Origin: Bdellovibrionota bacterium | GTDB taxonomy: Bacteria; Bdellovibrionota; FAC87; UBA2466; JACKAF01 | Direction: 5' to 3' | NCBI GenBank assembly: GCA_041391485.1 | Contig: JAWKNY010000003.1 | Span: 104,360-168,359, forward strand | Length of the DNA stretch: 64,000 nt | Part shown: positions 1 to 64,000 of the stretch, in pieces | Numbering within the stretch: the stretch's first letter is position 1 | Layout of the letters: each line of letters begins with the position of its first letter | Made by a program: the position numbers and the translations under genes | The notes under the pieces: model-generated | What the model was told of the DNA's origin: nothing | What the model saw: only the letters and a program-made list of their open reading frames with translations | Database searches by the model: none

Positions 1-345
1 CAGAAGTGGCATGACATCAGCTTTTTCGTGGACAATCGAGAACGCATCCTGAATATCATCCGATACTTTGATCACAAAATCGCCCGCCTCTTCAATGCTC
101 AACAGATGGAAAACGTTGATGTGGTTCGGTACCGACCTGAAGTTAAAAAGCTTCTTCACGAAAGAGAAAGGCTCGCGAAGAAAATCGTAAAAATGGATCT
201 GGAGCTCATCTCCACCATCGATGAGATGAAATCGGAAACCATCGGCGAACTGAAGCGCTCGATGGATGCAAAACGCCAACTGAACTCCTTCAATGTTTCT
301 AGCGAACCGCTTCGTCCGACACGCAAACCTGGAAAAACGGCTTAG
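1..345 (+). CDS. hypothetical protein, 5' partial (frame open to window edge)
   Basis: ORF 28..345 has no upstream in-frame stop before position 1; mixed charged/hydrophobic composition; no recognisable motif. Confidence 0.3.
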   Translation, partial: QKWHDISFFVDNRERILNIIRYFDHKIARLFNAQQMENVDVVRYRPEVKKLLHERERLAKKIVKMDLELISTIDEMKSETIGELKRSMDAKRQLNSFNVSSEPLRPTRKPGKTA

Positions 346-499
346 TTGTCACGCCGCAAGAGTCAAAGCTTTGGCGCTTCGGAGGAATCTCTGACGCCAG
401 AGCTTAAAATCTCGCTAAAAACACCAACAATAATCCTGAATGAAGTGGCACGCCCTTTGCTCTTAGATAGAGGTACGGACCTTATTCCTCAGCCTCTCT

Positions 500-1556
500 A
501 TGACAACGCTCCACAAGCAACCGGTAGAACCGCTACTTGAACTTCTGCAATCTGCGGAACATGTTTCCGTGGAAGAAGTTTCCTCTTCCCAACCCTCTCA
601 ACGCACCTTCGTACTCAACATTCAGCCAAAGAACACGGGCACTCCCTCAGCCGCACCCGAAGCGGCTCCGCAATATAGCTGCGAGTACCTGATCGAGAAT
701 GCACGCCTCCTCCTGCAAAACGGGGACTTTCTGCTCGCCCAGAATCTCTATTCCCGTTTGCTGCAAAGCAATATTCAGGACGCCGAGGCACTCAAAGGTT
801 TGGGCATCTGTCTGCTTAAACTCGGCGACAGGCCCAAAGCCAAAAGTGCTTCGGGGCTCTGTGGGAGCTGCACGATAGCGAAGAGGCGCTCGTATGGCTT
901 GGCCAGTGCTACTCCAAGGAAGGCGACGATCGGCGTGCGATCCAGACCTTCGGGGGAATCCGTTCCTTGTCGTCGCTTAACGATGACGAGCGGTTTGAGG
1001 TGTTGAAGGAATCCGGTAATTGCTACTTCCGATTGGGGCGCGAAACGGAAGCGCGTGAAGCCTATCTGGGTGCGATGAAGGTTCGACCTGACTCCGTACT
1101 GCTGGAGGTGAATCTAGGCATGGTAGAGCTGCAGTGCCACCGCCTAGACGAGGCCGAAAAACACTTTCAGAGAGCGCTGGAGCTCGATTCCGGGTGCTCC
1201 AAGGGGTACAGCGGATTGGCCTTAGTCGCGCAGGAGCGCGAAGACTTTTTTGTTGCGGAAAAATATTTTACAAAGCGCTCGATCTGGATCCTCTCAACCA
1301 AACAGCGCTTTTGCAGCTTGTGGCACGGGCTCACCGTTGCGGCGAGTTTGCCTCGATTTCGGAACGTCTCAAGCAATTTATTTCCGCGGAACCTGACAAT
1401 GTCGACGTGAACTACGCGTTTGCTACCGTGCTTTTCAAGTGTAGCCGTTGGGCGGAATGCCGGGAAAGATTGCACGCAGCCTTGACCAAAGATCCGCATC
1501 ACCGGCCATCACAGAAACTGAATCGCGAACTCACACAAAACCGCCACCCGGCATAG
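500..1556 (+). pseudogene. TPR-repeat protein interrupted by two frameshifts (three overlapping ORFs 500..1006, 967..1410, 1134..1556)
   Basis: TPR-like 34-aa helical repeats (e.g. ARLLLQNGDFLLAQNLYSRLLQSN, NCYFRLGRETEAREAYLGAMKVRPD, AEKHFQRALELD, KIFYKALDLDPLNQTALLQL) continue across frame changes near 840-970 and near 1250. Confidence 0.5.
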
Positions 1557-1566
1557 GGGAGAGAGC

Positions 1567-2190
1567 ATGATACTAGTCAGCATCGACGACAAAAAGGCCG
1601 AAGTCCTCCCCCAAACCCCTCCCAGCTTGGAGGCTTTTGTGAATGGGATTGTTTCCAACTTGCCTCCCGATCGCGTGGTCACTGAGATTTTTTTGAATGG
1701 TTGCCGTCTTCCCGGCCTTTCACGCCTTTCGGGCTTCGAGTTTGAGTCGGTCGAGGATCTTCAGATCCGAACGGCCAGCAAGCGGATGTGGGCAGCGGAT
1801 GGGGTGGAAAATGCACTGCAGTCCATCCAGCGCCTGCAGCAGAGCTTCTTGAGAGCCACCGAAATATACCTTGAAGCCGACGCCGGAGAGGCGCGCGGCT
1901 GCCTTGCCCGTTGTGTGGACGGCGCTGAGAAGTTTCTGGAGACGATGTGCATCGCTCAGAATGTTCTCGATCTGGATTTTTCCAGTCTCAGTGTCGGAAA
2001 CTCCACGCTCCGACAAACTGAGCTTGAGCTAGTCGGAATTATTCGTCAGCTCAAAGATCCTGCGGTTCTGGCAGATGTCGATGCTGTCGCCGAGCGCGTG
2101 GAGTATGAACTGCTTCCCAATCTTCATGCCTGGAACGCCGCGCTAAAAAAGCTTCAAGAGCGCGCCAGCCGCAGCGTTCTGGAAGATTAA
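1567..2190 (+). CDS. hypothetical protein (207 aa)
   Basis: Clean ORF; RBS-like GGGGAGAG upstream; no recognisable family motif. Confidence 0.4.
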   Translation: MILVSIDDKKAEVLPQTPPSLEAFVNGIVSNLPPDRVVTEIFLNGCRLPGLSRLSGFEFESVEDLQIRTASKRMWAADGVENALQSIQRLQQSFLRATEIYLEADAGEARGCLARCVDGAEKFLETMCIAQNVLDLDFSSLSVGNSTLRQTELELVGIIRQLKDPAVLADVDAVAERVEYELLPNLHAWNAALKKLQERASRSVLED

Positions 2191-2343
2191 CCCCAACGCT
2201 TCCCCTACCACCCGCATCTATTTGTTAACGCTCCCTAGTCAGTCGCCTACATAGGGTTTGCAAAGCCTCCCCCCGTCTTTTAGTTTGTTCATGGGCCTAA
2301 AAACTCTGACTACATGCATTGTTTTTAGACGGGGCCAAGACAT

Positions 2344-3792
2344 TTGGGGGGACGCTACATGGCTAGGAAATACTTCTTTTTCTTTTTATTCCTTTTTTCA
2401 TCTTCGGTATTCGCGAAAAACCACTTGGTGGAACTGCGCGCGCTGAATGCGGAACTGCTCGCGGACTATCTGACAGAGCAAGGCTACGATATTCCGGGAC
2501 ACGTCGAAGCCACCGGTAAGGTGGATGTGGTCACCGAGAACCCCAAAGCGCTTGAGCAGTTGGCGGCCAGCTTGGCTAGCGACGCCAAATTGAAGTTCGA
2601 AGTCCGCCAGGTAACCCCGACTGAATCGTACAGAAACTTTGCGGGAACGGGCGTCGCTGACTTTCTTGAGTCTTACTACGATCGCGAGGAGAGTTTGAAG
2701 GTACTCCAAAGTTTGGAGCGCGATTACCCGGAGTACGCACGCGTCTACAACCTGAATGAGTGGTTGGGGCTTCCCAAAACGCCAGATGGCAACGCACTGT
2801 ATGCGCTCCAAGTCAGCGAGCGTCCTGGGGTAGTCGAAGACGAACCCAAGATGCTGGTGATTGGGCAGCACCACGCGCGCGAAGTGACCACTCATCACAT
2901 CGTGCTCGATTCTGCGACGGCATTGCTAAAAGGCGTGGCCTCGGGAGAAGAGAGTGCCAAGAAGTTTGTTAAGGATTCAGCTGTTTGGTTCGTGCCGGTA
3001 GTCAACCCGGACGGGCTACAGCACGTATTTGACGTGGATCGCATGTGGCGCAAAAACCGGGCGCGAAATAGCGATGGTAGCCGGGGAGTCGACCTCAACC
3101 GCAACTACGCCTTTAAGTGGGGGGCGTGTGGAATGAACTCTCCGATTGGCGCCAGTGAAGTTTTCAAAGGTCCCTCCGCGCAGTCTGAGGTGGAGGTCCA
3201 GGTGATGGACAAACTGAACGCGAAGCTTCGCGCCGAGTATGTGTTGTCTTTCCACAGCTACGGGAACGAGGTGCTTTACCCGTACCTTTGCGGCGATATG
3301 GCTGAAAGCGAGATCTACTACGGTCTGCGCGATCGGTTGGCCGACAAATTAAGCTACGGGATGCGGGTTGGAAGCGCCTCGGGTGAAGATTTCGAGCAGC
3401 ACTACGCGCGCTACGGAAGCTTGGCCTTTCTCATCGAAGTAGGGACCACGTTCCAGCCTTCTTTTGAGACTTACAAGCAGACGATTTGGCCGACCATCGG
3501 AAAAGCGGTGCCGTTTATCTTGTCCGAAATGCACAGTGCCTTTGTCCATATACAAGTGGTGGATGGGGCGACCGGCACGCCGCTGGAGGCGAAGCTGGAC
3601 CTTGAGGAAATCGATTTCAAAGAAGGGGAAACTCGATCGACCGACGCCTTCGGCAGTTATCGGTGGCGGTTGAGCCCTGGAACGTACTCGCTGTCAGTAG
3701 AGCGCGACGGCTACAAAACCAAGACTGTTCCCGTCGTCGCTTCGGGTCGGGTCGACAAGCTTCGAATAGAGTTGGAAAAGGCGGGCCGTTAA
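2344..3792 (+). CDS. secreted M14-family zinc carboxypeptidase with C-terminal carboxypeptidase-regulatory-like beta domain
   Basis: N-terminal signal peptide (KYFFFFLFLFSSSVFA); M14 zinc-ligand/catalytic motifs HAREVTTHH, NRNYAF, SFHSYGNEVLYPY; C-terminal IQVVDGATGTPLEAKL ... GTYSLSVERDGYKTKTV resembles CarbopepD_reg. Confidence 0.7.
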   Translation: MGGRYMARKYFFFFLFLFSSSVFAKNHLVELRALNAELLADYLTEQGYDIPGHVEATGKVDVVTENPKALEQLAASLASDAKLKFEVRQVTPTESYRNFAGTGVADFLESYYDREESLKVLQSLERDYPEYARVYNLNEWLGLPKTPDGNALYALQVSERPGVVEDEPKMLVIGQHHAREVTTHHIVLDSATALLKGVASGEESAKKFVKDSAVWFVPVVNPDGLQHVFDVDRMWRKNRARNSDGSRGVDLNRNYAFKWGACGMNSPIGASEVFKGPSAQSEVEVQVMDKLNAKLRAEYVLSFHSYGNEVLYPYLCGDMAESEIYYGLRDRLADKLSYGMRVGSASGEDFEQHYARYGSLAFLIEVGTTFQPSFETYKQTIWPTIGKAVPFILSEMHSAFVHIQVVDGATGTPLEAKLDLEEIDFKEGETRSTDAFGSYRWRLSPGTYSLSVERDGYKTKTVPVVASGRVDKLRIELEKAGR

Positions 3793-3844
3793 ATCCAGGC
3801 CGTTTTTTCTTGCCTCTTTTTTACAAACCATTACTGTCCAGGGC

Positions 3845-5317
3845 ATGCCGAATGCGATGCCCTGGACAGCACTTGTTCCTGCCAATCTAATTTTAGCTTC
3901 CAAGCTGGAGCCCACTGCGCGGGTACACGGCCTTACGTGTGACTCCAGGGCGGCGAGTCCGGGAGTCTTGTTTTTTGCTATTCCCGGAACGCGTCAAGAT
4001 GGTCATTCCTTTCTTGCTGAGGTGGTAGCCAAGGGTTCGTTTGCGGTCGTAGAGAGAGGAGACGCTTTTGCGGCGCACCCCAATGTGCTGCGTGTGGCAT
4101 CTTGTCGCCGGGCTTTTGCTCTGGCTTGCGCGGCCTGGTTTCAGAATCCGAGTTCGCACTTTCATCTGGTCGGGTTGACCGGTACCAACGGCAAGACAAC
4201 GACGGCGCATCTGTGTGAGCAAGTATGGGAGGCTTTGGGGTTTCAGACGGGTAGGTTAGGGACCGTCAACTATAAGGTCGGGAGCAAAACTCTGGAATCC
4301 TCCTTAACGACTCCAGACGCGTATACGATACAGTCGCTTTTTTCCGAAATGCAGAAAGAGGCGGTCAACTTTGCCGTGATGGAAGTCTCTTCGATAGCTT
4401 TGGATCAAGAACGTGTGACGGGGAGTCAGTTTGCTGCCGCCTTGTTTACCAACCTCACTCAAGATCATCTGGACTATCACGGGGACGTAGAGAGTTACTT
4501 CGCCGCAAAGCAAAAGCTATTCTCGGAGTTGCGGCCCGGCTTTGCCGCGATCTGTACAGAGGACGCTTACGGAAAGCGGCTCCAAAACCAATCCTACCCC
4601 GTCTACACCTTTTCTCGTCTGGATCCGAACGCCGATTTCTACGCGCACGATCTGGAGTGTGATCTGACAGGAAGTCGGGCGCGGGTCAAAACTCCCAGCG
4701 GAACGATCGATCTTCAGCTCAGTATTCTCGGAAGCCACAACATCATCAACGCTCTTGGAGTCCTGGCTTTGTGCCACGGGCTTGGGCTTGAAGTGGAGGC
4801 CGTGGCGGAAAAGTTGGCGGAGGCTCCTGGCGCTCCCGGCCGGCTGCAATCTGCTGGAATGAAAGACAAGGCCCACGTCTTTGTGGATTATGCCCACACC
4901 CCGGATGCCCTTCTGAATGTCCTGCGCCTGTTGCACGAGGTACGCGGCAAGTCGGGTGGCAAGTTGTTTTGTGTTTTTGGCTGCGGCGGGGATCGCGACA
5001 AAGGAAAGCGCCCCCTCATGGCGCGTGTTGCCTCCGAATGGAGCGATGTCTGCATTGCGACTTCAGACAATCCCAGAACCGAGGATCCCGACGCTATTCT
5101 AGATGATATGGAAAAGGGCATCATCCCCAAAGCCGCCGAGTATAAGCGCGAGGTAGATAGGCGCAAAGCTATCGCTCTCGCTCTCTCCTTGGCGCAGCCT
5201 CGTGATATTGTGCTCATTGCCGGCAAGGGCCACGAGAACTACCAGATTCTGGGCACTACAAAAATCCATTTTGACGATGTGGAAGTCGTGAGGACTATTA
5301 CCAAATCTAATGTTTAG
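3845..5317 (+). CDS. murE: UDP-N-acetylmuramoyl-L-alanyl-D-glutamate--2,6-diaminopimelate ligase
   Basis: Mur ligase P-loop GLTGTNGKTTT; MurE signature DNPRTEDP; 490 aa; 8-nt overlap with downstream murF. Confidence 0.9.
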   Translation: MPNAMPWTALVPANLILASKLEPTARVHGLTCDSRAASPGVLFFAIPGTRQDGHSFLAEVVAKGSFAVVERGDAFAAHPNVLRVASCRRAFALACAAWFQNPSSHFHLVGLTGTNGKTTTAHLCEQVWEALGFQTGRLGTVNYKVGSKTLESSLTTPDAYTIQSLFSEMQKEAVNFAVMEVSSIALDQERVTGSQFAAALFTNLTQDHLDYHGDVESYFAAKQKLFSELRPGFAAICTEDAYGKRLQNQSYPVYTFSRLDPNADFYAHDLECDLTGSRARVKTPSGTIDLQLSILGSHNIINALGVLALCHGLGLEVEAVAEKLAEAPGAPGRLQSAGMKDKAHVFVDYAHTPDALLNVLRLLHEVRGKSGGKLFCVFGCGGDRDKGKRPLMARVASEWSDVCIATSDNPRTEDPDAILDDMEKGIIPKAAEYKREVDRRKAIALALSLAQPRDIVLIAGKGHENYQILGTTKIHFDDVEVVRTITKSNV

Positions 5318-6731
5318 CTGGGTAAAACTTGCTCACCTTGCCAATTGGTCCGACGCTAAATGCGCGGGTGAATTCTCCAAAGAGCAGACGGTTCGCGCCC
5401 TATCCACGGATACGCGCTCTTTACAAGCTGGCGACGTGTTCGTAGCGCTACGCGGCGATCGTTTCGACGGCCACGATCACACCGCGGAGGCTGCTGCGAA
5501 GGGGGCCGTCGCGGTTATCGCTGAGCGCCAGACTGAAGCCTCTATCCCACACTTCATCGTGAAAGACTCGTTGCGCGCTTTGGCAACCATCGGCGCCCGT
5601 TTGCGGGATCGCTTTCAGGGAAAGGTCGTCGGCGTCACAGGGTCTGCGGGAAAGTCGTCTACGAAGGAAATGGTAGCCGTTTTTTTGGGTGACAGGACGG
5701 TCAAGTCTCCGGCCAGCTTTAATAACCTGCTCGGGGTTTCTAAGACTTTGACGCTGGTAGAGGATGACACCCAGTTCTTGGTTCTTGAGATGGGAATGAA
5801 CGCGCTCGGGGAAATCCGCGAACTCTGCCAGTACTTTCGCCCTCAGGTGGGACTCATCACAAATATTGGTGACGCCCACGTTGGCAAACTGGGGAGCGTT
5901 CGCAAAGTTTTTGAAGCGAAAAAGGAAATGTTCGATTTTTTGGCGTCTCAAGAATCGACTTTGGGAATCGCCCTCAACAAGGGGCACGCCCGTGTCATGG
6001 AAGCATACGGTCTCGCCTTTTCGGGGAAGAGCGTGAATACCGTCAGCTATTGCGTCGCTGGCGATGAGGATCGGGTGGACGTGCGAGTCTACGACGTAGC
6101 GATCGATCCGCAAACGGCCAAGCTGAATCTCAAGATCCAGATGAGGCAGGAAAGCCTAGAGGCTTCGCTTCCTATTTTTGGTAGCCACCACGCAGAAAAT
6201 ATTGGAGCCGCGATTTCAGTGGCCCTTTTATTTGGTATTCCCGTGGAGCAAATCCGAGAGAGGCTTCAGGGAATTCGTCCCGCCACCCACCGGGGCGAAA
6301 TCGTCCCGTTGAGCGAGGGGACCGTGCTCATCGACGAGTCCTACAACTCCAACCCGACCGCTTTGCGATCTTCGTTGGAGAGTGTTTCCAAATTGGATAA
6401 GAGCCGGCGGAAACTGCTGATCCTGGGGGACATGTTGGAGTTGGGCGAGTTTGAGAGCGAGTACCACCGCAAAGTAGGCGGGTCGCTCGCCGAGTTGTTT
6501 TCCGGGCACCCACTCGCGTTCCTAGCCGTCGGCCCCTGCATGGCGGTGGCAGCAGAGGAATTGCGCAAACGGGCGCCCAAAGCAGAGATTTTGCCGGTAA
6601 AGGGTGTGGACGAGGCAATCGAGCGGCTCCAGGAGGCTCACCGTCCTGGGGATGTGGTGCTCGTGAAGAGTTCGCGTGGTGGAAATCTGGATAAACTGGT
6701 GGACGCGATGCGCCGCAATGCTGCGCGTTGA
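5310..6731 (+). CDS. murF: UDP-N-acetylmuramoyl-tripeptide--D-alanyl-D-alanine ligase
   Basis: Mur ligase P-loop GVTGSAGKSSTKEM; typical 473 aa; position between murE and mraY. Confidence 0.9.
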   Translation: MFSWVKLAHLANWSDAKCAGEFSKEQTVRALSTDTRSLQAGDVFVALRGDRFDGHDHTAEAAAKGAVAVIAERQTEASIPHFIVKDSLRALATIGARLRDRFQGKVVGVTGSAGKSSTKEMVAVFLGDRTVKSPASFNNLLGVSKTLTLVEDDTQFLVLEMGMNALGEIRELCQYFRPQVGLITNIGDAHVGKLGSVRKVFEAKKEMFDFLASQESTLGIALNKGHARVMEAYGLAFSGKSVNTVSYCVAGDEDRVDVRVYDVAIDPQTAKLNLKIQMRQESLEASLPIFGSHHAENIGAAISVALLFGIPVEQIRERLQGIRPATHRGEIVPLSEGTVLIDESYNSNPTALRSSLESVSKLDKSRRKLLILGDMLELGEFESEYHRKVGGSLAELFSGHPLAFLAVGPCMAVAAEELRKRAPKAEILPVKGVDEAIERLQEAHRPGDVVLVKSSRGGNLDKLVDAMRRNAAR

Positions 6732-6927
6732 CGCTCCGCTGGATCGGGGACAAGCCACTTTAGCAAGCCAACAATAACTTGCAACTTTGAGGTTGCTCCC
6801 CCTGACTTTCAAGTAAGTCTGGGTCGGGATAAAAGAGATAGAAGGCCGTGTTATATCATCTTTTCTATTCGTTTCACGACGTAGTGCCTGGCTTTAATGT
6901 TTTTAGATACATTACCTTCCGGGCGCT

Positions 6928-7923
6928 ATGCGCGGGACTGACAGCTTGGTTCTGAGTTTTGCTCTAGGGCCTTTGTTTATTCGGGTTCTCGCGAACCGCC
7001 AGATTGGGCAAACCATTCGGGAGGATGGTCCCCAGTCCCACTTGAAGAAGCGGGGCACGCCGACAATGGGCGGCCTGCTGATTCTGATGACCGTGGTGGT
7101 CTCCACCTTATTATGGGCGGATCTCACCAACCGTTACATCTGGCTTGTGCTGGCTGTAACCATCGGTTTTGGTTTTGTTGGCTGGCTCGACGATTACCTG
7201 AAGATAAAAGAGCACAACTCAAAAGGACTCTCGGAGAGAGCCAAGATGGTGTTCCAGACACTGATCGCTGCGGCGGTCGTTTGGTACCTGCTCTCTTATT
7301 TGGGAATCGATACGGTGCTGTATGTACCGTTCTTTAGAGGGTTCACACCGGAGCTGGGCTGGCTTTATTTGCCCTTTGCTTGGTTTGTTATTGTGGGAAC
7401 GTCAAATTCTGTGAACTTGACCGACGGCCTGGACGGCTTGGCGATCGGTCCAATCATCAGCACAGCCGCCACGTTTGCGCTGCTTTCTTATTTGGCAGGG
7501 CACTCCAAGCTCGCGGCCTACCTTTATATTCCGTATGTTTTGGATGCGGGAGAACTTTCGATTTTTTGCGGGGCGATGGCCTGCGCCGGTATTGGCTTTC
7601 TTTGGTTCAATACGTACCCCGCGCAAGTTTTTATGGGTGATGTGGGGGCCTTGGCGTTGGGTGGTGCAATCGGAACGGTGGCACTGGTCACCCAGAACGA
7701 GCTGCTTTTGGTGATCGTGGGAGGAATTTTTGTCATGGAGGCAGTTTCCGTTATTACACAACGGATCTCCTACAAAATGACAAAGAAGCGTGTCTTTAGA
7801 ATGGCACCCATCCACCACCATTTTGAGTTATCTGGGTGGGCGGAACCGCAAGTGACGGTCCGTTTTTGGATCATATCGATCATTCTCGCCATGTTGGCTT
7901 TGGCGACGTTGAAATTGAGATAG
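6928..7923 (+). CDS. mraY: phospho-N-acetylmuramoyl-pentapeptide transferase
   Basis: Polytopic membrane protein; conserved blocks [47 protein letters not shown]. Confidence 0.9.
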
Positions 7924-7942
7924 TGCTAGGGAGAGAGAAGAG

Positions 7943-9328
7943 ATGGTAAAAATTAAGAAGAATATGCGCGTCCTGGTTGTGGGGATGGGCAGAACGGGAG
8001 TGGCTGCCACCAAGCTGCTCTGCAAAAAAGGCTGTAAAGTAACCGTTACCGACGAGCTGAATAAGACCGACCTGATGGAATCTATCGAGGCTCTAGAGGG
8101 TTACAAATATAAGGCGGAGCTTGGGAAGCACGTTTTAAAGACCTTTTGCGATCAGGATTTGATTGTCGTGAGCCCCGGAGTGTCCTTGGACATCAAGCCT
8201 CTGCGGCAGGCCGAACGCTCGAAGATTCCCATCATCAGTGAAGTGGAACTTGCGAGTCTTTTTATCAATAAGCCCATTATCGCCATCACCGGAACCAATG
8301 GGAAAACGACGACCTCCACGCTTATTGCTGAAATGATCCGCGCGGTAGGGAAGACAGCTTTCTTGTGTGGCAACGTCGGCCAGCCGATCTCGGATTACGT
8401 CAGCAAGCGGGATCGCAGTGATTTTATCGTGCTTGAGATCAGTAGCTTTCAGCTCGAAACCACGCACACGCTTAAGCCAGCAGTTTCGGTCATCCTGAAC
8501 TTGGCGCCGGATCATCTGGATCGCTACAGCAGCTACGAAGACTACATTGAAGCGAAGATGCGTTTGGTCAAGAACCAAACCGAAGACGATCACGTGGTCA
8601 CCAACCTTCGGGATCACAAGCTGATGAGCTTGCTCTCGAATGTGAAGCCCAAGGTATTGTATTTCACGACGGATGCGCTTTCGAAGATTCCGGTGCAGTA
8701 CACGGAGCGCTTTCAGGGCATGTTCTTGTCTCCGCCTACCGTGATGCATTTGAATGCCTCGCGCTGGAAGGAACACGAATTTGATCTGACGACTCTATTG
8801 CTACGCGGGCTTCACAATAAAGAAAACGTGATGGCAGCGGCTTTGGCGGCCAAACTCGTCGGCGTTTCCAATGAAGCGATTCAAAAGGTGATTGCGACCT
8901 TCCAACCCTTGCCCCACCGCATGGAGTTTGTGGCACGCAAGAACCAGGTCAACTTCTACAACGATTCCAAAGGTACCAACGTACATTCCTTGATGCGTTC
9001 GCTGGAGAGTTTCCGTGAGCCCGTCATCCTGATTGCGGGTGGTAAGGATAAGGGTGAGGAGTACGAAGTACTCGAGCACTCGATTCGTAACCATGTGAAG
9101 AACCTGATCCTTGTGGGCGAGGCGAAGGAAAAGATTAACCGCGCGGTCGGAGATTTTGCGGAAACTTTCCTGGTCGGAACTTTCGAGGAAGCCGTTTACC
9201 TGGCGTACCAAAAGGCACGCTCCGGCGATGTCATTTTGCTTTCGCCCGGTTGCGCCAGCCAGGACATGTTCAAGAACTTTGAAGAGCGTGGCGATCGCTA
9301 CAAAGCGCTTATCAACATGTTCCCCTAA
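7943..9328 (+). CDS. murD: UDP-N-acetylmuramoylalanine--D-glutamate ligase
   Basis: N-terminal Rossmann VLVVGMGRTG; Mur ligase P-loop ITGTNGKTTT; 461 aa. Confidence 0.9.
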   Translation: MVKIKKNMRVLVVGMGRTGVAATKLLCKKGCKVTVTDELNKTDLMESIEALEGYKYKAELGKHVLKTFCDQDLIVVSPGVSLDIKPLRQAERSKIPIISEVELASLFINKPIIAITGTNGKTTTSTLIAEMIRAVGKTAFLCGNVGQPISDYVSKRDRSDFIVLEISSFQLETTHTLKPAVSVILNLAPDHLDRYSSYEDYIEAKMRLVKNQTEDDHVVTNLRDHKLMSLLSNVKPKVLYFTTDALSKIPVQYTERFQGMFLSPPTVMHLNASRWKEHEFDLTTLLLRGLHNKENVMAAALAAKLVGVSNEAIQKVIATFQPLPHRMEFVARKNQVNFYNDSKGTNVHSLMRSLESFREPVILIAGGKDKGEEYEVLEHSIRNHVKNLILVGEAKEKINRAVGDFAETFLVGTFEEAVYLAYQKARSGDVILLSPGCASQDMFKNFEERGDRYKALINMFP

Positions 9329-9351
9329 AAGGTACCACGTTCCTTTTTTTA

Positions 9352-9387
9352 CAGCCCTGTGGATAACTCCACGGGGCTTTTTTTTCT
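9352..9387 (+). terminator. rho-independent terminator after murD
   Basis: GC stem GCCCUGUGG-AUAACU-CCACGGGGC (one G.U pair) followed by T9 run. Confidence 0.6.
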
Positions 9388-9449
9388 CAAAAAATACGCA
9401 CCTTTGGAACGCTCGCTCCGCGTCCCCCTCGCGTTTTGCTTGCCCGACT

Positions 9450-9478
9450 CTTGACTATTTTTGAGGCGTTCCCACTTT
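9450..9478 (+). promoter_or_regulatory. possible sigma-32 (heat-shock) type promoter upstream of hsp20
   Basis: cTTGACT - 14 nt - CCCACTTT resembles sigma32 consensus CTTGAAA-N13-15-CCCCATNT; located about 60 nt upstream of the Hsp20 start. Confidence 0.2.
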
Positions 9479-9537
9479 ACAACTGAGAGACAAAAGCCGC
9501 CAACGAAGGCGGGCAAAACATTTTTAGGAGGTCTGAC

Positions 9538-10013
9538 ATGACACGTTTGAGCCTATTTAACCCGAGCCGAAACCTTTTTACTGACTTCGATCGCTTTTTT
9601 GAAGATCCCTTTGAGGGTTACACACGCGGTCGCGCGCAGTTTAATCCCGAAGCGGATGTCGAAGAAAGCGAACGCAGTTATCTACTAAGCTTTGATCTTC
9701 CTGGTCTTGGCAAAGAAGACGTTCACGTACAAGTTGAGGGAGACACCCTCACGGTTACGGGAGAGCGCAAGTGGGAAGACAAAAGGATGGCAGTAACTTC
9801 CGACACAGTGAACGCCGTTACGGAAAATTTACTCGCTCCTTCCGTCTGCCTCAGGACGTAGATGCTTCAAAGATTGAAGCCGTTCACAAAGATGGCGTAC
9901 TGCAGATTGCGGTTCCCAAAGTGGAAGCGGCCAAGCCCAAGAAGATCGAAATCCGCGACAGCGGAAACTTTGAAAAGTTGTTCAGCCACAAAACTGAGAA
10001 AGCAGCAGTTTAA
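9538..10013 (+). pseudogene. Hsp20/alpha-crystallin small heat-shock protein with one frameshift (ORFs 9538..9861 and 9771..10013)
   Basis: N-part ...LSFDLPGLGKEDVHVQVEGDTLTVTGERKWEDK and C-part ...RRYGKFTRSFRLPQDVDASKIEAVHKDGVLQIAVPK are both canonical ACD blocks; they join if one A is added to the A4 run at 9781-9784. Confidence 0.6.
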
Positions 10014-10022
10014 CTCCTCTTA

Positions 10023-10115
10023 GGTACCCGCTTCCGAAACTCCAGGCCCCTCTGGACTCAGGGAAGCGGGTACCCCTCCAAAAGGGTGTGATGCCCCGAT
10101 AAGGTCTCACACCCT
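10023..10115. terminator. two hairpins between convergent hsp20 and wecB (bidirectional terminators)
   Basis: Perfect 13-bp inverted repeat GGTACCCGCTTCC...GGAAGCGGGTACC (10023-10074) and 9-bp inverted repeat AGGGTGTGA...TCACACCCT (10083-10115). Confidence 0.4.
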
Positions 10116-10141
10116 CTCTCCATTTGTGCGCTTAAGAGAAT

Positions 10142-11254
10142 TTAGGAATTTTGAAGCAGATCTAGAATTTGCTCGCAGCTTGTCCCATCGCCGTAAGGGT
10201 TGGGGACTTTGGACATGGCCTCGTACGCGGAAGGATCATTGAGCAAGCGGGTGGTTTCGGTAATAATTTTTTCCCGCGAGGCTCCCACCAATTTTGCGGC
10301 GCCCGCGGTCACTCCCTCCGCGCGTTCGGTGGTCTCACGAAGTACCAGCAAAGGCTTGCCAAAAGTGGGCGCCTCTTCCTGCACACCGCCGGAATCAGTC
10401 AGAAGCAAATAACACCGCTGCATCATCCATAGAAATTCGTAGTAGCCTAATGGATCGATCAAAAAGATATTCGACACCCCAGCCAGGTTTTTGCGCGCGA
10501 CCGTAGAAACCGATGGGTTCGGGTGGACGGGTAACACAATCTGGACATTGGAGTCCGTTTCGGCGATCTCCTTGAACGCTCCCAGGATGTTGAGCAAAGG
10601 TTCTCCGAAGTTTTCACGTCGGTGAGTGGTTGCCAGAATGAGCTTCTTGCCGTTATCCAGGAATGAATACTTTTGCTCAAACTGCTTTGCGTACTTCTCC
10701 GTAACCAAGGGCAGGACTGTGTGAATCGCATCCACGATGGTGTTGCCCACCACGTAAACGTCTTTCTCAATTCCTTCTCGTTTTAGGTTACCCCGGTTGA
10801 TCTCGGTGGGCGCAAAGCGGTAATCGCAACTGTGATCAATCAGAACGCGGTTGATCTCCTCCGGAAAGGGCGCCGCCTTGTTCCAGGTGCGAAGGCCGGC
10901 CTCCACGTGGCCCACCCGAATCTGGGAATAAAAGGCCGCCAACGTTCCCGCGAGAGCTGAGGTCGTGTCTCCCTGGACCAATACCCAGTCGGGCTTTTCT
11001 GTAACAAGCAAGGGCGTCAGCTTGCGAAGCGTGGCCTCCATGATATCTACCGAAGTTTGATTTGGGCGCATGATGTCTAGATCGTGATCCTGACGGATCT
11101 CAAAATCGGCTAGCAACTGGTCGACCAGCTCTCGGTGTTGGCCCGTCGTACAGACTTGAAGCGAGAACGCGTCCGGTCGTTTTCTGAAGGCCTGGATCAA
11201 AGGCAAAAACTTGATGGCCTCTGGTCTCGTTCCAAAAACGACGAATACCTTCAT
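10142..11254 (-). CDS. wecB: UDP-N-acetylglucosamine 2-epimerase (non-hydrolysing)
   Basis: N-terminus MKVFVVFGTRPEAIKFLPLI and blocks HVEAGLRTWN, DSGGVQEEAPTFGKPLLVLRETTER typical of the WecB/MnaA family. Confidence 0.85.
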   Translation of the reverse strand: MKVFVVFGTRPEAIKFLPLIQAFRKRPDAFSLQVCTTGQHRELVDQLLADFEIRQDHDLDIMRPNQTSVDIMEATLRKLTPLLVTEKPDWVLVQGDTTSALAGTLAAFYSQIRVGHVEAGLRTWNKAAPFPEEINRVLIDHSCDYRFAPTEINRGNLKREGIEKDVYVVGNTIVDAIHTVLPLVTEKYAKQFEQKYSFLDNGKKLILATTHRRENFGEPLLNILGAFKEIAETDSNVQIVLPVHPNPSVSTVARKNLAGVSNIFLIDPLGYYEFLWMMQRCYLLLTDSGGVQEEAPTFGKPLLVLRETTERAEGVTAGAAKLVGASREKIITETTRLLNDPSAYEAMSKVPNPYGDGTSCEQILDLLQNS

Positions 11255-11285
11255 GATTCCCTCTCCCAGCTATTGAGCGAGTAAC

Positions 11286-13112
11286 TTAGTACAATCTGTT
11301 TAAGTAGTCCTGGTAGCGACTGACCACCACTTTTCGCTTCACTTTTAGCGAGGGGGTCAGCTCCCCGGTTTCCGGTGTCCAGTCGTTGGGGAGGATCGCG
11401 ATTTTTTTTACCGATTCAAAACTGGCGAGCTTCTTGTTGGCTTCGGCCAACTCGCCATCAATGAGTTCGCGGATCTTGGGATGGTTCACCAGTTCCTGGA
11501 AACTGACGTCACTCAGCTCGTGACTCTTCGCCCAGCCCAGCACGTTTTCTTCGTTCAGTGTAACGAGGGCGGTGATGTACTTTTTCTTGTCGCCAAAAGC
11601 CATCGCGTTGCTGATGAACGGACTCAACTTCAAGAGGTTTTCAAGCTTTTGGGGAGCAATGTTTTTGCCGCCCGCCGTAACGATCAGCTCCTTCTTTCGA
11701 TCCGTGATCTTTAGAAAACCTCGGGAGTCGATTTCACCGATGTCTCCGGTCCTAAACCAACCATCCTCAGACAGCGAGGCTTCGGTCGCTTCGGGGTTTT
11801 GGAAGTAGCCTTTGAAAACTTGCGGGCCTTTGAGCAGAATCTCCCCGTCATCTGCGATTTTCACCTGCGCGGTGCCGATGGGGATACCTACCGTACCAAA
11901 GCGGTAGTCGTCGGGACGGTTTACAAAAATGGGACCCAAGGTTTCGGTCAGGCCGTAGCCCTCCAAAATCTTGATGCCGCAGGCATGGAAAAATTCGCAC
12001 AGGTCTTGTGCCAGCGGGGCGCCACCGGACGCGGTGAGCTTGATCTTTCCGCCCAGTTTGTTGCGGATTTTAGAAAAGACGAGGCGATCCGCCACCTGAT
12101 ACTTCATTTGCAACGTTAGCGGAATGGGTTCTTTTTCGGATCGCATGCGAGCCACCTGGCGTCCCACCGCCTGAGCCCAAGCAAAGATGTTCTGCTTGAT
12201 AGGCGATCCCCCGTCGACATCGCTGCGGATCTTGTCAAAAATCTTTTCGTAGATGCGCGGCACGCTAATCAAAATAGTCGGCTGCACTTCCTGAATATTG
12301 CGCGAAACAGAGTTGATGTCTTCTGCGTAAGCGCCTCGGATGCCCGCAAAAATAGGAGCGAGACTATCGACGCGTCCGAGAATGTGCGATAGCGGCAAGA
12401 AAGTCATCAGCGTGTCGTCAGCCGTCAGATCGATTTCATCCACAACCATCCGCAGTGCCGACGCAAAATTGTAATGGGTCAGCATGGCCCCTTTGGGCTG
12501 CCCAGTTGTTCCCGACGTGTAAACAATGGAAGCGAGGTCCTCGGGTTCTACCAACTCGGATTTTGCTTTCCATTCCTTCCTGGCGGCGTCGTCAACCGGC
12601 TGGAAGCCCCACTCCTTATAACCTTGTGCTTCCAGAGAGCCGGCGCTAATCGCGTCATCTTTAAAGGTGACAAGCGGGACGTTGCGTTTTGCCAACGCGA
12701 ATATTTCTCCCGCTTTGGCAAGTAGCTTCAGGTCTCCCACAAACATCAGCTTGGCGTCACTGTTCTCCAAAACAAAAGCGGCGTCTTCGGGCGTGCTAGA
12801 GGGGTAAATAGGAACGGTGACGAGGCCCAGTGACAGCAAAGCCATGTCGACGATATTCCACCGAGGCTCGGTGTGTGCCATGATGGCGACCCGGTCTCCT
12901 TTTTGGAGACCCATTGCGAGAAGCCCTTTTGCGACGCCGAGTACTTCTTTGTGAATAGTTTCCCAAGTGATCGCTTGGTACTGCCCATCGATCTTGACCA
13001 AATGTGCGGTCGCTTCCGGTGTGGCTTCTTGTCGCTGCCTATAAGCTTCTGCAACCGAATTGCCATCTACTGATACTGATGCGTTTTGGTGTTCCATAAC
13101 TTCCGCCCCCAC
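11286..13112 (-). CDS. long-chain fatty acid--CoA ligase (AMP-dependent synthetase)
   Basis: AMP-binding motif IVYTSGTTGQPKGAMLTH; GYGLTET; 608 aa; C-terminal ...WTPETGELTPSLKVKRKVV typical of FadD-like ligases. Confidence 0.8.
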   Translation of the reverse strand: MGAEVMEHQNASVSVDGNSVAEAYRQRQEATPEATAHLVKIDGQYQAITWETIHKEVLGVAKGLLAMGLQKGDRVAIMAHTEPRWNIVDMALLSLGLVTVPIYPSSTPEDAAFVLENSDAKLMFVGDLKLLAKAGEIFALAKRNVPLVTFKDDAISAGSLEAQGYKEWGFQPVDDAARKEWKAKSELVEPEDLASIVYTSGTTGQPKGAMLTHYNFASALRMVVDEIDLTADDTLMTFLPLSHILGRVDSLAPIFAGIRGAYAEDINSVSRNIQEVQPTILISVPRIYEKIFDKIRSDVDGGSPIKQNIFAWAQAVGRQVARMRSEKEPIPLTLQMKYQVADRLVFSKIRNKLGGKIKLTASGGAPLAQDLCEFFHACGIKILEGYGLTETLGPIFVNRPDDYRFGTVGIPIGTAQVKIADDGEILLKGPQVFKGYFQNPEATEASLSEDGWFRTGDIGEIDSRGFLKITDRKKELIVTAGGKNIAPQKLENLLKLSPFISNAMAFGDKKKYITALVTLNEENVLGWAKSHELSDVSFQELVNHPKIRELIDGELAEANKKLASFESVKKIAILPNDWTPETGELTPSLKVKRKVVVSRYQDYLNRLY

Positions 13113-13165
13113 TCGCCTTACTGGACATTACTCGTCCGATTCAATCCCTGCTGCTCCGCAGCTTA

Positions 13166-14080
13166 ATGCAAAGCACAAGAATTGAAAAGACTGAGACTCT
13201 CAGCACCGCTTTTGCAAGGGCTCAGAGTAAACGGGCGTTGGTGGGTGAGTTTTCTCGAGGGAGACATTTGAACGGACTCGTCTTCTTATTTTGCTTTCTC
13301 CTGGTGTGGGGAGCTGGGGCAATGACGACGCGATGCGTCTGGCGGCGTTACCGCTTTTCGGCGCACACTTGGCTGAGCCAAATTCAAAGACGGCGATTCC
13401 TTTTTGCTGTCTGGTCGGGCCTGGCGCTCGCCGGATCGGGTTGTGTTGGAATTGTTTTCGCTAGGCCGTTTCTCGGTTCCGCAGTTTTGCTTTTGGTCCC
13501 GCTTCTCGTCCGAGCTTCGTACGCGATTCAGGAAGACTGGAGTGGGAGCCGTTTGCAAGAATCGGCCTTGGCTTTCTTCACGCTTCTTCGAGTTCTGGTG
13601 AGTGAGGGAGATCCACTCCCACAGGCGCTGTTTCACGTTGCCCACCGACTGCGCAGTCCTTTTGCGCAACACCTGAGTCAAAGTCTCGCGGCGTTCGAAA
13701 GAGGGAGGAGTTTGTCCCAGTGTTTGGAGCGCTTCCAGTCCCGCTACCCCAAGGGGACGGCGGTTTACTGGGTGGTACTTCTGGAGCGTGCGTACCGGCA
13801 GGGCCTACCGGTTCTATCGCTTCTGAAAAGCGCGTGCGTTTTATTGGAGGCTGAAAATCTGGGTCAGCAAAAAGCGCGGCGTGCGCGTCGCTGGGCGATG
13901 GGGCAGGCGGGGACGGCCGCCCTGTTGCCCTGGTTGTTGTTGGCTGTTTATGGGGTTTTTCAACCTGTGCTCTTGGATTCCTTCTGGAACACGCAAGCGG
14001 GTCCCGTCTGTTTAGCGGTCGCTTTTGTGACCCAGCTTGCGGGAGGGTGGGTGCTGTGGAAACTCGCTCGTTTTTATTGA
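13166..14080 (+). CDS. membrane protein with T2SS-F/TadB-like domain (putative)
   Basis: Multiple TM helices; a cytoplasmic helical block LRVLVSEGDPLPQALFHVAHRL...LSQSLAAFERGRSLSQCLERF resembles GspF/TadB-TadC repeats; locally elevated GC. Confidence 0.35.
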   Translation: MQSTRIEKTETLSTAFARAQSKRALVGEFSRGRHLNGLVFLFCFLLVWGAGAMTTRCVWRRYRFSAHTWLSQIQRRRFLFAVWSGLALAGSGCVGIVFARPFLGSAVLLLVPLLVRASYAIQEDWSGSRLQESALAFFTLLRVLVSEGDPLPQALFHVAHRLRSPFAQHLSQSLAAFERGRSLSQCLERFQSRYPKGTAVYWVVLLERAYRQGLPVLSLLKSACVLLEAENLGQQKARRARRWAMGQAGTAALLPWLLLAVYGVFQPVLLDSFWNTQAGPVCLAVAFVTQLAGGWVLWKLARFY

Positions 14081-14508
14081 GGCCTACGTCGCGGCGGTTT
14101 CGGCGCCGGTTGTGGGACAGAATTCTGGCCGTCGAAATGGTGCGTGCCTTCCTGGACGGTGGCTTCGAACTCCGCTACGCCTGCGGTCAACTCGGGCGGC
14201 AACTGGCGAGACGGGCCGCCGATCGCGACCTGCCGCGCACTCCCGCCGCGCTTTTTGATGGTAGCGATTTCCCGCCCCACCTGAGGGACGCGCTCGGCGT
14301 GGTGGAAGCCCTTTATAAAGAGGGGCACCCGGTGCGATCGGTGCTGGGCCAGTTGTCCGATCTCCTGATGCGCGAGCATGAGGCCGCTGTCGAGGCGTTT
14401 TCGCAGACGCTACGGGCGCGATTGGGTGGGGCGACGCTCTTCCTTTTTCTACCGCCCGCTCTGCTTTTGCTATTGGCCCCTTTGTGCCTCGCTTTGTCGC
14501 GATTCTAG
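14047..14508 (+). CDS. membrane protein with T2SS-F/TadC-like domain (putative)
   Basis: Similar helical block (LRDALGVVEALYKEGHPVRSVLGQLSDLL...) then a C-terminal TM helix; overlaps upstream ORF; GC-rich. Confidence 0.3.
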   Translation: MGAVETRSFLLRPTSRRFRRRLWDRILAVEMVRAFLDGGFELRYACGQLGRQLARRAADRDLPRTPAALFDGSDFPPHLRDALGVVEALYKEGHPVRSVLGQLSDLLMREHEAAVEAFSQTLRARLGGATLFLFLPPALLLLLAPLCLALSRF

Positions 14509-14616
14509 GGGGACGCAAACTTTGCCGGACCCACAAACTATGGTAGCTATAACCTGCCGATAATTATAGGGCATCCGACAGCGCTAGCGGGATGTAGAGA
14601 GACGAAGGAGAGTGCT

Positions 14617-15945
14617 TTGGCAAAGAAGTCCGGGGCGGATCAGCGTATGCAGGCCCTTGTGTCCTTGTGTAAACGACGGGGTTTTATCTTCCAATCCAGC
14701 GAGATCTACGGCGGGCTAAACGGTTGCTGGGATTACGGTCCGCTCGGCGTTGAGCTTAAGCGAAATGTAAAAGAAGCCTGGTGGCGCGACATGGTCATGA
14801 GGCGAACCGACGTTGTCGGTCTTGATTGCAGCATTCTCATGAACCCCCGTACCTGGGAGGCCTCCGGGCACGTCTCGTCCTTTACCGATCCCATGGTGGA
14901 CTGTCTGCAATGCAAGAGTCGGTTGCGCGCCGATCAGCTGGAGAACAACCAGTGCCCGGTCTGCGGCACAAAAGACAAATTTACCGACGTTCGACAATTT
15001 AACCTGATGTTCAAGACGCACGTAGGGGCGCTGGAAGACAGCAGTTCGGTCGCTTACTTGCGTCCTGAAACCTGCCAGGGCATTTTTGTTAATTTTCAAA
15101 ACGTTTTGAGCAGTACGCGAGTGAAACCCCCTTTTGGCATCGCCCAGATAGGTAAGGCTTTTAGAAACGAGATCAACCCGCGCAATTTCACGTTCCGATC
15201 GAGAGAGTTTGAGCAGATGGAGATCGAGTTCTTCGTGAAGCCTGATGAGGCGCCCCAGTGGTTTGATCATTGGAAAAAGACGCGCTACGAGTGGTACCTG
15301 AGTTACGGGATAAAAAAAGAAAACCTTCACTTGCGCGATCATGAATCCAGCGAGCTGGCGCACTACGCCGCGGGCTGCGTGGACATTGAATACGATTTCC
15401 CGTTTGGGCGGGCCGAGCTAGAGGGCATTGCCAACCGCACGGACTACGATCTGAAGCGGCACTCTGAGTTTTCTAAAAAGGACTTGAGTTACTCCGATCC
15501 CGAAGCCAAACAACGGTACTTCCCTTATGTGATTGAACCGTCGGCTGGAGCGGATCGCGGGACGCTGGCCTTCTTGACTGATGCCTACGCCGAAGAGGCG
15601 GAACGAACGGTCATGCGTTTTCACCCGCGGCTGGCTCCCATCAAGGCAGCCGTATTTCCCTTGGTGAACAAGGACGGCATGCCGGAAATGGCGGAGAAGG
15701 TCTTTGCCGATCTCGCTTCGGAGTGGAACTGTTTTTACGATGACAAGGGCGCTATTGGACGCCGGTACCGACGACAGGACGAAGTAGGTACGCCATTTTG
15801 CATCACCATTGACGGGGAGACCGGAAAGTCAAATGTAGTGACTGTGCGTGAGCGTGACTCCATGACGCAAAAGACAGTGGCGATGGATCAGCTCAAAGGG
15901 TTTTTGCGGGAACGTCTTAGCGGAGAAAAAGAATGGGAAGCTTAG
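14617..15945 (+). CDS. glyQS: glycine--tRNA ligase, single-chain alpha2 type
   Basis: Class II aaRS; N-terminus KRRGFIFQSSEIYGGLNGCWDYGPLGVELKRN; 442 aa; zinc-knuckle CLQCKSR...CPVCG. Confidence 0.85.
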   Translation: MAKKSGADQRMQALVSLCKRRGFIFQSSEIYGGLNGCWDYGPLGVELKRNVKEAWWRDMVMRRTDVVGLDCSILMNPRTWEASGHVSSFTDPMVDCLQCKSRLRADQLENNQCPVCGTKDKFTDVRQFNLMFKTHVGALEDSSSVAYLRPETCQGIFVNFQNVLSSTRVKPPFGIAQIGKAFRNEINPRNFTFRSREFEQMEIEFFVKPDEAPQWFDHWKKTRYEWYLSYGIKKENLHLRDHESSELAHYAAGCVDIEYDFPFGRAELEGIANRTDYDLKRHSEFSKKDLSYSDPEAKQRYFPYVIEPSAGADRGTLAFLTDAYAEEAERTVMRFHPRLAPIKAAVFPLVNKDGMPEMAEKVFADLASEWNCFYDDKGAIGRRYRRQDEVGTPFCITIDGETGKSNVVTVRERDSMTQKTVAMDQLKGFLRERLSGEKEWEA

Positions 15946-18581
15946 TCTACTACTTTGGTGATGGTAGCGCCGACGGCAAGGCCGACATGAAAAACTTGTT
16001 GGGCGGCAAAGGGGCCAACCTCGCCGAAATGACCCGCTTGGGTTTGCCGGTTCCTCCGGGTTTTACGGTAACGACGGAAATCTGCACGCACTTTTACCAA
16101 AACGACAAGAAGTACCCCGATGCTCTCAAGGCGGAAGTGGCTGCCGCCCTGAAGAAGATGGAAAAAAGTGTGGGAGCGGAGTTTGGATCGGCCGAGAACC
16201 CGTTGCTGGTCTCGGTACGCTCCGGTGCTCGGGTTAGCATGCCCGGGATGATGGACACGATCTTGAATTTGGGTTTGAACGACGAGACCGTAAAAGGTCT
16301 AGCCTCCCAATCGGGAGACGAACGTTTCGCCTTTGATGCCTACCGACGTTTTATCCAGATGTATGCGGACGTGGTGCTAGAAGTGCCATCGTACCAATTT
16401 GAGACTGTGCTCACGCGGTACAGACGCGAGGCGGGGGTGCAAACCGATGCCGAGCTATCCGCCTCGGCGCTCAAAAAGATTGTCGCAGAATTTAAAGAGA
16501 TCGTGCGCAGCTCGCAGAAGCAGGCATTTCCCGAATCTGTCGAGGAGCAACTGTGGGGAGCCATGGGCGCCGTCTTTGGTTCGTGGATGTCCAACCGAGC
16601 CAAAAGTTACCGCCGCATCAACTCGATCCCTGAAGACTGGGGAACCGCCGTCAATGTCCAGGCGATGGTTTTTGGAAACATGGGCAATGATTGTGCGACG
16701 GGCGTGGCCTTTACACGGGATCCGTCTACCGGAGAGAAAAGATTCTTTGGTGAGTTTTTGCCGAATGCGCAGGGCGAGGACGTGGTTGCGGGAATCCGCA
16801 CTCCCCAGCCTATTAACGCGGCTACCGCCGGTAAGAGCGCGCTGCCGACAATGGAGAAGCAGTTTCCCGAAGTGTACGCGGAATTGGTGAAGACCTACGA
16901 GAGGCTTGAGAAGCATTACCGTGACATGCAGGATATTGAGTTCACCGTCCAGAAGAACAAGCTTTACCTACTGCAAACCCGCACGGGGAAGCGAACGGCT
17001 TCGGCAGCCGTGCGCATCGCGGTCGACATGGTCGGTGAGAAGCTGATTAGTGAAAAAGAAGCTATTCTGCGTATCGATCCGCAGCAAGTAGAGCAGCTTT
17101 TGCACCCGCGCTTAGATCCGCGAGCGCCTAAAGAGGTTATCGCAAAGGGGCTTGCGGCCTCCCCTGGAGCGGCAAGCGGCGAAGTGGTGTTCTCGTCGGA
17201 GGATGCGGAACGCCGCAGCCATGAAGGTGCTTCTGTGATTTTGGTCCGTCACGAAACCTCCCCGGAAGACATCGCGGGTATGGACGCCGCCAAAGGGATT
17301 CTGACGGCGTTGGGTGGGCTCACTTCGCATGCGGCTGTTGTCGCGCGCGGGATGGGACGGCCTTGCGTAGCCGGGTGTGGTGAACTCGAAATTGATTATG
17401 GCCGACAGTGCTTCAGTGTGGGCGGTGTTACCGTACAAAGAGGCGACCAGATCACGATCGACGGCGCTACGGGAGAGGTTTTCCTGGGCCACGTTCCTAC
17501 TATTAATAGTCAGGTCGACGAGTACTTCGGCAAACTCATGAAGTGGGTAGACGGCTGTCGTCGAATGGGAGTGCGCGCCAATGCCGAAACACCAAACGAT
17601 GTTCGGGTCGCAAGACAGTTTGGTGCTGAAGGTGTGGGGCTCTGCCGCACGGAGCACATGTTCTTTGGTGAGAATCGCATCGCGGCGATGCGTGAGATGA
17701 TCTTGGCCATGAATAAAGAGGATCGCGAAGTCGCACTCGCCAAGCTCTTTCCCATGCAGAAGGATGATTTTCGCGAAATCTTCCGAGCGATGAAGGGCTT
17801 TCCCGTTACGATCCGGCTTTTGGATCCGCCGCTGCACGAGTTTCTTCCGCACGACGGTGGGATCGATGAGCTGGCGGCGACCATCAAAGTCTCTACCGAG
17901 GTTTTGAAGGCCCGCATCCGCGCGCTCAAGGAAAATAACCCAATGCTGGGCCACCGCGGTTGCCGGCTTGCGGTCTCCTACCCGGAAATCTACGAAATGC
18001 AGGCGCGCGCGATAGTCGAGGCGGCGGCTGAGCTGGTGCTCGGCGAGCGGTATGAGATTCAACCCGAAATCATGATTCCCTTTGTGAGTTCTGTCGAAGA
18101 GCTGCGCCAGATCAAGAAAAGCTTAGTCGCGGTTTGCGATCGCGTGCTCGAAGAGAAGGGCGTGAAGCTGAACTACTCCATCGGGACCATGATTGAGATC
18201 CCGCGCGCGGCTTTGCTGGCGGACCAGATTGCCAAAGAGGCGGAGTTCTTTTCTTTCGGCACGAATGATCTCACGCAGATGAGTCTCGGGCTGTCCCGTG
18301 ACGATGCGGGCTCGTTTCTGCCTCGGTATGTGGATTTGCGCATTTTCCCCGCCGATCCCTTTGTGAGCCTTGACCAAAGTGGGGTCGGGCAGCTCGTACA
18401 GATGGGGCTCGAAAAGGGGCGGGCGACGAATGCCAAGCTAAAGGCCGGCATCTGCGGCGAGCATGGGGGCGATCCGCAGAGTATCGCGTTCTGCCAGCAG
18501 GTGGGGCTGGATTATGTGAGCTGCTCGCCGTTCCGAGTGCCGGTGGCGAGGCTGGCGGCCGCACAGGCCGCTTTGCGCTAA
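15933..18581 (+). CDS. ppdK: pyruvate, phosphate dikinase
   Basis: 882 aa; N-terminal ATP-grasp GGKGANLAEMTRLGLPVPPGFTVTTE; phospho-His domain GGLTSHAAVVARGMGRPCVAG; PEP-utilising C-terminal GICGEHGGDP. Confidence 0.9.
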   Translation: MGSLVYYFGDGSADGKADMKNLLGGKGANLAEMTRLGLPVPPGFTVTTEICTHFYQNDKKYPDALKAEVAAALKKMEKSVGAEFGSAENPLLVSVRSGARVSMPGMMDTILNLGLNDETVKGLASQSGDERFAFDAYRRFIQMYADVVLEVPSYQFETVLTRYRREAGVQTDAELSASALKKIVAEFKEIVRSSQKQAFPESVEEQLWGAMGAVFGSWMSNRAKSYRRINSIPEDWGTAVNVQAMVFGNMGNDCATGVAFTRDPSTGEKRFFGEFLPNAQGEDVVAGIRTPQPINAATAGKSALPTMEKQFPEVYAELVKTYERLEKHYRDMQDIEFTVQKNKLYLLQTRTGKRTASAAVRIAVDMVGEKLISEKEAILRIDPQQVEQLLHPRLDPRAPKEVIAKGLAASPGAASGEVVFSSEDAERRSHEGASVILVRHETSPEDIAGMDAAKGILTALGGLTSHAAVVARGMGRPCVAGCGELEIDYGRQCFSVGGVTVQRGDQITIDGATGEVFLGHVPTINSQVDEYFGKLMKWVDGCRRMGVRANAETPNDVRVARQFGAEGVGLCRTEHMFFGENRIAAMREMILAMNKEDREVALAKLFPMQKDDFREIFRAMKGFPVTIRLLDPPLHEFLPHDGGIDELAATIKVSTEVLKARIRALKENNPMLGHRGCRLAVSYPEIYEMQARAIVEAAAELVLGERYEIQPEIMIPFVSSVEELRQIKKSLVAVCDRVLEEKGVKLNYSIGTMIEIPRAALLADQIAKEAEFFSFGTNDLTQMSLGLSRDDAGSFLPRYVDLRIFPADPFVSLDQSGVGQLVQMGLEKGRATNAKLKAGICGEHGGDPQSIAFCQQVGLDYVSCSPFRVPVARLAAAQAALR

Positions 18582-18734
18582 GCTTACAAATGCGCGGTCG
18601 GCCCTTTTCCATCTGGACGGCCACCCTGGTGGCTTGTAGTATTATCAGCAACTTATACCACGGCACGGTACTTGAGTTGATCTCAACGGTCCCATTCATA
18701 TAAAAGAGTGTAAGTCTTAGGGGAAAGCAGGCGA

Positions 18735-21700
18735 ATGCGGCTAAAACGCTTAGAATTACAAGGCTTTAAGTCATTTGTCGATCGCACCATTCTGCCGTTC
18801 GAACCGGGAATCACCGGCGTCGTCGGACCGAATGGGTGCGGAAAGTCCAATATTGTGGACGCCATCCAATGGGTGATGGGCGAGCAAAGCGCCAAGCACC
18901 TGCGCGGGGACTCGATGGCGGACGTCATTTTCAACGGCTCGGAGCACCGGGCGGCGACTTCCATGGCCGAGGTGAGCTTAGTCATGGACGCGAGCGGGGT
19001 GAATCTGCCCCCGCACCTTATCCCCATCGCCAAAGGCGATGAGATGGCCATCACGCGCCGGCTCTTCAGGGACGGTACCGCGGAGTACCTCATCAACAAG
19101 ACCCCCGTGCGCCTCAAAGACGTGCACGAAGTCTTTATGGATACCGGCGTGGGGCGCCGTGCTTATTCCATCATTGAGCAGGGCCAGATTGATCGCATGA
19201 TCAACGTGAAGCCCGATGATCGCCGAGGCATCTTTGAGGAAGTTGCTGGAATCACCAAGTATAAGACGAAGCGCCGAGAAGCGGAACGCAAACTCGAAGC
19301 CACTCGCCTCAACATAGAACGTGTCGACGATATCATCCGGGAATTGGACAAGCAGATCCGAAGTTTGAAGATCCAGGCCACCCGCGCCCGTAAGTACAAA
19401 GAGATTAAGGGCGAGCTTGAGAAGGTGGATCTCTTTCTCCTGGGACGTAAGCTTTTTTCCTTGCAGGAAACTCTCAATAGTTTGCAGGAGCAGCGGCTGA
19501 AGCTTCGCGAGGCCCGCTCGGCGCTGGAGACGGAATACTCCCGTTTTGAAGCTCAGTCGAGTGAGCTGGACGTCAAACGTGTGGACCAGGAACGCCTTTC
19601 GCAGACTGTTGAGGTGCAGGAGCGTGAATACACACTCAAGGTCCAGAAGCTTGAGAACCAGCTCGCCCTCTTTCAGCAGGAGCAGCAGCATATCGATCAG
19701 GCACAGCAGGCGCGTGCGCAGGAAAGCGAGGAGCTTTCCAACAAGCTCGTAGAGTCGGAACGCGAAACCGAAGAACTTTCTGAAGAGTTGCAAGGCCTAG
19801 AAAGCGCGCTTTTCTCGTCACGTGAAGCGATCGAGGCGAGACAAACAGAACTCACGGAAGTGCAATCGCGGCTCATCGAGGGTGAAAAAGAGCGGTCCCG
19901 GGCCCAGAAGGAACTTTCTCAGACGACCGAGAAGAGTATCTACCTCGAAAACCAACTCGAGCACGGACGCCAAAAAGAAGAGGAATTCAATGCGCGCAGT
20001 GAGGCGCTCAACGAACGCCTGACCCAATCGGTAAGCGCGCTCGACGCGGCCAAAAAAGCCGTCATTGAAGCGGACGAACGGGTAGCTGAGTGCCAGGAAC
20101 GCGGCCAGCGCGTCGAGAAAGAAGTTTCGGAGCTTTACCAGGAATGCCAGCAAATTTCGTCCAATCTTTCGGAAGTGGAAGATGAGCTTTTCCAAACGCG
20201 TGAGAAGTTTCACGGCATTCGTTCGCGTCTGGAATCTCTAAAAGAGCTTCAGGAGAACCTGGAAGGGTATTCGCCCACAGCCAAGGAAGTCCTGCTGAAG
20301 ATGGAAGTGGAAGGTGCGTTGCCGCTCGCCGAAGCCATGCAACCGGATTCAGACGTAGAAGAGCTGGTTGAGGTCCTCTTGGGCGAAGTCGAGCAATACG
20401 ATCGTCGTGCAGACGGCCGAGACGGCGCGGCTGATCGTTGAGAAAATCCGCGAGAGCCAGTTGGAACGCGTTGGAATTCTTGCGCTGGAGGAAATCCCTG
20501 CAGCGACACCTCAGGTGTGCCCCGTTGGCGCGCAACCGTTGATGGATCGCATTCGGGTCAAGCCAGGTTACGAGGCGGTCGCGCAAAAGTGGCTCGGCAA
20601 TATTTTTATCGTTGAAAACGATGAAACAGTCTTTGCGTTGCGTACACAAAATCCTGAAGCCACCTTCGTGACTCGAGACGCGCTACTTGCGGCCCACGCC
20701 AATCGTACTTTTACCTGTGGAACCACTCCGACGCGTCAGGGAATCTTTGCTCGTCGGCGACAGATCGAGGAGCTTGAGAAGCAGCTGAGCGAGGTCGAAG
20801 CTGAAGTCAGCGGTCTGGCGGCGCGACGGGAAGCCCTCTTGGCAGAACTCGAAACCCAAGAACGTCGCCACGCGGAGATGAAGGACAAACTTAGCTCCTT
20901 GCATGTGGAAGCGGTAGGCTATCGTAAGGAACGCGAAAAAGTTCAGATTGAAAGAGAACGGTCCGAGAAAGAGTACACACTCTTGACCGAAGAGTCTCAA
21001 ACCAACTCCCAGCAGCTGGATGATATCCGTGCCAAACTTGAAAACTGGGCTCAGGAACTCGGCGCCTTCCAAGAACGCAAGGTGGCGATGGAGCAGGAAG
21101 TGGAGCGTCTTGCCCAGGAGTTGGACGGTGCCCGCGAAAAGACGGCAGAAATTCAGAACCTCCTAAAGACTCAGCAGATCGAATATTCCAAGATGGAAGA
21201 ACGCTCAGCCGGTCTGGAAGAGAAACGAAACAGCCTGGAATCGCAGAATAGCCAGCTCCGGGTGCGCGTCGAAAGTCTCGCCAAAAAGACCGAGCAGGAT
21301 CGGGCGCGGCTTCAGTCCATTGAGGACGAAAGCGCGCGTGTACGTGAAGAACGCGATGAGAGTTCCGAACGTCGCAATGAGCTGGTCACACAGCTCTCAC
21401 AGGTGAGAGAAGCCTACGGCATCACCTGCCAGGAACTGAACGAAATTCGCCTGAAGAAGGAAGCCATCCAAGGGGAACGTTCGGCGGCTGCCGATCGCAT
21501 CCAGGAAGTGGAAATCCGGTTGGCGCACGAAGAATCCAATTTTGAACACCAGAAGAATATTTCTCTGGAACGCTACAACCAACAGGCGTCTCCACAGGAT
21601 GAGGCGGCACAACTCAACCTGGAAGAGGTCCCGCTTTTCCAGGGGCAGGTTAAAGACGAATGGCTTAGCCTACCCACCGAGGAAAAAGACGCGCTCATGG

Positions 21701-22332
21701 AAGAGCACGTTGAAAATCTGCGCGCCAAAGTGGGCCGCTACGGTGAGGTGAACCTCACCGCGATCAACGAGTTTGAGGAAGTGCAAAAGCGGCACGATTT
21801 CCTGACCACTCAGAAGTCTGATTTGGAAAACTCTATCAAGATCCTTGAGCAGGCCATTAAGCGCATCGACGAGACGACGGAACGCCGCTTTCGTGAGACG
21901 TTCGAGGGCGTGAACGAAAAATTCCAGGAGGTCTTTCCCATTCTTTTCAACGGTGGAAAGGCAAAGCTTGCTCTCACCAATCCCGAAAACATTTTGGAGT
22001 CCGGGGTCGATATCATGGCGATGCCGCCTGGAAAACGTTTGCAGAGCATCAGTTTGCTGTCAGGTGGAGAAAAGGCTCTTACTGCGGTGAGTTTGGTACT
22101 CGCCATCTTTGCGCGAAAGCCCAGTCCTTTCTGCTTGCTCGATGAGGTGGATGCGCCTTTGGATGAAGCAAACGTCTCGCGCTTTAATACAGTCATCAAG
22201 AAGATGGCCACGAAAAGCCAATTTATCCTGGTGACCCATAACCGCAAAACCATGGATATTGTGGATGCGCTCTTTGGCGTGACAATGGAGCAGGCTGGTA
22301 TTTCCAAGATGACATCCGTACGCTTGAACTAA
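18735..22332 (+). pseudogene. smc: chromosome segregation protein SMC, interrupted by one frameshift near 20400 (ORFs 18735..20441 and 20368..22332)
   Basis: N-terminal Walker A GPNGCGKSNIVDAI; long coiled coils; hinge ...GEVEQYD / IVVQTAETARLIVEK continues in the +1 frame; C-terminal LSGGEKALTAVSLVLAIF...LLDEVDAPLDEANV; total about 1200 aa. Confidence 0.8.
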
Positions 22333-22425
22333 GCCAAATGTGAAGCAAATTTGAAGACTCAGGCACGGGAACGCCGCCTATTCAGCCGCCGGTGATATAA
22401 TAGGGGCATCTACAAGGGGTGGGTT

Positions 22426-23301
22426 GTGGCGCGTATATTCTTACAAATCCTATTGTTGTCCTGCCTGGTGGTGGGCATCGGCCGTTGTTCTAAAAGCAGC
22501 GGTGGCGGAAGTTCCCTTCCTTGGAACGCTTATTCCTACTCCTTTGATGGAACGGGCTACGTTGAATTCGTGCCTTTTCGCACGCTGATGGATCTGGCGA
22601 TCTCTTCGGAGCTCACCAAGATGACCGTTAGCTTCTGGATTAAGTTTGCAAACCTGCCTGGAAACAGCACACGCCCGGTACTTGGCGCGACGACCAATGA
22701 CTCTTGGGAAGATGGTTTTGTTTTCTGGACCGGACAGAACTTAACAGACATTGGTGAAGGAGCGGGAATCAACAAGCTTCGGTTTGGCCCCAACGACTGG
22801 AACTCCCAGGAAGCGGGGATTCCCATGACGGATTTCACTACCGATACGTGGTACCACGTAGTAGGCGTTTACAATGAGAATGGTCAGGTCTCCAATGCAC
22901 AGAACGTGCAGATTTATCTCAACGGGACTCTCAAGGAGCAAATCGGCCTTGCATCGGGTTTTGAGAACTTTCGTGAACCGACTGCGGGGACTGGAAAACT
23001 GCAGTTCGGTCGTTCCCAAGACACCAACCGCCTAACGGGTCAGTTGGATGAAGTCGCCATTTGGAAAGACAATCTGACTGCGGCGGAAATTGTGGAGCTC
23101 TACAATAGCGGCACTCCGTTCCGCCCCACCACCGAGCAAGGAGACTACACCTCTTCTGGGGATCTCATGGGATACTGGGACATGGGAGACGGGAGTACTT
23201 TTCCTACCGTAGACGATCGCTCGGGCAACAGCCAAAATGGAACGGCGACGAGCTTGAGTAGTAGTGCGGTTGTTGCAGACAGCCCAGGTGGATCTGAATA
23301 A
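22426..23301 (+). CDS. secreted LamG/concanavalin-A-like lectin domain protein
   Basis: Signal peptide; WYHVVGVYNENGQVSNAQNVQIYLNGTLKEQ and LTGQLDEVAIWKDNLTAAEI resemble LamG-like jellyroll domains. Confidence 0.5.
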   Translation: MARIFLQILLLSCLVVGIGRCSKSSGGGSSLPWNAYSYSFDGTGYVEFVPFRTLMDLAISSELTKMTVSFWIKFANLPGNSTRPVLGATTNDSWEDGFVFWTGQNLTDIGEGAGINKLRFGPNDWNSQEAGIPMTDFTTDTWYHVVGVYNENGQVSNAQNVQIYLNGTLKEQIGLASGFENFREPTAGTGKLQFGRSQDTNRLTGQLDEVAIWKDNLTAAEIVELYNSGTPFRPTTEQGDYTSSGDLMGYWDMGDGSTFPTVDDRSGNSQNGTATSLSSSAVVADSPGGSE

Positions 23302-23304
23302 ATC

Positions 23305-24641
23305 CTACAACAAGGTGATTTTGTGGCGGTGTGCTTTTACGTCGCGTGTGGCGTTGCGCGTGTCAAAGATCAGCTTTGCGTGCGTGGCGACCATGTTGTA
23401 ATCGACGTTTGCATCCTCGTTCGTGATCAGTACAGCGTCGTAAGACTGAATATTCTTTGGCGTGAGTTGGACTGAACGAAGCGGTGGATCCAAATGGAGA
23501 ACTTCCGGAATTCTCGAGTCATAGTAGTGGACTTGTGCTCGGCTTGCTTGGAGTTTGGTGATGATGTCGAGCGCGGGCGCCTCGCGGCTCTCGTCCGCAT
23601 CTTTCTTGTAGGCGACTCCCAAAACCAGAATACGTGACTGGGATAAAGCGTTGCCTGCTTTGTCCAGAAGCTCTCGCAAACGGGTGACAACGTAATTGGG
23701 CATGTGCCTATTAATCTTTCCAGCGAGCGTGATGAACTCGGTATTGAAGTTGATCGCGCGCGCCTTCCATTCCAGATAGTGCGGATCCAGGGGGATGCAA
23801 TGCCCGCCGACTCCCGGTCCTGGGTAAAAAGGTAAAATGCCAAAGGGCTTGGAAAAAGCTGCATCTAGAATTTCCCAGATGTTCAGACCCATTTCCTTCG
23901 AAAGCATGGCCATTTCATTCACGAGTGCGATGTTTACGGAGCGGTAAGTATTTTCGTAAATTTTGACCATCTCGGCGACCCAGGCGCTGGAGACGGAAAC
24001 AATCGTATCAATAAATTGAGAGTAATAGGCAACGGCGATTTCCAGAGACTCAGTGCCGAGCCCGCCCACGACTTTGGGCGTATTTCTCACATTGAACTTT
24101 TTGTTCCCGGGATCGACGCGTTCAGGGGAATAGGCGAGAAAAAAATCTTCTTCCACTTTTAGGCCGGACTTCTGCAATATCGGGAGCAGTTCTTGCTCTG
24201 TGGTTCCCGGGTATGTGGTGGATTCGATGCAAACAAGCTGCCCTGGCTTTGGTATCTCCGCGATCTGTTCACACGCTCGGTGTAAATACGAAAGATCGGG
24301 GCTTAGGCTCTTTGATAGCGGGGTCGGCACCGTTACGATAAAAATGTCGACCTCAGGAAGGTTGGCGTAAGAGGACGTCGCGCTGAGCTTGTCCTTCAGG
24401 AAACTTTGAAAACTTGCCGCTGATGTCGTTTTTAAATAACTTTACCCGATTGTACCATCTTGGCCCGGAATTCATTCGTGTCTACGCCTACAACTTTGAA
24501 TCCTGCTCGGGCTTGCTCGATGGCTAGGGGCAGACCCACGTAGCCGAGTCCGATGACGCAGCTGACGGCCGACTTATCCCAGATCTTTCGCAACAGGTCC
24601 TCTTTGTAAGAGTTCCGTTCAATTTTGCGAGCTGGGTTCAC
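23305..24641 (-). pseudogene. UDP-sugar (UDP-ManNAc/UDP-GlcNAc) 6-dehydrogenase, one frameshift (ORFs 24432..24641 and 23305..24330)
   Basis: 69-aa N-terminal Rossmann VIGLGYVGLPLAIEQARAGFKVVGVD plus a 341-aa remainder with ...ESTTYPGTTEQ and GVAYKKDADESREAPAL characteristic of the nucleotide-sugar dehydrogenase family. Confidence 0.7.
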
Positions 24642-25909
24642 CGATCGTTACTCCATACGCAGATTACACTATGCAAGTTCTTATCGGTGAGAGGAACGGT
24701 TGTCTTTAGGGATTCGGACGGGGGTGAGCTTGTGAAAAGTAGTTCAGGATGCAACCGGAATTTCTGCCGGAGGCCGAAGTCTCGTTCAGCCGTTGAGCGC
24801 GCTTGCTGAGAAAATTGCGTGCGCTGATCAGCCCCACTTAGAAGTCGCTCCATCGCACCGGCAAGGGCCTCCGGTGAGCGTGGAGGATGAGGGAGGACTC
24901 CGGCCCCCTCTCCTACCGCGTCTGGGATTCCCCCTACCGCACTAGCAATCGCCGGAAGACCGCAGGCCATGGCTTCCATCAACGCGTTGGGCATCCCTTC
25001 GATATGTGACGGGAGGATAAAGAAATCGGCTGTTTGATACCAGGCCGCCATTTTTTCGGGCGCGACGTAACCGCAGAAACGTACGTTGCGCTCCAGATTC
25101 ATTGCCTTGGCCTGTTCTTCCAAGCCCTTGCGCTCCGGTCCCTCACCACAAAAAACGACGATTAATTCGGGGTATTTCTGACGGATTTGCTTCAGAGCGT
25201 TAAGCAGATCGTACACACCCTTGCGGGTTTGGAGATAACCTGAAAAAACTCCAATCGGTGGCAGTGGCGGTAAATGCAGTTGTTGGCGCACCGCCTTTTG
25301 ATTCGCAGTGGGTCTGAACAAATCCAAGTCTACGACGCCGTAAATGTTGAGTGCTTCTCTCTGAGCGTATCGGTAAACCCTATCCGCCAAGGCTTTGCCG
25401 CAGGTCATGATTCCGTCTGCTAGCTTAAGGATCCGAGCCGCGTGCTGACGCATGCCTTCGTTTCGCTCCGAAGTCTGCATTAGATCCACGCCGATTGCAG
25501 AGCACATGGTAGGTAGATTTAACTTTTTCCCTAAACGAACGGCTGCATCTCCAGATGGAAAAATGTCGTAGCCGTACAGTTTGTCAAAGTCGCCCCGTCT
25601 ATCACCTAGCAGGCCCTTGCAAGCTAGGTAGAGGAAATAACCTGACCATCGGTTGAACCAGGCGCCAGGGAGCCGAAGGTAGCGGATGATGCGGACCTTT
25701 CCACCGGCAAACTCGCTTGCGCGCACGGCGGGTCCTAGGTCTTGCCACTTTCTAAATAGATAGAGCGGCCACGGACAAAGAGGGAGTGCGAGCCAAACTT
25801 CTATTTTAGCTCCTTCGCTTTGAAGCCCCATTAGCTGACGGTAAAGGAAGATGCCGTTTCTTTCGTCAGATGAATTTGGAAATAGATTTGTAATTGTGAG
25901 GATACGCAT
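24638..25909 (-). CDS. glycosyltransferase family 4 (GT-B, group 1)
   Basis: C-terminal GT1 motif FILPSHIEGMPNALMEAMACGLPAIASAVGGIPD; 423 aa. Confidence 0.75.
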   Translation of the reverse strand: MRILTITNLFPNSSDERNGIFLYRQLMGLQSEGAKIEVWLALPLCPWPLYLFRKWQDLGPAVRASEFAGGKVRIIRYLRLPGAWFNRWSGYFLYLACKGLLGDRRGDFDKLYGYDIFPSGDAAVRLGKKLNLPTMCSAIGVDLMQTSERNEGMRQHAARILKLADGIMTCGKALADRVYRYAQREALNIYGVVDLDLFRPTANQKAVRQQLHLPPLPPIGVFSGYLQTRKGVYDLLNALKQIRQKYPELIVVFCGEGPERKGLEEQAKAMNLERNVRFCGYVAPEKMAAWYQTADFFILPSHIEGMPNALMEAMACGLPAIASAVGGIPDAVGEGAGVLPHPPRSPEALAGAMERLLSGADQRTQFSQQARSTAERDFGLRQKFRLHPELLFTSSPPSESLKTTVPLTDKNLHSVICVWSNDR

Positions 25910-26003
25910 TCAAGTGCCAATGCCGAGCCGTGGAAAAAAACGTTCCGATGCAATATCGGCAAAAACTCCGAAAGCCTTGAGGAAATAAAACTAAGGTTGG
26001 AAT

Positions 26004-26076
26004 TCGGGGCGGCCGGATTTGAACCGGCGACCCTCTGCTCCCAAAGCAGATGCGCTAGCCCCTGCGCTACGCCCCG
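26004..26076 (-). tRNA. tRNA-Pro (anticodon TGG)
   Basis: Reverse complement CGGGGCGTAGCGCAGGGGCTAGCGCATCTGCTTTGGGAGCAGAGGGTCGCCGGTTCAAATCCGGCCGCCCCGA folds as a cloverleaf: 7-bp acceptor, D arm, anticodon loop TTTGGGA, T arm GCCGG/TTCAAAT/CCGGC; 73 nt without CCA. Confidence 0.8.
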
Positions 26077-26135
26077 ACAGAGTAGCGCCATATATAGCAT
26101 TCCGGGGACGGACTGCCCACCTTTTTGCGAGAAGC

Positions 26136-27074
26136 TTAGAGATCGACGTTAAAGCCGTGCAAACTGGACATTGCGGTTTGGACCGTTTCCGAGAACAGGT
26201 TTTCACGGGTGTAATCCAAGATCGACTGCCACCAACTGAGGTGGGACGCGAGTCGGCTCTCTTCTGTTTTGAAGCGACCTTCATAGGTAAACGCGAGGGC
26301 GCCGTACGAAGCAAAGTAATAGTCTTTGGATGTACCCGTGGGGGTGTAACCCAAGACTTGGCCCGTGGCTCCAACCGTTACGCCCAAATCCTTGCGCGCC
26401 ATATTTCCGATGGCGCGGTGGTGACTCAGCTGCGGTTCCGGCAGATCGTCTTGGGTGTAAGACCAAGGGGTTAACAGAGCGCCAGCGCAGCAGTGGTAGT
26501 CGATGGTAACGGCGTAACGCAAACTGTGCTGAAGGCGCAGTTGCTCAAGAGCCTCGGAGAGCGCTATGGATTCACGTTCCTTGAAACCTTTGAAACCCGC
26601 CGGAGGCACATCCCAGTCTCGATTGAGATCGACGCCGCGGGCATTAAATCGGCTGCGCTTTTCGTAACCGTCCGGGTTCACAATAGGGATAAAAACCAGC
26701 ACGCCGCCGGCGTCAAGGAAGCGCGAAACGCTGGAACCCTCTTTTGACAGCCGCAGCAGTTCTGCCGGCAAGCGATCTTCAATGTGCAGGTATTCGTTTC
26801 CGTGTGTCGATCCGGACATGACAACGGCAGTGCGGGGGAGCGCGGCCTGGTTCTCTTTCATCGCGACCATCATCTGCAAGCGCCGGCCCTCATAGCTGGT
26901 GCCGTAGATTTGTAGAGAGACCAAATTGGGGTAGGCGGCTTGTAGATCCTCCTGGAAGCGAAGGATCGTTTCATACGGGGGGCCAAAAATCCCGGAATCA
27001 CCCCGTGACACGCCGTCCGAGGCGATGGCAGTCGTAGCTGTCACTAGAAGAATAAGAATTGATAGGATTTGCAT
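26136..27074 (-). CDS. secreted M14-family zinc carboxypeptidase-like protein
   Basis: Signal peptide MQILSILILLVTATTAIA; HGNEY zinc-ligand motif; TIDYHCCAGALLTPWSY. Confidence 0.65.
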   Translation of the reverse strand: MQILSILILLVTATTAIASDGVSRGDSGIFGPPYETILRFQEDLQAAYPNLVSLQIYGTSYEGRRLQMMVAMKENQAALPRTAVVMSGSTHGNEYLHIEDRLPAELLRLSKEGSSVSRFLDAGGVLVFIPIVNPDGYEKRSRFNARGVDLNRDWDVPPAGFKGFKERESIALSEALEQLRLQHSLRYAVTIDYHCCAGALLTPWSYTQDDLPEPQLSHHRAIGNMARKDLGVTVGATGQVLGYTPTGTSKDYYFASYGALAFTYEGRFKTEESRLASHLSWWQSILDYTRENLFSETVQTAMSSLHGFNVDL

Positions 27075-27131
27075 GCCCCCTCCCGCCCTTAAGAATACTA
27101 CGGAGCGGAGGCAGGAGCCCGATGCGTCGCG

Positions 27132-27800
27132 TTACGGTTTCTCAACTAGGAGTTCAAAGCACGGTTGCTGGGTCGAGAGGAACCCCGACTCAAACTTCGT
27201 GCGACCCGATGGGAAACGATCGAGAAAGTTGAGGGGGTGGGGGGTCAGCACTCCCTTCTTGAGCTGCCGTAGCGAGAACTTTTTGTCGCAGGTATAGGCG
27301 GCTTCCTCTATATAAAACTCCTGGTCGCTAGCCCAAATCAAGTGTCCACCGGGGCGGATTTTTCGCAGCAGAATTTCCATAAAAGGGTGGAGGTACCACC
27401 GGTTTTTCCGCTCCGAGGTTTTGGGCCAGGGGCAGGGATACAGAATGTAAACCCGGTCCAGCGCCCGATCTGGAATGTGGTGCATCACCCAGGGGACAGC
27501 ATTCGCGCGCAGTCCGATGAAGTTGTCGAGCCCAGCGCGTAGAGCCCGCGTCTCGAGCGTCTTCCCACGGTGGCGATCCCGTTCGATGGCTAAGAAGGTA
27601 TTTTCAGGTTGCTCAACTGCCAGCTGACGGAAGAAGCTCCCGGTTCCGGCCCCAATTTCCAAGTACAGCGGCCGACTGGAATCCCAAGTGGGGCGGATCG
27701 GGTTGCGAGGTGTGTAACGTGCCCATTGAGACTCAAAGCGCGGGTTCACCAGACATTCAAAATCCCAATCCAGACGCCGATAGCACGATTCAGACAGCAT
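27132..27800 (-). CDS. trmB: tRNA (guanine46-N7)-methyltransferase
   Basis: SAM-binding LEIGAGTGSF; TrmB blocks YILYPCPWPK and GGHLIWASDQEFY. Confidence 0.75.
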   Translation of the reverse strand: MLSESCYRRLDWDFECLVNPRFESQWARYTPRNPIRPTWDSSRPLYLEIGAGTGSFFRQLAVEQPENTFLAIERDRHRGKTLETRALRAGLDNFIGLRANAVPWVMHHIPDRALDRVYILYPCPWPKTSERKNRWYLHPFMEILLRKIRPGGHLIWASDQEFYIEEAAYTCDKKFSLRQLKKGVLTPHPLNFLDRFPSGRTKFESGFLSTQQPCFELLVEKP

Positions 27801-27841
27801 AGGGCCGTTTTAACGAATCCCGACGGCTAAATCAATATTGG

Positions 27842-28783
27842 CTAGCGCTCGAATGCTGAGGGGGAGGGGAACTTTTTGGAGAGAACTGCCGAAATTGCCT
27901 CAGGCTCACCCGCGTTGATGCATAGAACCCGCGGGGGGTGGAGCAGATGCAGTCCGATCTCCTGGAGCCCTCCGGCGGGGTGACGGAGCCCCCAAATGGA
28001 GCGTCGGAAAATCCGCGAGAGTTTTTCTCTCAGAGTCCACTCGTGCATTCGTACAAAAGGCCTGTTTTTCGCAATCGTCTCCTGATCGCGAATCATTAGA
28101 TAGGGCACGAGGTGATTGAGAAAGGCGATTGAGTCCGACGAGCGAGTTCTGGAACGGGCGTTTCTCACTAGAGCATCGGGGAATTCATGCCACGCGCGCT
28201 CCGCTGTGCGTATTTTGCAGGAGTAATAGCCGTGTGCCACGTTCTTGCGCGGCGTGGTTGTCGCTCCCAGAAGCTGTTCTGCGTTCTTTAAAGCTTGGAC
28301 CCAAGGGGGGTCATTATCTTGGAGAGGGGGGCTGGGGGTATCAAACTCTGAAAGATAAGTCACCGCCTTTCCATCCACAAAAAAGGTGGAAGGCGCACTC
28401 GGGCGAATCAAGAATGTATCGTCGTTCGTGCAGACGAAATCCTCAAACAAGCCAGGGATTCGGTGAACAAAGCTTTCGATGACGTACGAGGAAAACGTCG
28501 GCAAAAACTCACTAGGGATAAACGCGGAGTGTGGGATTAGAGTCAATCTGTCGTGGAACGATCTTAGCCACGGTGGCTGCTGCATGTCGTCATGCACTAG
28601 AAAGATCCTGCGAACCCAGGGGGCATTTTTTTCGATCGATCGGAGCGCAAAGCGCAGCTCCTCTGCTTGTTTGTAGCGTGCAGCGAATGCCTCCCCCTCT
28701 GTTGCTCGATTGCCGTTGAACTGCCGGTAGCTATCCAGCCATTTGGGGTCTTGGCCATCCACCCAAAGCACCACGATGTCCAC
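27842..28783 (-). CDS. Stealth-family (CR1) capsular polysaccharide phosphotransferase-like protein
   Basis: N-terminus MDIVVLWVDGQDPKW matches Stealth CR1 (VDVVYTWVNGSDPxW); 313 aa; sits in a capsule-type locus. Confidence 0.6.
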   Translation of the reverse strand: MDIVVLWVDGQDPKWLDSYRQFNGNRATEGEAFAARYKQAEELRFALRSIEKNAPWVRRIFLVHDDMQQPPWLRSFHDRLTLIPHSAFIPSEFLPTFSSYVIESFVHRIPGLFEDFVCTNDDTFLIRPSAPSTFFVDGKAVTYLSEFDTPSPPLQDNDPPWVQALKNAEQLLGATTTPRKNVAHGYYSCKIRTAERAWHEFPDALVRNARSRTRSSDSIAFLNHLVPYLMIRDQETIAKNRPFVRMHEWTLREKLSRIFRRSIWGLRHPAGGLQEIGLHLLHPPRVLCINAGEPEAISAVLSKKFPSPSAFER

Positions 28784-28858
28784 TGACTTCCTCCGCGTTT
28801 ATTTTACCCCACTTCGGCCGGTGTTGCCGTAGGGCTAGGGATCTGGTTTTCTACGCAG

Positions 28859-29461
28859 ATGGAATTAGTCATGCAAACGCCTGCCTTCAGGGCGGGCAGG
28901 CTTTGGTTTAAGTACCGGGGTTTGTCACCGGTACCTGTCTTACTCTTCGTTTTGGTGATGCCCATCGTATGGGTGCCCCCGGTAACGTCGCGCTACTTGT
29001 TGATAGGGCTGATCCTGGCGTCAGAGGCTCTACGGGTCTGGGCAGTCGGGTACGCCGGAAGCGTTACCCGCACACGGCAGGACGCGGTGAATTCGCTGGT
29101 ATGTGCCGGACCGTTCCGCTATGTTCGCAATCCGCTCTATATTGCGAATATCACCATGTACGTATCCTGGGCCGTTTTGTTTGGTTTGGGAACCTACGCG
29201 GTGCTTGCTGCTGCTTTTTTTGTGATCCAGTACTCGCTCATCGTTCGCTATGAAGAAGGCATTTTGACAAGTACGTTTGGCGAGGCGTACCGGGAGTATC
29301 AAAAGCGGGTGCCACGTTGGTTCCCGAGGTTGAGCCGCGCTTCGAAGGCTAGTGAGCACCCCTTCCAGTTGGTGCCGGCGCTTAGAAGCGAACGTAGCAC
29401 GTTTGTTGCGATGGCCCTGACCGCCGTGGCTTGCTGGTTGAAAGTACGAGGTTTTTACTAA
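28859..29461 (+). CDS. isoprenylcysteine carboxyl methyltransferase (ICMT/PEMT) family membrane methyltransferase
   Basis: Multi-TM; conserved RYVRNPLYIANITMYVSWAV...EEGILTSTFGEAYREY block. Confidence 0.65.
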   Translation: MELVMQTPAFRAGRLWFKYRGLSPVPVLLFVLVMPIVWVPPVTSRYLLIGLILASEALRVWAVGYAGSVTRTRQDAVNSLVCAGPFRYVRNPLYIANITMYVSWAVLFGLGTYAVLAAAFFVIQYSLIVRYEEGILTSTFGEAYREYQKRVPRWFPRLSRASKASEHPFQLVPALRSERSTFVAMALTAVACWLKVRGFY

Positions 29462-31672
29462 GCGGCTTCCGAGTCGCTGGAGGGCTGCGCCTCGGCTTTC
29501 TTGGGCTGCATGTAGTACCGGTATGCGGAATCCAGACTAGCTTCCAGGCGCGTGTTGGTAAGCACCGTGTAGAGTGGCGCCCCGTCTTTCCGATGCAGAT
29601 CAATCATTCGCGCCGATTCCATGAGCTCCGAAGTAGTAATCGAGCCCTCGGGTACGGCGAAGAGTACCGCGTCGGAAGATTCAATCAAGATGCCGGTTTC
29701 CACAAAGTAGATAGGACCCGCGTCGACAACCACATAGTCAAAATGCTGTTTTGCGCGTTGTAGTAACGAGATCAGATCTTTCTGCAGATTCATGACATGT
29801 TCTTCCGAAGTTTTACCTCCGGGAGAGATGGGGCAGACTATCAGGTTTCGGTTGCCGCGCCATTCGTTCAGAGTCTGGTTTTTGATTAGATCCATCACCC
29901 ACGCAAGACTCTGGGCGACTGAGTAGTTTGCCCCCACGCTGACGGAAGTAATTCATCAGCTTTCGATTGGTGGCTTGGTTGTCGCCGTCAACGAGTAGGA
30001 CTTTCTTGCCGAGCTTGGCTAGCGCTGCAGAAAGGGCTGTGGCTGTAATCGTTTTACCTGCCATCGCTCTTGAACTGCAAACCAGCACAATTCGCTTTGA
30101 GGAAATGGTGCGCATGAGGCGAAACGCGAGTTGAGCCGTTTGAAGATTTTCCTCAAAACCCATTGAAAGAATTTTGCGTTTTAACGAGCGAATGTGTGGA
30201 AACTTTCCAAGGTACATCGGGCTCTGAAACGACTTCAGCTGTGAAGATCCCACGATAGTTTCTCGGTATATGTCCAATCCCACAATTCCACCGATTATGA
30301 GAAGCGTGACGGCAAAGCTCAATAGAACGAGTTTCTTCGTCTTGCTGGCGCCCAAGATATTTGAGTCCAGCATTGGATCCTGCAAGATTACTAATTTGCT
30401 GGTTCGGACATCTCCCTGGGTGATCACCGCAAGGTAATTCTCAGTGAGTACCTGTTGCATTTTTGCATATTGTTTTTGTACGAAGAGGAGCTGTTCTAGC
30501 TTTGCCTCGAGTTCGGGGTATTTGTTCATTTCAGACTTGTACGAATTCACCTGTCGTTTCACTTCTTCGTACATCGCCTTTGCACCTTTTTCTTCTGCTT
30601 CAGCGATTTGCACCATGCTTAGGGCCTTCTCCAAACCTTGTTGGAGTGCCCCGGTATCGTAGAACTTCTCGGTGTCCATTTCCTCTGAGAGCTGACTTCT
30701 CAGTCTGCGCAAACGCCGAGAGACATCCGCCTGTGACGCCGAGGGGAGGCCACTTTTCTGCTGACTCAAGAGAGCTGCTTCAAATTTTGCAATTTCTGTC
30801 ATGAGGGCGCGGATGCGAGGTTCATTGGTTTTGCTGACGCTTTCTTTCATCTGGGTTTTGAGTTTGCTTACCAGATTGCGCGTTTGAACCAGCCGCACGC
30901 TTTTTTCGGCAATGATCTGTTCTGCTTTGGCCATGGCACGTTGCGCTTCAATATAAGCTCGATACCGTTCCTCTAGCAGCTTCTCCCGGTGGGGCAGGTT
31001 GTTTTGACGAACGAATTCAGCGATAGCTTCGTTGGCTTTCTGAAGGTTATCATTTGTTTCTTGGACTTTTCTTTCAAGGAAGTCCGATACTTTCGCGGAA
31101 CGTTTTGCGGCGATTTCCAGATTGAGATCCAGCAAGGATTCGCCTATCAACTTTGAGATGCTAAGTGCCTGTTCCGGACTAGAACTTTTGAAGCCTATGG
31201 AAAAGTTTCCTCCCTGAATATCAGTTGTGAACGAAGTTCTAGCTAGAAAGTCAAAGTAGCCCCAATCGTAGAGATTGGCTGAAATCTCGTGCTGCTTCCC
31301 GAGGATGATGTACCTGACTATATCTTGGAGAGCGACTTCAAGGCCGGTTGAAGCGGGCTTAATGACTTGCTTTTTTTGAGTCAGCTTTTCTTTTACCGCA
31401 TTGTACACGGGATAGGACGCAACCAACGCCCTTTGAGTGAGGATGAGGTCCGTTCGCTCTCGATCCTTGAAAAGACCGGAGAACATTCCTCGGGTTTCTC
31501 CCAAGGTGACCTCAGGAATTGAAACAAAAATTTGGGTGCGAGCGATGAATTCGGCGGATAGGCTGCGGACAAATAGAATGAGAAAAAGATACGCGATCAG
31601 GCACGCGCCAATAACCCGGAACTTCCGGAGGCGGATTAGATTCGTAATTTGTTCAACTAAGGCCTTATCCAC
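29458..31672 (-). pseudogene. polysaccharide co-polymerase / BY-kinase (Wzc-like tyrosine autokinase), one frameshift near 29940
   Basis: 619-aa ORF has a Wzz-like periplasmic domain, coiled coil, TM and Walker A (MAGKTITATALSAALAKLGKKVLLVDGD); the 159-aa ORF in another frame carries Walker B DYVVVDAGP and a C-terminal tail. Confidence 0.7.
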
Positions 31673-31726
31673 AGCAGTCCTTCGGGTAGTCGTCCTTTAG
31701 CTTATCGGTGTAGTGGGGGCCAAGAT

Positions 31727-32995
31727 TTAGCTAGCGGCTTTCCGCGGTCCAGTACGGGCCTGGGAAGGGGCGGGGGGAGGGAATTTCTCTTTCTTTTCAA
31801 TTCCTTGAGTGGCCGCCTTGATTAGCGCGTGGCTGATTGACGTCCAGTCGTAAAATTCTTTTACCCACTGGAGTAACGCGAGGCGTCTATCGTCCGTGTG
31901 TTCGGGGAATTGGACTAAGCTTTGGAGGCATTCGATCCAGTCCTGTGGTTTCTGACAAACCGTAAAGGGCGGCGATGTCCCTGAAAAAAAATCGGACCGA
32001 ATGCAAGGAGACACAAACGTCGCTTTTCCCATCGCGGCACTTTCCAAGACCTTGTTCTTGATTCCGGTGCTGAACTGAAACGGGAAAACCCCGACAGCGC
32101 AGTCCTTCAAGCATTCCTCAATGTTTTCTGGGTTCTCCCTTAGTTCCACCCCGGGCATCTCGGCTATTCGCCGAACCCTTTTGTCGGGGAAAGATCCGGC
32201 GATGATAAAACGGTACAGGGAGTTCCGCTTGTACAACTCGGCGAAAACGCGATGGTAGAACCACTCAATCGCATGGATGTTATTGAAGTATGAAAGATTT
32301 CCCCAGAACGCTAAGAGGTGTCTGTCCCGTGGCGTCGGAAGGCATTCAAACTCCATTGTGCTAACCCCGTTGGGCAAGACAATTCCCGTTTCTGCCCCGA
32401 TGTACAAGCCGCTCCAACGCCGGTCTTTTGCAGTTACCCACGAGATACCGTTGAGTTTCGGACGAAAGAACCGCAAGAACAAGGCCTGCCTGGCGTAGAA
32501 AAAAAGCTCGCGGAAGGCGGCTATCGGGTAGTGGAACAGCTCAGTTAGAAAAAAAAGGCAGGCGTTGCGTAGGGGGTTGTCGCCCAGTATCCAAAATCGA
32601 CTCTTCGCCTGTGCCTGGACCAGGTAAGGACAAGCACCGGCACCGATTCCCAAGCAGACATCATATGTCTTTTTGTGACTCAACTCTCCAAAGTGTAGAA
32701 CCTGCGACGCTGGGGCATTGAAGTAGCGAGCAAGCCTCGCTAGCTTTCTTGAAAGCTTTCCTTTAGGTGCTTCTTTCGGAATCAAGTAAACGGGACGAGC
32801 GGGCACCTCTCCCGAGGTATGGGAAGTGAAGAGATCGACCTGATGTCCTTGTTTGCGGAGCGCTTCGGTCAGGTGGTAGGCAATGACGGTAGATCCGTCC
32901 CGAATTGGCCAATTGAAATCCGTGATGACAACCAGTACCTGCAGCGGCCTTGGAGTCTCCTCGTCAGTCGGATGGATTGGCGGCTTGTCGATCAT
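31727..32995 (-). CDS. glycosyltransferase (GT-B, family 1/4-like)
   Basis: N-terminal VLVVITDFNWPIRDGSTVIAYHLTEALRKQGHQV and C-terminal FIIAGSFPDKR...GVFPFQFSTGIKNKVLESAAMGKATF pattern of group-1 GTs. Confidence 0.6.
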   Translation of the reverse strand: MIDKPPIHPTDEETPRPLQVLVVITDFNWPIRDGSTVIAYHLTEALRKQGHQVDLFTSHTSGEVPARPVYLIPKEAPKGKLSRKLARLARYFNAPASQVLHFGELSHKKTYDVCLGIGAGACPYLVQAQAKSRFWILGDNPLRNACLFFLTELFHYPIAAFRELFFYARQALFLRFFRPKLNGISWVTAKDRRWSGLYIGAETGIVLPNGVSTMEFECLPTPRDRHLLAFWGNLSYFNNIHAIEWFYHRVFAELYKRNSLYRFIIAGSFPDKRVRRIAEMPGVELRENPENIEECLKDCAVGVFPFQFSTGIKNKVLESAAMGKATFVSPCIRSDFFSGTSPPFTVCQKPQDWIECLQSLVQFPEHTDDRRLALLQWVKEFYDWTSISHALIKAATQGIEKKEKFPPPAPSQARTGPRKAAS

Positions 32996-33007
32996 GAAAC
33001 TCCGAGC

Positions 33008-33631
33008 TTATTGGAAGCGGCTGATCAAGACGGTGGCTGAAACGGCAATGGACAGAACCGTGGCTACGACAGAAATCATCTGCATCGTATCGGGATGTAC
33101 TACCGGCCTGAAAAAAGGAATGTAGACGAGGTCGTCTTCCTGCATTAGCGGGATTGAATTTTCATCCGCATCCGCTAAACGATCTAAGTTCAGTCGATAG
33201 TTCTTGAATTCGTTCCCTACCCGCCTCTTGATGACCAGGTAGCCTTCGGCCGATGGAAGCAGTCCTCCGGCATAAGAGAGCAGAGTGACTAAGTCGGTTC
33301 GTTTGGGAATGTAATGTACACCCGCTTTGGGAACTGCGCCGAGCAAGCGCACGGGTACAAGCAGGGAGTCTGGCAGGTTACCTGCCCGGTACTCCGAGCT
33401 ACCCGCGAATCGTTGTTGGAGACTGAGAGCGTCGGTGATGCTTGCTGCAACGGCTGTTTGTGCCTCGACGAAGGCAAGCAAAATGGCGGCGACCAGGAAG
33501 CGGCAGCGAGTCAAATGGCAGGTTTTTGTGATCATCTCAGTACAACTATCGGAGAAAACGAGGATTCGCTGTAGATCTCGCTGGGGAGAGTTTGTTGCGG
33601 TGCGTCGTGTGGTTCTCGTTGGCTCGCGCAC
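33008..33631 (-). CDS. polysaccharide export protein (Wza/SLBB-domain family, short form)
   Basis: Signal peptide then an SLBB-like block VTLLSYAGGLLPSAEGYLVIKRR...LMQEDDLVYIP; in an operon with wzc-like and GT genes. Confidence 0.5.
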   Translation of the reverse strand: MREPTRTTRRTATNSPQRDLQRILVFSDSCTEMITKTCHLTRCRFLVAAILLAFVEAQTAVAASITDALSLQQRFAGSSEYRAGNLPDSLLVPVRLLGAVPKAGVHYIPKRTDLVTLLSYAGGLLPSAEGYLVIKRRVGNEFKNYRLNLDRLADADENSIPLMQEDDLVYIPFFRPVVHPDTMQMISVVATVLSIAVSATVLISRFQ

Positions 33632-33651
33632 CGGAGTGTGTCCTACATGAG

Positions 33652-34647
33652 CTAAGCCGCTTTGGATTCTCCGACGCTATTTTGAAGGTACCATTGGACG
33701 GTGTTGGCGATCCCTTGCTCTAGTGAATACGGGGCGGAAAAACCTTCTTTGTGTAGGTACGCACTAGAGAAGTGGGACGGCGTATTCAGCTTCTTGATTC
33801 GCTTTCCAGTGATAGGAAAATCTTTTCCTGTGGCGACGGCTAAGCCGTCTAGCAACTTGCCGAACGGAAAAGCAACGGTAAGGGGGATGCTAAGACGGGG
33901 GAGTTTGAAATTTCCCGACGAACATATCTGGTGAATGAGTTCCCATGAACTCACGCTCGGCTCATCGACTAAATTGAAAGTGTGGTGTTGCAGCTCTGGC
34001 CGCAGAAGCAGGTGAATCGTCGCCGCGACTACGTTTCCTATGTAAACAATGGACTTTACTTCGTTCAGCTTCCCGACACGTACGAAGTGGCCCTTGTCCA
34101 AAGTGCGAATGAGCCGGTAAAGGTTGTGAAGGTTCCCGGGACCGAAGATGTTCGTTGGTCTGATGATAAGCGCCCGCCGATCGGGCGCGGCGGCTCCCCA
34201 TTTCAGAACCTCTTGTTCGGCTGCCAACTTGCTCTTGCCGTAGTCCGAAAGAGGTTTCGTTTCCCCCTTCTCATCGATGGGATTTCGGCTATTGCTGGGA
34301 CTGTAGACCGCAACCGAGCTAAAAAAGACGAAGGTTTTCACGCCGTGCTCGGATGCTGCTTCCAACAAGGTGCGCGTTCCTTCTACATTGATTTCATAGT
34401 ATTCAGAGGCGCGGACCCCGAAGTCTTTGTGCGCGGCGGCCAGGTGGATAATGCCATCGCGGCCGTCTAGGCACTGTTTCACTAGTTTCTTATCGAGGAT
34501 ACTACCGACGGCCCGACTGGCCAGGGCTTTTCCGCCTGGTACGGTATCGAGTCCATGCAACTTGGCACCGCACGCTTGAAGCGCGGGACAAAGAGCCTGG
34601 CCTACAAATCCACTAGATCCCGTAATGAGGAGTGATGAAAAACGCAT
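33652..34647 (-). CDS. NAD-dependent nucleotide-sugar epimerase/dehydratase
   Basis: N-terminal Rossmann LLITGSSGFVGQAL; catalytic YGKSK (YxxxK); 331 aa. Confidence 0.8.
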   Translation of the reverse strand: MRFSSLLITGSSGFVGQALCPALQACGAKLHGLDTVPGGKALASRAVGSILDKKLVKQCLDGRDGIIHLAAAHKDFGVRASEYYEINVEGTRTLLEAASEHGVKTFVFFSSVAVYSPSNSRNPIDEKGETKPLSDYGKSKLAAEQEVLKWGAAAPDRRALIIRPTNIFGPGNLHNLYRLIRTLDKGHFVRVGKLNEVKSIVYIGNVVAATIHLLLRPELQHHTFNLVDEPSVSSWELIHQICSSGNFKLPRLSIPLTVAFPFGKLLDGLAVATGKDFPITGKRIKKLNTPSHFSSAYLHKEGFSAPYSLEQGIANTVQWYLQNSVGESKAA

Positions 34648-34732
34648 AAGTGCCCCAAGTCCTTATCGGCCGGACCTTGCGACACGTTGAGTCGTGAATT
34701 CGTGGGGATTCTTCTACGCAAAGCTGAGGGGC

Positions 34733-36030
34733 TTAGGCGTTTCCGGCTTCACTGCCAGACACTTTGACGCCATATTTGGCCAAAAGCCTATCGAAAACAT
34801 CGATCACATGGTCGAGATCTTTCTTTTCGTGACGGGTCTGCAAAGCCAATCGAAACACGGATTTGTTTTTTGGGACGGTTGGGTAAACGGCGGGGAAAGT
34901 GAAAATTCCTCGCGAATCAAATCCTGGGTGAAGGAAACATGATGCAGCCATGCTCGCGATGTAAGCAATCGGAACGGAGGCCGTCTCGTTCCCATCAAGC
35001 GAGCGCCCACTGCTGCAAGCCTTGGCTAAGTAGCGTACGTTGTCCCAAAGGCGTTCCCGCAGACTGGAGTCTTGCTCCATGATGTCCAGCGCTGCTGAGA
35101 CCCCCGCGATGAGCAACGGCGGGAGCGCGGCGCTGAATATGATTTTCTTGAACATAATTGAGATAGGTAATCACTTTGTTTGGCGCAAGAAAAGCCTCCG
35201 GTCGCACCGAGCGATTCTACTGAATGTCCCTCCAATGATATCCACTTCAGAGGACAATCCAAATTTTTCGCAAACCTTATGCCCTTTTTCACCGTGGACC
35301 TAGTAGCTGGAGTGAGCCTCGATTCACCAAAGCCGTGCGCCGTAATTTCTGCGGTATTGCCAGCTTGAGGATTTCGGGCAGCCGCGCGACATCCCTGTCC
35401 ATGCTGTACGCGCCTTCCACGATAACCAAATTCCGGATTTGGAGTCCTTATTGCGGGCCCGCTGCAAGGTGCTCTCCAGGCGTTCGGGGGAATTATGCGC
35501 AAAGATTCGCACCGTAGCGCCGCAGCTTTGGGCGCCTTCAAGGATAAGCGTGAGAAGAGCTATCGATCAAAAACGCGATCGTCCCGGTGGGCAAGCAGCG
35601 CGCTGGTGCGGCGATGGCATCAAAACCCGTCGGAAAGAGCAGGGCGGCTTCCTGCCGAAGGAATGCGCCAGCTTTCTCTTCCAAGAGCCGGTGCATGTAC
35701 GAATAACCGTTCCGGACTCTGGAGCTGCCGGCCCTACCCCATACCCTTCAAGCAGCGCTGGATGGCGTCGTGAACGGGTGATCGGTCAGACAGGTTAAGG
35801 TAATGTTGCTGGCGAGCATGATCATTGTGCGTTTTTCGCCAAAAAATCTCCATAGTTACGGTAGGTCCCGGGGCGATTCGATGGGGGACGCTGTACTGCA
35901 TGATTCCGTGTTGACGCAACGAGTCAATCACTCCGGAATAGGCGCGGGCCTTGGCGAAAACATCGCTGTGATCGACGCCGAGCTGGGCACAATGTTGATT
36001 GACAAGATAGTCTCGGTCCGAGATTAAATA
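34733..36030 (-). pseudogene. alpha-oxoamine synthase (KBL/AONS/SPT/CqsA-like class II aminotransferase), multiple frameshifts
   Basis: C-terminal 140 aa (34733..35155) align with the KBL C-terminus (LRERLWDNVRYL...FTFPAVYPTVPKNKSVFRLALQTRHEKKDLD). The 35026..35541 frame carries AHGFG...ISLEGHSVESLGATGGF, the PLP-lysine block with K apparently replaced by E. The 35760..36030 region in a third frame reads DRDYL...SVPHRIAPGPT (N-terminal AOS block). Confidence 0.6.
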
Positions 36031-36267
36031 GCTTGGGCAGAGAGCTGCTCCTCAAAAGAGTAGGTTGCTGTTGTGGTTCTCGTCCATCTGTCCCGTGAGG
36101 GGTGGCAGTGTGTGTCATTTCCCCGCAATTTTTCTCCGACTCATTAGATAATGGTTGGCTGAATTGCTGCCAACCATTATTTTGTGCGTTTGGAAATGAA
36201 TTCCCATGTCCACAGGTGGGGAAAGCAATACTTTGTTTGGACAACACCGGAACTGAGGGAACGTAAT

Positions 36268-37137
36268 GGGTTCAACACAAGATGAAGTGGAAGTTTCTGT
36301 ATGGCGTCAGCAACGACTTCTTCAAACTCTGGCTAGACGAGCGGATGAATTACACTTGCGCTTTGTTTGAAGATACCGAGAACTACTCTCGACAATTTCG
36401 AGCAGGCCTTTAAGACAACAAACTGCGCCGTTTAAGCCGCTTTGCGAATATCGGACCGCACACGGAAAGCGTGCTCGATATTGGCTGCGAGGGCGCTAAC
36501 ATCGAATACCAGGCATTGGTCAACAAAGTGCCCGACGTTCATGGCTTTACGTTAAGTCCGGAGCAGGCCAAAAAGTGCCAGAGCGCAATCTCCCCAACAC
36601 AACGGCTACTTGCGACGATTACAAGACTTATCAGCCGCCTTCGGAAATTTGATGCCATCATCAGCATTTGCATGATGGAGCACATCGTGTCTCCAGAAGA
36701 CGCGCGAGCCGGTAAAGCGATTGATCTCTATCGTGATTACTGAAGGGCCTATGAAATGGAAGCAACCCGGAACTTACTTCGGTTTGCAAACCATTACCCG
36801 CTGCCAAGTGCCGCGAAACAAGAAGGACTTGGATGATCTTCGCCACGCCACCTACGTGATCTTCCTCCCGGGTGCCGTGACACCCAGAGTGGAAGACATC
36901 ATTGTGGCAACCATCCTGTATTTTGAAGTGATGGAATGCACATTCCATGTGTTTTCACTATCGCAAGACCCAGAACACTGGCTAATCCTGCCTTCAGAAA
37001 AATGAATCCTTGATTCGCGAGAAGTGGGGCAGCCAGGTTTATGAAGACTACGATCGGTACCTATCGACGTGCATTAAGGCGTTTGAAAACAACTGGCAGT
37101 CGTTGCATCAGTATTCTCTGAAACGACTGGATTAACT
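36268..37137 (+). pseudogene. cyclopropane-fatty-acyl-phospholipid synthase-like SAM methyltransferase, at least 4 frameshifts and a degenerate SAM motif
   Basis: Across 4 frames: ...LYGVSNDFFKLWLDERMNYTCALFED (HYDLSNDFF block), DNKLRRLSRFANIGPHTESVLDIGCEGA (VLDIGCGWG block, glycines lost), FDAIISICMMEHI (motif II), YVIFLPGAVTP..., LIREKWGSQVYEDYDRYLSTCIKAFENNWQSLHQYSLKR (CFAS C-terminus). Confidence 0.6.
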
Positions 37138-37159
37138 GTAAGACGGATGGAGGCCCACC

Positions 37160-37405
37160 GTGGGTGAGACTGAAGTACTTTCTATGTTCACGCGCATCGC
37201 GAAGGAAGTTGAAAAAGATAAGAAATTTCCTGAGATAACGATGGACACCAAGATATCTGCACTAGGGATCGACTCTCTTTCTATGATGGAAATCGTGGGA
37301 GCGATGGAAGACGAGCTTGATGTGGTGATTCCGGATGAGAAACTGGCGACTCTGCAAACGGTTGCCGACATCGATCGTGTTATTCGTGAGCAAACGAACG
37401 CCTAG
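37160..37405 (+). CDS. acyl carrier protein
   Basis: 81 aa; phosphopantetheine-attachment motif LGIDSLSMMEIV; acidic helical composition. Confidence 0.8.
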   Translation: MGETEVLSMFTRIAKEVEKDKKFPEITMDTKISALGIDSLSMMEIVGAMEDELDVVIPDEKLATLQTVADIDRVIREQTNA

Positions 37406-37419
37406 TTTTAAAAACGAGG

Positions 37420-39165
37420 TTGGGAGTGCGTGAACGGATAGACTGTTCCACGTTGGTCGATCTGGTTCTTTCCAGAGCTGAGGCCACGCCGGAGCAACAT
37501 AGCCATATTTTTCTGCGAGATGGGCAATCTGACGAGCAGGTTGTGACCTATGCCGATTTGGATCGAAAGGCGCGGGCCTTGGCCGTAGCGCTAGCCCAGC
37601 ATACTTCTCCGGGCGATTCGGTTCTTATCAATCACAATCCGGGTCTCGAATACGTTTGCTCTTTTTTTGGTTGTTTGTATGCCGGCGTCGTAGCGATCCC
37701 GGTTTATCCCCCGCGTTTCAATCAGAAGTTGGAACGCCTGGATTCGATTGTCCGTGAAGCGCTTCCTCATGTGGCGCTTACTTCGGGCGGCATTCTCGAT
37801 AACCTTTCTCCGCATTTCGAAGCGCACCCGCTATTGAAGAACCTGCGCTGGATCGACACCGAGAAAGTCACCGCCCATTGGCGCGACTGGGTTCGACCTG
37901 ATATTTCGGCAAACTCCCTTGCCTTTCTCCAGTACACTTCCGGTTCCACCTCGCAACCCAAAGGGGTCATGCTGAGTCACGGAAATCTACTGAGTAATCT
38001 GGAATGTATTAGTGAGGCTTTCGAGGTTCACGACGGGAGTTCCGCTTTTTCCTGGTTGCCTCCTTACCACGACATGGGACTCATTGGCGGGATTCTAGAG
38101 CCGATTTACGCGGGCATTCCCGTTACCATGATGTCGCCGTACACGTTTTTGATGCGGCCGTTCCGGTGGTTGCAAGCGCTCACGAAGTACAAAACCACGT
38201 TTTCTGGGGCGCCCAATTTTGCCTACGAGCTCTGCACAAACAGAATCACTGAAAAGCAGATGGGCGAATTGGACTTGAGTCACTGGGAGCTAGCTTATTG
38301 TGGGGCCGAACCCATCCGAGCGGACGTTCTACAGCGATTTTCCGATAAGTTTTCGGCCGTGGGTTTCAAGGCCGAGGCGCTCTACCCCTGCTATGGCTTG
38401 GCCGAGTCGACGTTAATGGTAACCGGGGCGCACCGCCGCAAGGCACCCGTTATCGGTTACTTTGATCGGAAGCGTTTAGAGAGTGAAGGCCGTGGTGTGC
38501 ACACCGATCAGACCGTAGGGGCGAATGCTTTGGTGAGCTGCGGGAAAACTGTCGTCGACCACGAGGTGGCAATTGTAAATCCCCAAACTCTCGAGCGCTG
38601 TCCAGAGGGCTCGGTAGGCGAGATTTGGGTAAGCGGTCCTTCCGTGGCCCAGGGTTACTGGAAGCAGCCAGAGTCCACGTCACGTACTTTCGGCGTAAGT
38701 CTAGAGGGATCGGACAAGACCTTTCTCCGTACCGGGGATCTGGGTTTTCTTTTCGACAACGAACTCTTCGTAACGGGCCGCATCAAGGATATGGTAATTA
38801 TTCGTGGCCGCAATATTTTTCCCCAGGACGTCGAGCGGACGGTAGAACTGAGCCACCCTTCGTTGAAGGTCGGCTCGGGCGCGGTGGTTTCAGTCGAAAA
38901 GGGTGGGGAGGAGCGGCTGGTGATCATCCAAGAGGTCGCCCGCCAGGCTTTGCGCGAAGTGGACCTCGACGAAGTAGTCGAGAGCATCAAGAATCGGGTA
39001 GTTGAGGAATTTGGGATCAAGCCTTATGCTATTAGCTTAATCAAATCCAATAGCATCCCTCTTACGAGCAGTGGAAAGGTGAAGCGCCAGGCTTCGAAGC
39101 TGCAGTTTCTGCAAGGGGAACTGTCAGAGCTCAAACGGGTTTTGGAAATGACGGAAGCGCCATGA
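37420..39165 (+). CDS. fatty acyl-AMP ligase (FAAL-type adenylation enzyme)
   Basis: FLQYTSGSTSQPKGVMLSHGNLLSN adenylation motif; FAAL-like N-terminus (TYADLDRKARALAVALAQH) and insertion region; 581 aa; directly downstream of the ACP. Confidence 0.8.
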   Translation: MGVRERIDCSTLVDLVLSRAEATPEQHSHIFLRDGQSDEQVVTYADLDRKARALAVALAQHTSPGDSVLINHNPGLEYVCSFFGCLYAGVVAIPVYPPRFNQKLERLDSIVREALPHVALTSGGILDNLSPHFEAHPLLKNLRWIDTEKVTAHWRDWVRPDISANSLAFLQYTSGSTSQPKGVMLSHGNLLSNLECISEAFEVHDGSSAFSWLPPYHDMGLIGGILEPIYAGIPVTMMSPYTFLMRPFRWLQALTKYKTTFSGAPNFAYELCTNRITEKQMGELDLSHWELAYCGAEPIRADVLQRFSDKFSAVGFKAEALYPCYGLAESTLMVTGAHRRKAPVIGYFDRKRLESEGRGVHTDQTVGANALVSCGKTVVDHEVAIVNPQTLERCPEGSVGEIWVSGPSVAQGYWKQPESTSRTFGVSLEGSDKTFLRTGDLGFLFDNELFVTGRIKDMVIIRGRNIFPQDVERTVELSHPSLKVGSGAVVSVEKGGEERLVIIQEVARQALREVDLDEVVESIKNRVVEEFGIKPYAISLIKSNSIPLTSSGKVKRQASKLQFLQGELSELKRVLEMTEAP

Positions 39166-40164
39166 GAACGCTGCAAGAATTAATGAGTGCGACAGCCCCC
39201 TTTGCAAAAGAGGACCTGCGCAAAAGCTGGTGGCATCTGATTTCGACGTCGATCGTGTTGGGATTGTTGCTGGTCGGGACCTTGAGTCCGCTTCCTCTTG
39301 TTTTGCGAATTGTGATGAGCTTACTCGCGGGTGGCGTGACGGTACGGATGTTCATCATCTATCATGACTACCAGCACGGAGCGATTTTTCGTAACTCGTT
39401 AGCTGGCCGTCGATCATGAACACTCTCGGGGTCTCGGTTTTAAACCCTCCGAATATCTGGAATCGTTCTCATAATCACCACCATAGTCGCAATTCGCAGA
39501 TTGCCACCGCCAGTATCGGCTCGTTTCCCATTATGACGGTAAGCGAGTACGCGAAGGCACCTTGGCAAGCGCGTCTGCGCTACTGTTTGAGCCGCAGCCC
39601 GTTACCGTTTTTATCGGGGCATGTACTTATCTTTGTGGTCGGTATGTGCCTTAGCTCGTTTGTGAAGGATCCCAGAAAACATTGGGATTCGCTCGTGGCT
39701 CTCCTTGTTCATGTGGCACTTATTTGGGGGCTGGTGCATCTAGCCTTACGGCACTTGTATTGGCCTACCTTCTGCCTTTGTACGTGTCGTGTATGCTCGG
39801 GGCCTACCTCTTCTACATCCAACACAACTTCCCATCGATGCAGCTGAGACCCCGTGAGGAATGGACATTCTTGTTTGCGGCGCTAAACTCCTCGTCCTTC
39901 ATGGAAGGAAGCGCATTTGTGCATTGGCTAACGGGGAATATCGGTTACCACCATGTTCACCATCTAAATTCCCGTATCCCGTTTTATAGGCTGCCTGAAG
40001 CGATGGCAGCCATACCGGAGCTTCAGAACCCAGGTCGGACCTCGCTTCGTCCTCGGGAGATTGTGCGTTGTCTGAAACTCAAACTCTGGGACCCTCGGCG
40101 CAATCGAATGGTTTCGTTCGCTGAGTGTCACCCGGTGCGGCTGCTAGCGCCGGACTTCCAATAA
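39162..40164 (+). pseudogene. membrane fatty-acid desaturase (three His-box di-iron type), two frameshifts
   Basis: Three ORFs in three frames carry His box 1 (HDYQHGA), His box 2 (WNRSHNHHHS) and His box 3 (GYHHVHHLNSRIPFYRLPEA); frame changes near 39410 and 39700-39840. Confidence 0.65.
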
Positions 40165-40199
40165 ATTCCCTAACTTGAATTTGCTTTGCTGCCGATAAC

Positions 40200-41942
40200 A
40201 AAGCTGGAGCTTTTTAACCATAGCTCTCGTGAGTAGTCTTGAAGACCTCTTGTGAACGCCATCTGAATTTGGCCTCGGCCTTTACAAGGCGAGGGGCGTC
40301 TAGTCTGGTGGATTCCTTTTCTTTTCGCCGCCAGTGGGCTGATGGAGTCCTCAAGCATCATCATCCTTTTCACGACTAATTTCGTTTCTTCCGTGCCGGG
40401 AGTCGGGCCGCACGGCGCAGCTAGCGGAGCGGATTTCCGGATTTTCGATTCCACTCATGGGGTCGGGGCTTTTGTAGTCATCTATGGTGTTTCGGCCCTA
40501 ATGCAGTACTCGATCCACGTTTTAGAAGGGATCCAGTCATCACCCATGTCGAAATGAAGCGTCGAGCGACGATCATTTCCGATGTCCTTAGGGCGCTGAG
40601 TGGTCGCATTTGAGTTCGCTCTTTGAGGTTGAACGTGCATGTTCTTCTTTCCGGCGCCTTGTACTCTCTTCGCATGGGACTGACCGCACTGCTCGCGATG
40701 GCTTCCTGATGGATTGGTTCTGCTGCGTTTGTAGCCATTGCTTTTGTGACCTCCTCTCCCTTGTTCTGGGAGCTTTGGTCGCTGGCTTGGCATACTTGGT
40801 AGTTTACCTGCGCATAACACGGACGATCCGTCTGAATGCGTCGGAGTCACCACGTGCCCACAGCGAATTACATCGAGAGTACGGGACATCCTGCACAATC
40901 TGAAACTATGGAAAGTTAGTGCTGATACTGAGCGTATCAACCTCAAACCTGAATCCAGCGTTGCAAGAGATAAAAAAAATCGAAGTAACATCCAAGATTC
41001 TGCTTAAGAATCGATTCATGTTTTTGGTGCTCGGTGGTTTTTTTGTGTTTGTTCTCACGCTAACTCGATTCTCACTTCAGGTTCGGCCATTAGCTCTCTT
41101 GCGATCATCGTTCTTTTCCTTCGTATGTCGACAAAGTTTTCAATATCCAATCGGTAGTTCTGTCGATGGCACATCACTATCCTGTGGTGAGATGCTAGTC
41201 GATATGAAAGGACATCCAGAATCGTAAAGTGGAACCGCTTGCAGGCACGTGCAAACAACCCCTAAAAACAGCGAATGGTTTTCGAGCGTAGCGTCTTTAT
41301 CCGAGCAATGGCCAGAGTGTGTTTACCGACTTGAACTTGGTACATTGAGAGGGGACAATTCGGGGGGATTTTAGGGCCTTCAGGGATTGGGAAATCTACT
41401 TTGCTGACCTGATTGTGGGTTTGCACCGGACAGCGGAACTGTTTCGTGGATGGAAAACCACTTCCGGTTTCGATCTCTTTACTGGAGGCGAAGCATCGGA
41501 TTCCTCACTCAGGACGCCCCACTCGTCAGCGGAACAGTCCGAGAAAATATTCTCTGGGGGGCAGAGTACGACAGAAGAGCAATTCCGCCGTTCGCTCAGC
41601 GATGCGAACCTCTCTGATTGGGTATACTCATTGCCCAAAGGCATTGATGCAAAAGTTACCTCGGGCGGTATTCAGTTTTCTGGAGGGCAACGCCAGCGGC
41701 TGGCTCTTGCCCGGGCACTCTATAGAAAAGCCTCTTTGCTCCTGTTGGACGAGCCAACCAGTTCGGTTGACAAAGAAAGTGAAAGACAAATCCTGAAAGC
41801 CATCGATCAACTTAAGGGAAACACGACCATTGTACTGATCACTCACAATCAGCAGATTCTCAAGTCGGCAGATGCCGTTTATACAGTCTCCAAAGGCGGA
41901 GTTGTGCGCCTTGAAGAAAAGTCGATCAGCGGTGCTGCATAG
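40200..41942 (+). pseudogene. ABC exporter (fused TMD-NBD), heavily degraded; only the C-terminal 175 aa of the NBD remain as an ORF
   Basis: 41415..41942 encodes the ABC signature LSGGQRQRLALARAL, Walker B LLLLDEPTS and H-loop ITHN. Walker A GILGPSGIGKSTLL is readable at about 41370 in another frame followed by a stop. 40200-41340 has no coherent ORF (decayed TMD) and locally low GC. Confidence 0.5.
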
Positions 41943-41957
41943 CTAGATAGGGGTTTT

Positions 41958-43241
41958 GTGTCACGTTCTGGAGTCAGTAAGATTGGCAAGGGGCTGATAA
42001 GGCTAGTTGCAGATCTAGTACTCACACGGCCATTCATTTTTCCTATCGGAGTCTACGCTTTTCTGACTTACATTGAACAAACCCTGACCAACAGTTGGGT
42101 TCGCGATTATCTCCTCTACTCGATCTTAGTCCTGATCTACAAGCAGTTCAAAATGCGAAGCGGAGTAACCCTCATCGGTGCTCTGCTTCTCACGTTTGGT
42201 GGACTAATGTGTGTGAGTGCGAGCTGGAATATTTTTGGAATTGGAGAGTTCAGCATTCCCGGTTTGATTGCAATCGTTATACTGGGGTCACTGCTTGCCA
42301 ATACAGACTACTCCGAACAGGACATCTCGGATCTTAGCCTTACCTTGTTCTGGGGGGGGGTCCTAACGACGTTGTACATACTGTATGTGTATTATTTTGG
42401 CGAGCCTTACTACGTCGCCGGTCGTCTTACCTTGGGAACCAGGGAGCATCATGAGGATCCCAACACCCTTTGTGCTTATCTGACTATGGCTCTGGCTGCC
42501 GGTTTTGCCATTGTGGGTTCCACCCGGGGCAGTAGAAAAGTTTTTATCTTCCTTGGGTTGATCTCTATCGTTATTGTGATGCTACTCACAGGCTCGCGCG
42601 GTGGGTTTGTCGGCATGAGTGTTGCTTTTGCGGTGTATGTCTTTGCTTCTAAGATCGACCGCAAACATAAGGTTACGATTGTATTTCTGTCCTTGATGGC
42701 GATTCCGAACCTTCCTGGATTCTCAGACGTGATGCAGCGATTTGATGACGACAGCAGCGGCAGTGGTCGAACCTACATTTGGAACGTCGCCCTGGCGCGC
42801 TTTCAAGAAAAGTTCTTTTTTGGCCACGGAATTGGTTCTTTTGAGAACCTCTACTATGAATTCGGGGCAACTAATGAAAAGGCCGTTCATAGTACCCAGT
42901 TAACGGCATTGGTAGAACAAGGGGTGGTGGGTTTTTCGTTGATAATGTTCATTACAGCGTATGTGTTGCTAATGGGATATCTTAATCTCAAAGGCACCAA
43001 GGCGGTTTGGTTGATGGCCGCCTTTTCGGGGTTCTATGTGCAGAGCCTTTTCTTATCGTTGCTCGATACTCGTGCTTTTTGGTTGGTTCTGGGCCTTTTT
43101 GCGGGAGTTGCCAAGAAAAAGCTTGGGCCCAATAAAACCAGGCGTACCAGTTATGTGTACGACGGTGCTGAACTTGGGGCGGTGCGCCGCGGTCGCGGGT
43201 ATCGGACAATTGGCTCCAGAAAGCCCCAAACATCGTACTGA
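41958..43241 (+). CDS. O-antigen ligase/polymerase family membrane protein (Wzy_C domain)
   Basis: 10-12 TM helices; characteristic block LLTGSRGGFVGMSVAFAVYVF and periplasmic loop; 427 aa. Confidence 0.7.
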   Translation: MSRSGVSKIGKGLIRLVADLVLTRPFIFPIGVYAFLTYIEQTLTNSWVRDYLLYSILVLIYKQFKMRSGVTLIGALLLTFGGLMCVSASWNIFGIGEFSIPGLIAIVILGSLLANTDYSEQDISDLSLTLFWGGVLTTLYILYVYYFGEPYYVAGRLTLGTREHHEDPNTLCAYLTMALAAGFAIVGSTRGSRKVFIFLGLISIVIVMLLTGSRGGFVGMSVAFAVYVFASKIDRKHKVTIVFLSLMAIPNLPGFSDVMQRFDDDSSGSGRTYIWNVALARFQEKFFFGHGIGSFENLYYEFGATNEKAVHSTQLTALVEQGVVGFSLIMFITAYVLLMGYLNLKGTKAVWLMAAFSGFYVQSLFLSLLDTRAFWLVLGLFAGVAKKKLGPNKTRRTSYVYDGAELGAVRRGRGYRTIGSRKPQTSY

Positions 43242-43242
43242 T

Positions 43243-44001
43243 CTAAGCTCTCCAGCCTTGTGATCTAAGGTATTCGAGAAACTCGCTTTTCTTTTTCTTC
43301 AGCTTTTTGAACTGGTTCTTGTCGTCATAAATAAAATACACGGTGAACTTTCCGCCACGAAGAGTCCAGGCTTTGATTTTCTGGGCATAGTAGCAAAGCC
43401 AAAGATCCTCGATAAACTGATACTGGACGGGGACCTCGTATAGTGCCGCGTCCATAAAAATACTGCTGTCGCAGATCATGCCCCCAGTCCCGCAGTAGTG
43501 GGGTCGTTTGCGATCCACATCACGGTCCCAATAGGTTCCCCCCTTTTTGAATCTAAAGCTCGTGAAAGCTGTGATTCGCTTATTTCTGTGGTGGAATGAC
43601 ATCGACTCAAGTGTAGTCGGATAGGCAAACCGTTGATCGTCATCGAGGAAGATTACGTATGGGTACTTGGAAGCAAGTTCCTTCGCAAAGTAAAATCTCC
43701 CAATGCCTCCTACGTTCTCAGAGCTGTGCTTTATCTCTACCGGAAAGCTCCACTGGCGAGAACGGACGATGGATTCGACGAGTGGGGCCTCTGCAGGGTT
43801 GTTGTTCCAGAAATGCAAGCGTATGCGAGTGCGGCAAGTCTGTTTCTCAAAATTTCCTAAGATGTCGGCAAGATGCTCGTTTCGTTGCCAGAGACACATT
43901 ACTACCGGTATAGGCTGACTTCCTACGCGGGGTTTTAGAAGCTTCTGTGCCGTACAAAATGTGAGCTCTCTTGCGTGGGTGGCAAACGCGCGCCAGTGCA
44001 T
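43243..44001 (-). CDS. GT-A fold glycosyltransferase (DXD type), family uncertain
   Basis: YVIFLDDDQRF (DxD) motif; context within the glycan locus; no close motif match recognised. Confidence 0.45.
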   Translation of the reverse strand: MHWRAFATHARELTFCTAQKLLKPRVGSQPIPVVMCLWQRNEHLADILGNFEKQTCRTRIRLHFWNNNPAEAPLVESIVRSRQWSFPVEIKHSSENVGGIGRFYFAKELASKYPYVIFLDDDQRFAYPTTLESMSFHHRNKRITAFTSFRFKKGGTYWDRDVDRKRPHYCGTGGMICDSSIFMDAALYEVPVQYQFIEDLWLCYYAQKIKAWTLRGGKFTVYFIYDDKNQFKKLKKKKSEFLEYLRSQGWRA

Positions 44002-44062
44002 TCGGTGGTTGGCTCCTCTTAATAATTAAACACCAACGCGAAGAAAATCAAAAGCAGAACGA

Positions 44063-44695
44063 CTAGAGAGACATCAATTTCGCAAAAAAACGCTTACTCT
44101 TGGAGACATCGGTGGGTTCGTACTCGATCTGGTTCTGTTGCAGGAAGCGGGTAACGTATCGGAAGATGCCTTCGGCGTCGTCAGAGGGCTGAATTTCAAT
44201 TTCAATCTCGTAGATCGTTTCGTCCAGAATCTTTGCCTTGTCTACTTCGATGACTAGTCCACTAGGTAGGCGGACGTGAGAACGCTTGGTCTTAATCTGG
44301 CCCAGGTAGTTCAGCTTTCGTGTGGCTACGGGAAGGTGTTCTAGGATTTCCTCAGGCAGCTCGACATCCATTTCGCCTTTTACCATTGAGAGCAAGTCAG
44401 TCACTTCAAGAGGAGCGGTTATTTCTCTGCGTATCTTGGGTGGGTGCTGGGTATTGACCACTTTTTTGGAAGGTATCTTTAAAGTGACTTCTCCTTCGGT
44501 TTTGTTGGTTAGACGAAAGCGCAGGCGGGTTTTTTTGTCATACAGCTTGAAGTCTTTGGTATCAAAATAGTGATTGCGCAGTTTGAGTACGCCCAGCTCC
44601 TGAACCTGCCTGAGTTGAAGGAGGCGGCTGTACAGAAGCCTTCGTGAGCGAGAATTTGTACTCAACTCGTCAGCGTCCGGATACTTCCGTAGCAA
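44063..44695 (-). CDS. CYTH-like (triphosphate tunnel metalloenzyme) domain protein, putative
   Basis: Alternating charged beta-strands (LRFRLTNKTEGEVTLKIP, TIYEIEIEIQ) reminiscent of the CYTH/CyaB fold; weak by-eye assignment. Confidence 0.35.
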   Translation of the reverse strand: MLRKYPDADELSTNSRSRRLLYSRLLQLRQVQELGVLKLRNHYFDTKDFKLYDKKTRLRFRLTNKTEGEVTLKIPSKKVVNTQHPPKIRREITAPLEVTDLLSMVKGEMDVELPEEILEHLPVATRKLNYLGQIKTKRSHVRLPSGLVIEVDKAKILDETIYEIEIEIQPSDDAEGIFRYVTRFLQQNQIEYEPTDVSKSKRFFAKLMSL

Positions 44696-44740
44696 AGTAG
44701 TTGGGCAATGCGGGTTCGATATATGGGGCGACAGCCTCTC

Positions 44741-46508
44741 TCAACATAGAGTCGACACACTCCTCCTCCCGGCGCGCAAGAAGTACCAGAAATCACGTTG
44801 AGTAACGATTGTAGTTAGAATCAAACCGCAAATCCATAACAGCCCCAGCGGCTGCTGCATAATCCAGAATTGATGTACTGCATTATCGTTAGCGAAAAAG
44901 AAAAGATGCCGGTGTTCCTGGTTGATGACGTAACCAATGAAAGGCGGCGATTGGGATTCCGGTGGCGGTCTAAATATGATGACTGCCGATCGCGGTAATC
45001 CGTTGGAATCTGGCCACCGGCTAGTCGGATTCTCCCGACTGCGAGAACGTTCGCCGGGGGTGTTGCATTGACAAGAAAAGTGTCTTGCCATCGTCACTAA
45101 AGCAAGGACCGGTGAATTCCGCCTCTCTTGGGGCGGACGCCATTTGGACTGCTCGGCCTGCCGCTGGCCCCGAAAGGGGGACGAGGAAGAGCCCGTTGTT
45201 CTTGAACGATGCGTACGGCGACGAGCCAATCGCACTTCCGGAGATATCAGGTGAACCAAAGATCCCCATGTGCATCGAATACGACGTTGTCGGGGCAGGA
45301 AAATCCGGTAGATTCCCCGCCGGTCATGAAGGTAGAGGACGAAAATTTTAGAGAACCTGACGTTGTTTTGCTCCTCTACGCGAAGGAGCGTGCCAAAGTG
45401 GTTTCCTTGGGGGCGGTTGTTTGTGAGAGCGACAAAGGCGGCACCCGTCTTTGATCCAAAGCACTCCTCAGGGTCGATCCAGCAGCAGTCGCCCCCACTA
45501 GGTGGGCGGCCTCGCGTGCGCGTGGATTAGCACGTCCAACTGATCCTTATACTTGTTCTGTAGGGCGGTGTGTTCCTCTCGAAGTAGCGGAATCCATCGT
45601 CCGCCACTCGTATCCGCGGCGTATAAGATGCCCGATTCCGAATTGTTGCTCCTTGAGACACCTGGAAGAGGTGGCAATTTGGTCCTCGGAGTCGTCCCCA
45701 GAATATAAAACGGCCCGCCCGTCCTTTGCCCGTGTGACCGTGGCGCCTTCGTGAGCGAATCGGCCGCCCGCCACAAGCTTCTTTGCTTTTCCATTTTTCG
45801 GGTCCACCCCCCGACTACCCAACCGTAGTGCTCAGGCGATCGGGGGAATACCGACTCCCAGCCGTACAAACTCGCCGCTGTTCCGTCACTATAGAAGTTG
45901 TCGTAGTTTTCCTCACAGGTAAGGACTGTATTCCATGGGGTGAGCCCGCCACTGCAATTTGCGAGTGTTCCAGTAGCTGCCCTGCTTCCTTTTATAGTGT
46001 GCCCTCCAGCGAACGGGATTTCGGTGGCTCCCGTCAGCCGTTTGTTTTTGGGAGAATTAGAAACGACTCGCCATTGCCCTGTTGTTTGACGCTCAATGTG
46101 GAGAAAGGTTCCGCCCACAGCATCCATTTCCTGAAGAACTTCACTTTTCCCACGCGGCCTTTCTGGCCGCTAAAAAGCGTTAAATGGACCGGTGTTTCGT
46201 GGTTGACCCAGAGAAGCGCTTCATTTTTGGATTGGGAGATGAAAGCGATAAAATCGTTGTCATTGAAGCGAACTTCGCCCTTCTTGTTCAGGGGGATTCC
46301 AACCTCGCAATTACGGAGTACCAGGCCTGGAGCCAAAACAACTCGATCCTCTGAATTGGGTGCCAGACCAAATGGAGGCTCGACACTTTGTTTGCCTGAG
46401 GAAGCCCAACGCGGCCTTTGTTGTCAGGCCGATCACTCCCAGGTGGAGCGCGGCCGAGGTACGGCCCATGAATCTAAGGAATTCACGTCGGTTGAGGTAG
46501 TTGTCCAT
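44741..46508 (-). pseudogene. Tat-secreted PhoX-type alkaline phosphatase (DUF839), multiple frameshifts
   Basis: Twin-arginine signal NRREFLRFMGRTSAALHLGV (46311..46508); LWVNHETP block; NCSGGLTPWNTVLTCEEN (PhoX NCAGG.TPWGT.LTCEE) in a different frame; at least 4 frame changes across about 1.77 kb. Confidence 0.6.
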
Positions 46509-46598
46509 TTGGTACTCCAGAATTGGGCAGATTCTAAAAGGTACGTATTAAAGTCGCAATAATACTTTGTAAATTGTTGAAGGTGTTGGAAGCGAGGT

Positions 46599-48517
46599 CT
46601 AGGTTGCACTCAGTCGGTGGGTTTTTACAAATGAGGCCAAGCAGGACAGAGCAAGGACTCTACTGGCGTGCCCTCGGCTTGTTGAATCCGATTCAAACTG
46701 CTGCCAGACCTTTCTGGGCAACTCAGTGTTGATCCCCAGGCCTCTCCACAGTTCCTGGTCCTCTAAATAGGAAAGGAGCAAGTTCCGTAGGGGGCCTCGT
46801 AGCCAAGCGGCCCAAGGGAGGTGGAACCCCTGCTTTTTTCGCAGGTAGATTGCCTTCGGAAGGTCTCCGACAGCGTCGACTAGAAGTGGCTTTGGGTAGT
46901 CCGCAGGGCGTTTCCATTTGCCGGGAACTCCGATCATGTACTCGAGAAGACTCCGACTTAGGAAAGGTACACGGAGTTCCAGGCTGTTCGCCATGCTGAA
47001 GTTGTCGCAGTCCCTGAGAAGAACATAGCGTAAGTAGGTTTGAAGCTCGATGAGAGAAATCTGAGTTTCGGGGGCGAATCCTTGGACACTTCCTCTCAGG
47101 CTCTCTACGAGAGAGTCATCGACTCCGCTGGTGTAGCAAAGAGTGGGAGCTTGCTGCGGAAACGAAAGGTGCTGTTCCCGAACAAAAATCTCGCGCCTCA
47201 ACAACTGAAGATCCACAATGTGACTACGACGGACAAATACGGAGGCCATCTTGTCAGCGTGCATAGAGGGTACTTGGCGCGCCAAAAAAGCTAGTGCCAC
47301 TCGTGCAGGTCCAAAGAGGTTCGAAATTTTTCTCAAGCGCAAGGCCAAGGGGACTTGCCAGAAGGTCGGGTACCCTCCAAAGAGCTCGTCTGCACCGAGC
47401 CCGGAGAGGACTACTTTTAGGCCAGCTTCACGTGCTGCTTTAGAAACCAAAAAAGTATTGAAACCATCTATACTCGGTTGGTCTAGTTTCTCTAGAAACG
47501 TGGGAAAGTCGTCAAGTAGATCCTTTTCCGTGCGTCGAATGAAGTGGTGATGCATTCCAAGTTTCTTCCCCAATTCTTTTGCGAGCCGGCTCTCATCCAG
47601 ATCGGTCTGCTCGAATCCGAGAGTGATGGCATCCAATCCCCTTTGCACTTTGCTGGCAAGGATAGCAAGTGCGCTTGAATCAATTCCACCGGACAAAAAC
47701 AAACCCACGGGTACATCGGAAACAAGGTGCTGCTCCAACGAGTTCTGTAGTAGCTCACGGATGTTCTGGACACAGGTATTTCGATCCGAAGGGATCTCTC
47801 GGTGGTCGGCTGTCGGCAGCTTCCAGTAAGGAGTTGGGGACTCCATTGTTCCGTCTTGGCGAACGAAAGAATAGGTCCCTGGCTCGAGGGAACGAATCCC
47901 CGCCACTAGGGTTTGGCTCCCCCACACGGATCCTTGGGCAAAATAGGAGCTAAGTGCGGAGCGATCGATCTGGCGCTCAATCCAGGGCTCACCTAGCGCC
48001 AGTAGGGAGCGCACCTCAGACGAGAAAAACAATCCTCCTTTGGGTGAGCGATAATAGTACAAGGGCTTTATTCCCATCCGGTCACGACACAACCAAAGCC
48101 TTCGGTGATCGGCATCCCAGAGGGCGAAAGCGAACATTCCTTCCAATTGATGGACGGCTGCGGGTCCCCAGGCCCGATAGGCCTTAAGAATCACTTCGGA
48201 ATCGCTTTCCGTCTCGAAGTGGTACCTCCAAGCGTGAAAGTTTATCTTGTACGGCGCGGAAGGATTTCCCCGTTGTACGTCAACCAGTTCTTGTCACCAC
48301 CCGTTGCTGAGCTGTCTGACATGGGCTGGTGTCCGCCCGGCGAGAGATCAAGGATAGAGAGTCGTGTGTGACCGAGTACGACTGAGGCTGTTTCATTCTG
48401 AATGCTTTGGACGCCTATGTCATCCGGACCACGGTGGCGTAGCGCGCTACTCATTTCATTTACGAGAGGTAGGGCTAGGGCGTTTGAAAGGCCGATGGAA
48501 CCTGCGATGCCGCACAT
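46599..48517 (-). pseudogene. asnB: asparagine synthase (glutamine-hydrolysing), one frameshift between 48194 and 48242
   Basis: N-terminal class-II GATase MCGIAGSIG...RGPDD (91-aa ORF) plus a 531-aa body with FAFALWDADHRRLWLCRDRMGIKPLYY and PP-loop SGGIDSS. Confidence 0.75.
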
Positions 48518-48562
48518 ACAGATAACGATAGCATGGCAAAATGAAAGGCAGAAACGTTTAGC

Positions 48563-49417
48563 TCACTCGGGAGTGATGCGACGCGTTTCTTGTTCGTGTG
48601 GGCGGGCCGCTAGGAAAGGAAGCCCAGCCCAATATAAAAAACTCCCGATCACCGCATGCTGCGCGAATAAGAAGGCTGACTTCAGTACGGAAAGCCCCAT
48701 ATGCTTGCGATAGATGCGCCATACCCAGTTTCCCTTGGCTATTCTTCCGTAGGACAGGCTGGACTTCCCGGTCAGTCGGTACCGCGCGAGGTCCATGGGC
48801 AAACCCGCTGCTGCTCCAGAGTTTCCTAGTAGCTCAAGCCAAAGTAGATAGTCCTCGTGTCCCACATTTCGGAAACGAAAGTCGCCTGCCCGGTTTCGGT
48901 CGATCATAGCGGTTAGAGCTGGTATCTGGTTGTGTTTTAGAAGAAGCTCTCGCGTGAGTCGAGTGGGGATCGGAATCGGGAGGCTGATTCTGGATTTGTT
49001 GGCGTTCATTTTTCGGTATGAAGTATAGCTGATTGCCGTGCCGGTCTTTCTCATGAACTCCAACTGGTACTGCAGTTTTTGTGGGAGCCAGAGGTCGTCG
49101 CTATCCAGGAGCGCTACATGTCTCCCACGAGCTTCCTTAAGCGCTGTGTTTCTGGCGTGGGCAGCACCCTGATTCTGCGAGTGAAAAAGCACGCGTATAC
49201 GCGGATCTCTCTTTGCCAGACGTGCGGCAATTTCGCGACTTCTATCCGTGGAGGCATCATCTACGATAATCAACTCCCACTCGGTATAACTTTGCTGGAG
49301 AACCGAATCTACTGCCTCATTCAGATAGTTGCCTGAGTTGAAATTGGGAAGAAGTATCGAAACGAGATTCTCCAACCATTGGGGGCGCTGTTTTAGCAGT
49401 GTGTTCATGCGTTGCAC
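48563..49417 (-). CDS. glycosyltransferase family 2
   Basis: VSILLPNFNSGNYLNEAVDSVLQQSYTEWELIIVDDASTD (GT2 N-terminus and DxD). Confidence 0.8.
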   Translation of the reverse strand: MQRMNTLLKQRPQWLENLVSILLPNFNSGNYLNEAVDSVLQQSYTEWELIIVDDASTDRSREIAARLAKRDPRIRVLFHSQNQGAAHARNTALKEARGRHVALLDSDDLWLPQKLQYQLEFMRKTGTAISYTSYRKMNANKSRISLPIPIPTRLTRELLLKHNQIPALTAMIDRNRAGDFRFRNVGHEDYLLWLELLGNSGAAAGLPMDLARYRLTGKSSLSYGRIAKGNWVWRIYRKHMGLSVLKSAFLFAQHAVIGSFLYWAGLPFLAARPHEQETRRITPE

Positions 49418-50340
49418 CCCTCCGAGAGGATTTTCTGGAGTTGCGGAAGGATTCTACGGGTGAAAGCAGCAGAACTCCCTTTGTTCATGTGATACCCATC
49501 TTCAAACTGCTCTAGCGAATAGGAAACGTCGGTTTCCGTTTTGATTAAGTGGCCACCATGGGATTGGATAATTTTACGTACTTTTTCTGGGATGCTGTAT
49601 GGATGTGGCAAAGGAATAGGGACGAACACGGTACAGGGTACACTCTGAGAGGCCTCCTTTACGAGTTGCTCAAAAAAGAAGTAGTCTTGTGCTCGAATGG
49701 ATTTTTGTCCCTTGAGGTAAGCAGTACGATTTAGCTCGTTTACATTCTTACGGAAGCCAGGAACAATTGCGGCCAGAGTCCGATCGCGGATCCTTTTTCT
49801 CATTGCAAAAAGAAAAGAGGCCTTGCTAAGAAGGAAATCCGCCCGCTGATCAAGAGTCAAAAACAGCTTTTCGAATAGTAGGGGCAAATCCTCCGATCGT
49901 GTAAGAACTTGGGCGAGTCTACCTGAGTCGACAGGAATCTGGTCTGGTACGTGAAGATCTGTAATGCCGATAAGTAGTACATTGGGTTTGGCGCCATAGC
50001 CGAGAACCGTGTTTTTCAGTAGAAAGTACCAGTCTGGTGAAGAACTAGCATCTAGGATCGCCTTTTCCACTGAGGTGGTTTTTTCATTTTGAGAAAGGGT
50101 TTCACGAAGAAGGTCGACGTCGATGCCTTCTCTGGAAAGAGAGTTTCCGAAAACCAAAATCCGTTGATCTGTCCCGCTGGCGAGGCGTCTGGGCAATGTT
50201 TTGAGGGAGTTAAAATGAGCCAGATCTAGAGAAAGGCGATCTTGGTTTAGGCGCAAGACGGACTCCGCTGATAGCAGCGACACCATTATGATGAGAAGCA
50301 CAGCGGCTTCCTGTTTAAAATTGGAAGTAAATAAACTCAT
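49405..50340 (-). CDS. SGNH/DltD-like periplasmic partner of the MBOAT acyltransferase (putative polysaccharide O-acyl transfer protein)
   Basis: Signal/anchor; ILVFGNSLS (block I) and C-terminal DGYHMNKGS (DxxH catalytic block); translationally coupled to the upstream MBOAT gene. Confidence 0.45.
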   Translation of the reverse strand: MSLFTSNFKQEAAVLLIIMVSLLSAESVLRLNQDRLSLDLAHFNSLKTLPRRLASGTDQRILVFGNSLSREGIDVDLLRETLSQNEKTTSVEKAILDASSSPDWYFLLKNTVLGYGAKPNVLLIGITDLHVPDQIPVDSGRLAQVLTRSEDLPLLFEKLFLTLDQRADFLLSKASFLFAMRKRIRDRTLAAIVPGFRKNVNELNRTAYLKGQKSIRAQDYFFFEQLVKEASQSVPCTVFVPIPLPHPYSIPEKVRKIIQSHGGHLIKTETDVSYSLEQFEDGYHMNKGSSAAFTRRILPQLQKILSEGCNA

Positions 50341-51727
50341 TGCTAGAAAACGGTGGAAAGCAAATCAGCATCGCCACCATATAGGTGTACGCTTGACCGC
50401 GGACCAACCAATGGGAATTTAAGAGTGCAAGTGGTTCTTCTTTTCGGTTCAGCCATAGTTCGTAAAAGAAGAGCGGGCCTACAAAAAATATGATGAGCCC
50501 TGCTCCGGTCGCTGCCATCGAGTCGAAATCAAAGTCGAAGATCACGCGCCCTAGAATCTCCCATACCTGTGAGAGACTCGTCGCTCTAAAGAACAACCAG
50601 CCAATACAGGTTAGGTGAAACATCAGTAAACGTTGTCCCCACAAAGAAACGGTTGAAATGTTTTTTTGCGGTTCTGAAGATGTTGGTACTAGTCGATAGA
50701 TGGACAGCAGAATTCCGTGAAAAAATCCCCATGCAACAAAGGTCCACGCGGCTCCGTGCCAAAGGCCTCCAATCGCCATAGTAAGAATCAAGTTTCTCAA
50801 CGCCCGTACCCTTCCATCGCGGTTGCCTCCCAACGGAATGTAGAGATAGTCGCGTAGCCACGTGGAAAGACTTATGTGCCAAGCTTTCCAGAATTCGGAT
50901 GGGTTCCGGGTGAGATAGGGGAATCGAAAGTTGAACATTAGGTCAAAGCCCAGAAACTTTGCGGTTCCCTGTGCGATGGACGAATAGCCCGAAAAGTCAG
51001 CGTAAATTTGGAATGCAAAGGCGTAGACGCCCATGAGATACGCCCCACCCGAAAGCTCGGAGGCGTGAGGGGAGAAGACGTAGGCCACATAGCCGGCGAG
51101 CGTGTCGCCTATCACGACTTTCTTAAAGAGACCAATCAGCACATGGTAAAAGCCTTCACGTATATTCTCGAACCCCTTTTCTCTGGGCTTTTGAATTTGT
51201 GGCAGAATGTGATCGACACGTTCAATGGGGCCTGCCACAAGCTGGGGGAAGAAGCTTACGTAAAGGCTGAAGGCGAGCAGATCGTCGGTTGCTTTCACTC
51301 GTCGTCGGTAGATATCAATGGTGTAGCTCATCGTCTGAAAAGTGTAGAAGGAGATGCCTACCGGGAGTGTGATGTTTAGTATGGGGAGCGAGACGGGGAT
51401 TCCCAGGGAACTAAGCAGTGTTGCCAACTCGGAAATGAAAAAGTTCGAATATTTGAACAGCGCAAGCGCACCGAGGTTTACGAGTACTGATCCCATCAGC
51501 AGCCAACGGCGCTTTGAGATTGAGGATTCTTTCTCCAGCTGTCGCCCTACGACAAAGTCCACGATAGTAGAGGCCCAGATCAAGCTCAGAAAGCGCCAAT
51601 CCCACGTTCCGTAGAAGACGTTGCTGGCGGCCAGCAGAAGAACGTTTTGATTCTTGTGCGACAATTTGGAATAGAGGAATACAACGGCTAGGAAGAAAAC
51701 AAAAAACAGGTAACTGTTGAATAGCAT
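50315..51727 (-). CDS. MBOAT-family membrane O-acyltransferase (AlgI/DltB-like)
   Basis: 470 aa polytopic; AlgI/DltB-like N-terminus MLFNSYLFFVFFLAVVFLY and the conserved WHISL...LRDYLYIPLGGNR histidine block. Confidence 0.8.
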   Translation of the reverse strand: MLFNSYLFFVFFLAVVFLYSKLSHKNQNVLLLAASNVFYGTWDWRFLSLIWASTIVDFVVGRQLEKESSISKRRWLLMGSVLVNLGALALFKYSNFFISELATLLSSLGIPVSLPILNITLPVGISFYTFQTMSYTIDIYRRRVKATDDLLAFSLYVSFFPQLVAGPIERVDHILPQIQKPREKGFENIREGFYHVLIGLFKKVVIGDTLAGYVAYVFSPHASELSGGAYLMGVYAFAFQIYADFSGYSSIAQGTAKFLGFDLMFNFRFPYLTRNPSEFWKAWHISLSTWLRDYLYIPLGGNRDGRVRALRNLILTMAIGGLWHGAAWTFVAWGFFHGILLSIYRLVPTSSEPQKNISTVSLWGQRLLMFHLTCIGWLFFRATSLSQVWEILGRVIFDFDFDSMAATGAGLIIFFVGPLFFYELWLNRKEEPLALLNSHWLVRGQAYTYMVAMLICFPPFSSNEFIYFQF

Positions 51728-51820
51728 TCCACGGCCCCGGGCGGTGAGTCTTCACTGTTTTATCGGCAATTTCGAGCGCTTAGATTAGCGAGACTGGGAC
51801 AAGGTGGCGCTATGCATCAT

Positions 51821-52528
51821 CTAGTTCGTGGACGAGCTGAGGAGCTGATTGACGGTTAGGAACTCGTAGCCCTGATTTCTCAAACCGCTCACGATTCCCG
51901 GAATGGCCTTCACCGAGGCGTCGTTTCCCTCGTACATGCCGTGCAGGAGCAAGATGGAGCCCGGCCTGGCGTTCTCAAGGGCATACTTCACAATCGCATC
52001 GGGATCTTTAGCGACAGAGGGGTATGAGTCCGGCTCCAAGTCAAACAGGATGTGCTTTCGCCCGCTTTTTTTGAGGTAATACGGAAGCATGAAGAGCTTT
52101 TTGCTTCCTGGAGCTCGGAAGTGAATCGGTCCCTGATGGCCGGCTTTACGGATCAGTGCGTCAGTTCGGGTGATCTGGTTGTCGATGAATGAGAAGGAGC
52201 GAAGGAGCATTAGAGGGTGCGAGTAGGTGTGATTACCGAGTTCGTGCCCCTCTGATACGATGGCTTTTGCCAGTTCCGGCTCTTTCTCCAGGGAAGCTCC
52301 GAGTACGAAGAAAGTAGCTTTGATATTGGCTTGGCGTAGTACTTCCAGAAGATACGGGGTACGGCGGGTGGGGCCGTCATCTATAGTTAAGGCGATAGCC
52401 CTGCGTTCTGTCGGGACTCGGTTTATCAGCTCGCCCATCAGCTGAAAGCTTCGGGAGCGACTTACCAAAAAAAGTATGAAGCTTAGTGCGAGTAGGGATC
52501 CAGATAGAAGAATGAATCTACGCTTCAA
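51821..52528 (-). CDS. polysaccharide deacetylase (NodB/CE4 family)
   Basis: RAIALTIDDGPT, KATFFVLG, GHELGNHTYSHP catalytic motifs. Confidence 0.8.
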   Translation of the reverse strand: MKRRFILLSGSLLALSFILFLVSRSRSFQLMGELINRVPTERRAIALTIDDGPTRRTPYLLEVLRQANIKATFFVLGASLEKEPELAKAIVSEGHELGNHTYSHPLMLLRSFSFIDNQITRTDALIRKAGHQGPIHFRAPGSKKLFMLPYYLKKSGRKHILFDLEPDSYPSVAKDPDAIVKYALENARPGSILLLHGMYEGNDASVKAIPGIVSGLRNQGYEFLTVNQLLSSSTN

Positions 52529-52574
52529 ATTCTCGCCTCCGGAGCCACAGTGGTTTTCGTGGTAAGATCACTCT

Positions 52575-53722
52575 GTGAGAACCGCAAATTCCACTAATAG
52601 TACCATCGTGCAGAACACCGCGAAAGTGAACACGGTATTCCTTCTCCCTTCCCTCGAGCTGGGCGGCGCAGAGAAGACTACTCTAAACTTACTTTCCAAC
52701 GACGCGGTGAAGGATCTCAATCCCTCACTTTGGTGTTTTAGAAAAAAAGGAGAACTCTTGTCGGTGGTTCCCGACGAGATTTCAGTATCCGACTTGGAAG
52801 CGTTCACGGCGATTCAAGCCGTGCGAAGTCTTATTGCGAAAGTTCGCTTGAATCGCCCCAGCTGATCGTTTCAGTACTTACACCGGCAAATGTTCTTGCT
52901 GCAATCGCTGTACGCTTGAGTGGGCATTCGTGCAAGCTTGTGGTGGTGGAGCATGGTTCGCTGAAAACAATGCAGGGCGAGAGCGGTGGGCTGGTGCGGT
53001 GGTTACCCTTTCTGCAAAAGATTGCCTATCGACTCGTGGATCGCATCGTGTGTGTGTCGGAAGGTCTAGCAGAAGAAATCTCCAAAGACACGGGGATTTC
53101 AAGAGATCGTTTTGAGGTAGTTTACAACGCGGTTTTGACAAAAGATTTTCATGAACGTGCGAATAGGGCCGTAACGCACGAATGGATACGCAATCGACCG
53201 GAGTGTTTGATCGTGATGGTGGGTAGATTGCATCCAGTTAAGGATTACGAGCTTGCCGTTCGGACGCTGGGTGAGCTGAAACGGCATTTGGATTGCAAAC
53301 TCATCGTGGTAGGTGAGGGCCCGTACCGTTCCGAGCTGGAGAAGCTGATTGTGGATATGAAGTTGTCGGACGCTGTTTCATTGGTCGGCTTTCGAGAAAA
53401 TCCGTTGCCGTACATCGCTGCCGCGGACGTTTTCTTGATGACCTCAAGAATGGAAGCCCTACCGACAGTACTGATTGAGGCATTGTGTTTGAGAGTCCGG
53501 ACGATCTCCGTTGACTGCCCTTGGGGGCCGCGCGAAATTTTTCGGAAACTTCCGGGGGGAGTATTGGTACGCGATCGTACGGTCGGTGCATTGGTGGAAG
53601 GCATCCGTAGTGCCTTAGTGGCAGATAGACCTGAACCGTCGGCCGAAGAAATGGCCGTGTTTGCGGAATCAGAGATTGCTATGCGCTATCAGAAGCTGGT
53701 TCAGCAGCTACTGGATAGATAG
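52575..53722 (+). pseudogene. glycosyltransferase family 4, one frameshift between 52865 and 52916
   Basis: N-terminal VFLLPSLELGGAEKTTLNL (GT4 N-domain) in one frame; C-terminal IVVGEGPYRSELE...LMTSRMEALPTVLIEAL (GT1 motif) in another. Confidence 0.65.
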
Positions 53723-53753
53723 AGGAGGATTCTTTGCCCGTGATCTTCGGGCG

Positions 53754-54530
53754 TTAATCCCAGCGTGACGCTTTGCGGCCTTCGTACCAGGCCCCTGCCT
53801 CCCTTTGATGCCAGCGGCTCACCACTCCGGGTTCAAAGACTCGGTAGGCTTTCATTCTGAGTCGAGCTTGCAGAGTCGCGAAGAGATACTCGTCCTCATG
53901 CCCCCAGGTCGTTTTGCCTTCATAGATGCTTCCTACAAAGCCGTTCATTTTGAGATAGTCCGACTTGTGAACGCAGAGAAACCCTGTGGCGCGGTTGTCG
54001 TACCAGGGAAAGCTGATCGTTTTACTCGGAGTCTCAAATGAGTAAACGGGTGCGTAAAATTGCCTTGCTTGTATTACGGCGGATCGAATTTTATGGAAGA
54101 TGCGATTCGGAAGTTTGAGATCGACGTCGCAAACGAACACGATTTCGTTCATTCCCACGGATGGATGACGGATCATCTGTTCGATAGCGTTGGATTTGGA
54201 AAAAGTGCCTGATAGGTTTATGAAGACCGTAGAGAAACGAAGCTCAAACAGCTCGACGAAACTCTTGATATTCGGCAAGTCCGTACTCGAATAGTCTGCA
54301 ATTAAGAGGCGGAGGTTGAAGTCACCATTCTTTTCAGAAATATCTTTTAGATTGTTCAGTATCAGCTCCAACATTGCGGCTCGGTTGTACAAGGGGATAC
54401 AGATGTTCACGGTTCCGGTTTTGTTGTAGCGTCGTAGTATTGTGTGATGAAGAACCTGATCGTATCCGGATAGGAGAAAAACGCGTACGTTGCGAGCCAC
54501 GAAGCTGAAAATTTTCTTTATGAGCTTCAA
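53754..54530 (-). CDS. GT-A fold glycosyltransferase (GT2/GT7-like)
   Basis: DVD (DxD) motif FVCDVDLKL and TWGHEDEYLF resembling the WGGEDDD block of beta-1,4-GalT/GT7-type enzymes. Confidence 0.5.
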   Translation of the reverse strand: MKLIKKIFSFVARNVRVFLLSGYDQVLHHTILRRYNKTGTVNICIPLYNRAAMLELILNNLKDISEKNGDFNLRLLIADYSSTDLPNIKSFVELFELRFSTVFINLSGTFSKSNAIEQMIRHPSVGMNEIVFVCDVDLKLPNRIFHKIRSAVIQARQFYAPVYSFETPSKTISFPWYDNRATGFLCVHKSDYLKMNGFVGSIYEGKTTWGHEDEYLFATLQARLRMKAYRVFEPGVVSRWHQREAGAWYEGRKASRWD

Positions 54531-54650
54531 CCTTCCTCTCGGCCGGCCTCAACCATCCGGCAAGGTGTAGGGAGGCGGTTAAGATGCAAGATCTCAGAGG
54601 GTCATCGGCAAAAAAAGCAGTTACGTTAGAAGATTTCAGACTTTCGGCGC

Positions 54651-54897
54651 TTGCCGAGGTTCAGCTCCCCGAAGGGAACGAACCACAATAATGGAGCGGG
54701 TGACGAGGTTCGACCCCGAAGGGAACGAACCACAATAATGGAGCAGACGAGGTTCGACCCCGAAGGGAACGAACCACAATAATGGAGCGGTGACGAGGTT
54801 CGACTCCCGAAGGAACGAACCACAATAATGGAGCGGGTGACGAGGTTCGACCCCGAAGGGAACGAACCACAATAATGGAGCGGGTGACGAGGTTCGA
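54651..54897. repeat. tandem array (5 full copies + 1 degenerate) of a 44-47-nt unit = 3'-terminal 22 nt of tRNA-Gly + constant 25-nt spacer
   Basis: Unit CCCCGAAGGGAACGAACCACAATAATGGAGCGGGTGACGAGGTTCGA at 54667-54713, 54714-54757 (variant GCAGACGAGG), 54758-54803 (1-nt del), 54804-54850 (CTCCCGAAGG-AACG variant), 54851-54897 (last copy is the true tRNA 3' end); partial copy 54651-54666. Confidence 0.8.
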
Positions 54898-54951
54898 ACT
54901 CGCGGCCCTCAGCTTGGGAAGCTGATGCTCTACCAACTGAGCTACACCCGC
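54876..54951 (-). tRNA. tRNA-Gly (anticodon CCC), CCA encoded
   Basis: Reverse complement GCGGGTGTAGCTCAGTTGGTAGAGCATCAGCTTCCCAAGCTGAGGGCCGCGAGTTCGAACCTCGTCACCCGCTCCA; 76 nt; cloverleaf with anticodon loop TTCCCAA. Confidence 0.8.
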
Positions 54952-55190
54952 ACTGAAAGAAATCAGTATTATTTAAGGAGGGTTAACTCAAGCGCCCCCC
55001 GCTTGTCCACTCCAAAATAGTGTCTGGCGGCGCTCCGCCTGCGAAGGGGAGAATTTTAAAGAACCCGTGAATAGGTATTGATTCGGCGCATCAGGGTGGT
55101 ACTGTCTACCTTTGGCATCGCTTGGGGTGGGGCAGCTATGGGTTGGCAACTTCGCACGGCATTTTAAGATCGCATTCTGATTTCCACTAA

Positions 55191-55859
55191 TTGATGTCTT
55201 TGTATGTTTTTTCGGGGGAGAGCATGCACAGGGTTAATCAGAGATACTATGGGCTAGTCGCGTTGGCTTGCTTTGTCTTGGCCGCACCGGCGAAAAGCAT
55301 CGATTTTGTGCGGGACGACAACGGTAACCCCATCGTTCCGCAGTGGTGTGTGCAGTCCTTTTTGAAGCAAGGCCGGCAGAAAGATAAGCCCAGCAGCCTA
55401 ATTCCGAAATCTCACCAACCGCCCTCTGTCCTGCCTCAACTGGAGGAGGGCCGGGCCTGGGTGACCCGCTCTGAGGGCACTTTCCTCAACGCCAAAGCCC
55501 AACTCAAATCCTTGCACCAGGACGGCGTGGAGCTGGAGTTTGTTACCTTAGAGTCCTGGCGAGATCTCAACGTCTTTGAAATTCTCGAAGAAGGAATTCA
55601 AAAAAACGATCCCGACTTCGAGTTGGATCCCACCGATCCTATCGGCGGTGTGTTGCGTTGGATCGCTGGACGTCCCGCGATCATCGAGATTCAAATGCTG
55701 GACGAGTACCACGAAGCTCAACTGGAGCCTTTGGCGCAAGCTATCCGCGCGATCTTCACCGAGACCGAGAATACCTACTTCCTCATCCGTTCTCCCGATG
55801 ACAATTTAGTCACCGAGGTTTTCGGAGAGACCGGCGGACTCACTTCGCTCAACGATTAA
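55191..55859 (+). CDS. hypothetical secreted protein
   Basis: Hydrophobic N-terminal segment LVALACFVLAAPA; acidic C-terminal half; no family recognised. Confidence 0.35.
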   Translation: MMSLYVFSGESMHRVNQRYYGLVALACFVLAAPAKSIDFVRDDNGNPIVPQWCVQSFLKQGRQKDKPSSLIPKSHQPPSVLPQLEEGRAWVTRSEGTFLNAKAQLKSLHQDGVELEFVTLESWRDLNVFEILEEGIQKNDPDFELDPTDPIGGVLRWIAGRPAIIEIQMLDEYHEAQLEPLAQAIRAIFTETENTYFLIRSPDDNLVTEVFGETGGLTSLND

Positions 55860-55880
55860 GGAACACGGCTCGACCCTGTA

Positions 55881-56345
55881 CTATGGGCTGAATTCGATCT
55901 CTAGGGCGATTTGTGGGAACTCTCTTGCCACTTTCTCGCCCGTAACCGCTTCGTAGCGCCCACAAGGATCTCGAAAGCCGGGATAGCTGGCATCCGTTTC
56001 GCAGGCTACCCGAACGGCCCGCAGTCGCGCGTAGTTTACTTGCTCGATGATGGCCACGTTTCCACTAGGAGCTACCAGTTCCTGTAGAACCGCACAGGCT
56101 GGTTCTTGGTATTGGGCGTAACAGGATTCTTCGATCTGCTTGAGAGCAGCGGCCTGCGCGGCTTCTGGGCTTTGGGGCGCTGGCTCCTCCGCCTGTGCCC
56201 CGTGCGCGGTCACTTGAAAAAGGAGAGTGATTATAAGAAGTTGTTTAGTCATGGTGCCTCCAATCATACTCTTATCTACTCTTATTGTAGCGAGCGGGGG
56301 ACCCGGCCACGACCCATGCCTCTGTCGCGATTGAGGGAGAGCCAA
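55881..56345 (-). CDS. hypothetical secreted cysteine-containing protein
   Basis: Likely true start MTKQLLIITLLFQVTAHGAQA (signal peptide) within the ORF; 4 Cys in the mature part. Confidence 0.35.
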   Translation of the reverse strand: MALPQSRQRHGSWPGPPLATIRVDKSMIGGTMTKQLLIITLLFQVTAHGAQAEEPAPQSPEAAQAAALKQIEESCYAQYQEPACAVLQELVAPSGNVAIIEQVNYARLRAVRVACETDASYPGFRDPCGRYEAVTGEKVAREFPQIALEIEFSP

Positions 56346-56533
56346 TGGAACGCGAAATCGAACACAGCTTTCAGTGTCCTTACTGCTGGTCCTCTATCTC
56401 TATGTTGCTGGATGCTTCTGTGGGGGAGCAGGCCTATGTGGAGGATTGTGAGCGCTGCTGCCAGCCTATACAGATTCAATTCCACTGTGAGCGGGGACAG
56501 CTGCTTTCTTTTGAGGCCGAGCGGGCGCAGTGA
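56345..56533 (+). CDS. CPXCG-motif cysteine-rich small protein (zinc-ribbon-like)
   Basis: 62 aa with CPYC...CERCC arrangement typical of the CPXCG family. Confidence 0.55.
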   Translation: MEREIEHSFQCPYCWSSISMLLDASVGEQAYVEDCERCCQPIQIQFHCERGQLLSFEAERAQ

Positions 56534-56534
56534 G

Positions 56535-58843
56535 TTAGGCGGCCGTCTCCACGGCGGTGGCGGCGATTAGAATACTTTTTAAACGCTCTCTTTGAGAGTC
56601 GTTCAGGCCCTGCAGGCTGAGCCCGGTGCGGAATTTTTGGGGCTCCAGCTCCCGCGCCCAACAGACAGACGCGATAACCGGGAATAGCCCGATGGATTGA
56701 AGTTCCTGCTCAAGATTCTTATCCGGTCCGAGTAGTCGGATCTGCACGCTCACCTGCTTGGCGAGGTAAGCGTCCATCACTAAGCCAATCCCGGAACTCG
56801 AAAAATCAACGAGCGAGGCAGGGCCATACGAGGTTTCGACTTGAACCGGACAGTTTCGTCCAACGAAAAAGCGCGGATCCTGACGACTCATTCCTTGTTG
56901 GCGGCGGTACTCATCGAGGGCTTGATCGCGTTTTTGTTCATCAAGGTGTTTCGGCGTACATTCGTAAACGGGTTGTGGCGTTTCCAAGTGTTTGATTCTA
57001 ATTTGGCGCAATTTGAAGGCCGCGAGAGCGAAATCCGCGTGTAAACGCATTCGGGTCGACTCGCTCACGAGGATACCGAAACTATCTGCGGCCGACTCCA
57101 ATCGCTTGCAATAGTTCACCCCGTGACCGATGAGCGTGATCTCGATCTTTTTCCCGGTTCCAAGATTACCGACCTGCACCAAAGAGGTGTTCACGCCGAT
57201 CCGCAGGGGGAAAACCGGTCTCTTTTCCGAAATAGCCGATTGCGCCCGCTCCACGGCATCTTCTTGGAGGGCGATGGCGCATTGGATGGCGGTCTCCGCG
57301 TGGTTCTCTGGGGAAACGTCCCCATCGTATGCGTAACCAAAAAAGCAGAGCACCCCGTCTCCTTGGATCTTGTCTACAATCCCGCCGTGGGCGTGGATCA
57401 CTCGGATGATTGCCTGAATCTCATGGCGTAAATGGGCAAAAGCTTGTTTTGGGGGAAACTGTTCGGCGGCGATGGAGAACCCCACGATGTCGATGAAAAC
57501 CGTTGTGACTTCGGTTTCTGTGGGGTCCAAGGTGAACCCGCGCTTGGTGAGCAGTGTCTGCAGCTTTTCGCTCGGGACAAGTCCCTCAGAAAATCCTGAG
57601 TCAGGCGCAGCGTCTTCGCTAAATCACGGCTTGTGAGAGCGAACAAGCTAGCCCCCGTTAGACTGAAGCAACACATGGCTGGAAACCACGGGACGACGAC
57701 AGAGGCGTAAGAAAAGAGCCCGAGGCCCAAAAGAACCAGGGAAAAGTTAATCGCCAAGTAGCTTAACCAAAACCGCACGCCGGTGAGTAGTGTGGCCGTA
57801 AAAAACGCTGGGATACAAAGCGCAAAAACAAAAAGATGGCCGGCGGGCATTCGCCTGAGCCATTGCCCCGTCAGGACACTATTGATAACGGCAGCCGAAA
57901 GAAAACCACCGGGAATGGTGCCAAACGGACTTTCGACCATGTCGGCGTTGCCCGTATAGAGAGCCGGAAGCACCACCACATGGGTCCCGTCGGCGAAAGC
58001 GTCTTCTTTCTCGCCGGACCGCCAGCGTTTGACGGGACCGGAGAGATTGTAGGTGCGTTCATAAAAAGCGTTGGGGTTGGGCAGGTTAACTAATAGCTCA
58101 CTGCCGAAGAGCGGGACGTGTTCTCCATTTACCAGAAGCTGCTCTTCATCAAACTGCACGTCTTTGAAGGCGAGGAGCGGGGCCAGCGGCAGAACCTTGT
58201 CCCCTTGCATTCGAATAAAGGCCTGCAGCGAAAAGTTGCCGTTGTACATGAGATGCCCCACCTGACTCACTTCAGCTATTTGGGGATCGGGACCGTACAG
58301 GGTTCCAGATTGGAGAGAACAAAACGAGGGAACTTCGTTGGCGGCATAGTGTTTGGGATCGAATTCCACTCGATCCGTGCTAAGTGGCGTCCGCCCGGAG
58401 ATCGGCTCGGCCGCCAAAAAACTCCCCACTACAAACCGAGTTCTGGATCCTTGCAGCTTCTGGAGCTGTTCGATACCCGGCCCTTTGGGTAGAGCGAAAA
58501 TTCGGTTCACAAGAACGGAACTGGCTCCCCGTTTTGCGAAATTTTGCAAGACTCCGGACCACTCGCCAATCTCCAGGTCCTCACTTTTTAGGTAGGCAAT
58601 GGCGGAGTCACCCAGCCCGTAGATTGCCAAGCGATCGTCGACACGAGGATCCCGCTTGAGGCGGTGGCGGGTTTGGTACTCCAAGGGGCGGCTAATCTGG
58701 TGCTCTAAAAAGGCTCCAAACTTCGAGCCGGAGATCACTGAAAAAAAGAGGCCCGATAAACTGGCGTAAAGGGCGTAGCGGCGCGCGTTTTGTTCGGTGA
58801 AATTCAGCCATTTTTTCTTCCATGCTTCGTTGGACGCCATCAC
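56535..58843 (-). pseudogene. CHASE2 sensor - class III nucleotidyl cyclase - PilZ multidomain protein, one frameshift near 57590 (ORFs 57398..58843 and 56535..57530)
   Basis: N-terminal TM + CHASE2 periplasmic domain + 3 TM helices (481 aa). In the other frame a CHD cyclase (TTVFIDIVGFS...KIQGDGVLCFFGY) and a C-terminal PilZ-like domain (RFFVGRN...VDFSSSGIGLVMD). The in-frame linker upstream of the cyclase start has no Met. Confidence 0.65.
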
Positions 58844-58986
58844 GTGCTTATCGGCGAATTGCAGGCTTCTCTCAATGAAAGCAATAGTTTATCTAGCAGG
58901 CGGCGTGCCTTTATGAAGCGCTTTTCACATTTGCTTCACGTTCTTTGGGCATAATAAGGAATCTGTAGTTTTTAGAGGGGACGTAC

Positions 58987-61734
58987 GTGAAAAGACTCGG
59001 GTTTTATCGCGCCGCGCGAGGGATCGCGGCCTTAGGGCTTCTTTCAAGTTTGCCTGCCTGCCTTTTTTCCCTTTCCATGCAAGAGGACCTCGAATCGCGT
59101 CCTACGCCTGTGTCCGGCGGTTACGTTCTCGACTATGACAACATTCGAAATGACTGTTTGTACGTTGAAGAATCTGAACATCAGTACCGCGTGACCTGTA
59201 GAGCGGTTGCGGCTGATAGCAACGGAAACGAACACGAGCCCATTTCCATAAGTCCCGGCCTGGAATTGCGCTTTGAGGATCCCAATAGGATCTTCGGATC
59301 GGAATATTCTGTAGCAGACTGCGGTGGCGATACGCTGAAGCGCTGCTACCTCATTGACCTCGACGAAGTGGTTTCTACGAAAATTGAGTTTCCTCTCTCG
59401 GTATCCGCTCCCAATCGGGAACCGCGGACAGAAAAAGAAGAAATCCTCATTCCGTACTCTATTCGTACCATTGGGGTGATGCCCGAGTTTCCCGCCCAAT
59501 ACCGAACCATTGCGCAACAAACGGGAACTACCAACACCGATGCGGGCGTGGTGCCTCTTGTACAGCGTGGCTTTGAAAACGTCGCGCTATCAACGGCGAA
59601 TTTCCCGTCGGAGCTGTACGATATCTGTTTCCGTGGCAACGATGCCTACTTGATGGCGGGAAGTGGCGGACAATACGGTGGCTTCATTTACCGAATCGCA
59701 GGGAGTGTGTATTCGGGGCAGCACCGAATTGGGGAACAGGTGAGTCTGTACGCGGGATCGGTGAACATGGGAAACTACACCGAGTACTCGTCCCGCCTTC
59801 GCATCCGCTTCGGTCAGCAGACTCGAATGGCTTGTCACCCCGATGGGCTCTTGATTGTGGACGAAGCCGAGTTGTCCCAGGATTCGATCAATCCCCGACG
59901 CATCCTTTTTGTACGGGACGAAGGTCCCGTTGAACTTTTGGGGTCCGGCGAGGCGGCAAATTTTCCGCAGTTTACACCGTCCGCTCCGGCAACCTTTGAG
60001 CCCATTTTTCCGGTGGTGGGTACTGATAATAAAATTTACGTAGCCGCCTATGTGAATTCTGAAAGGGAGGAAGTCGGTATCTTCCGAATTCTTGGCAAAA
60101 AGAAAATGCAACGTGTGGGAACACTTGGGAACCAACGTACCATCGGATTGTACGCCGGAATTGCGGTCGATCCGACGACACTTTACTTCGCTCAGGACTA
60201 CGGTCGCGAATTTTCTGTTTTGAATACCGCGACCGGTAGCGTAACAAGTCTGCGCTTCACTCAATTTGAAGCCAACGAACCTCCGTTTCATCTCGGCGGT
60301 AGCTTGGCGAAAGATGCTTCGGGGCGCGTTTACGTTGCGTCCCCTTTCACCTCTGACTGTATCTGGCGACTCAATGGAACACAAAGAAGCCATTACATGG
60401 GTAAGTGCAATGAAGGCGGCTACGCCGGCGACGGAGAAAATTTCTCGTCCTCTGCCATCCGATTGCAGATTCGTAAGATGGCGTTTGCTGGAGAGGGATC
60501 GCTCTACATGACTCATGACGGGGCAGAGACAGGCAGTGGCAACATGCGTCGCGTGGATAGGAACGGTAAGCTCACCACCGTTTGGCAGTCCCGTTTTCGC
60601 CCGGTCACAGATGGGGCGAAGGTGAAACCTGCCGAAACAGTTTTCCATAACATTGTAGACGTGGAGTTGGGACCAAACGGAGAAGTCTATTACGCGGTCG
60701 CGTCTTCTCAATATGGTTACAATCGGATTCGTACGAGGATCGCCCCCAATGGAGTGGTCACCACGTTGGCGGGGGCTCAGACCGGTCCTTATGTAGATGG
60801 CCCCGCCTTGGCAGCGCGGATGGATAGACCCCGTTCGCTGCATCTTGCAACCGATGGGAGTTTGTACTTTACCGCTGAGAGCCTGGACTATGTGCGGCGG
60901 TACCATGTCGAAAACGGTCAAGGTATGGTTACGACCGTGGCCGGTCGTTTTGGCGACGGGCGCTACAATGGGTTCAGTGGAGACGGTGGGCCGGCGGTGG
61001 ACGCGCGCTTCTTCAATGTGAGAGATGTAGTCTCCGATGCTAGCGGCAATTTTTACCTGAGCGATTCGGTGAACACGCGGGTCCGCAAGGTCGATACTGA
61101 GGGGATTGTGACGACGGCTATCGGCGGCCCGTGGAACGGCCCTTGTCTGGGCAGCTGCTTGAGCAGCCCCGAAGGTCTCAGTTTGGATGCCGCCGGGCAT
61201 CTCTGGGTAGTGCAAAAGGGCGTTTACTATGCCAGTGGTGGCCACCGACTCTCCCGCTTCGACATGCGAGACCCGTCGAACCCGCAGCTCGTATACTCCG
61301 TAGGAGACGGTACATCGGGCTTTGCAGGGGACGGAGGATCCGCGCAAGCGGCAAAGCTCAATGAACCCACCCGCATCGCGTCCGATAGCACCGGCCGTAT
61401 CTATTTTGTGGATCAGCGAGAGACCCGTGTCCGAGTGTTAGAACCGTCCACCAACGACGATGGCTCTACCGATTACAGCATCTCCACACTTTTCGGCGGA
61501 TCGTCGGCTGTAGATTGCGGTTCGGGAACCATTGAGGGCTTCAGTACGCTTCTCGATCTCAACGAGCGCATCCGCGCGTCACTTTCCGTTATCTGCGTGG
61601 CGATCATTCGAGGGCTTGATGTGACAGATAACTGCGATGCGGACGGCGGTAGTATTCGCATTGCGATCGCTCAGTGGGCGGCTCTTCAAAACCCCACCAG
61701 CAATATTACCCAGATTACGCGCTCCTGCCGTTAG
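58987..61734 (+). CDS. large NHL-repeat (six-bladed beta-propeller) lipoprotein
   Basis: Lipobox LSSLPAC; repeated NHL-like units (RPRSLHLATDGSLYFTAESLDYVRRY; PEGLSLDAAGHLWVV; PTRIASDSTGRIYFVDQRETRVRVL); 915 aa. Confidence 0.6.
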   Translation: MKRLGFYRAARGIAALGLLSSLPACLFSLSMQEDLESRPTPVSGGYVLDYDNIRNDCLYVEESEHQYRVTCRAVAADSNGNEHEPISISPGLELRFEDPNRIFGSEYSVADCGGDTLKRCYLIDLDEVVSTKIEFPLSVSAPNREPRTEKEEILIPYSIRTIGVMPEFPAQYRTIAQQTGTTNTDAGVVPLVQRGFENVALSTANFPSELYDICFRGNDAYLMAGSGGQYGGFIYRIAGSVYSGQHRIGEQVSLYAGSVNMGNYTEYSSRLRIRFGQQTRMACHPDGLLIVDEAELSQDSINPRRILFVRDEGPVELLGSGEAANFPQFTPSAPATFEPIFPVVGTDNKIYVAAYVNSEREEVGIFRILGKKKMQRVGTLGNQRTIGLYAGIAVDPTTLYFAQDYGREFSVLNTATGSVTSLRFTQFEANEPPFHLGGSLAKDASGRVYVASPFTSDCIWRLNGTQRSHYMGKCNEGGYAGDGENFSSSAIRLQIRKMAFAGEGSLYMTHDGAETGSGNMRRVDRNGKLTTVWQSRFRPVTDGAKVKPAETVFHNIVDVELGPNGEVYYAVASSQYGYNRIRTRIAPNGVVTTLAGAQTGPYVDGPALAARMDRPRSLHLATDGSLYFTAESLDYVRRYHVENGQGMVTTVAGRFGDGRYNGFSGDGGPAVDARFFNVRDVVSDASGNFYLSDSVNTRVRKVDTEGIVTTAIGGPWNGPCLGSCLSSPEGLSLDAAGHLWVVQKGVYYASGGHRLSRFDMRDPSNPQLVYSVGDGTSGFAGDGGSAQAAKLNEPTRIASDSTGRIYFVDQRETRVRVLEPSTNDDGSTDYSISTLFGGSSAVDCGSGTIEGFSTLLDLNERIRASLSVICVAIIRGLDVTDNCDADGGSIRIAIAQWAALQNPTSNITQITRSCR

Positions 61735-61750
61735 CCCTTGCAGCCTTAAA

Positions 61751-62149
61751 TTAGTCGAGCGGAAAAACGCAACTGGTGTTGCCGCGGCCGTCTCGTACGC
61801 AGAGTTCGTAAACTGAAATAGAGAGCGTGCGACCGGGCGCTACGTTGGTTCGTACACTAAAATTCCCGCTGTAGCGTCCTCCACTGAGTAGGCTAGGGTT
61901 CTCCACCCAAACTTTTTTGAACTCCCGCTGGTAGCCCGCTTCCAAAGCGATGTTGAGGCCAATGGCGCGGATACCGGATGGATCATTGGCCGCGATCTCA
62001 AGTCCGGCACCAAACTGCACTTCCCAGCACGAAGCGTTTCCTTCTCCGTCCGGGCAAACATTGGCCCAACGGTAAAGAGGTTCGTCAAAGCGAACTTGTG
62101 CCGATTGCTTGTCGAGGGTGGGAGGTGTGCAATCTCCACCGTAAGGCAC
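61751..62149 (-). CDS. hypothetical protein (132 aa), possibly part of a longer frameshifted gene with ORF 61840..62232
   Basis: Mixed composition with 4 Cys; overlapping ORF in another frame upstream; weak. Confidence 0.25.
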   Translation of the reverse strand: MPYGGDCTPPTLDKQSAQVRFDEPLYRWANVCPDGEGNASCWEVQFGAGLEIAANDPSGIRAIGLNIALEAGYQREFKKVWVENPSLLSGGRYSGNFSVRTNVAPGRTLSISVYELCVRDGRGNTSCVFPLD

Positions 62150-62547
62150 AAAGGAACCTGGCAGGTAGCTGTCGGGATTCCTGGAGTGGTCGTAGAATAT
62201 TGGCAGCCGCCTGTCGCGGTTTCAGCACCCACGCCGCGAAGGCCATGAATGTTTGACGAGTAAGGCTAAGTTTGAGTACGTTTTCATCATCCTACCCCCA
62301 GTCGCTACTACTAACTTATTTTTTTTGCCCCCGGTACAGGGCCGCGTCATAGGGGATCGCTGTTCGGGCCGAATTCCCGGTGAACGTTGCGACGCGCGGA
62401 GTCGCAAGAAAGCCGTTGAAGCTTGGGATTTGCAAAGGTAAAAAAAATTGTGGGGGCGTGGGCTATTGATTCCCGCCAAGATTGTACCGAAAAGAATTTA
62501 CGGGCCGAAAAGTTTAAACAGAATTCAGGGGCATCCAGTAAGTCGAA

Positions 62548-62944
62548 ATGATTTTTCAAGGCGTCACTGTTGATCGGGTTCTAAAATCCCTGCTGCCGCG
62601 GGATACGGAGGACCTCGCCATCCTGCGTTTTTTGGTCTATTGCGCTCAGCTCATCCAGCGGGCCGGACACACGGATCTTTCACTCAATCGGGTTGAAGCC
62701 GTCGCTTACCGCGACCCTCAGGTGCCGTCTGTCGAGTTTGATATCCAAAAGTTCATCTCGGGGATGTCGGAAGCCTCCAAGCGCTACTTCTACGGCCTCA
62801 TCGAAGCGGTGGACATCTACCAATCCATTAAAGGCCGGTCCCTGCATTCCGGATTCCTTGGTCGCGGATGATGACCCCACCGTCCACGAGCTACGCCAGA
62901 TCCGAGACATGTGCCTGGACGACGGCCTGCGTTCCGTCTACTAA
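62548..62944 (+). CDS. hypothetical protein, possibly frameshifted (ORFs 62548..62871 and 62693..62944)
   Basis: Two overlapping ORFs in adjacent frames, each with protein-like composition; no family recognised. Confidence 0.25.
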
Positions 62945-63016
62945 TCTCCACCCGCTTTTTCTATTGCGATAGGTGCCTTGACCTCGGCCCCTCCAAAAAG
63001 CTATACGTCAGTGTTT

Positions 63017-63768
63017 ATGGACGAAACTCGTTACCCCTTGGTCGTTATTCCCGCCCGTGGGGGTCGTCCCGCTTCCCCCAAAAGCCGTTGGCCAGAATCA
63101 TGGGAAAACCAATGATTCAGCATGTTTGGGAGGTGGCTGCGGCCTCAAAGCGTGTGGCAAAGGTACTGGTCGCAACCGACGATCGGGCGATTGTTGAAGC
63201 CGTGGAAGCCTTTGGTGGCGAGGCGGTCATGACGTCCGTGGATTTTGAAAGTGGCTCCGACCGTGTGGCCTGGGTGGCGGCACAGTGGGGCGCCCAACCC
63301 GATTCGATTGTGATTAATCTTCAGGGGGATGAGCCCTTGCTTGCCCCGGAAGCCTTGGATGGGTTGGTGCAGGTATTGGAAGAGAATCCGGAAGCGCAGA
63401 TGGCAACTTTGGCCGTGAAAAAGCAGAGCGAAGACGATCTCCACAACCCTAACGTGGTCAAAGTGGTATTGGATCGCGGCGGCGAGGCCCTCTACTTTTC
63501 GAGGGCCCCACTCAAGTCGGGGCCCGACTTCTTTTTTAAGCACATAGGCGTTTATGCTTTCCGGTTCGCAGCGCTGCAGAATTTCTGCCGCCTGGAAAGT
63601 AGCCCGTTGGAGAAAGTAGAACGTCTGGAACAATTGCGTGCTTTGCAGAACGGCTTTACAATTCAGGTCATTCCGATAGCTGAAGATACCGTCGCCGTGG
63701 ACGTTCCCGGAGACGTGGGTTTGGTGGAAGAGGCTCTTAAATTGCGTATTGAGGGGAGACATCCATGA
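63017..63768 (+). pseudogene. kdsB: 3-deoxy-manno-octulosonate cytidylyltransferase (CMP-Kdo synthetase), frameshift in a G5 run at 63059-63063
   Basis: ATG at 63017 gives MDETRYPLVVIPAR; after the G-run the other frame continues GSSRFPQKPLARIMGKPMIQHVWE...VLVATDD...NLQGDEPLL (KdsB motifs); TGA overlaps the pyrG ATG (ATGA). Confidence 0.75.
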
Positions 63769-64000
63769 ACGGCAACGCGAAGTACATTTTTGTGACGGGA
63801 GGCGTACTTTCCTCCTTGGGCAAAGGGCTGACGTCGGCTTCTATTGGCGCGTTGATGGAAAATCGGGGTCTCAAAATCACCCTGATGAAAATGGACCCCT
63901 ACCTCAACATCGATCCCGGGACGATGAATCCCTTCCAGCACGGGGAAGTCTTTGTGACGGACGATGGCGCCGAAACCGATTTGGACTTAGGTCACTATGA
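63765..64000 (+). CDS. pyrG: CTP synthase, 3' partial (runs off window)
   Basis: [78 protein letters not shown] is the canonical PyrG N-terminus; absent from the six-frame ORF list because there is no in-window stop. Confidence 0.85.

What the first reader, a model, noticed from the sequence alone, without database searches (positions are those of the whole stretch)
34733..41942. Decaying FAAL-ACP-alpha-oxoamine-synthase lipid cassette with desaturase, CFAS-like methyltransferase and ABC exporter
Six co-localised genes look like a pathway for an amino-lipid / sphingoid-base-like or alpha-hydroxyketone (CAI-1/LAI-1-like) metabolite. Candidate steps: FAAL activates a fatty acid, ACP carries it, an alpha-oxoamine synthase condenses it with an amino acid, a desaturase and a CFA-synthase-like methyltransferase tailor it, and an ABC pump exports it. 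Intact 81-aa ACP and 581-aa FAAL genes sit between neighbours with multiple lesions. The AOS has at least 2 frameshifts and an apparent K-to-E change at the PLP lysine (GHSVESLG where GTFSKALG is expected). The CFAS-like gene has at least 4 frameshifts and GCEGA in place of GCGWG. The desaturase has 2 frameshifts. The exporter TMD is unrecognisable, with Walker A followed by a stop. GC is locally lower around 40.2-41.3 kb. This looks like a horizontally acquired specialised-lipid locus captured mid-decay; an intact version in relatives might encode an undescribed lipid or signal.
Basis: partly seen in the sequence, partly recalled or inferred. Interest (0 to 1): 0.7.

Follow-up and report, generated by a model that had tools for sequence, protein, structure and literature searches.

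The report
Decayed sphingolipid-like lipid gene cassette
This stretch of a Bdellovibrionota metagenome genome is a broken copy of a lipid-making gene module that is intact but unstudied in related predatory bacteria. Only the fatty-acid-activating enzyme and its carrier protein are still kept working here.

Summary
All six family assignments hold (Pfam).

**State of each gene, compared with intact syntenic copies in two sister MAGs (L081, L082):**
- AOS: about 20 frameshifting indels, a stop, and loss of the PLP-binding Asp and Lys.
- CFAS-like methyltransferase: 7 frameshifts, and GCGWG changed to GCEGA by a 3-nt deletion.
- ABC exporter: about 19 frameshifts and near-neutral substitutions.
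- Desaturase: only two 1-nt deletions.
- ACP and FAAL: intact, with the same purifying-selection signature as their relatives.

**These are real pseudogenes, not indel errors.** Amino-acid change is accelerated only in the window lineage: AOS 28 versus 3, CMAS 11 versus 1.

- The "K-to-E" change is a +1 insertion inside the Lys codon.
- The cassette is not a recent foreign island. Its five-gene core (AOS | MT-ACP-FAAL-desaturase) is conserved across Bdellovibrionota.
- The ABC gene is clade-specific and may belong to the surrounding polysaccharide locus.
- The AOS is closest to serine palmitoyltransferase, not to CqsA.
- The window holds about eight other disrupted genes (SMC, PhoX, UGDH and others), so decay is not confined to this locus.

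**Likely function of the intact module:** FAAL loads the ACP, and an SPT-like condensation then makes a desaturated, methylated sphingoid-type base. This is inferred, not shown. No description was found in the searchable literature.

The parts
34733..36118 (-). Pseudogene of an SPT-like alpha-oxoamine synthase (intact orthologue 455 aa)
   Evidence: PF00155 at 74.6 bits on the stitched product. 21 indels against L081. One in-frame stop, the PLP Asp lost, and the Lys codon split by a +1 insertion. Window-specific amino-acid changes 28 versus 3.
36119..36265 (.). Divergent intergenic spacer. It is far more conserved than the flanking genes and holds a 21-nt-arm inverted repeat at 36139-36189.
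   Evidence: 96% mean column identity among the window, L081 and L082, against about 78% for the cassette. Inverted repeat found. RNA fold z-score -3.35 on the + strand. No Rfam family.
36266..37135 (+). Pseudogene of a CFA-synthase/CMAS-like SAM methyltransferase (intact orthologue 288 aa)
   Evidence: PF02353 at 77.4 bits. 10 indels, 7 of them frameshifting. GCGWG changed to GCEGA by a 3-nt deletion at 36490. Window-branch substitutions by codon position 21/11/56, against 6/0/54 and 4/1/54 in the relatives.
37160..37405 (+). Intact acyl carrier protein (81 aa), DSL phosphopantetheine site present, GGAGG Shine-Dalgarno 6 nt upstream
   Evidence: PF00550 at 42.4 bits. The protein is identical to that of sister MAG L082 (both accessions under one exact sequence) despite synonymous divergence. 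RBS seen.
37426..39165 (+). Intact fatty acyl-AMP ligase (579 aa from GTG 37426 as deposited; the longest ORF starts at TTG 37420)
   Evidence: PF00501 plus PF23024. 566 bits, end-to-end, against FAAL structure 7R7E; next hit is FAAL 3KXW. No indel against L081/L082 except 3 nt at the stop. Window-branch substitutions 31/12/112, against 29/15/109 and 22/10/126. The exact protein is deposited as MEZ4749740.1.
39162..40164 (+). Membrane fatty-acid desaturase disrupted by two 1-nt deletions (39406, 39735). The three His boxes are intact. Either a recent pseudogene or two assembly errors.
   Evidence: PF00487 at 85.3 bits on the stitched product. Indels. No accelerated amino-acid change (5 versus 6). 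Modest excess at codon position 2 (23 versus 10 and 6).
40240..41942 (+). Heavily decayed fused TMD-NBD ABC exporter pseudogene (intact orthologue 569 aa)
   Evidence: tblastn pieces in three frames at 35-47% identity. About 21 indels, and substitutions 134/96/149 against 36/34/109 and 46/19/86. Walker A followed by a stop. PF00005 on the last 175 aa.

Best explanation
**What it is**

The region is a decaying copy of a gene module conserved in Bdellovibrionota. The module is an SPT-like alpha-oxoamine synthase (AOS), divergently transcribed from an operon of CFAS-like methyltransferase, dedicated ACP, fatty acyl-AMP ligase (FAAL) and membrane desaturase.

**How the intact module most likely works (inferred, not shown)**
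1. The FAAL adenylates a long-chain fatty acid and loads it on the dedicated ACP.
2. The AOS condenses the acyl-ACP with an amino acid, most likely serine, with loss of CO2. This gives a 3-keto long-chain base.
3. The membrane desaturase introduces a cis double bond.
4. The CFAS-like enzyme adds a SAM-derived carbon at that bond (a methyl, methylene or cyclopropane group).

The product would be a modified sphingoid-type amino lipid.

**What has happened in this MAG (shown)**
- The pathway has been dismantled in steps. The adjacent ABC gene is most decayed, then AOS, then the methyltransferase. The desaturase carries only two 1-nt deletions.
- ACP, FAAL and the divergent regulatory spacer remain under purifying selection. 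They therefore probably still serve some acylation reaction.

**Shown versus inferred**
- Shown: the family assignments, the lesions, the lineage-specific relaxed selection, the retained constraint on ACP/FAAL, and the conservation of the cassette in relatives.
- Inferred: the substrate, the product and the order of tailoring steps.
For: **Families and intact relatives**
- Family assignments.
- An intact syntenic cassette is present in sister MAGs GCA_020435265.1 and GCA_020435295.1.

**Lesions and selection**
- Lesions were mapped base by base.
- A relative-rate test used two outgroups. Window-specific versus L081-specific changes were AOS 28 versus 3 (p=5e-6), CMAS 11 versus 1 (p=0.006), FAAL 4 versus 7, DES 5 versus 6 and ACP 1 versus 0.
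- Codon-position spectra for FAAL and ACP on the window branch equal those of the relatives. The ABC gene is near-neutral.
- Third-position divergence on the window branch is the same in FAAL (0.194), CMAS (0.196) and DES (0.199). The intact segment is therefore not a recent import.

**Conservation of the module**
- The core AOS|MT-ACP-FAAL-DES is present in L001-L004, L083-L085 and a JGI contig.
- About 19 contigs appear in both the FAAL and the AOS hit lists, judged by matching contig lengths.

**Support for the FAAL to ACP to AOS chain**
- A Blastocatellia MAG encodes a single 1102-aa FAAL-PP-binding-AOS protein.
- Trichodesmium erythraeum IMS101 encodes an ACP-AOS fusion directly after a FAAL.

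**Support for an SPT-like, sphingoid-type product**
- The best solved relative is S. multivorum SPT: 268 bits, against about 213 for KBL or cysteate acyltransferase and 135 for CqsA.
- GTFSKSLG and the His, Asp, Ser and Asn contacts described for that enzyme are conserved (PMC10196870).
- A variant cassette (L086) replaces the methyltransferase with an FA_hydroxylase-family gene (PF04116). From my own knowledge, that family includes sphingolipid hydroxylases.
- An ACP-dependent SPT with a dedicated acyl-ACP synthetase is established in Caulobacter and other Rhodobacteria (PMC9386255).
- Cyclopropane-bearing sphingoid bases exist in Sphingomonas (PMC2444003).

**Support for continued use of ACP/FAAL**
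- The spacer is 96% conserved.
- Shine-Dalgarno sites precede ACP and FAAL.
Against: - No AOS family model is reached. The NCBIfam SPT equivalog scores are 327, 315 and 238 bits, against cut-offs of 640, 500 and 670. The bioF model scores equally well, at 330 against 426. Amino-acid specificity is therefore open.
- No ceramide synthase or 3-keto reductase gene is seen within about 10 kb in any locus examined.
- The CFAS-like subfamily has Gln where canonical cyclopropane synthases have the bicarbonate-site His, so its chemistry is uncertain.
- The source is a MAG, and reads could not be inspected.
- Several other genes in the window carry single frameshifts. The two 1-nt deletions in the desaturase could therefore be assembly errors.
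- What acyl-ACP would be used for once the AOS is dead is unknown.
Confidence: 0.6

Rival explanations
1. The frameshifts are assembly or sequencing errors in a MAG, and the cassette is actually intact and functional.
For: The window comes from a MAG. At least seven other genes in the window, including SMC and HSP20, carry what look like single frameshifts. The sister MAG L082 has a 4-nt indel splitting its FAAL. The desaturase has only two 1-nt deletions and no accelerated amino-acid change.
Against: AOS and CMAS carry one indel per 65-90 nt, against none in the 2 kb of ACP plus FAAL between them. The indels are not in homopolymers. Window-specific non-synonymous change is 9-11 times that of the sister lineage in AOS and CMAS, and near-neutral in the ABC gene. 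Catalytic residues are substituted and in-frame stops are present. Indel-type errors would not produce these features, nor would they spare one gene pair exactly.
Confidence: 0.06
2. The intact module makes an alpha-hydroxyketone (CAI-1/LAI-1-type) signal, as the first reader offered as an alternative.
For: CqsA and LqsA are AOS-family enzymes that use fatty acyl thioesters. The AOS matches the NCBIfam autoinducer-synthase model at 220 bits.
Against: That score is far below the cut-off of 428 and below the SPT, BioF and KBL scores. CqsA structures score 135 bits against 268 for SPT. No cognate sensor kinase is adjacent in any locus. The housekeeping genomic context and the 72-81% conservation of AOS and the methyltransferase across families fit a structural lipid better.
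Confidence: 0.05
3. The AOS condenses the acyl-ACP with an amino acid other than serine (glycine, alanine, cysteate or another). The product would then be a 1-deoxy-sphingoid, a sulfonolipid-like lipid or some other amino-lipid or natural product, not a true sphingoid base.
For: No SPT equivalog cut-off is met. The generic BioF/Kbl models score as well as the SPT models. Gly80 and Ala79 of S. multivorum SPT, which line the substrate side-chain pocket, are Ser and Gly here. Cysteate acyltransferase is the second-best solved relative.
Against: SPT is clearly the closest solved relative, by 54 bits. Most of the contact residues compared are conserved.
Confidence: 0.25
4. The cassette is a recently acquired foreign island now being purged.
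For: In this clade the cassette lies in a polysaccharide locus. In Pseudobdellovibrionaceae it lies instead in the L25-Pth-YchF / hydrolase context, so it has moved at some time. The ABC gene has no orthologues elsewhere.
Against: The site and flanks are the same in three genomes whose synonymous sites are about 50% diverged. GC matches the window. The nearest relatives of every core gene are other Bdellovibrionota.
Confidence: 0.08
5. ACP and FAAL are intact only by chance or because too little time has passed. They are not under selection.
For: The desaturase next door has only two lesions, so decay is uneven.
Against: About 24 frameshifts would be expected at the AOS/CMAS rate and about 4 at the desaturase rate (P about 0.02). 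None is observed. There is no excess at codon positions 1 and 2 on the window branch. The ACP protein is identical to that of a sister MAG. The upstream spacer is 96% conserved.
Confidence: 0.04

Closest known systems
Spt-AcpR-AasR system of Caulobacter crescentus and other Rhodobacteria (PMC9386255)
   Same: A dedicated ACP and a dedicated adenylate-forming fatty-acid-activating enzyme are encoded next to an SPT-type AOS. [quoted passage not shown]
   Different: Here the activating enzyme is a canonical FAAL, 55% identical to the cyanobacterial FAAL structure 7R7E. It is not shown to be an AasR orthologue. The AOS belongs to the Sphingobacterium-like branch, which that paper describes as distinct from the rhodobacterial one. 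A desaturase and a CFAS-like methyltransferase are in the operon. No bCerS or CerR gene is adjacent.
Serine palmitoyltransferase of Sphingobacterium multivorum (PDB 3A2B / 8GUH)
   Same: It is the closest solved relative (268 bits). The GTFSKSLG Lys motif is identical. His138, Ser185, Asp210, His213, Thr241, Asn52, Tyr54 and Ser81 are conserved in the intact orthologue.
   Different: The intact orthologue has an N-terminal extension of about 60 aa. It differs at Ala79->Gly, Gly80->Ser, Phe83->Val and Met271->Ile. It scores about half the NCBIfam SPT cut-off. S. multivorum SPT is described with palmitoyl-CoA as acyl donor, and I did not examine whether it has a dedicated FAAL or ACP.
Chain tailoring of sphingoid bases: fungal delta-8 desaturase plus C9-methyltransferase (a CFA-synthase-family enzyme; my own knowledge, not tested here), and the cyclopropane-containing sphingoid bases of Sphingomonas (PMC2444003)
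   Same: A membrane desaturase is paired with a CFAS-family SAM methyltransferase alongside an SPT-like enzyme. A cyclopropane-bearing long-chain base is documented in bacteria.
   Different: No orthology to the fungal enzymes was tested. The bacterial subfamily has Gln in place of the canonical bicarbonate-site His. Neither the product nor the regiochemistry is known.
FAAL-ACP-AOS fusion proteins in Acidobacteriota, Planctomycetota and cyanobacteria (for example Blastocatellia MAG L005; Trichodesmium erythraeum IMS101 L077)
   Same: The three activities are the same. Here they are physically fused or directly adjacent.
   Different: The AOS domains are only about 30% identical to the Bdellovibrionota AOS. 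There is no desaturase or methyltransferase. These proteins were not found described in the literature searched.
CqsA/LqsA alpha-hydroxyketone autoinducer synthases
   Same: AOS fold and a fatty acyl thioester substrate.
   Different: The similarity is much weaker (135 bits; 220 against a cut-off of 428). There is no adjacent sensor kinase.

Membership tests
alpha-oxoamine synthase (PLP-dependent, PF00155 subgroup) | Pfam PF00155 match above the gathering score | tested here: met
   The stitched window product scores 74.6 bits against a cut-off of 19.7. The intact L081 orthologue is annotated PF00155.
alpha-oxoamine synthase (PLP-dependent, PF00155 subgroup) | Intact PLP-binding Lys (GTFSK) and the Asp that contacts the pyridine N (VD[ED]AH) | tested here: not met
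   In the window the Lys codon is split by a +1 insertion at about 35217, and VDEAHS reads W*IEAHS. Both motifs are intact in L081. The window copy is therefore a dead member.
serine palmitoyltransferase | Reaches an NCBIfam SPT equivalog cut-off | tested here: not met
   The intact orthologue scores 326.8/640 (CFB type), 314.7/500 (beta type) and 238.2/670 (alpha type).
serine palmitoyltransferase | Closest characterised or solved relative is an SPT, with active-site contacts conserved | tested here: met
   268 bits against S. multivorum SPT, with the next-best family at 214. Most of the contact residues compared are conserved. This is a resemblance only.
serine palmitoyltransferase | Condenses L-serine with a long-chain acyl thioester to give 3-ketosphinganine | not testable with these tools
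   Needs an enzyme assay or lipidomics.
ACP-dependent sphingoid-base synthesis (Spt-AcpR-AasR type) | Dedicated ACP with a phosphopantetheine Ser, encoded next to the AOS | tested here: met
   PF00550 with a DSL motif, at 37160-37405. The ACP is adjacent in every cassette examined.
ACP-dependent sphingoid-base synthesis (Spt-AcpR-AasR type) | The dedicated acyl-ACP synthetase is an AasR orthologue | not tested
   The adjacent enzyme is a FAAL. No AasR sequence was compared.
ACP-dependent sphingoid-base synthesis (Spt-AcpR-AasR type) | Ceramide synthase (bCerS) and reductase (CerR) genes in the locus | tested here: not met
   No such gene is seen within about 7-10 kb of the cassette in L081, L083, L085, L086 or the JGI contig. 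The adjacent SDR epimerase at 33652-34647 is not linked to the AOS in relatives. Whole genomes were not searched.
fatty acyl-AMP ligase | AMP-binding N-domain plus a FAAL-type C-domain, and closest solved relatives are FAALs over the full length | tested here: met
   PF00501 at 229.5 bits and PF23024 at 38.7 bits. 7R7E at 566 bits over residues 11-569; 3KXW at 459 bits.
fatty acyl-AMP ligase | Reaches an NCBIfam FAAL model cut-off | tested here: not met
   The best FAAL subfamily model scores 446.6 against a cut-off of 775. The deposited name is nevertheless 'fatty acyl-AMP ligase'.
cyclopropane-fatty-acyl-phospholipid / mycolic acid synthase family (PF02353) | PF02353 match and a SAM-binding GxGxG (GCGWG) | tested here: inconclusive
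   PF02353 scores 77.4 bits against 27. In the window GCGWG is destroyed (GCEGA) by a 3-nt deletion. It is intact in L081-L085.
cyclopropane-fatty-acyl-phospholipid / mycolic acid synthase family (PF02353) | Canonical bicarbonate-site His (aligned with the His of LLHTIT in MmaA2 and LIHGIT in L. acidophilus CFAS) | tested here: not met
   Gln (GLQTITR / GLQAITR) in all five family members aligned. The Cys, Glu, Ile and Tyr positions appear conserved. Identifying this His as the bicarbonate ligand rests on my own knowledge.
membrane fatty-acid desaturase (PF00487) | Three His boxes and an uninterrupted reading frame | tested here: inconclusive
   HDYQH, HNHHH and HHVHH are all present, and PF00487 scores 85.3 bits. 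The frame is broken twice by 1-nt deletions.
CqsA/LqsA autoinducer synthase | Reaches the NCBIfam PRK07179 cut-off, with an adjacent cognate sensor kinase | tested here: not met
   220.1 bits against a cut-off of 428. No kinase in any locus.
ABC exporter belonging to the lipid cassette | Co-conserved with the core cassette across genomes | tested here: not met
   Absent from L001-L003, L083-L086 and the JGI contig. The only orthologues are in L081 and L082, and the next hit is at or below 31% identity.

The most novel reading that the evidence does not exclude
Bdellovibrionota possess a previously undescribed route to a desaturated, methyl-branched or cyclopropanated sphingoid-type lipid. In it a true FAAL, not an AasR-type synthetase, charges a dedicated ACP for an SPT-like enzyme. 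In this MAG the route has been dismantled stepwise. The FAAL-ACP pair and its conserved regulatory spacer have been kept because they were co-opted for another acylation, for example of the surrounding polysaccharide, whose locus includes an MBOAT gene at 50315-51727.
Probability: 0.2. Interest if true: 0.6.

Novelty: new variant of a known kind. Interest (0 to 1): 0.4.

Why it matters
Bacterial sphingolipid-type lipids are known from few lineages, and their biosynthesis has been worked out only recently. This module is well conserved (AOS and methyltransferase 72-81% identical across families). It combines an SPT-like enzyme with a FAAL, an ACP, a desaturase and a CFAS-like methyltransferase in predatory bacteria. 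That makes it a concrete, clonable candidate for a new long-chain-base chemistry.

The decayed copy is a natural dissection of the module. It shows that FAAL plus ACP can be useful without the condensing enzyme.

The find is of moderate interest only. Pseudogenes in a MAG are ordinary in themselves, and the chemistry is inferred rather than shown.

Tried and rejected
- **Retrieving the source contig.** Exact look-ups with the look-up of encoding contigs on the epimerase and the FAAL found nothing on record. The listing of cluster members did identify the deposit.
- **Codon-usage scan for coding frames across the window.** It was too insensitive to map pseudogenes, because many real genes fell below threshold.
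- **Promoter and terminator consensus scan over 34.5-42.2 kb.** It found fewer promoter-like sites than shuffles, so it was uninformative.
- **Rfam.** It was run on the whole window and, at permissive threshold, on the conserved spacer. Only tRNAs and spurious miRNA-hairpin matches appeared.
- **Literature searches pairing FAAL with oxoamine synthase, AONS or bioF.** No papers were found.
- **Nostoc 'SPT' paper (PMC8895605).** It proved irrelevant.
- **Conserved alpha/beta-hydrolase neighbour and the FA_hydroxylase.** Neither has a homologue in the window or in L081.
- **Recent recombinational replacement of the ACP-FAAL segment.** I considered this and rejected it. Third-position divergence on the window branch is the same as in the flanking pseudogenes.
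- **KBL plus SDR-type threonine dehydrogenase reading of the AOS-epimerase adjacency.** I considered this and rejected it, because the adjacency is not conserved in relatives.

Full report
**Observation**

ORF listing and three-frame translation show that the region has no long ORFs apart from two. These are an 81-aa ORF (37160-37405) and a 581-aa ORF (37420-39165). The flanking stretches 34.7-37.1 kb and 39.2-41.9 kb are fragmented.

- PF00155 on the stitched minus-strand fragments, 74.6 bits.
- PF02353, 77.4 bits.
- PF00550 on the 81-aa ORF.
- PF00501 plus PF23024 on the 581-aa ORF.
- PF00487, 85.3 bits.
- PF00005 on the last 175-aa ORF.

**Source and comparators**

Exact-sequence look-up shows the window comes from an NCBI MAG named 'Bdellovibrionota bacterium'. 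Its proteins are MEZ4749730 to MEZ4749753, on a contig of 243,907 bp.

The FAAL is 89-92% identical to proteins of two 'Bdellovibrionales bacterium' MAGs. Their contigs are L081 (GCA_020435265.1) and L082 (GCA_020435295.1). Both carry the same genes in the same order, and all are intact:
- AOS 455 aa on the opposite strand.
- CMAS-like methyltransferase 288 aa.
- ACP.
- FAAL 578 aa.
- Desaturase 335-337 aa.
- ABC 569 aa.
- A Wzy_C gene follows.

The upstream flank is also shared (Wzc-like kinase, a 174-aa protein and others). Nucleotide identity over the cassette is about 78%.

**Lesions**

Base-level alignment to L081 gives the following:
- AOS: 21 indels, 20 not multiples of three.
- Methyltransferase: 10 indels, 7 frameshifting.
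- Desaturase: two 1-nt deletions (39406, 39735) and one 3-nt deletion.
- ACP: none.
- FAAL: only a 3-nt difference at the stop codon.

In the three-way alignment the ABC gene has about 21 indels.

The indels are not homopolymer-associated.

Specific hits on functional residues:
- A G is inserted inside the PLP-lysine codon (A[G]AA, about 35217).
- VDEAHS has become W*IEAHS.
- GCGWG has become GCEGA by a 3-nt deletion at 36490.
- Walker A (GPSGIGKST, 41374) is followed by a stop.

**Real decay or assembly error?**

Three lines of evidence argue for real decay of AOS, the methyltransferase and the ABC gene.

1. *Substitutions by codon position.* In an unrooted three-taxon comparison, substitutions unique to the window branch at codon positions 1/2/3 are as follows.

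| Gene | Window branch | L081 | L082 |
|---|---|---|---|
| Methyltransferase | 21/11/56 | 6/0/54 | 4/1/54 |
| ABC | 134/96/149 | 36/34/109 | 46/19/86 |
| FAAL | 31/12/112 | 29/15/109 | 22/10/126 |
| ACP | 1/0/10 | 1/1/10 | 0/0/13 |

2. *Relative-rate test.* Two more distant cassettes (L083, L085) served as outgroups. Counts are window-specific versus L081-specific amino-acid changes.

| Gene | Window-specific | L081-specific | p |
|---|---|---|---|
| AOS | 28 | 3 | 5e-6 |
| Methyltransferase | 11 | 1 | 0.006 |
| FAAL | 4 | 7 | 0.55 |
| Desaturase | 5 | 6 | 1 |
| ACP | 1 | 0 | 1 |

3. *Lesion density.* At the AOS/methyltransferase frameshift density, about 24 frameshifts would be expected in ACP plus FAAL. 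None occurs.

Indel-type sequencing error explains neither the excess non-synonymous change nor the exact sparing of two genes.

Third-position divergence on the window branch is the same in FAAL (0.194), the methyltransferase (0.196) and the desaturase (0.199). The intact block is therefore not a recent import.

The degree of decay suggests an order: ABC first, then AOS, then the methyltransferase, with the desaturase last.

The desaturase case is weak. It has two 1-nt deletions, intact His boxes and no accelerated amino-acid change, so it could equally reflect two assembly errors.

**The decay is not unique to this locus**

The same window contains:
- an SMC gene split inside its hinge domain (18735-20441 / 20368-22332);
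- a split HSP20 (9487-10013);
- a UDP-glucose dehydrogenase whose Rossmann N-terminus is in another frame (23305-24640);
- a Wzc-like kinase with a 2-nt deletion at 29929;
- a multiply frameshifted PhoX (about 44.8-46.56 kb);
- an AsnB-like gene whose Ntn N-terminus is in another frame (46599-48560);
- a GT4 glycosyltransferase with a displaced N-terminus (52560-53722).

These are documented.

Either this lineage is accumulating pseudogenes generally, or the assembly has a background of roughly one indel error per 6-10 kb. I cannot tell which without reads. Either way, the lesion density in the cassette is two orders of magnitude above that background.

**Not a foreign island**
- GC of the cassette (0.517) matches the window (0.530). 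The 40.2-41.3 kb 'dip' (0.49) lies at the 9th percentile of 1.1-kb windows.
- The five-gene core, AOS | methyltransferase-ACP-FAAL-desaturase, recurs in Pseudobdellovibrionaceae and Bdellovibrionota MAGs (L001-L004, L083-L085, a JGI contig). There it sits next to housekeeping genes (L25, Pth, YchF), usually with an alpha/beta-hydrolase downstream of the AOS.
- Identities to the L081 proteins are AOS 72-74%, methyltransferase 76-81%, ACP 67-74%, FAAL 54-57% and desaturase 55-59%.
- About 19 contigs appear in both the FAAL and the AOS hit lists, judged by matching contig lengths.
- One variant (L086) has AOS | ACP-FAAL-desaturase-FA_hydroxylase and no methyltransferase.
- At about 62% identity the AOS occurs alone, next to IMPDH.
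- The ABC gene is absent from all these loci and has no orthologue beyond L081 and L082. It abuts Wzy_C and may belong to the polysaccharide locus rather than to the lipid module.

**What the intact module probably does**

*FAAL.* The FAAL aligns end to end with the solved FAAL 7R7E (566 bits) and next with 3KXW.

*AOS.*
- The closest solved relative is Sphingobacterium multivorum SPT at 268 bits. KBL and cysteate acyltransferase score about 213, and CqsA scores 135.
- The Lys motif GTFSKSLG is identical. Most PLP and substrate contacts described for that enzyme are conserved.
- No NCBIfam equivalog cut-off is reached, and the bioF model scores as well as the SPT models. The amino-acid substrate therefore remains open.

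*The FAAL to ACP to AOS link.*
- Domain fusions support a functional chain. A Blastocatellia MAG encodes one 1102-aa FAAL-PP-binding-AOS protein.
- Trichodesmium erythraeum IMS101 encodes an ACP-AOS fusion directly after a FAAL.
- The logic parallels the experimentally established Spt-AcpR-AasR system of Caulobacter (PMC9386255).

*Tailoring.*
- The desaturase is of the membrane, His-box type.
- The methyltransferase is a catalytic-domain-only member of the CFA-synthase family, about 30% identical to solved members.
- It has a family-conserved Gln where canonical enzymes have the bicarbonate-site His.
- Cyclopropane-bearing sphingoid bases are known in Sphingomonas (PMC2444003).
- From my own knowledge, fungal sphingolipid C9-methyltransferase belongs to the CFA-synthase family and acts after a delta-8 desaturase. 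This was not tested here.

I therefore propose, as inference, a desaturated and methylated or cyclopropanated sphingoid-type amino lipid.

**Retention of ACP and FAAL**
- Both genes keep Shine-Dalgarno sites.
- The ACP protein is identical to that of L082.
- The 147-nt divergent spacer (36119-36265) is 96% identical among the three genomes, although the flanking coding DNA is about 78% identical.
- The spacer contains an inverted repeat at 36139-36189, with a perfect 14-bp stem followed by a U-rich tract on the + strand.
- The spacer matches no Rfam family. More distant cassettes carry a different spacer, conserved among themselves.
- This suggests that the regulatory region and the FAAL-ACP pair are still in use. 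The acceptor of the acyl-ACP is unknown.

**Known or new?**

Full-text searches pairing FAAL with oxoamine synthase, AONS or bioF returned nothing. Bdellovibrio sphingolipid searches returned only reviews and SPT enzymology. All family members carry generic names.

I rate the intact module as a new variant of a known kind, namely ACP-dependent SPT-type long-chain-base synthesis. The window copy is its pseudogenised remnant.

**Verdict**
- Confidence that AOS, the methyltransferase and the ABC gene are true pseudogenes is about 0.9.
- Confidence that ACP and FAAL are under selection is about 0.9.
- Confidence that the intact product is a sphingoid-type lipid is about 0.45.
- Interest is moderate (0.4).

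Noticed in passing
window 36119-36265 (inverted repeat 36139-36189): The AOS-methyltransferase spacer is 96% identical among three genomes whose coding DNA is about 78% identical. It holds a perfect 14-bp hairpin followed by a U-rich tract, and matches no Rfam family. It could be an operator or an attenuator for the ACP-FAAL operon. More distant cassettes (L083, L085, L003) share a different conserved spacer motif.
   Followed up: partly
window 18735-22332 (+): The SMC gene is split into 568-aa and 654-aa ORFs that overlap at 20368-20441. The break lies inside the hinge domain (Pfam SMC_hinge starts at profile position 29 in the second ORF). This is a frameshift or an assembly error in a housekeeping gene.
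   Followed up: partly
window ~44800-46560 (-): A PhoX alkaline phosphatase is broken into many frames, so it is a second heavily decayed pseudogene. The TAT-like N-terminus and conserved blocks can be read in all three frames.
   Followed up: partly
window 9487-10013 (+); 23305-24640 (-); 29461-31672 (-); 46599-48560 (-); 52560-53722 (+); possibly 967-1556 (+): HSP20, UDP-glucose dehydrogenase, a Wzc-like kinase (2-nt deletion at 29929), an AsnB-like amidotransferase and a GT4 glycosyltransferase each look singly frameshifted. A TPR gene may be too. This means either genome-wide pseudogene accumulation or a background indel error rate in the MAG.
   Followed up: partly
L082 1333-3068: In the sister MAG GCA_020435295.1 the FAAL itself is split, into 179-aa and 424-aa ORFs, with a 4-nt gap in the alignment. 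Its methyltransferase, ACP, desaturase and ABC gene are intact.
   Followed up: no
L086 4200-9332 (GCA_023657465.1, labelled Xanthomonadaceae): A variant cassette: AOS | ACP-FAAL-desaturase-FA_hydroxylase (PF04116), without the CFAS-like methyltransferase. The neighbouring genes (S8 and trypsin-like proteases, Lnt) made me doubt the taxonomic label, from my own impression.
   Followed up: partly
L083 6463-7260; L084 3705-4502; L085 5779-6537; JGI 3300059473 contig: An alpha/beta-hydrolase of 252-265 aa lies downstream of the AOS: directly adjacent in L083, L084 and the JGI contig, and one gene away on the same strand in L085. It may be a sixth member of the module. There is no homologue in the window or in L081.
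   Followed up: partly
L081 8843-9709 and orthologues; window ~36780: The CFAS-like subfamily has Gln (GLQTITR) where the solved CFA and mycolic-acid synthases aligned have His. This hints at non-canonical chemistry.
   Followed up: partly
L005 9965-13273; L077 9926-13860; also L006, L008, L041, L053, L059, L065-L067, L075: FAAL-ACP-AOS is encoded as one 1102-aa protein in a Blastocatellia MAG. In Trichodesmium erythraeum IMS101 it appears as a FAAL followed by an ACP-AOS fusion. An AOS lies just downstream of the FAAL in about 11 loci from other phyla. I found no description of these in the literature searched.
   Followed up: partly
window 33652-34647 (-) vs L081 4396-5388: The SDR epimerase next to the AOS is only 63% identical to its L081 counterpart, while neighbouring genes are about 89% identical. 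It also sits at a different position in the locus, which points to rearrangement or replacement within the polysaccharide locus. The L081 GT1_4 gene (208 aa) looks truncated compared with the window's 422-aa GT.
   Followed up: no
window 48563-54530: The polysaccharide locus continues downstream: GT2, an unassigned 311-aa protein, an MBOAT O-acyltransferase (50315-51727), a polysaccharide deacetylase, GT4 and a CHGN-like transferase. The MBOAT is a speculative consumer of carrier-protein-bound acyl groups.
   Followed up: no

Follow-up and report, generated by a model that had tools for sequence, protein, structure and literature searches.

A tRNA-Gly(CCC) gene in the 64-kb stretch of DNA analyzed here (the window) is followed by an array in which the 3′ end of the tRNA alternates with a constant spacer. 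This array probably arose when the tRNA 3′ end and a trailer hairpin were amplified locally in tandem, through replication slippage or unequal crossing-over, and not by site-specific recombination. Among the points for slippage are that the units lie head-to-tail and in phase, that the array is absent from the closest relatives and that a hairpin is found at each junction.

Results

The 3′ end of tRNA-Gly(CCC) is repeated in tandem

The tRNA-Gly(CCC) gene, with its CCA encoded, lies on the minus strand at 54876..54951 (ARAGORN; Rfam RF00005, 71.6 bits). TRF detects a single tandem array at 54667..54897 (score 411; period 47, 5.0 copies, 93% matches). The array extends 22 nt into the 3′ end of the gene, and its units follow one another head-to-tail in phase with the tRNA 3′ end. 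Read on the minus strand, the tRNA ends in ...GAGT followed by TCGAACCTCGTCACCCGCTCCA, a 22-nt core that includes the CCA and starts inside the T-loop; the last 22 nt of the tRNA (54897..54876) are therefore also the first copy of the repeated core. Each further unit consists of the 25-nt spacer TTATTGTGGTTCGTTCCCTTCGGGG and the core. The preliminary description had placed the array 3′ of the tRNA, which is correct, with the refinement that all of it is on the minus strand, so that 3′ means lower coordinates.

Four additional units, all on the minus strand, could be delimited. Unit 1 (54829..54875, 47 nt) has the consensus sequence, spacer TTATTGTGGTTCGTTCCCTTCGGGG and core TCGAACCTCGTCACCCGCTCCA, and unit 4 (54692..54738, 47 nt) equals it, so that two of the four match the consensus at 100%. 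Unit 2 (54783..54828, 46 nt) has a variant spacer, with CCC>CC and GGGG>GGGAG changes, and a variant core (CACCCGC>CACCGC). In unit 3 (54739..54782, 44 nt) the spacer is exact and the core carries a 3-nt deletion and a substitution (CACCCGC>CTGC). All four of these cores end in GCTCCA. A fifth, exact 25-nt spacer (54667..54691, minus) leads into a degenerate terminal core, AGCTGAACCTCGGCAAGCGCC (54666-~54643, minus, ~24 nt), with about 15 of 22 positions matching; this core (54643..54666), written AGCTGAACCTCGGCAAGCGCCGAA, has GAACCTCG in common with the 22-nt core. The most divergent copy is thus the one at the outer edge of the array, and its junction also differs, GGGG-AGCT-GAACC at the terminus against GGGG-TC-GAACC at the inner junctions.

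The exact core occurs three times and the exact spacer four times in the window. Neither was found outside the array in the 64-kb window at up to 3 mismatches (0 expected, from 100 shuffles). The account of a 44-47-nt unit made of a 22-nt tRNA end and a constant 25-nt spacer is accurate by both TRF and the minus-strand reading, and the count of five full copies and one partial copy is right if the 3′ end of the tRNA itself is taken as the first core. We also agree that the array is not CRISPR-like: CRISPR arrays have constant repeats and unique spacers, and here both parts of the unit are constant.

Each unit forms a hairpin across the spacer/core junction

A hairpin is predicted at the junction of spacer and core, GGUUCG..CCC[UUCG]GGG.CGAACC, in which the GGUUCG of the spacer pairs with the CGAACC of the next core, the latter arm being T-loop/T-stem sequence of the tRNA. 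The CCC-UUCG-GGG tetraloop hairpin that had been noted within the spacer is therefore real, but it merely caps a longer stem that crosses the junction. The folding energy is about −14 kcal/mol per unit (z −2.0 to −2.8), and −14.2 kcal/mol for the hairpin of unit 1 (54868..54844). The hairpin of unit 2 is retained despite the deletion and the insertion (−14.1 versus −14.2 kcal/mol), and these paired changes, which keep the stability of the hairpin, could hint at selection on structure. At the outer edge, the fifth spacer and the degenerate core form an 11-bp hairpin (54684..54658), directly followed by a second one, UCGGC-AAGC-GCCGA (54657..54644); the pair reaches −24.9 kcal/mol (z −4.4). DNA folding parameters give the same hairpins.

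A terminator scan detected no terminator-like site between tRNA-Gly and the array, and none just after the array. Because no such site intervenes, the array is probably part of the tRNA-Gly primary transcript, as its 3′ trailer. Minus-strand open reading frames that run across the array (65-91 aa) were rejected as coding, since a period of 47 is not divisible by 3 and one of these frames has its start within the tRNA. The unit was likewise rejected as a truncated tRNA or minihelix; it has neither a 5′ acceptor strand nor a T-stem partner for CTCGT. On the plus strand there are four promoter-like matches (TCGACC-18-AATAAT), which are one 9/12 match repeated with each unit and were not taken as promoters. 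These weak sigma-70-like matches (54710-54876, plus strand) point to a neighboring gene for a 211-aa protein and are probably a by-product of the repetition. An Rfam search of 54500-55230 at E<=10 returned chance-level matches only (BjrC174, E 1.6; L2 leader, E 6.2).

The nearest relatives lack the array

The neighboring 211-aa gene (55224..55859, plus strand), which adjoins the tRNA-Gly(CCC) gene in the window, was used as the anchor of comparison; its product is 100% identical to the protein R3B54_03765 of a Bdellovibrionota MAG. Only two protein clusters are related to its product, with 74% and 77% identity. The 77% relative (L002/L004) has the tRNA-Gly(CCC) gene without a tandem repeat and with a different trailer; in it the tRNA lies 3 kb further from the shared 211-aa gene, with three extra genes between them, two of which encode acetyltransferases. 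In the 74% relative (L001), no tRNA is found between the orthologous CHGN glycosyltransferase gene and the shared 211-aa gene. The location of tRNA-Gly(CCC) thus differs in all three lineages (L002 6993-10001, window 54530-55224, L001 3902-4184). The preliminary description had raised the prospect of the same array in related genomes; the nearest ones have the tRNA without the array or no tRNA here, which indicates that the array is lineage-specific and would have arisen once this lineage had separated from its closest sequenced relatives.

The first 74 nt of the tRNA, through the discriminator base, are identical in the window and in L002/L004. The CCA is genomically encoded in the window (54876-54879) and is missing from L002 (6993-7000) and L004, where CAG stands in its place after the otherwise identical tRNA. 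A tRNA-Pro gene in the window (26003-26077) is also without an encoded CCA. The trailer of the relative contains CCCTTCGAGGTCGAAG, which aligns with the window spacer/core junction CCCTTCGGGGTCGAAC; from this alignment, the T-loop-like TCGAA in the trailer probably predates the array.

In wider searches, the core-to-spacer junction had no match in 185,579 species genomes, nor did the general pattern of a Gly 3′ end duplicated 10-40 nt apart. The spacer-to-core junction was absent from JGI metagenomes, and the spacer alone from JGI metagenomes and IMG/VR. Within searchable data, the array therefore appears private to this MAG.

The tRNA lies in a variable polysaccharide region without a detectable integrase

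Pfam assigns the genes of the window to, among others, a mur operon, SMC, PPDK, glycosyltransferases, Wzy, AsnB, MBOAT, a deacetylase and kdsB. The gene content of the polysaccharide region around tRNA-Gly differs among relatives on both sides of the tRNA. Further along, a segment of ~5.2 kb (56535-61734) separates a Zn_ribbon_21 gene (56357-56530) from a conserved 177-aa gene; in L002 the two lie side by side. Encoded in the segment are a class III nucleotidyl cyclase-PilZ fusion (56535-57530, minus strand), an unknown 481-aa protein and a 915-aa protein with NHL/teneurin-like repeats.

No recombinase, transposase or phage gene was detected with Pfam among the translations of 50 ORFs, each 150 aa or longer, between 0.5 and 63.8 kb. 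Searches with phmmer for lambda Int, the P4-type IntA of E. coli and XerD in 919 six-frame segments (40 aa or longer) yielded no E below 0.22. The earlier statement that the window has no integrase is thereby borne out by both approaches. The search for a second 22-nt core covered the window, which is part of a 243.9-kb contig, and within 54.6 kb downstream and 9 kb upstream there is none outside the array at up to 3 mismatches; the distal att copy that had been proposed is therefore not in the window.

A scan of IMG/VR with the 3′ 21-mer of the tRNA retrieved two viral contigs, each with a complete phage tRNA-Gly(UCC) gene within a cluster of tRNA genes, and found no mobile element with the core as attP. 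The last 21 nt of these viral tRNA-Gly(UCC) genes are those of the tRNA-Gly(CCC) of the window, and both clusters have the order Gly(UCC)-Leu(UAA)-Thr(UGU)-Pro(UGG) (L007 2688-3420; L008 679-1342).

Conserved genes across the window are frameshifted

Comparison with L002 orthologues by tblastn revealed frameshifts in asnB (46602-48517), a GT1 glycosyltransferase gene (52623-53080), two conserved small genes (61754-62229 and 62548-62941) and kdsB (63017-63765), and in the Pfam scan the SMC gene (18735-22332) is frameshifted and split into two ORFs. Several pseudogenes had been put forward as a feature of a glycan island; this does not hold, as SMC, kdsB and the two small genes are frameshifted outside it too. 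Because conserved or essential genes outside the island are affected as well, the apparent pseudogenes are probably indel errors of the assembly. Some of the differences between units, those in homopolymer length (CCC>CC), may also be errors; for the 3-nt deletion and substitution in unit 3 an assembly error is less likely. Describing the copies as old and diverging is accordingly unsafe, given that two of the four additional units equal the consensus, that some variants are homopolymer-length changes and that the assembly is indel-prone.

The E. coli tyrT/tyrV repeats have the same architecture

The E. coli tyrT locus is known for a 178-bp unit present in 3.14 copies. In MG1655, this unit is repeated 3.1 times (TRF; 1205..1763 of NC_000913 1285500-1288500, the segment L009) and overlaps the 3′ end of tyrV (1745..1829 of that segment, minus strand); rttR and tpr are annotated inside this array. 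AATCCTTCCCCCACCACCA heads every E. coli unit, and each unit begins with the last 19 nt of tRNA-Tyr. Among 5,426 E. coli genomes, the number of RtT units annotated at the locus is 4, 3, 2 or 1, and the locus spans 1401, 1220, 1049 and 871 bp, respectively; the E. coli arrays thus expand and contract in steps of about one unit. In K-12, the interval between tyrT and tyrV holds a fourth RtT unit. According to a passage in PMC3318445 that cites Bosl & Kersten 1991, one tyrT repeat unit was shown to encode the sRNA rttR.

The window array resembles these repeats in that its first copy is the 3′ end of the tRNA gene itself, its units are head-to-tail and carry the terminal nucleotides of the tRNA including the CCA (19 nt in E. 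coli, 22 nt in the window), and the array lies in the tRNA 3′ trailer with a partial outermost copy. It differs in its unit of 47 nt, hardly more than one hairpin, as against 178 nt, and in having no credible tpr-like small ORF, its period not being a multiple of 3. The Rfam RtT model (RF00391) has no match in 54500-55230 of the window at E<=10; as a positive control, the same model finds four matches in E. coli, at 133-137 bits. The resemblance to RtT is thus one of architecture and does not extend to homology, in sequence or in structure.

Discussion

Slippage of the repeated unit had been offered earlier as the alternative to integrase-driven accretion, and we favor it on the strength of the in-phase units, the identical spacers and the lack of a recombinase in the window. 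The array could have originated as follows. A stable hairpin would already have been present in the ancestral trailer, its 3′ arm (...CCCTTCGGGG-TCGAA...) resembling the T-loop/T-stem of the tRNA (..GAGT-TCGAACC..), and this similarity would have provided a short direct repeat with copies ~47 nt apart and the hairpin between them. A misalignment may then have duplicated the ~47-nt interval once, after which the 47-bp direct repeats could have been expanded by further slippage or unequal exchange. The inner copies would have stayed identical or nearly so while the outermost one decayed; near-identical inner copies and a divergent outer copy are the usual pattern of arrays shaped by unequal exchange. 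The functional tRNA-Gly would be unaffected throughout, the first core being its own 3′ end, and the array would be transcribed in the 3′ trailer and then removed during 3′ maturation. Copy-number polymorphism and the order of these events are what we infer; the E. coli tyrV array, which expands and contracts, is a precedent. Because the terminal junction differs from the inner ones, the founding misalignment cannot be reconstructed exactly, and a pure slippage model leaves unexplained the encoded CCA that the relatives do not have.

Duplicated tRNA 3′ ends are the usual signature of att sites, and the repeats could on that ground be scars of serial integration and excision, or of tandem accretion, at the edge of a glycan island gained by horizontal transfer. 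As at the tyrosine-integrase att sites of islands and prophages, the 3′ portion of a tRNA gene is directly repeated in the window beside a variable gene region. The polysaccharide gene content does vary between relatives on both sides of the tRNA, GC drops a little at 42-54 kb (0.49-0.52, against about 0.53-0.55) and the encoded CCA sets this tRNA 3′ end apart from those of the relatives. Unlike attL and attR, however, the repeats are 25 nt apart rather than kilobases, with core copies found at the 47-nt distance only, and the window has no integrase, no distal repeat and no mobility genes. The 25-nt spacers are constant and too short to be an element, and because they are identical, different elements are ruled out as their source. 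The viral contigs with the core hold whole tRNA genes rather than an attP, and the IMG/VR scans found no element that carries the core and TTATTGTGG... as attP. A repeat that begins within the T-loop and continues in tandem phase is what slippage predicts. A mobile-element integration scar is thus unlikely, and serial accretion by an integrase at this tRNA, the scenario of the preliminary description, we hold to be highly improbable. The related proposal of an integration hotspot and island boundary stands as far as gene content differs between relatives, but evidence of integration is missing, with neither a recombinase nor a distal core; variable gene content is expected of a polysaccharide locus and needs no integrase.

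The origin of the array by duplication is compatible with a present function, and it is conceivable, though unlikely, that the array is kept as a functional module. The trailer would then yield ~47-nt hairpin RNAs ending in ...CACCCGCUCCA that act in the manner of RtT or a 3′ETS sponge, or the units would be repeated processing or pause sites that tune the output of tRNA-Gly(CCC). Functional tRNA 3′ external transcribed spacers exist, an example being the sRNA sponge 3′ETS-leuZ; the window array is similarly a structured tRNA-trailer sequence that could be released in processing. In keeping with such a role, every unit has a stable UUCG-capped hairpin, unit 2 preserves its stem energy through a deletion and an insertion, the corresponding units in E. 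coli carry the sRNA annotation rttR and nothing resembling a terminator lies between the tRNA and the array. Against it, the nearest relatives are without the array, searches of 185,579 species genomes, of JGI metagenomes and of IMG/VR turn up no other copy of the spacer, Rfam gives no match even at E<=10, the z-scores per unit are modest (−2.0 to −2.8) and the conservation of structure comes down to one variant copy in an error-prone assembly. The more specific form of this idea, a selected RtT-like but non-homologous module whose trailer is cut at each ...CACCCGCUCCA into 47-nt UUCG-hairpin RNAs with an acceptor-like 3′ tail, strikes us as very unlikely, and any function of the array itself is putative at most. 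There is also only a slim chance that mis-assembly or consensus errors created the array, or else the number of its copies and the differences between them. The source is a MAG in which many conserved genes, SMC, kdsB and asnB among them, are frameshifted, so that indel errors are frequent, and several differences between copies are changes in homopolymer length. The regular internal structure, the decayed terminal copy and the unique flanks nevertheless speak for a real array, as does the change in unit 3, a 3-nt deletion and a substitution that is no homopolymer error, and an array of ~230 bp is easily spanned by long reads.

Local amplification of the tRNA 3′ end with its trailer hairpin is thus the reading that we prefer, and it calls for caution in interpretation: a repeated tRNA 3′ end alone is not an att site, and tandem phase, identical spacers and the lack of a recombinase point to slippage, as at E. 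coli tyrT. The many indel errors in this MAG likewise bear on any pseudogene call made from it. If the trailer were indeed cut into 47-nt RNAs, these could be decoys or sponges for 3′-end enzymes (RNases, the CCA-adding enzyme) or for toxins, or a stress sRNA, and tandem trailers built from tRNA 3′ ends would be a recurrent, convergently evolved device. The array provides a second, independent and non-homologous example, in a distant phylum, of a tRNA 3′ end amplified together with its trailer. Should such arrays be frequent, or be made into stable RNAs, they would be an under-noticed source of tRNA-derived small RNAs.

Follow-up and report, generated by a model that had tools for sequence, protein, structure and literature searches.

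A single gene on the minus strand (56535..58843) of the window, i.e. the whole stretch of 64,000 nucleotides analysed, probably encodes a homodimeric, receptor-type adenylate cyclase of the membrane that is gated by an external signal and modulated by c-di-GMP via a C-terminal PilZ domain, and a full-length protein is likely made. The repaired protein is composed, in this order, of a putative transmembrane (TM) segment, a CHASE2-like periplasmic region, three TM helices, a class III cyclase domain and a PilZ domain. This layout had been predicted originally and is supported by Pfam matches, homologues, hydropathy and structure models, the Pfam matches to the cyclase and PilZ domains lying well beyond chance. 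The analysis establishes the architecture, the catalytic and ligand-binding residues, the folds and the conservation across a large family of Bdellovibrionota. The arrangement of cyclase and PilZ is common among relatives of predatory bacteria and has apparently never been tested in the laboratory.

Gene structure and reading frame

Two overlapping ORFs in different frames were detected on the minus strand (58843..57398, 481 aa; 57530..56535, 331 aa), which are the halves of a single gene with a probable sequencing error between them. After restoring one missing nucleotide, the whole gene (56535..58843, minus strand) consists of 769 codons plus stop with a GTG start at 58843. The original prediction of one gene in two ORFs, separated by a single frameshift, was confirmed by 22 intact homologues (763–826 aa) aligning over more than 92 % of the length; the proposed size of approximately 810 aa was an overestimate, the repaired protein having 769 aa. 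In the public annotation, the gene is divided into a 480-aa 'hypothetical protein' (P0001) and a 316-aa ORF (P0033), the latter starting within FIDIVGFS.

The frameshift site (57587..57589, minus strand) is a Leu codon one nucleotide short (TTT CT- GAG), adjoining a T4 run (57593–57590) that reads A4 on the plus strand. In the closest intact homologue (P0034, 49 % identity) the junction is ...LRLTKDFLDGLVPHDKLQQLL..., as compared to LRLTQDF-L-EGLVPSEKLQTLL in the window; therefore, the Leu codon lacks precisely one nucleotide (57588/57587), most simply by CTGGAG having been read as CTGAG.

The frameshift is most probably an assembly indel, so that the organism likely makes the full-length protein. 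At least six genes in the 64-kb window, the cyclase gene included, are broken by small frame slips with conserved residues otherwise intact: smc is split at about 20400, its joined product matching positions 1–1181 of 1181 of TIGR02168 with 978 bits, a gene for a BY-kinase-like protein is split at a G5 run, and further breaks affect an ABC ATPase gene, asnB and phoX. Of the 75 highly conserved family columns located 3' of the break in the cyclase gene, 66 (88 %) are intact, and neither half contains in-frame stops. A genuine frameshift, which would turn this copy into a pseudogene or leave a 481-aa sensor-only membrane protein and at best a soluble cyclase-PilZ fragment initiated at TTG 57530, would agree with the presence of the break in the assembly as given, with the two separate products of the public annotation, and with a decaying genome if the many broken genes of the window were real. 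This reading is nevertheless unlikely in view of the similar slips in at least five further genes, the end-to-end match of the joined SMC to its HMM, and the preserved columns and open frames on either side of the break; moreover, no Shine-Dalgarno-like sequence is evident ahead of TTG 57530, and the 316-aa public ORF would miss the first metal-binding Asp. Separate expression of two real halves, named beforehand as the outcome to be considered, is thus disfavoured, the break resembling one of many assembly indels in the window. The split annotation of the locus is probably an artefact of an error-prone assembly and the gene otherwise a typical family member. Joining of both ORFs by programmed ribosomal frameshifting into the −1 frame was also considered, as the U4 stretch of the T-run (GAU UUU C) could allow a tRNA-Phe decoding UUU to slip back and pair anew; it is exceedingly improbable and was rejected: the site is not a canonical slippery heptamer (X XXY YYZ), the 121 nt around and downstream of it fold no better than shuffles (z = −0.59), arguing against a stable downstream structure, and in every homologue examined the junction lies within one continuous frame, with F-L-[ED]-G versus the F-S-E-G expected from slippage.

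Membrane and sensor region

The putative N-terminal membrane anchor (residues 22–43, RYALYASLSGLFFSVISGSKFG; 58715..58780, minus strand) corresponds in position to a hydrophobic segment at the N-terminus of the homologues; it is itself hydrophobic, but weakly so, staying under the hydropathy cut-off of 1.5 used. It is followed by the periplasmic CHASE2-like sensor region (residues 44–331; 57851..58714, minus strand), which was assigned by homology to CHASE2-matching relatives, by three TM helices (residues 332–400; 57644..57850, minus strand) with hydropathy windows above 1.5, and by a cytoplasmic linker from the last TM helix to the cyclase domain (57516..57643, minus strand; consensus ...ALEGxVxPxxL...), inside which the frameshift is located.

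The CHASE2 sensor of the original prediction was recovered via the homologues only and should accordingly be read as a putative one. The direct Pfam match (PF05226) remained below threshold (11.7 bits, E 0.19, versus 26.3 bits) and covered profile positions 161–248 only, whereas 21 of 23 collinear family members matched CHASE2 at E ≤ 0.01 (best 8.3e-13). Precomputed Pfam assignments likewise list PF05226 for most homologues, and a CHASE2-cyclase devoid of PilZ (P0024) aligns over 80 % of the query. Several near-invariant sensor residues are altered in this copy, e.g. D113N.

Cyclase domain

The class III (IIIb) cyclase homology domain (residues 444–607; 57024..57515, minus strand) was identified by Pfam, alignment and structure model, with Guanylate_cyc (PF00211) matching the joined protein at 52.6 bits (threshold 21.9). 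All catalytic residues of the cyclase are present in the repaired protein, namely (minus strand) D452 (57491–57489), K492 (57371–57369), D496 (57359–57357), R548, T570 (57137–57135), N577 (57116–57114) and R581 (57104–57102). K492 is conserved and the other six are invariant in an alignment of 23 family sequences. The best solved relative is CyaB of P. aeruginosa (3r5g; E 1.8e-18, 69.7 bits), with which the metal-binding Asp pair (D452/D496), the transition-state residues (N577/R581) and the Lys and Thr positions all align. The structure model (pLDDT 87.2) yielded Foldseek matches to Cya2, CyaB and CyaC with target-normalised TM scores of 0.83–0.87 and E values of 1e-14 to 1e-16.

Inspection of the substrate-specifying residues, as had been proposed, revealed the Lys492/Thr570 pair, i.e. 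the signature of class IIIb adenylate cyclases and not the Glu/Cys or Glu/Gly found with GTP; hence, the predicted product is cAMP. From its sequence, the enzyme is therefore predicted to be a class IIIb adenylate cyclase forming cAMP from ATP, which retains the cAMP part of the previously suggested 'cAMP/cGMP-producing enzyme' and abandons the cGMP part. Responsiveness to bicarbonate is a trait of class IIIb enzymes. Of 137 sequences of the wider family, 101 have Lys and 32 have Arg at the Lys position, and 126 of 131 have Thr at the second substrate position. The last cyclase strands and a helical linker lead into the PilZ domain (residues 608–653; 56886..57023, minus strand), as judged from the secondary structure of the model (strands E189–196 and E205–212, helix H217–230; numbering of the 350-aa model).

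PilZ domain

A scan of the frame-corrected protein with HMMs detected the anticipated PilZ domain (PF07238; residues 654–759; 56568..56885, minus strand) above its curated threshold of 22.5 bits, at a modest margin (26.4 bits for the full protein, 30.5 bits for the domain alone). Pfam, the structure model and Foldseek agree on this domain. The RxxxR motif is RQDPR (R654–R658; 56871..56885, minus strand), both Arg residues of which are invariant in the 23-sequence alignment and which is found in 155 of 165 family sequences. The original prediction had placed this motif at RFFVGR, where the spacing is RxxxxR and the first Arg is R658, the second Arg of the true motif; its second motif was correct, with DFSSSG (D680–G685; 56807..56790, minus strand) conforming to [D/N]xSxxG, which 151 of the 165 family sequences possess. 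D680 is located 22 residues past R658, the second motif being expected some 20–30 residues downstream of RxxxR; all of the 23 aligned sequences have G685, and 90 % or more of them S682. Both motifs are retained in 142 of the 165 family sequences (86 %), while 23 (~14 %) miss a strict motif, so that c-di-GMP binding may not be universal in the family.

Since a PDB sequence search with the PilZ part returned no match at E ≤ 0.01, a fold search was needed. The model of the domain (pLDDT 92.4) displays the β-strands of the barrel and a terminal helix (H116–131), in keeping with the six-stranded β-barrel and C-terminal helix typical of PilZ, together with an extra helix inserted in the barrel of this family (H77–84 of the domain model). 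Its top 20 Foldseek matches are all PilZ-domain structures, the best being BcsA-PilZ (4p00; E 7e-5, 21 % identity), MrkH, YcgR-PilZ and PP4397, each with c-di-GMP, and also MotI. The RxxxR loop forms the only low-confidence stretch between cyclase and PilZ (mean pLDDT 75, residues 231–240 of the 350-aa model), as would be expected for the switch loop of an unliganded PilZ domain. Sequence motifs and model together suggest the C-terminal domain to be a canonical PilZ and a putative c-di-GMP receptor.

Family distribution and genomic context

Pfam analysis of 23 family members recovered the cyclase in 23, CHASE2 in 21 and PilZ in 20 of them, and the three Pfam domains are already assigned to members of the family by public pipelines. 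The family is large, with about 400 clusters at 50 % identity carrying the architecture, and the position of the fusion does not vary among the best 150 of these ~400 representatives, a constancy that points to selection for a combined function. Genomic copies of full length were encountered in Bdellovibrionota only, two cultured isolates among them: Bdellovibrio sp. HCB337 and Oligoflexus tunisiensis Shr3 each harbour the gene as an intact single ORF. The original prediction of an uncharacterized architecture is in agreement with a full-text literature search, in which no description of a cyclase-PilZ fusion was found (subscription journals being thinly covered, this absence is not proof); with some 400 cluster representatives, however, the architecture can hardly be called rare.

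The gene appears to be a solitary one, flanked by a divergently transcribed NHL-repeat gene and a convergently transcribed gene for a CPXCG zinc-ribbon protein. No neighbour genes are shared among the loci of three relatives (P0002, P0007 and P0011) or between these and the window; thus, no conserved neighbourhood points to a pathway. A scan for promoters and terminators gave counts no better than shuffles, and an NCBIfam scan of the protein returned sub-threshold matches only, with no informative family.

Proposed function

[quoted passage not shown] The RxxxR motif is predicted to be situated at the end of the helical linker leaving the cyclase domain; binding of c-di-GMP would therefore fix this linker and alter the pairing of the two cyclase domains, and cAMP output would consequently depend on the c-di-GMP level of the cell as well as on the external signal. 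We infer from these features that c-di-GMP is bound and that this affects catalysis; the direction of the effect is likewise inferred, activation rather than inhibition being a guess by analogy with BcsA.

Of the alternatives to this mechanism, an intact PilZ domain that does not relay c-di-GMP to the cyclase, serving in localisation or protein interaction or binding the ligand with no change in catalysis, is rather unlikely. It has precedents in PilZ domains that do not bind the ligand, among them PilZ proper and the tetrameric tPilZ (bioRxiv 10.1101/814665; PMC12943098) and would fit the minority of relatives missing a strict motif as well as the helix inserted in the family barrel. Yet the present protein and 86 % of its relatives possess both motifs, no substitution of R654, R658 or G685 occurs among the 23 aligned sequences, and the constant position of the fusion in all of the best 150 representatives speaks for selection on a joint function. 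That the cyclase domain forms cGMP or another product, or is a catalytically dead dimerisation scaffold, is very unlikely: the second-best solved relative is indeed the guanylyl cyclase Cya2 (2w01), and specificity predictions from two residues sometimes fail, but Cya2 has Glu in place of Lys492 and Gly in place of Thr570, and none of the six catalytic residues is missing, each being invariant or almost invariant across the family. The preferred reading remains an adenylate cyclase under dual control by an external signal and c-di-GMP. Its extension to the family as a whole, i.e. that these proteins represent c-di-GMP-gated adenylate cyclases, the first enzymes with direct c-di-GMP control of cAMP synthesis, which together with EAL proteins of the Bd1971 type form a reciprocal loop, is more tentative and has a somewhat less than even chance of being correct.

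Comparison with known systems

CHASE2-cyclases without PilZ (P0024–P0028; Synechocystis Cya2/Sll0646, 2w01) share the three TM helices and the class III cyclase and have the N-terminal TM segment and CHASE2 domain that are putative in the present protein, but lack its C-terminal PilZ domain. Cya2 carries a CHASE2 domain; its catalytic domain superposes on the model (target-normalised TM score ~0.84), whereas it possesses the specificity residues Glu/Gly and forms cGMP, as opposed to Lys/Thr in the present protein. CyaB (3r5g), likewise of class IIIb, aligns in the Lys of DKxxGD, in the Thr replacing the substrate Asp and in the Asn/Arg pair; it is a proven enzyme without PilZ, while the present protein contains PilZ and is a predicted enzyme. 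The membrane sensor of CyaB is MASE2. BcsA (4p00) resembles the present protein in having a canonical PilZ domain C-terminal to a catalytic domain on one polypeptide. BcsA sets the precedent for an enzyme whose autoinhibition is relieved by c-di-GMP via the RxxxR loop. Here, however, a nucleotidyl cyclase takes the place of the glycosyltransferase regulated in BcsA, and the inserted PilZ helix further distinguishes the present family.

Most known cases of crosstalk between cAMP and c-di-GMP are either transcriptional or an action of cAMP on c-di-GMP enzymes. Examples of the latter are Bd1971 of Bdellovibrio, a cAMP-activated EAL-type c-di-GMP phosphodiesterase (PMC6717892), and a cAMP-dependent diguanylate cyclase of Leptospira, as cited in PMC6717892. 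Bd1971, likewise a protein of Bdellovibrionota, directly couples the two messenger systems on one polypeptide, as is proposed here, but with reversed logic, since it senses cAMP and degrades c-di-GMP, and with unrelated domains (cNMP-binding plus EAL). If a cyclase contained its own c-di-GMP receptor, it would represent the opposite direction of crosstalk in a single polypeptide and would offer a simple in vitro system, consisting of the cytoplasmic fragment and ATP with or without c-di-GMP, for studying how PilZ controls a dimeric catalytic domain. If the family functions as proposed, it would close a reciprocal cAMP/c-di-GMP loop in Bdellovibrionota together with cAMP-activated phosphodiesterases of the Bd1971 type; such a loop would operate as a homeostat in case c-di-GMP activates the cyclase and as a bistable switch in case it inhibits, further gated by the external CHASE2 ligand. 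In predators of the Bdellovibrio type, PilZ proteins are numerous and enzymes producing c-di-GMP are few (PMC3271064, PMC6717892), and assigning an output to one PilZ family would therefore be useful. Owing to the intact orthologues in the two cultured strains, HCB337 and Shr3, the hypothesis is directly testable.

Locus structure and reading frames

Judged from its sequence, the gene at 56535-58843 (-) is an ordinary member of a large, uncharacterised Bdellovibrionota family of predicted CHASE2 – class IIIb adenylate cyclase – PilZ receptors. The observation behind the original prediction was confirmed with small corrections, and its interpretation is supported.

The gene is broken into two overlapping ORFs in different frames, ORF A (58843..57398, -; 481 aa, GTG start) and ORF B (57530..56535, -; 331 aa, TTG start). 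On the minus strand, frame 0 reads ...LRLTQDFLRDLS... and reaches a stop 62 codons further on, and the alternative frame reads ...EGLVPSEKLQTLLTKRGFTLDPTETEVTTVFIDIVGFS..., a type of stretch that usually leads into a class III cyclase domain. The consensus of the family alignment at this junction is ALEGxVxPxxL, and the closest intact homologue (P0034, 49% identity) has LRLTKDFLDGLVPHDKLQQLL. Comparison of the latter with both frames reveals that the Leu codon 57589-57587 (-) is short by exactly one nucleotide (TTT CT- GAG), which would most simply have arisen from CTGGAG read as CTGAG. The site adjoins a T4 run at 57593-57590 (-), i.e., A4 on the plus strand, in agreement with the single frameshift originally placed near 57590; the repaired protein has 769 residues instead of the proposed approximately 810. 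Public annotation lists R3B54_03785, a "hypothetical protein" of 480 aa, and apart from it an ORF of 316 aa, the latter with a GTG start within FIDIVGFS that would leave it without the first catalytic Asp; the three-domain architecture is visible in neither.

Domain architecture

In the repaired protein, Pfam profiles detected Guanylate_cyc (residues 444-607; 52.6 bits, threshold 21.9) and PilZ (residues 654-759; 26.4 bits, or 30.5 bits for the domain alone, threshold 22.5), the PilZ assignment thus standing in an HMM scan. The sensor part of the proposed TM-CHASE2-3 TM arrangement held in part: by hydropathy, residues 332-400 contain three TM helices, the hydrophobic stretch near the N-terminus (22-43) is weaker, and the direct CHASE2 match stays below threshold (11.7 bits, E 0.19, threshold 26.3). 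By homology, the region is nevertheless assigned as a diverged CHASE2 domain, because 21 of 23 aligned members match CHASE2 (best E 8.3e-13), next to 23/23 for the cyclase and 20/23 for PilZ. Several near-invariant sensor residues are changed in the window copy, e.g., D113N.

A search of 5.8 billion proteins returned the N-terminal half of the gene itself (P0001, the NCBI Bdellovibrionota MAG entry R3B54_03785) and 22 intact homologues of 763-826 aa with 28-38% identity, which cover more than 92% of the query except for P0022 (85%). The same domain order was thereby found in databases, PF05226, PF00211 and PF07238 being precomputed for most of these homologues.

Cyclase domain

Invariant in the family alignment are F450-x-D452-xx-G-F-S and G495-D496-G497 with the first (D452) and second (D496) metal-binding Asp, R548 and T570, and the transition-state pair N577 and R581; K492 is kept in most members. 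Of the solved structures, P. aeruginosa CyaB (3r5g, E 1.8e-18) is nearest in sequence, the alignment placing DKIQGD over DKFVGD and IEITLIGHGVNYCKRLES over MDYTIIGREVNLASRLES. Lys and Thr at the substrate-specifying positions are the signature of class IIIb adenylate cyclases, whereas in the same alignment these positions are Glu and Gly in the guanylyl cyclase Cya2 (2w01). With K492 and T570, cAMP is the predicted product, which narrows the cAMP/cGMP alternative of the original prediction. Across the wider family, Thr occupies its position in 126/131 sequences, and the Lys position holds K in 101/137 and R in 32/137. An AlphaFold model of residues 420-769 (mean pLDDT 87.2, pTM 0.71) matched Cya2, CyaB and CyaC with its N-terminal part (TM 0.83-0.87, target-normalised).

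PilZ domain

The conserved RxxxR is R654-Q-D-P-R658 (56885..56871, -), both arginines being invariant in the alignment. In RFFVGR, initially taken for this motif, four residues separate the arginines, and R658 is all that it has in common with RxxxR. The other motif had been recognized correctly: D680-F-S-S-S-G685 (56807..56790, -), with G685 invariant and S682 present in at least 90% of sequences. Among 165 family sequences, 155 carry RxxxR, 151 [DN]xSxxG and 142 both. The model of the last 136 residues (pLDDT 92.4) forms a beta-barrel followed by a C-terminal helix, and the 20 best PDB hits in a Foldseek search are without exception structures of PilZ domains, including c-di-GMP-bound BcsA (4p00), MrkH, YcgR-PilZ and PP4397 as well as MotI and VCA0042. 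In the model of residues 420-769, numbered 1-350, the RxxxR stretch is the sole confidence dip between the domains (231-240, mean pLDDT 75) and follows helix H217-230 exiting the cyclase domain. The PilZ barrel of the family also contains a short helix inserted between strands (window ~56640-56665, -; residues ~728-735; H77-84 of the domain model) with the consensus LDSxDGxLxxxLxxxGL.

Family distribution and novelty

When the cyclase-PilZ half was searched exhaustively with HMMER against 1.84 billion cluster representatives, 400 proteins were obtained at E<=1e-30. The best 150 of the 400 all span the query to about residue 335-345, i.e., both domains; most of them are 750-810 aa long with the match region at the C-terminal end. 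Among one genome per GTDB species, full-length matches were confined to Bdellovibrionota, and outside this phylum the cyclase domain alone matches. Carriers include Oligoflexales, Oligoflexus, Bdellovibrio, Silvanigrella, Pseudobdellovibrio and Pseudobacteriovorax, together with MAGs labelled just proteobacteria. Intact single ORFs with both PilZ motifs occur in the cultured isolates Bdellovibrio sp. HCB337 (759 aa) and Oligoflexus tunisiensis Shr3.

There is precedent both for CHASE2-cyclases and for PilZ domains that regulate, or are fused to, enzymes and signalling domains. PilZ fusions compiled in a preprint by Galperin and Chou involve BcsA, Alg44, REC, GGDEF, EAL, HD-GYP, MCP and CheC (10.1101/814665). 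Consistent with the initial impression of an uncharacterised architecture, no description of a nucleotidyl cyclase-PilZ fusion was found in the full-text literature, a coverage mostly outside subscription journals. Since automated annotations already show the architecture, what is new is its description and study as a system, the database entries being there already.

Origin of the frameshift

A real split into separately expressed halves was weighed against an assembly error, with other broken genes of the window as a strong control. The smc gene (18735-22332, +) consists of two overlapping ORFs (18735..20441 and 20368..22332) with a one-nucleotide frame error near 20391-20410 in the hinge region; joined at ...VLLGEVEQ|TIVVQTAE..., it encodes 1198 aa matching TIGR02168 positions 1-1181/1181 in one stretch (978 bits). 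A Wzz/BY-kinase-like gene (29458-31672, -), whose product has a P-loop AAA_31 domain, is broken at a G5 run (~29931-29935), and joining its ORFs extends AAA_31 profile coverage from 3-44 to 3-149. Likewise, an ABC ATPase (41330-41942, +) has its Walker A just upstream in a different frame, asnB (46599-48500, -) has its MCGI N-terminus in another frame, and the pieces of phoX (45200-46560, -) are spread across all three frames. Fragments of a fatty-acid desaturase (39682-40164, +) and a GT4 glycosyltransferase (52916-53722, +) start or end mid-Pfam domain, the rest lying in other frames.

At least six genes in 64 kb, the cyclase gene included, are thus broken by small frame slips with conserved residues otherwise intact; of the highly conserved columns, the cyclase gene retains 66/75 downstream and 31/41 upstream of its break. 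Because many genes slipped in frame yet kept their conserved residues, the pattern points to assembly indel errors and not to decay of the cyclase gene, whose frameshift is accordingly read as assembly-induced. The assembly appears to hold many such errors, and any "pseudogene" in the window is therefore suspect. Programmed frameshifting is unsupported: there is no canonical heptamer, the downstream structure is not stable (z = -0.59) and the homologues are single-frame.

Proposed regulation

Class III cyclases function as dimers in head-to-tail arrangement, the active sites lying at the interface. The periplasmic CHASE2-like domain would act on this dimer by way of the TM helices and of the ALEGxVxP linker, which is conserved; to our knowledge, CHASE2 domains have no known ligands in general. 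PilZ lies one helix after the catalytic domain, and the RxxxR switch loop starts at the helix end. In solved PilZ proteins this loop wraps round c-di-GMP and re-orients adjacent domains, and in BcsA it frees an autoinhibited catalytic site. By analogy, c-di-GMP bound to PilZ may alter how the two cyclase domains pair or move and would therefore tune cAMP output; activation is our tentative guess for the direction of the effect. The Bdellovibrio EAL phosphodiesterase Bd1971 is activated by cAMP (PMC6717892). A c-di-GMP-controlled cyclase, if true, would be the missing arm of a cAMP/c-di-GMP loop with Bd1971-type enzymes, a hypothesis open to direct test in cultured relatives.

Gene neighbourhood

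No conservation of gene neighbourhood was found across the loci compared. A convergent gene for a Cys-rich 62-aa CPXCG zinc-ribbon protein (56345-56533, +; PF14255, 65 bits) and the cyclase gene end within two bases of one another. The divergent gene (58987-61734, +) encodes 915 aa with NHL repeats of the teneurin type, the product being probably a lipoprotein or secreted, and was not found beside cyclase homologues at the loci examined. A large surface-polysaccharide cluster (~29400-54600 and 62911-63768) encodes a chain-length regulator/BY-kinase, an epimerase/dehydratase, a Wzy_C O-antigen ligase-like protein, GT2 and GT4 glycosyltransferases, an MBOAT acyltransferase, a polysaccharide deacetylase, an AsnB-like amidotransferase, an AMP-binding enzyme and a CTP_transf_3 cytidylyltransferase. 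The CYTH superfamily comprises class IV adenylate cyclases and triphosphate tunnel metalloenzymes; a 210-aa CYTH-domain protein (44063-44695, -; PF01928, 66 bits) could be a second nucleotide-signalling link or simply a triphosphatase.
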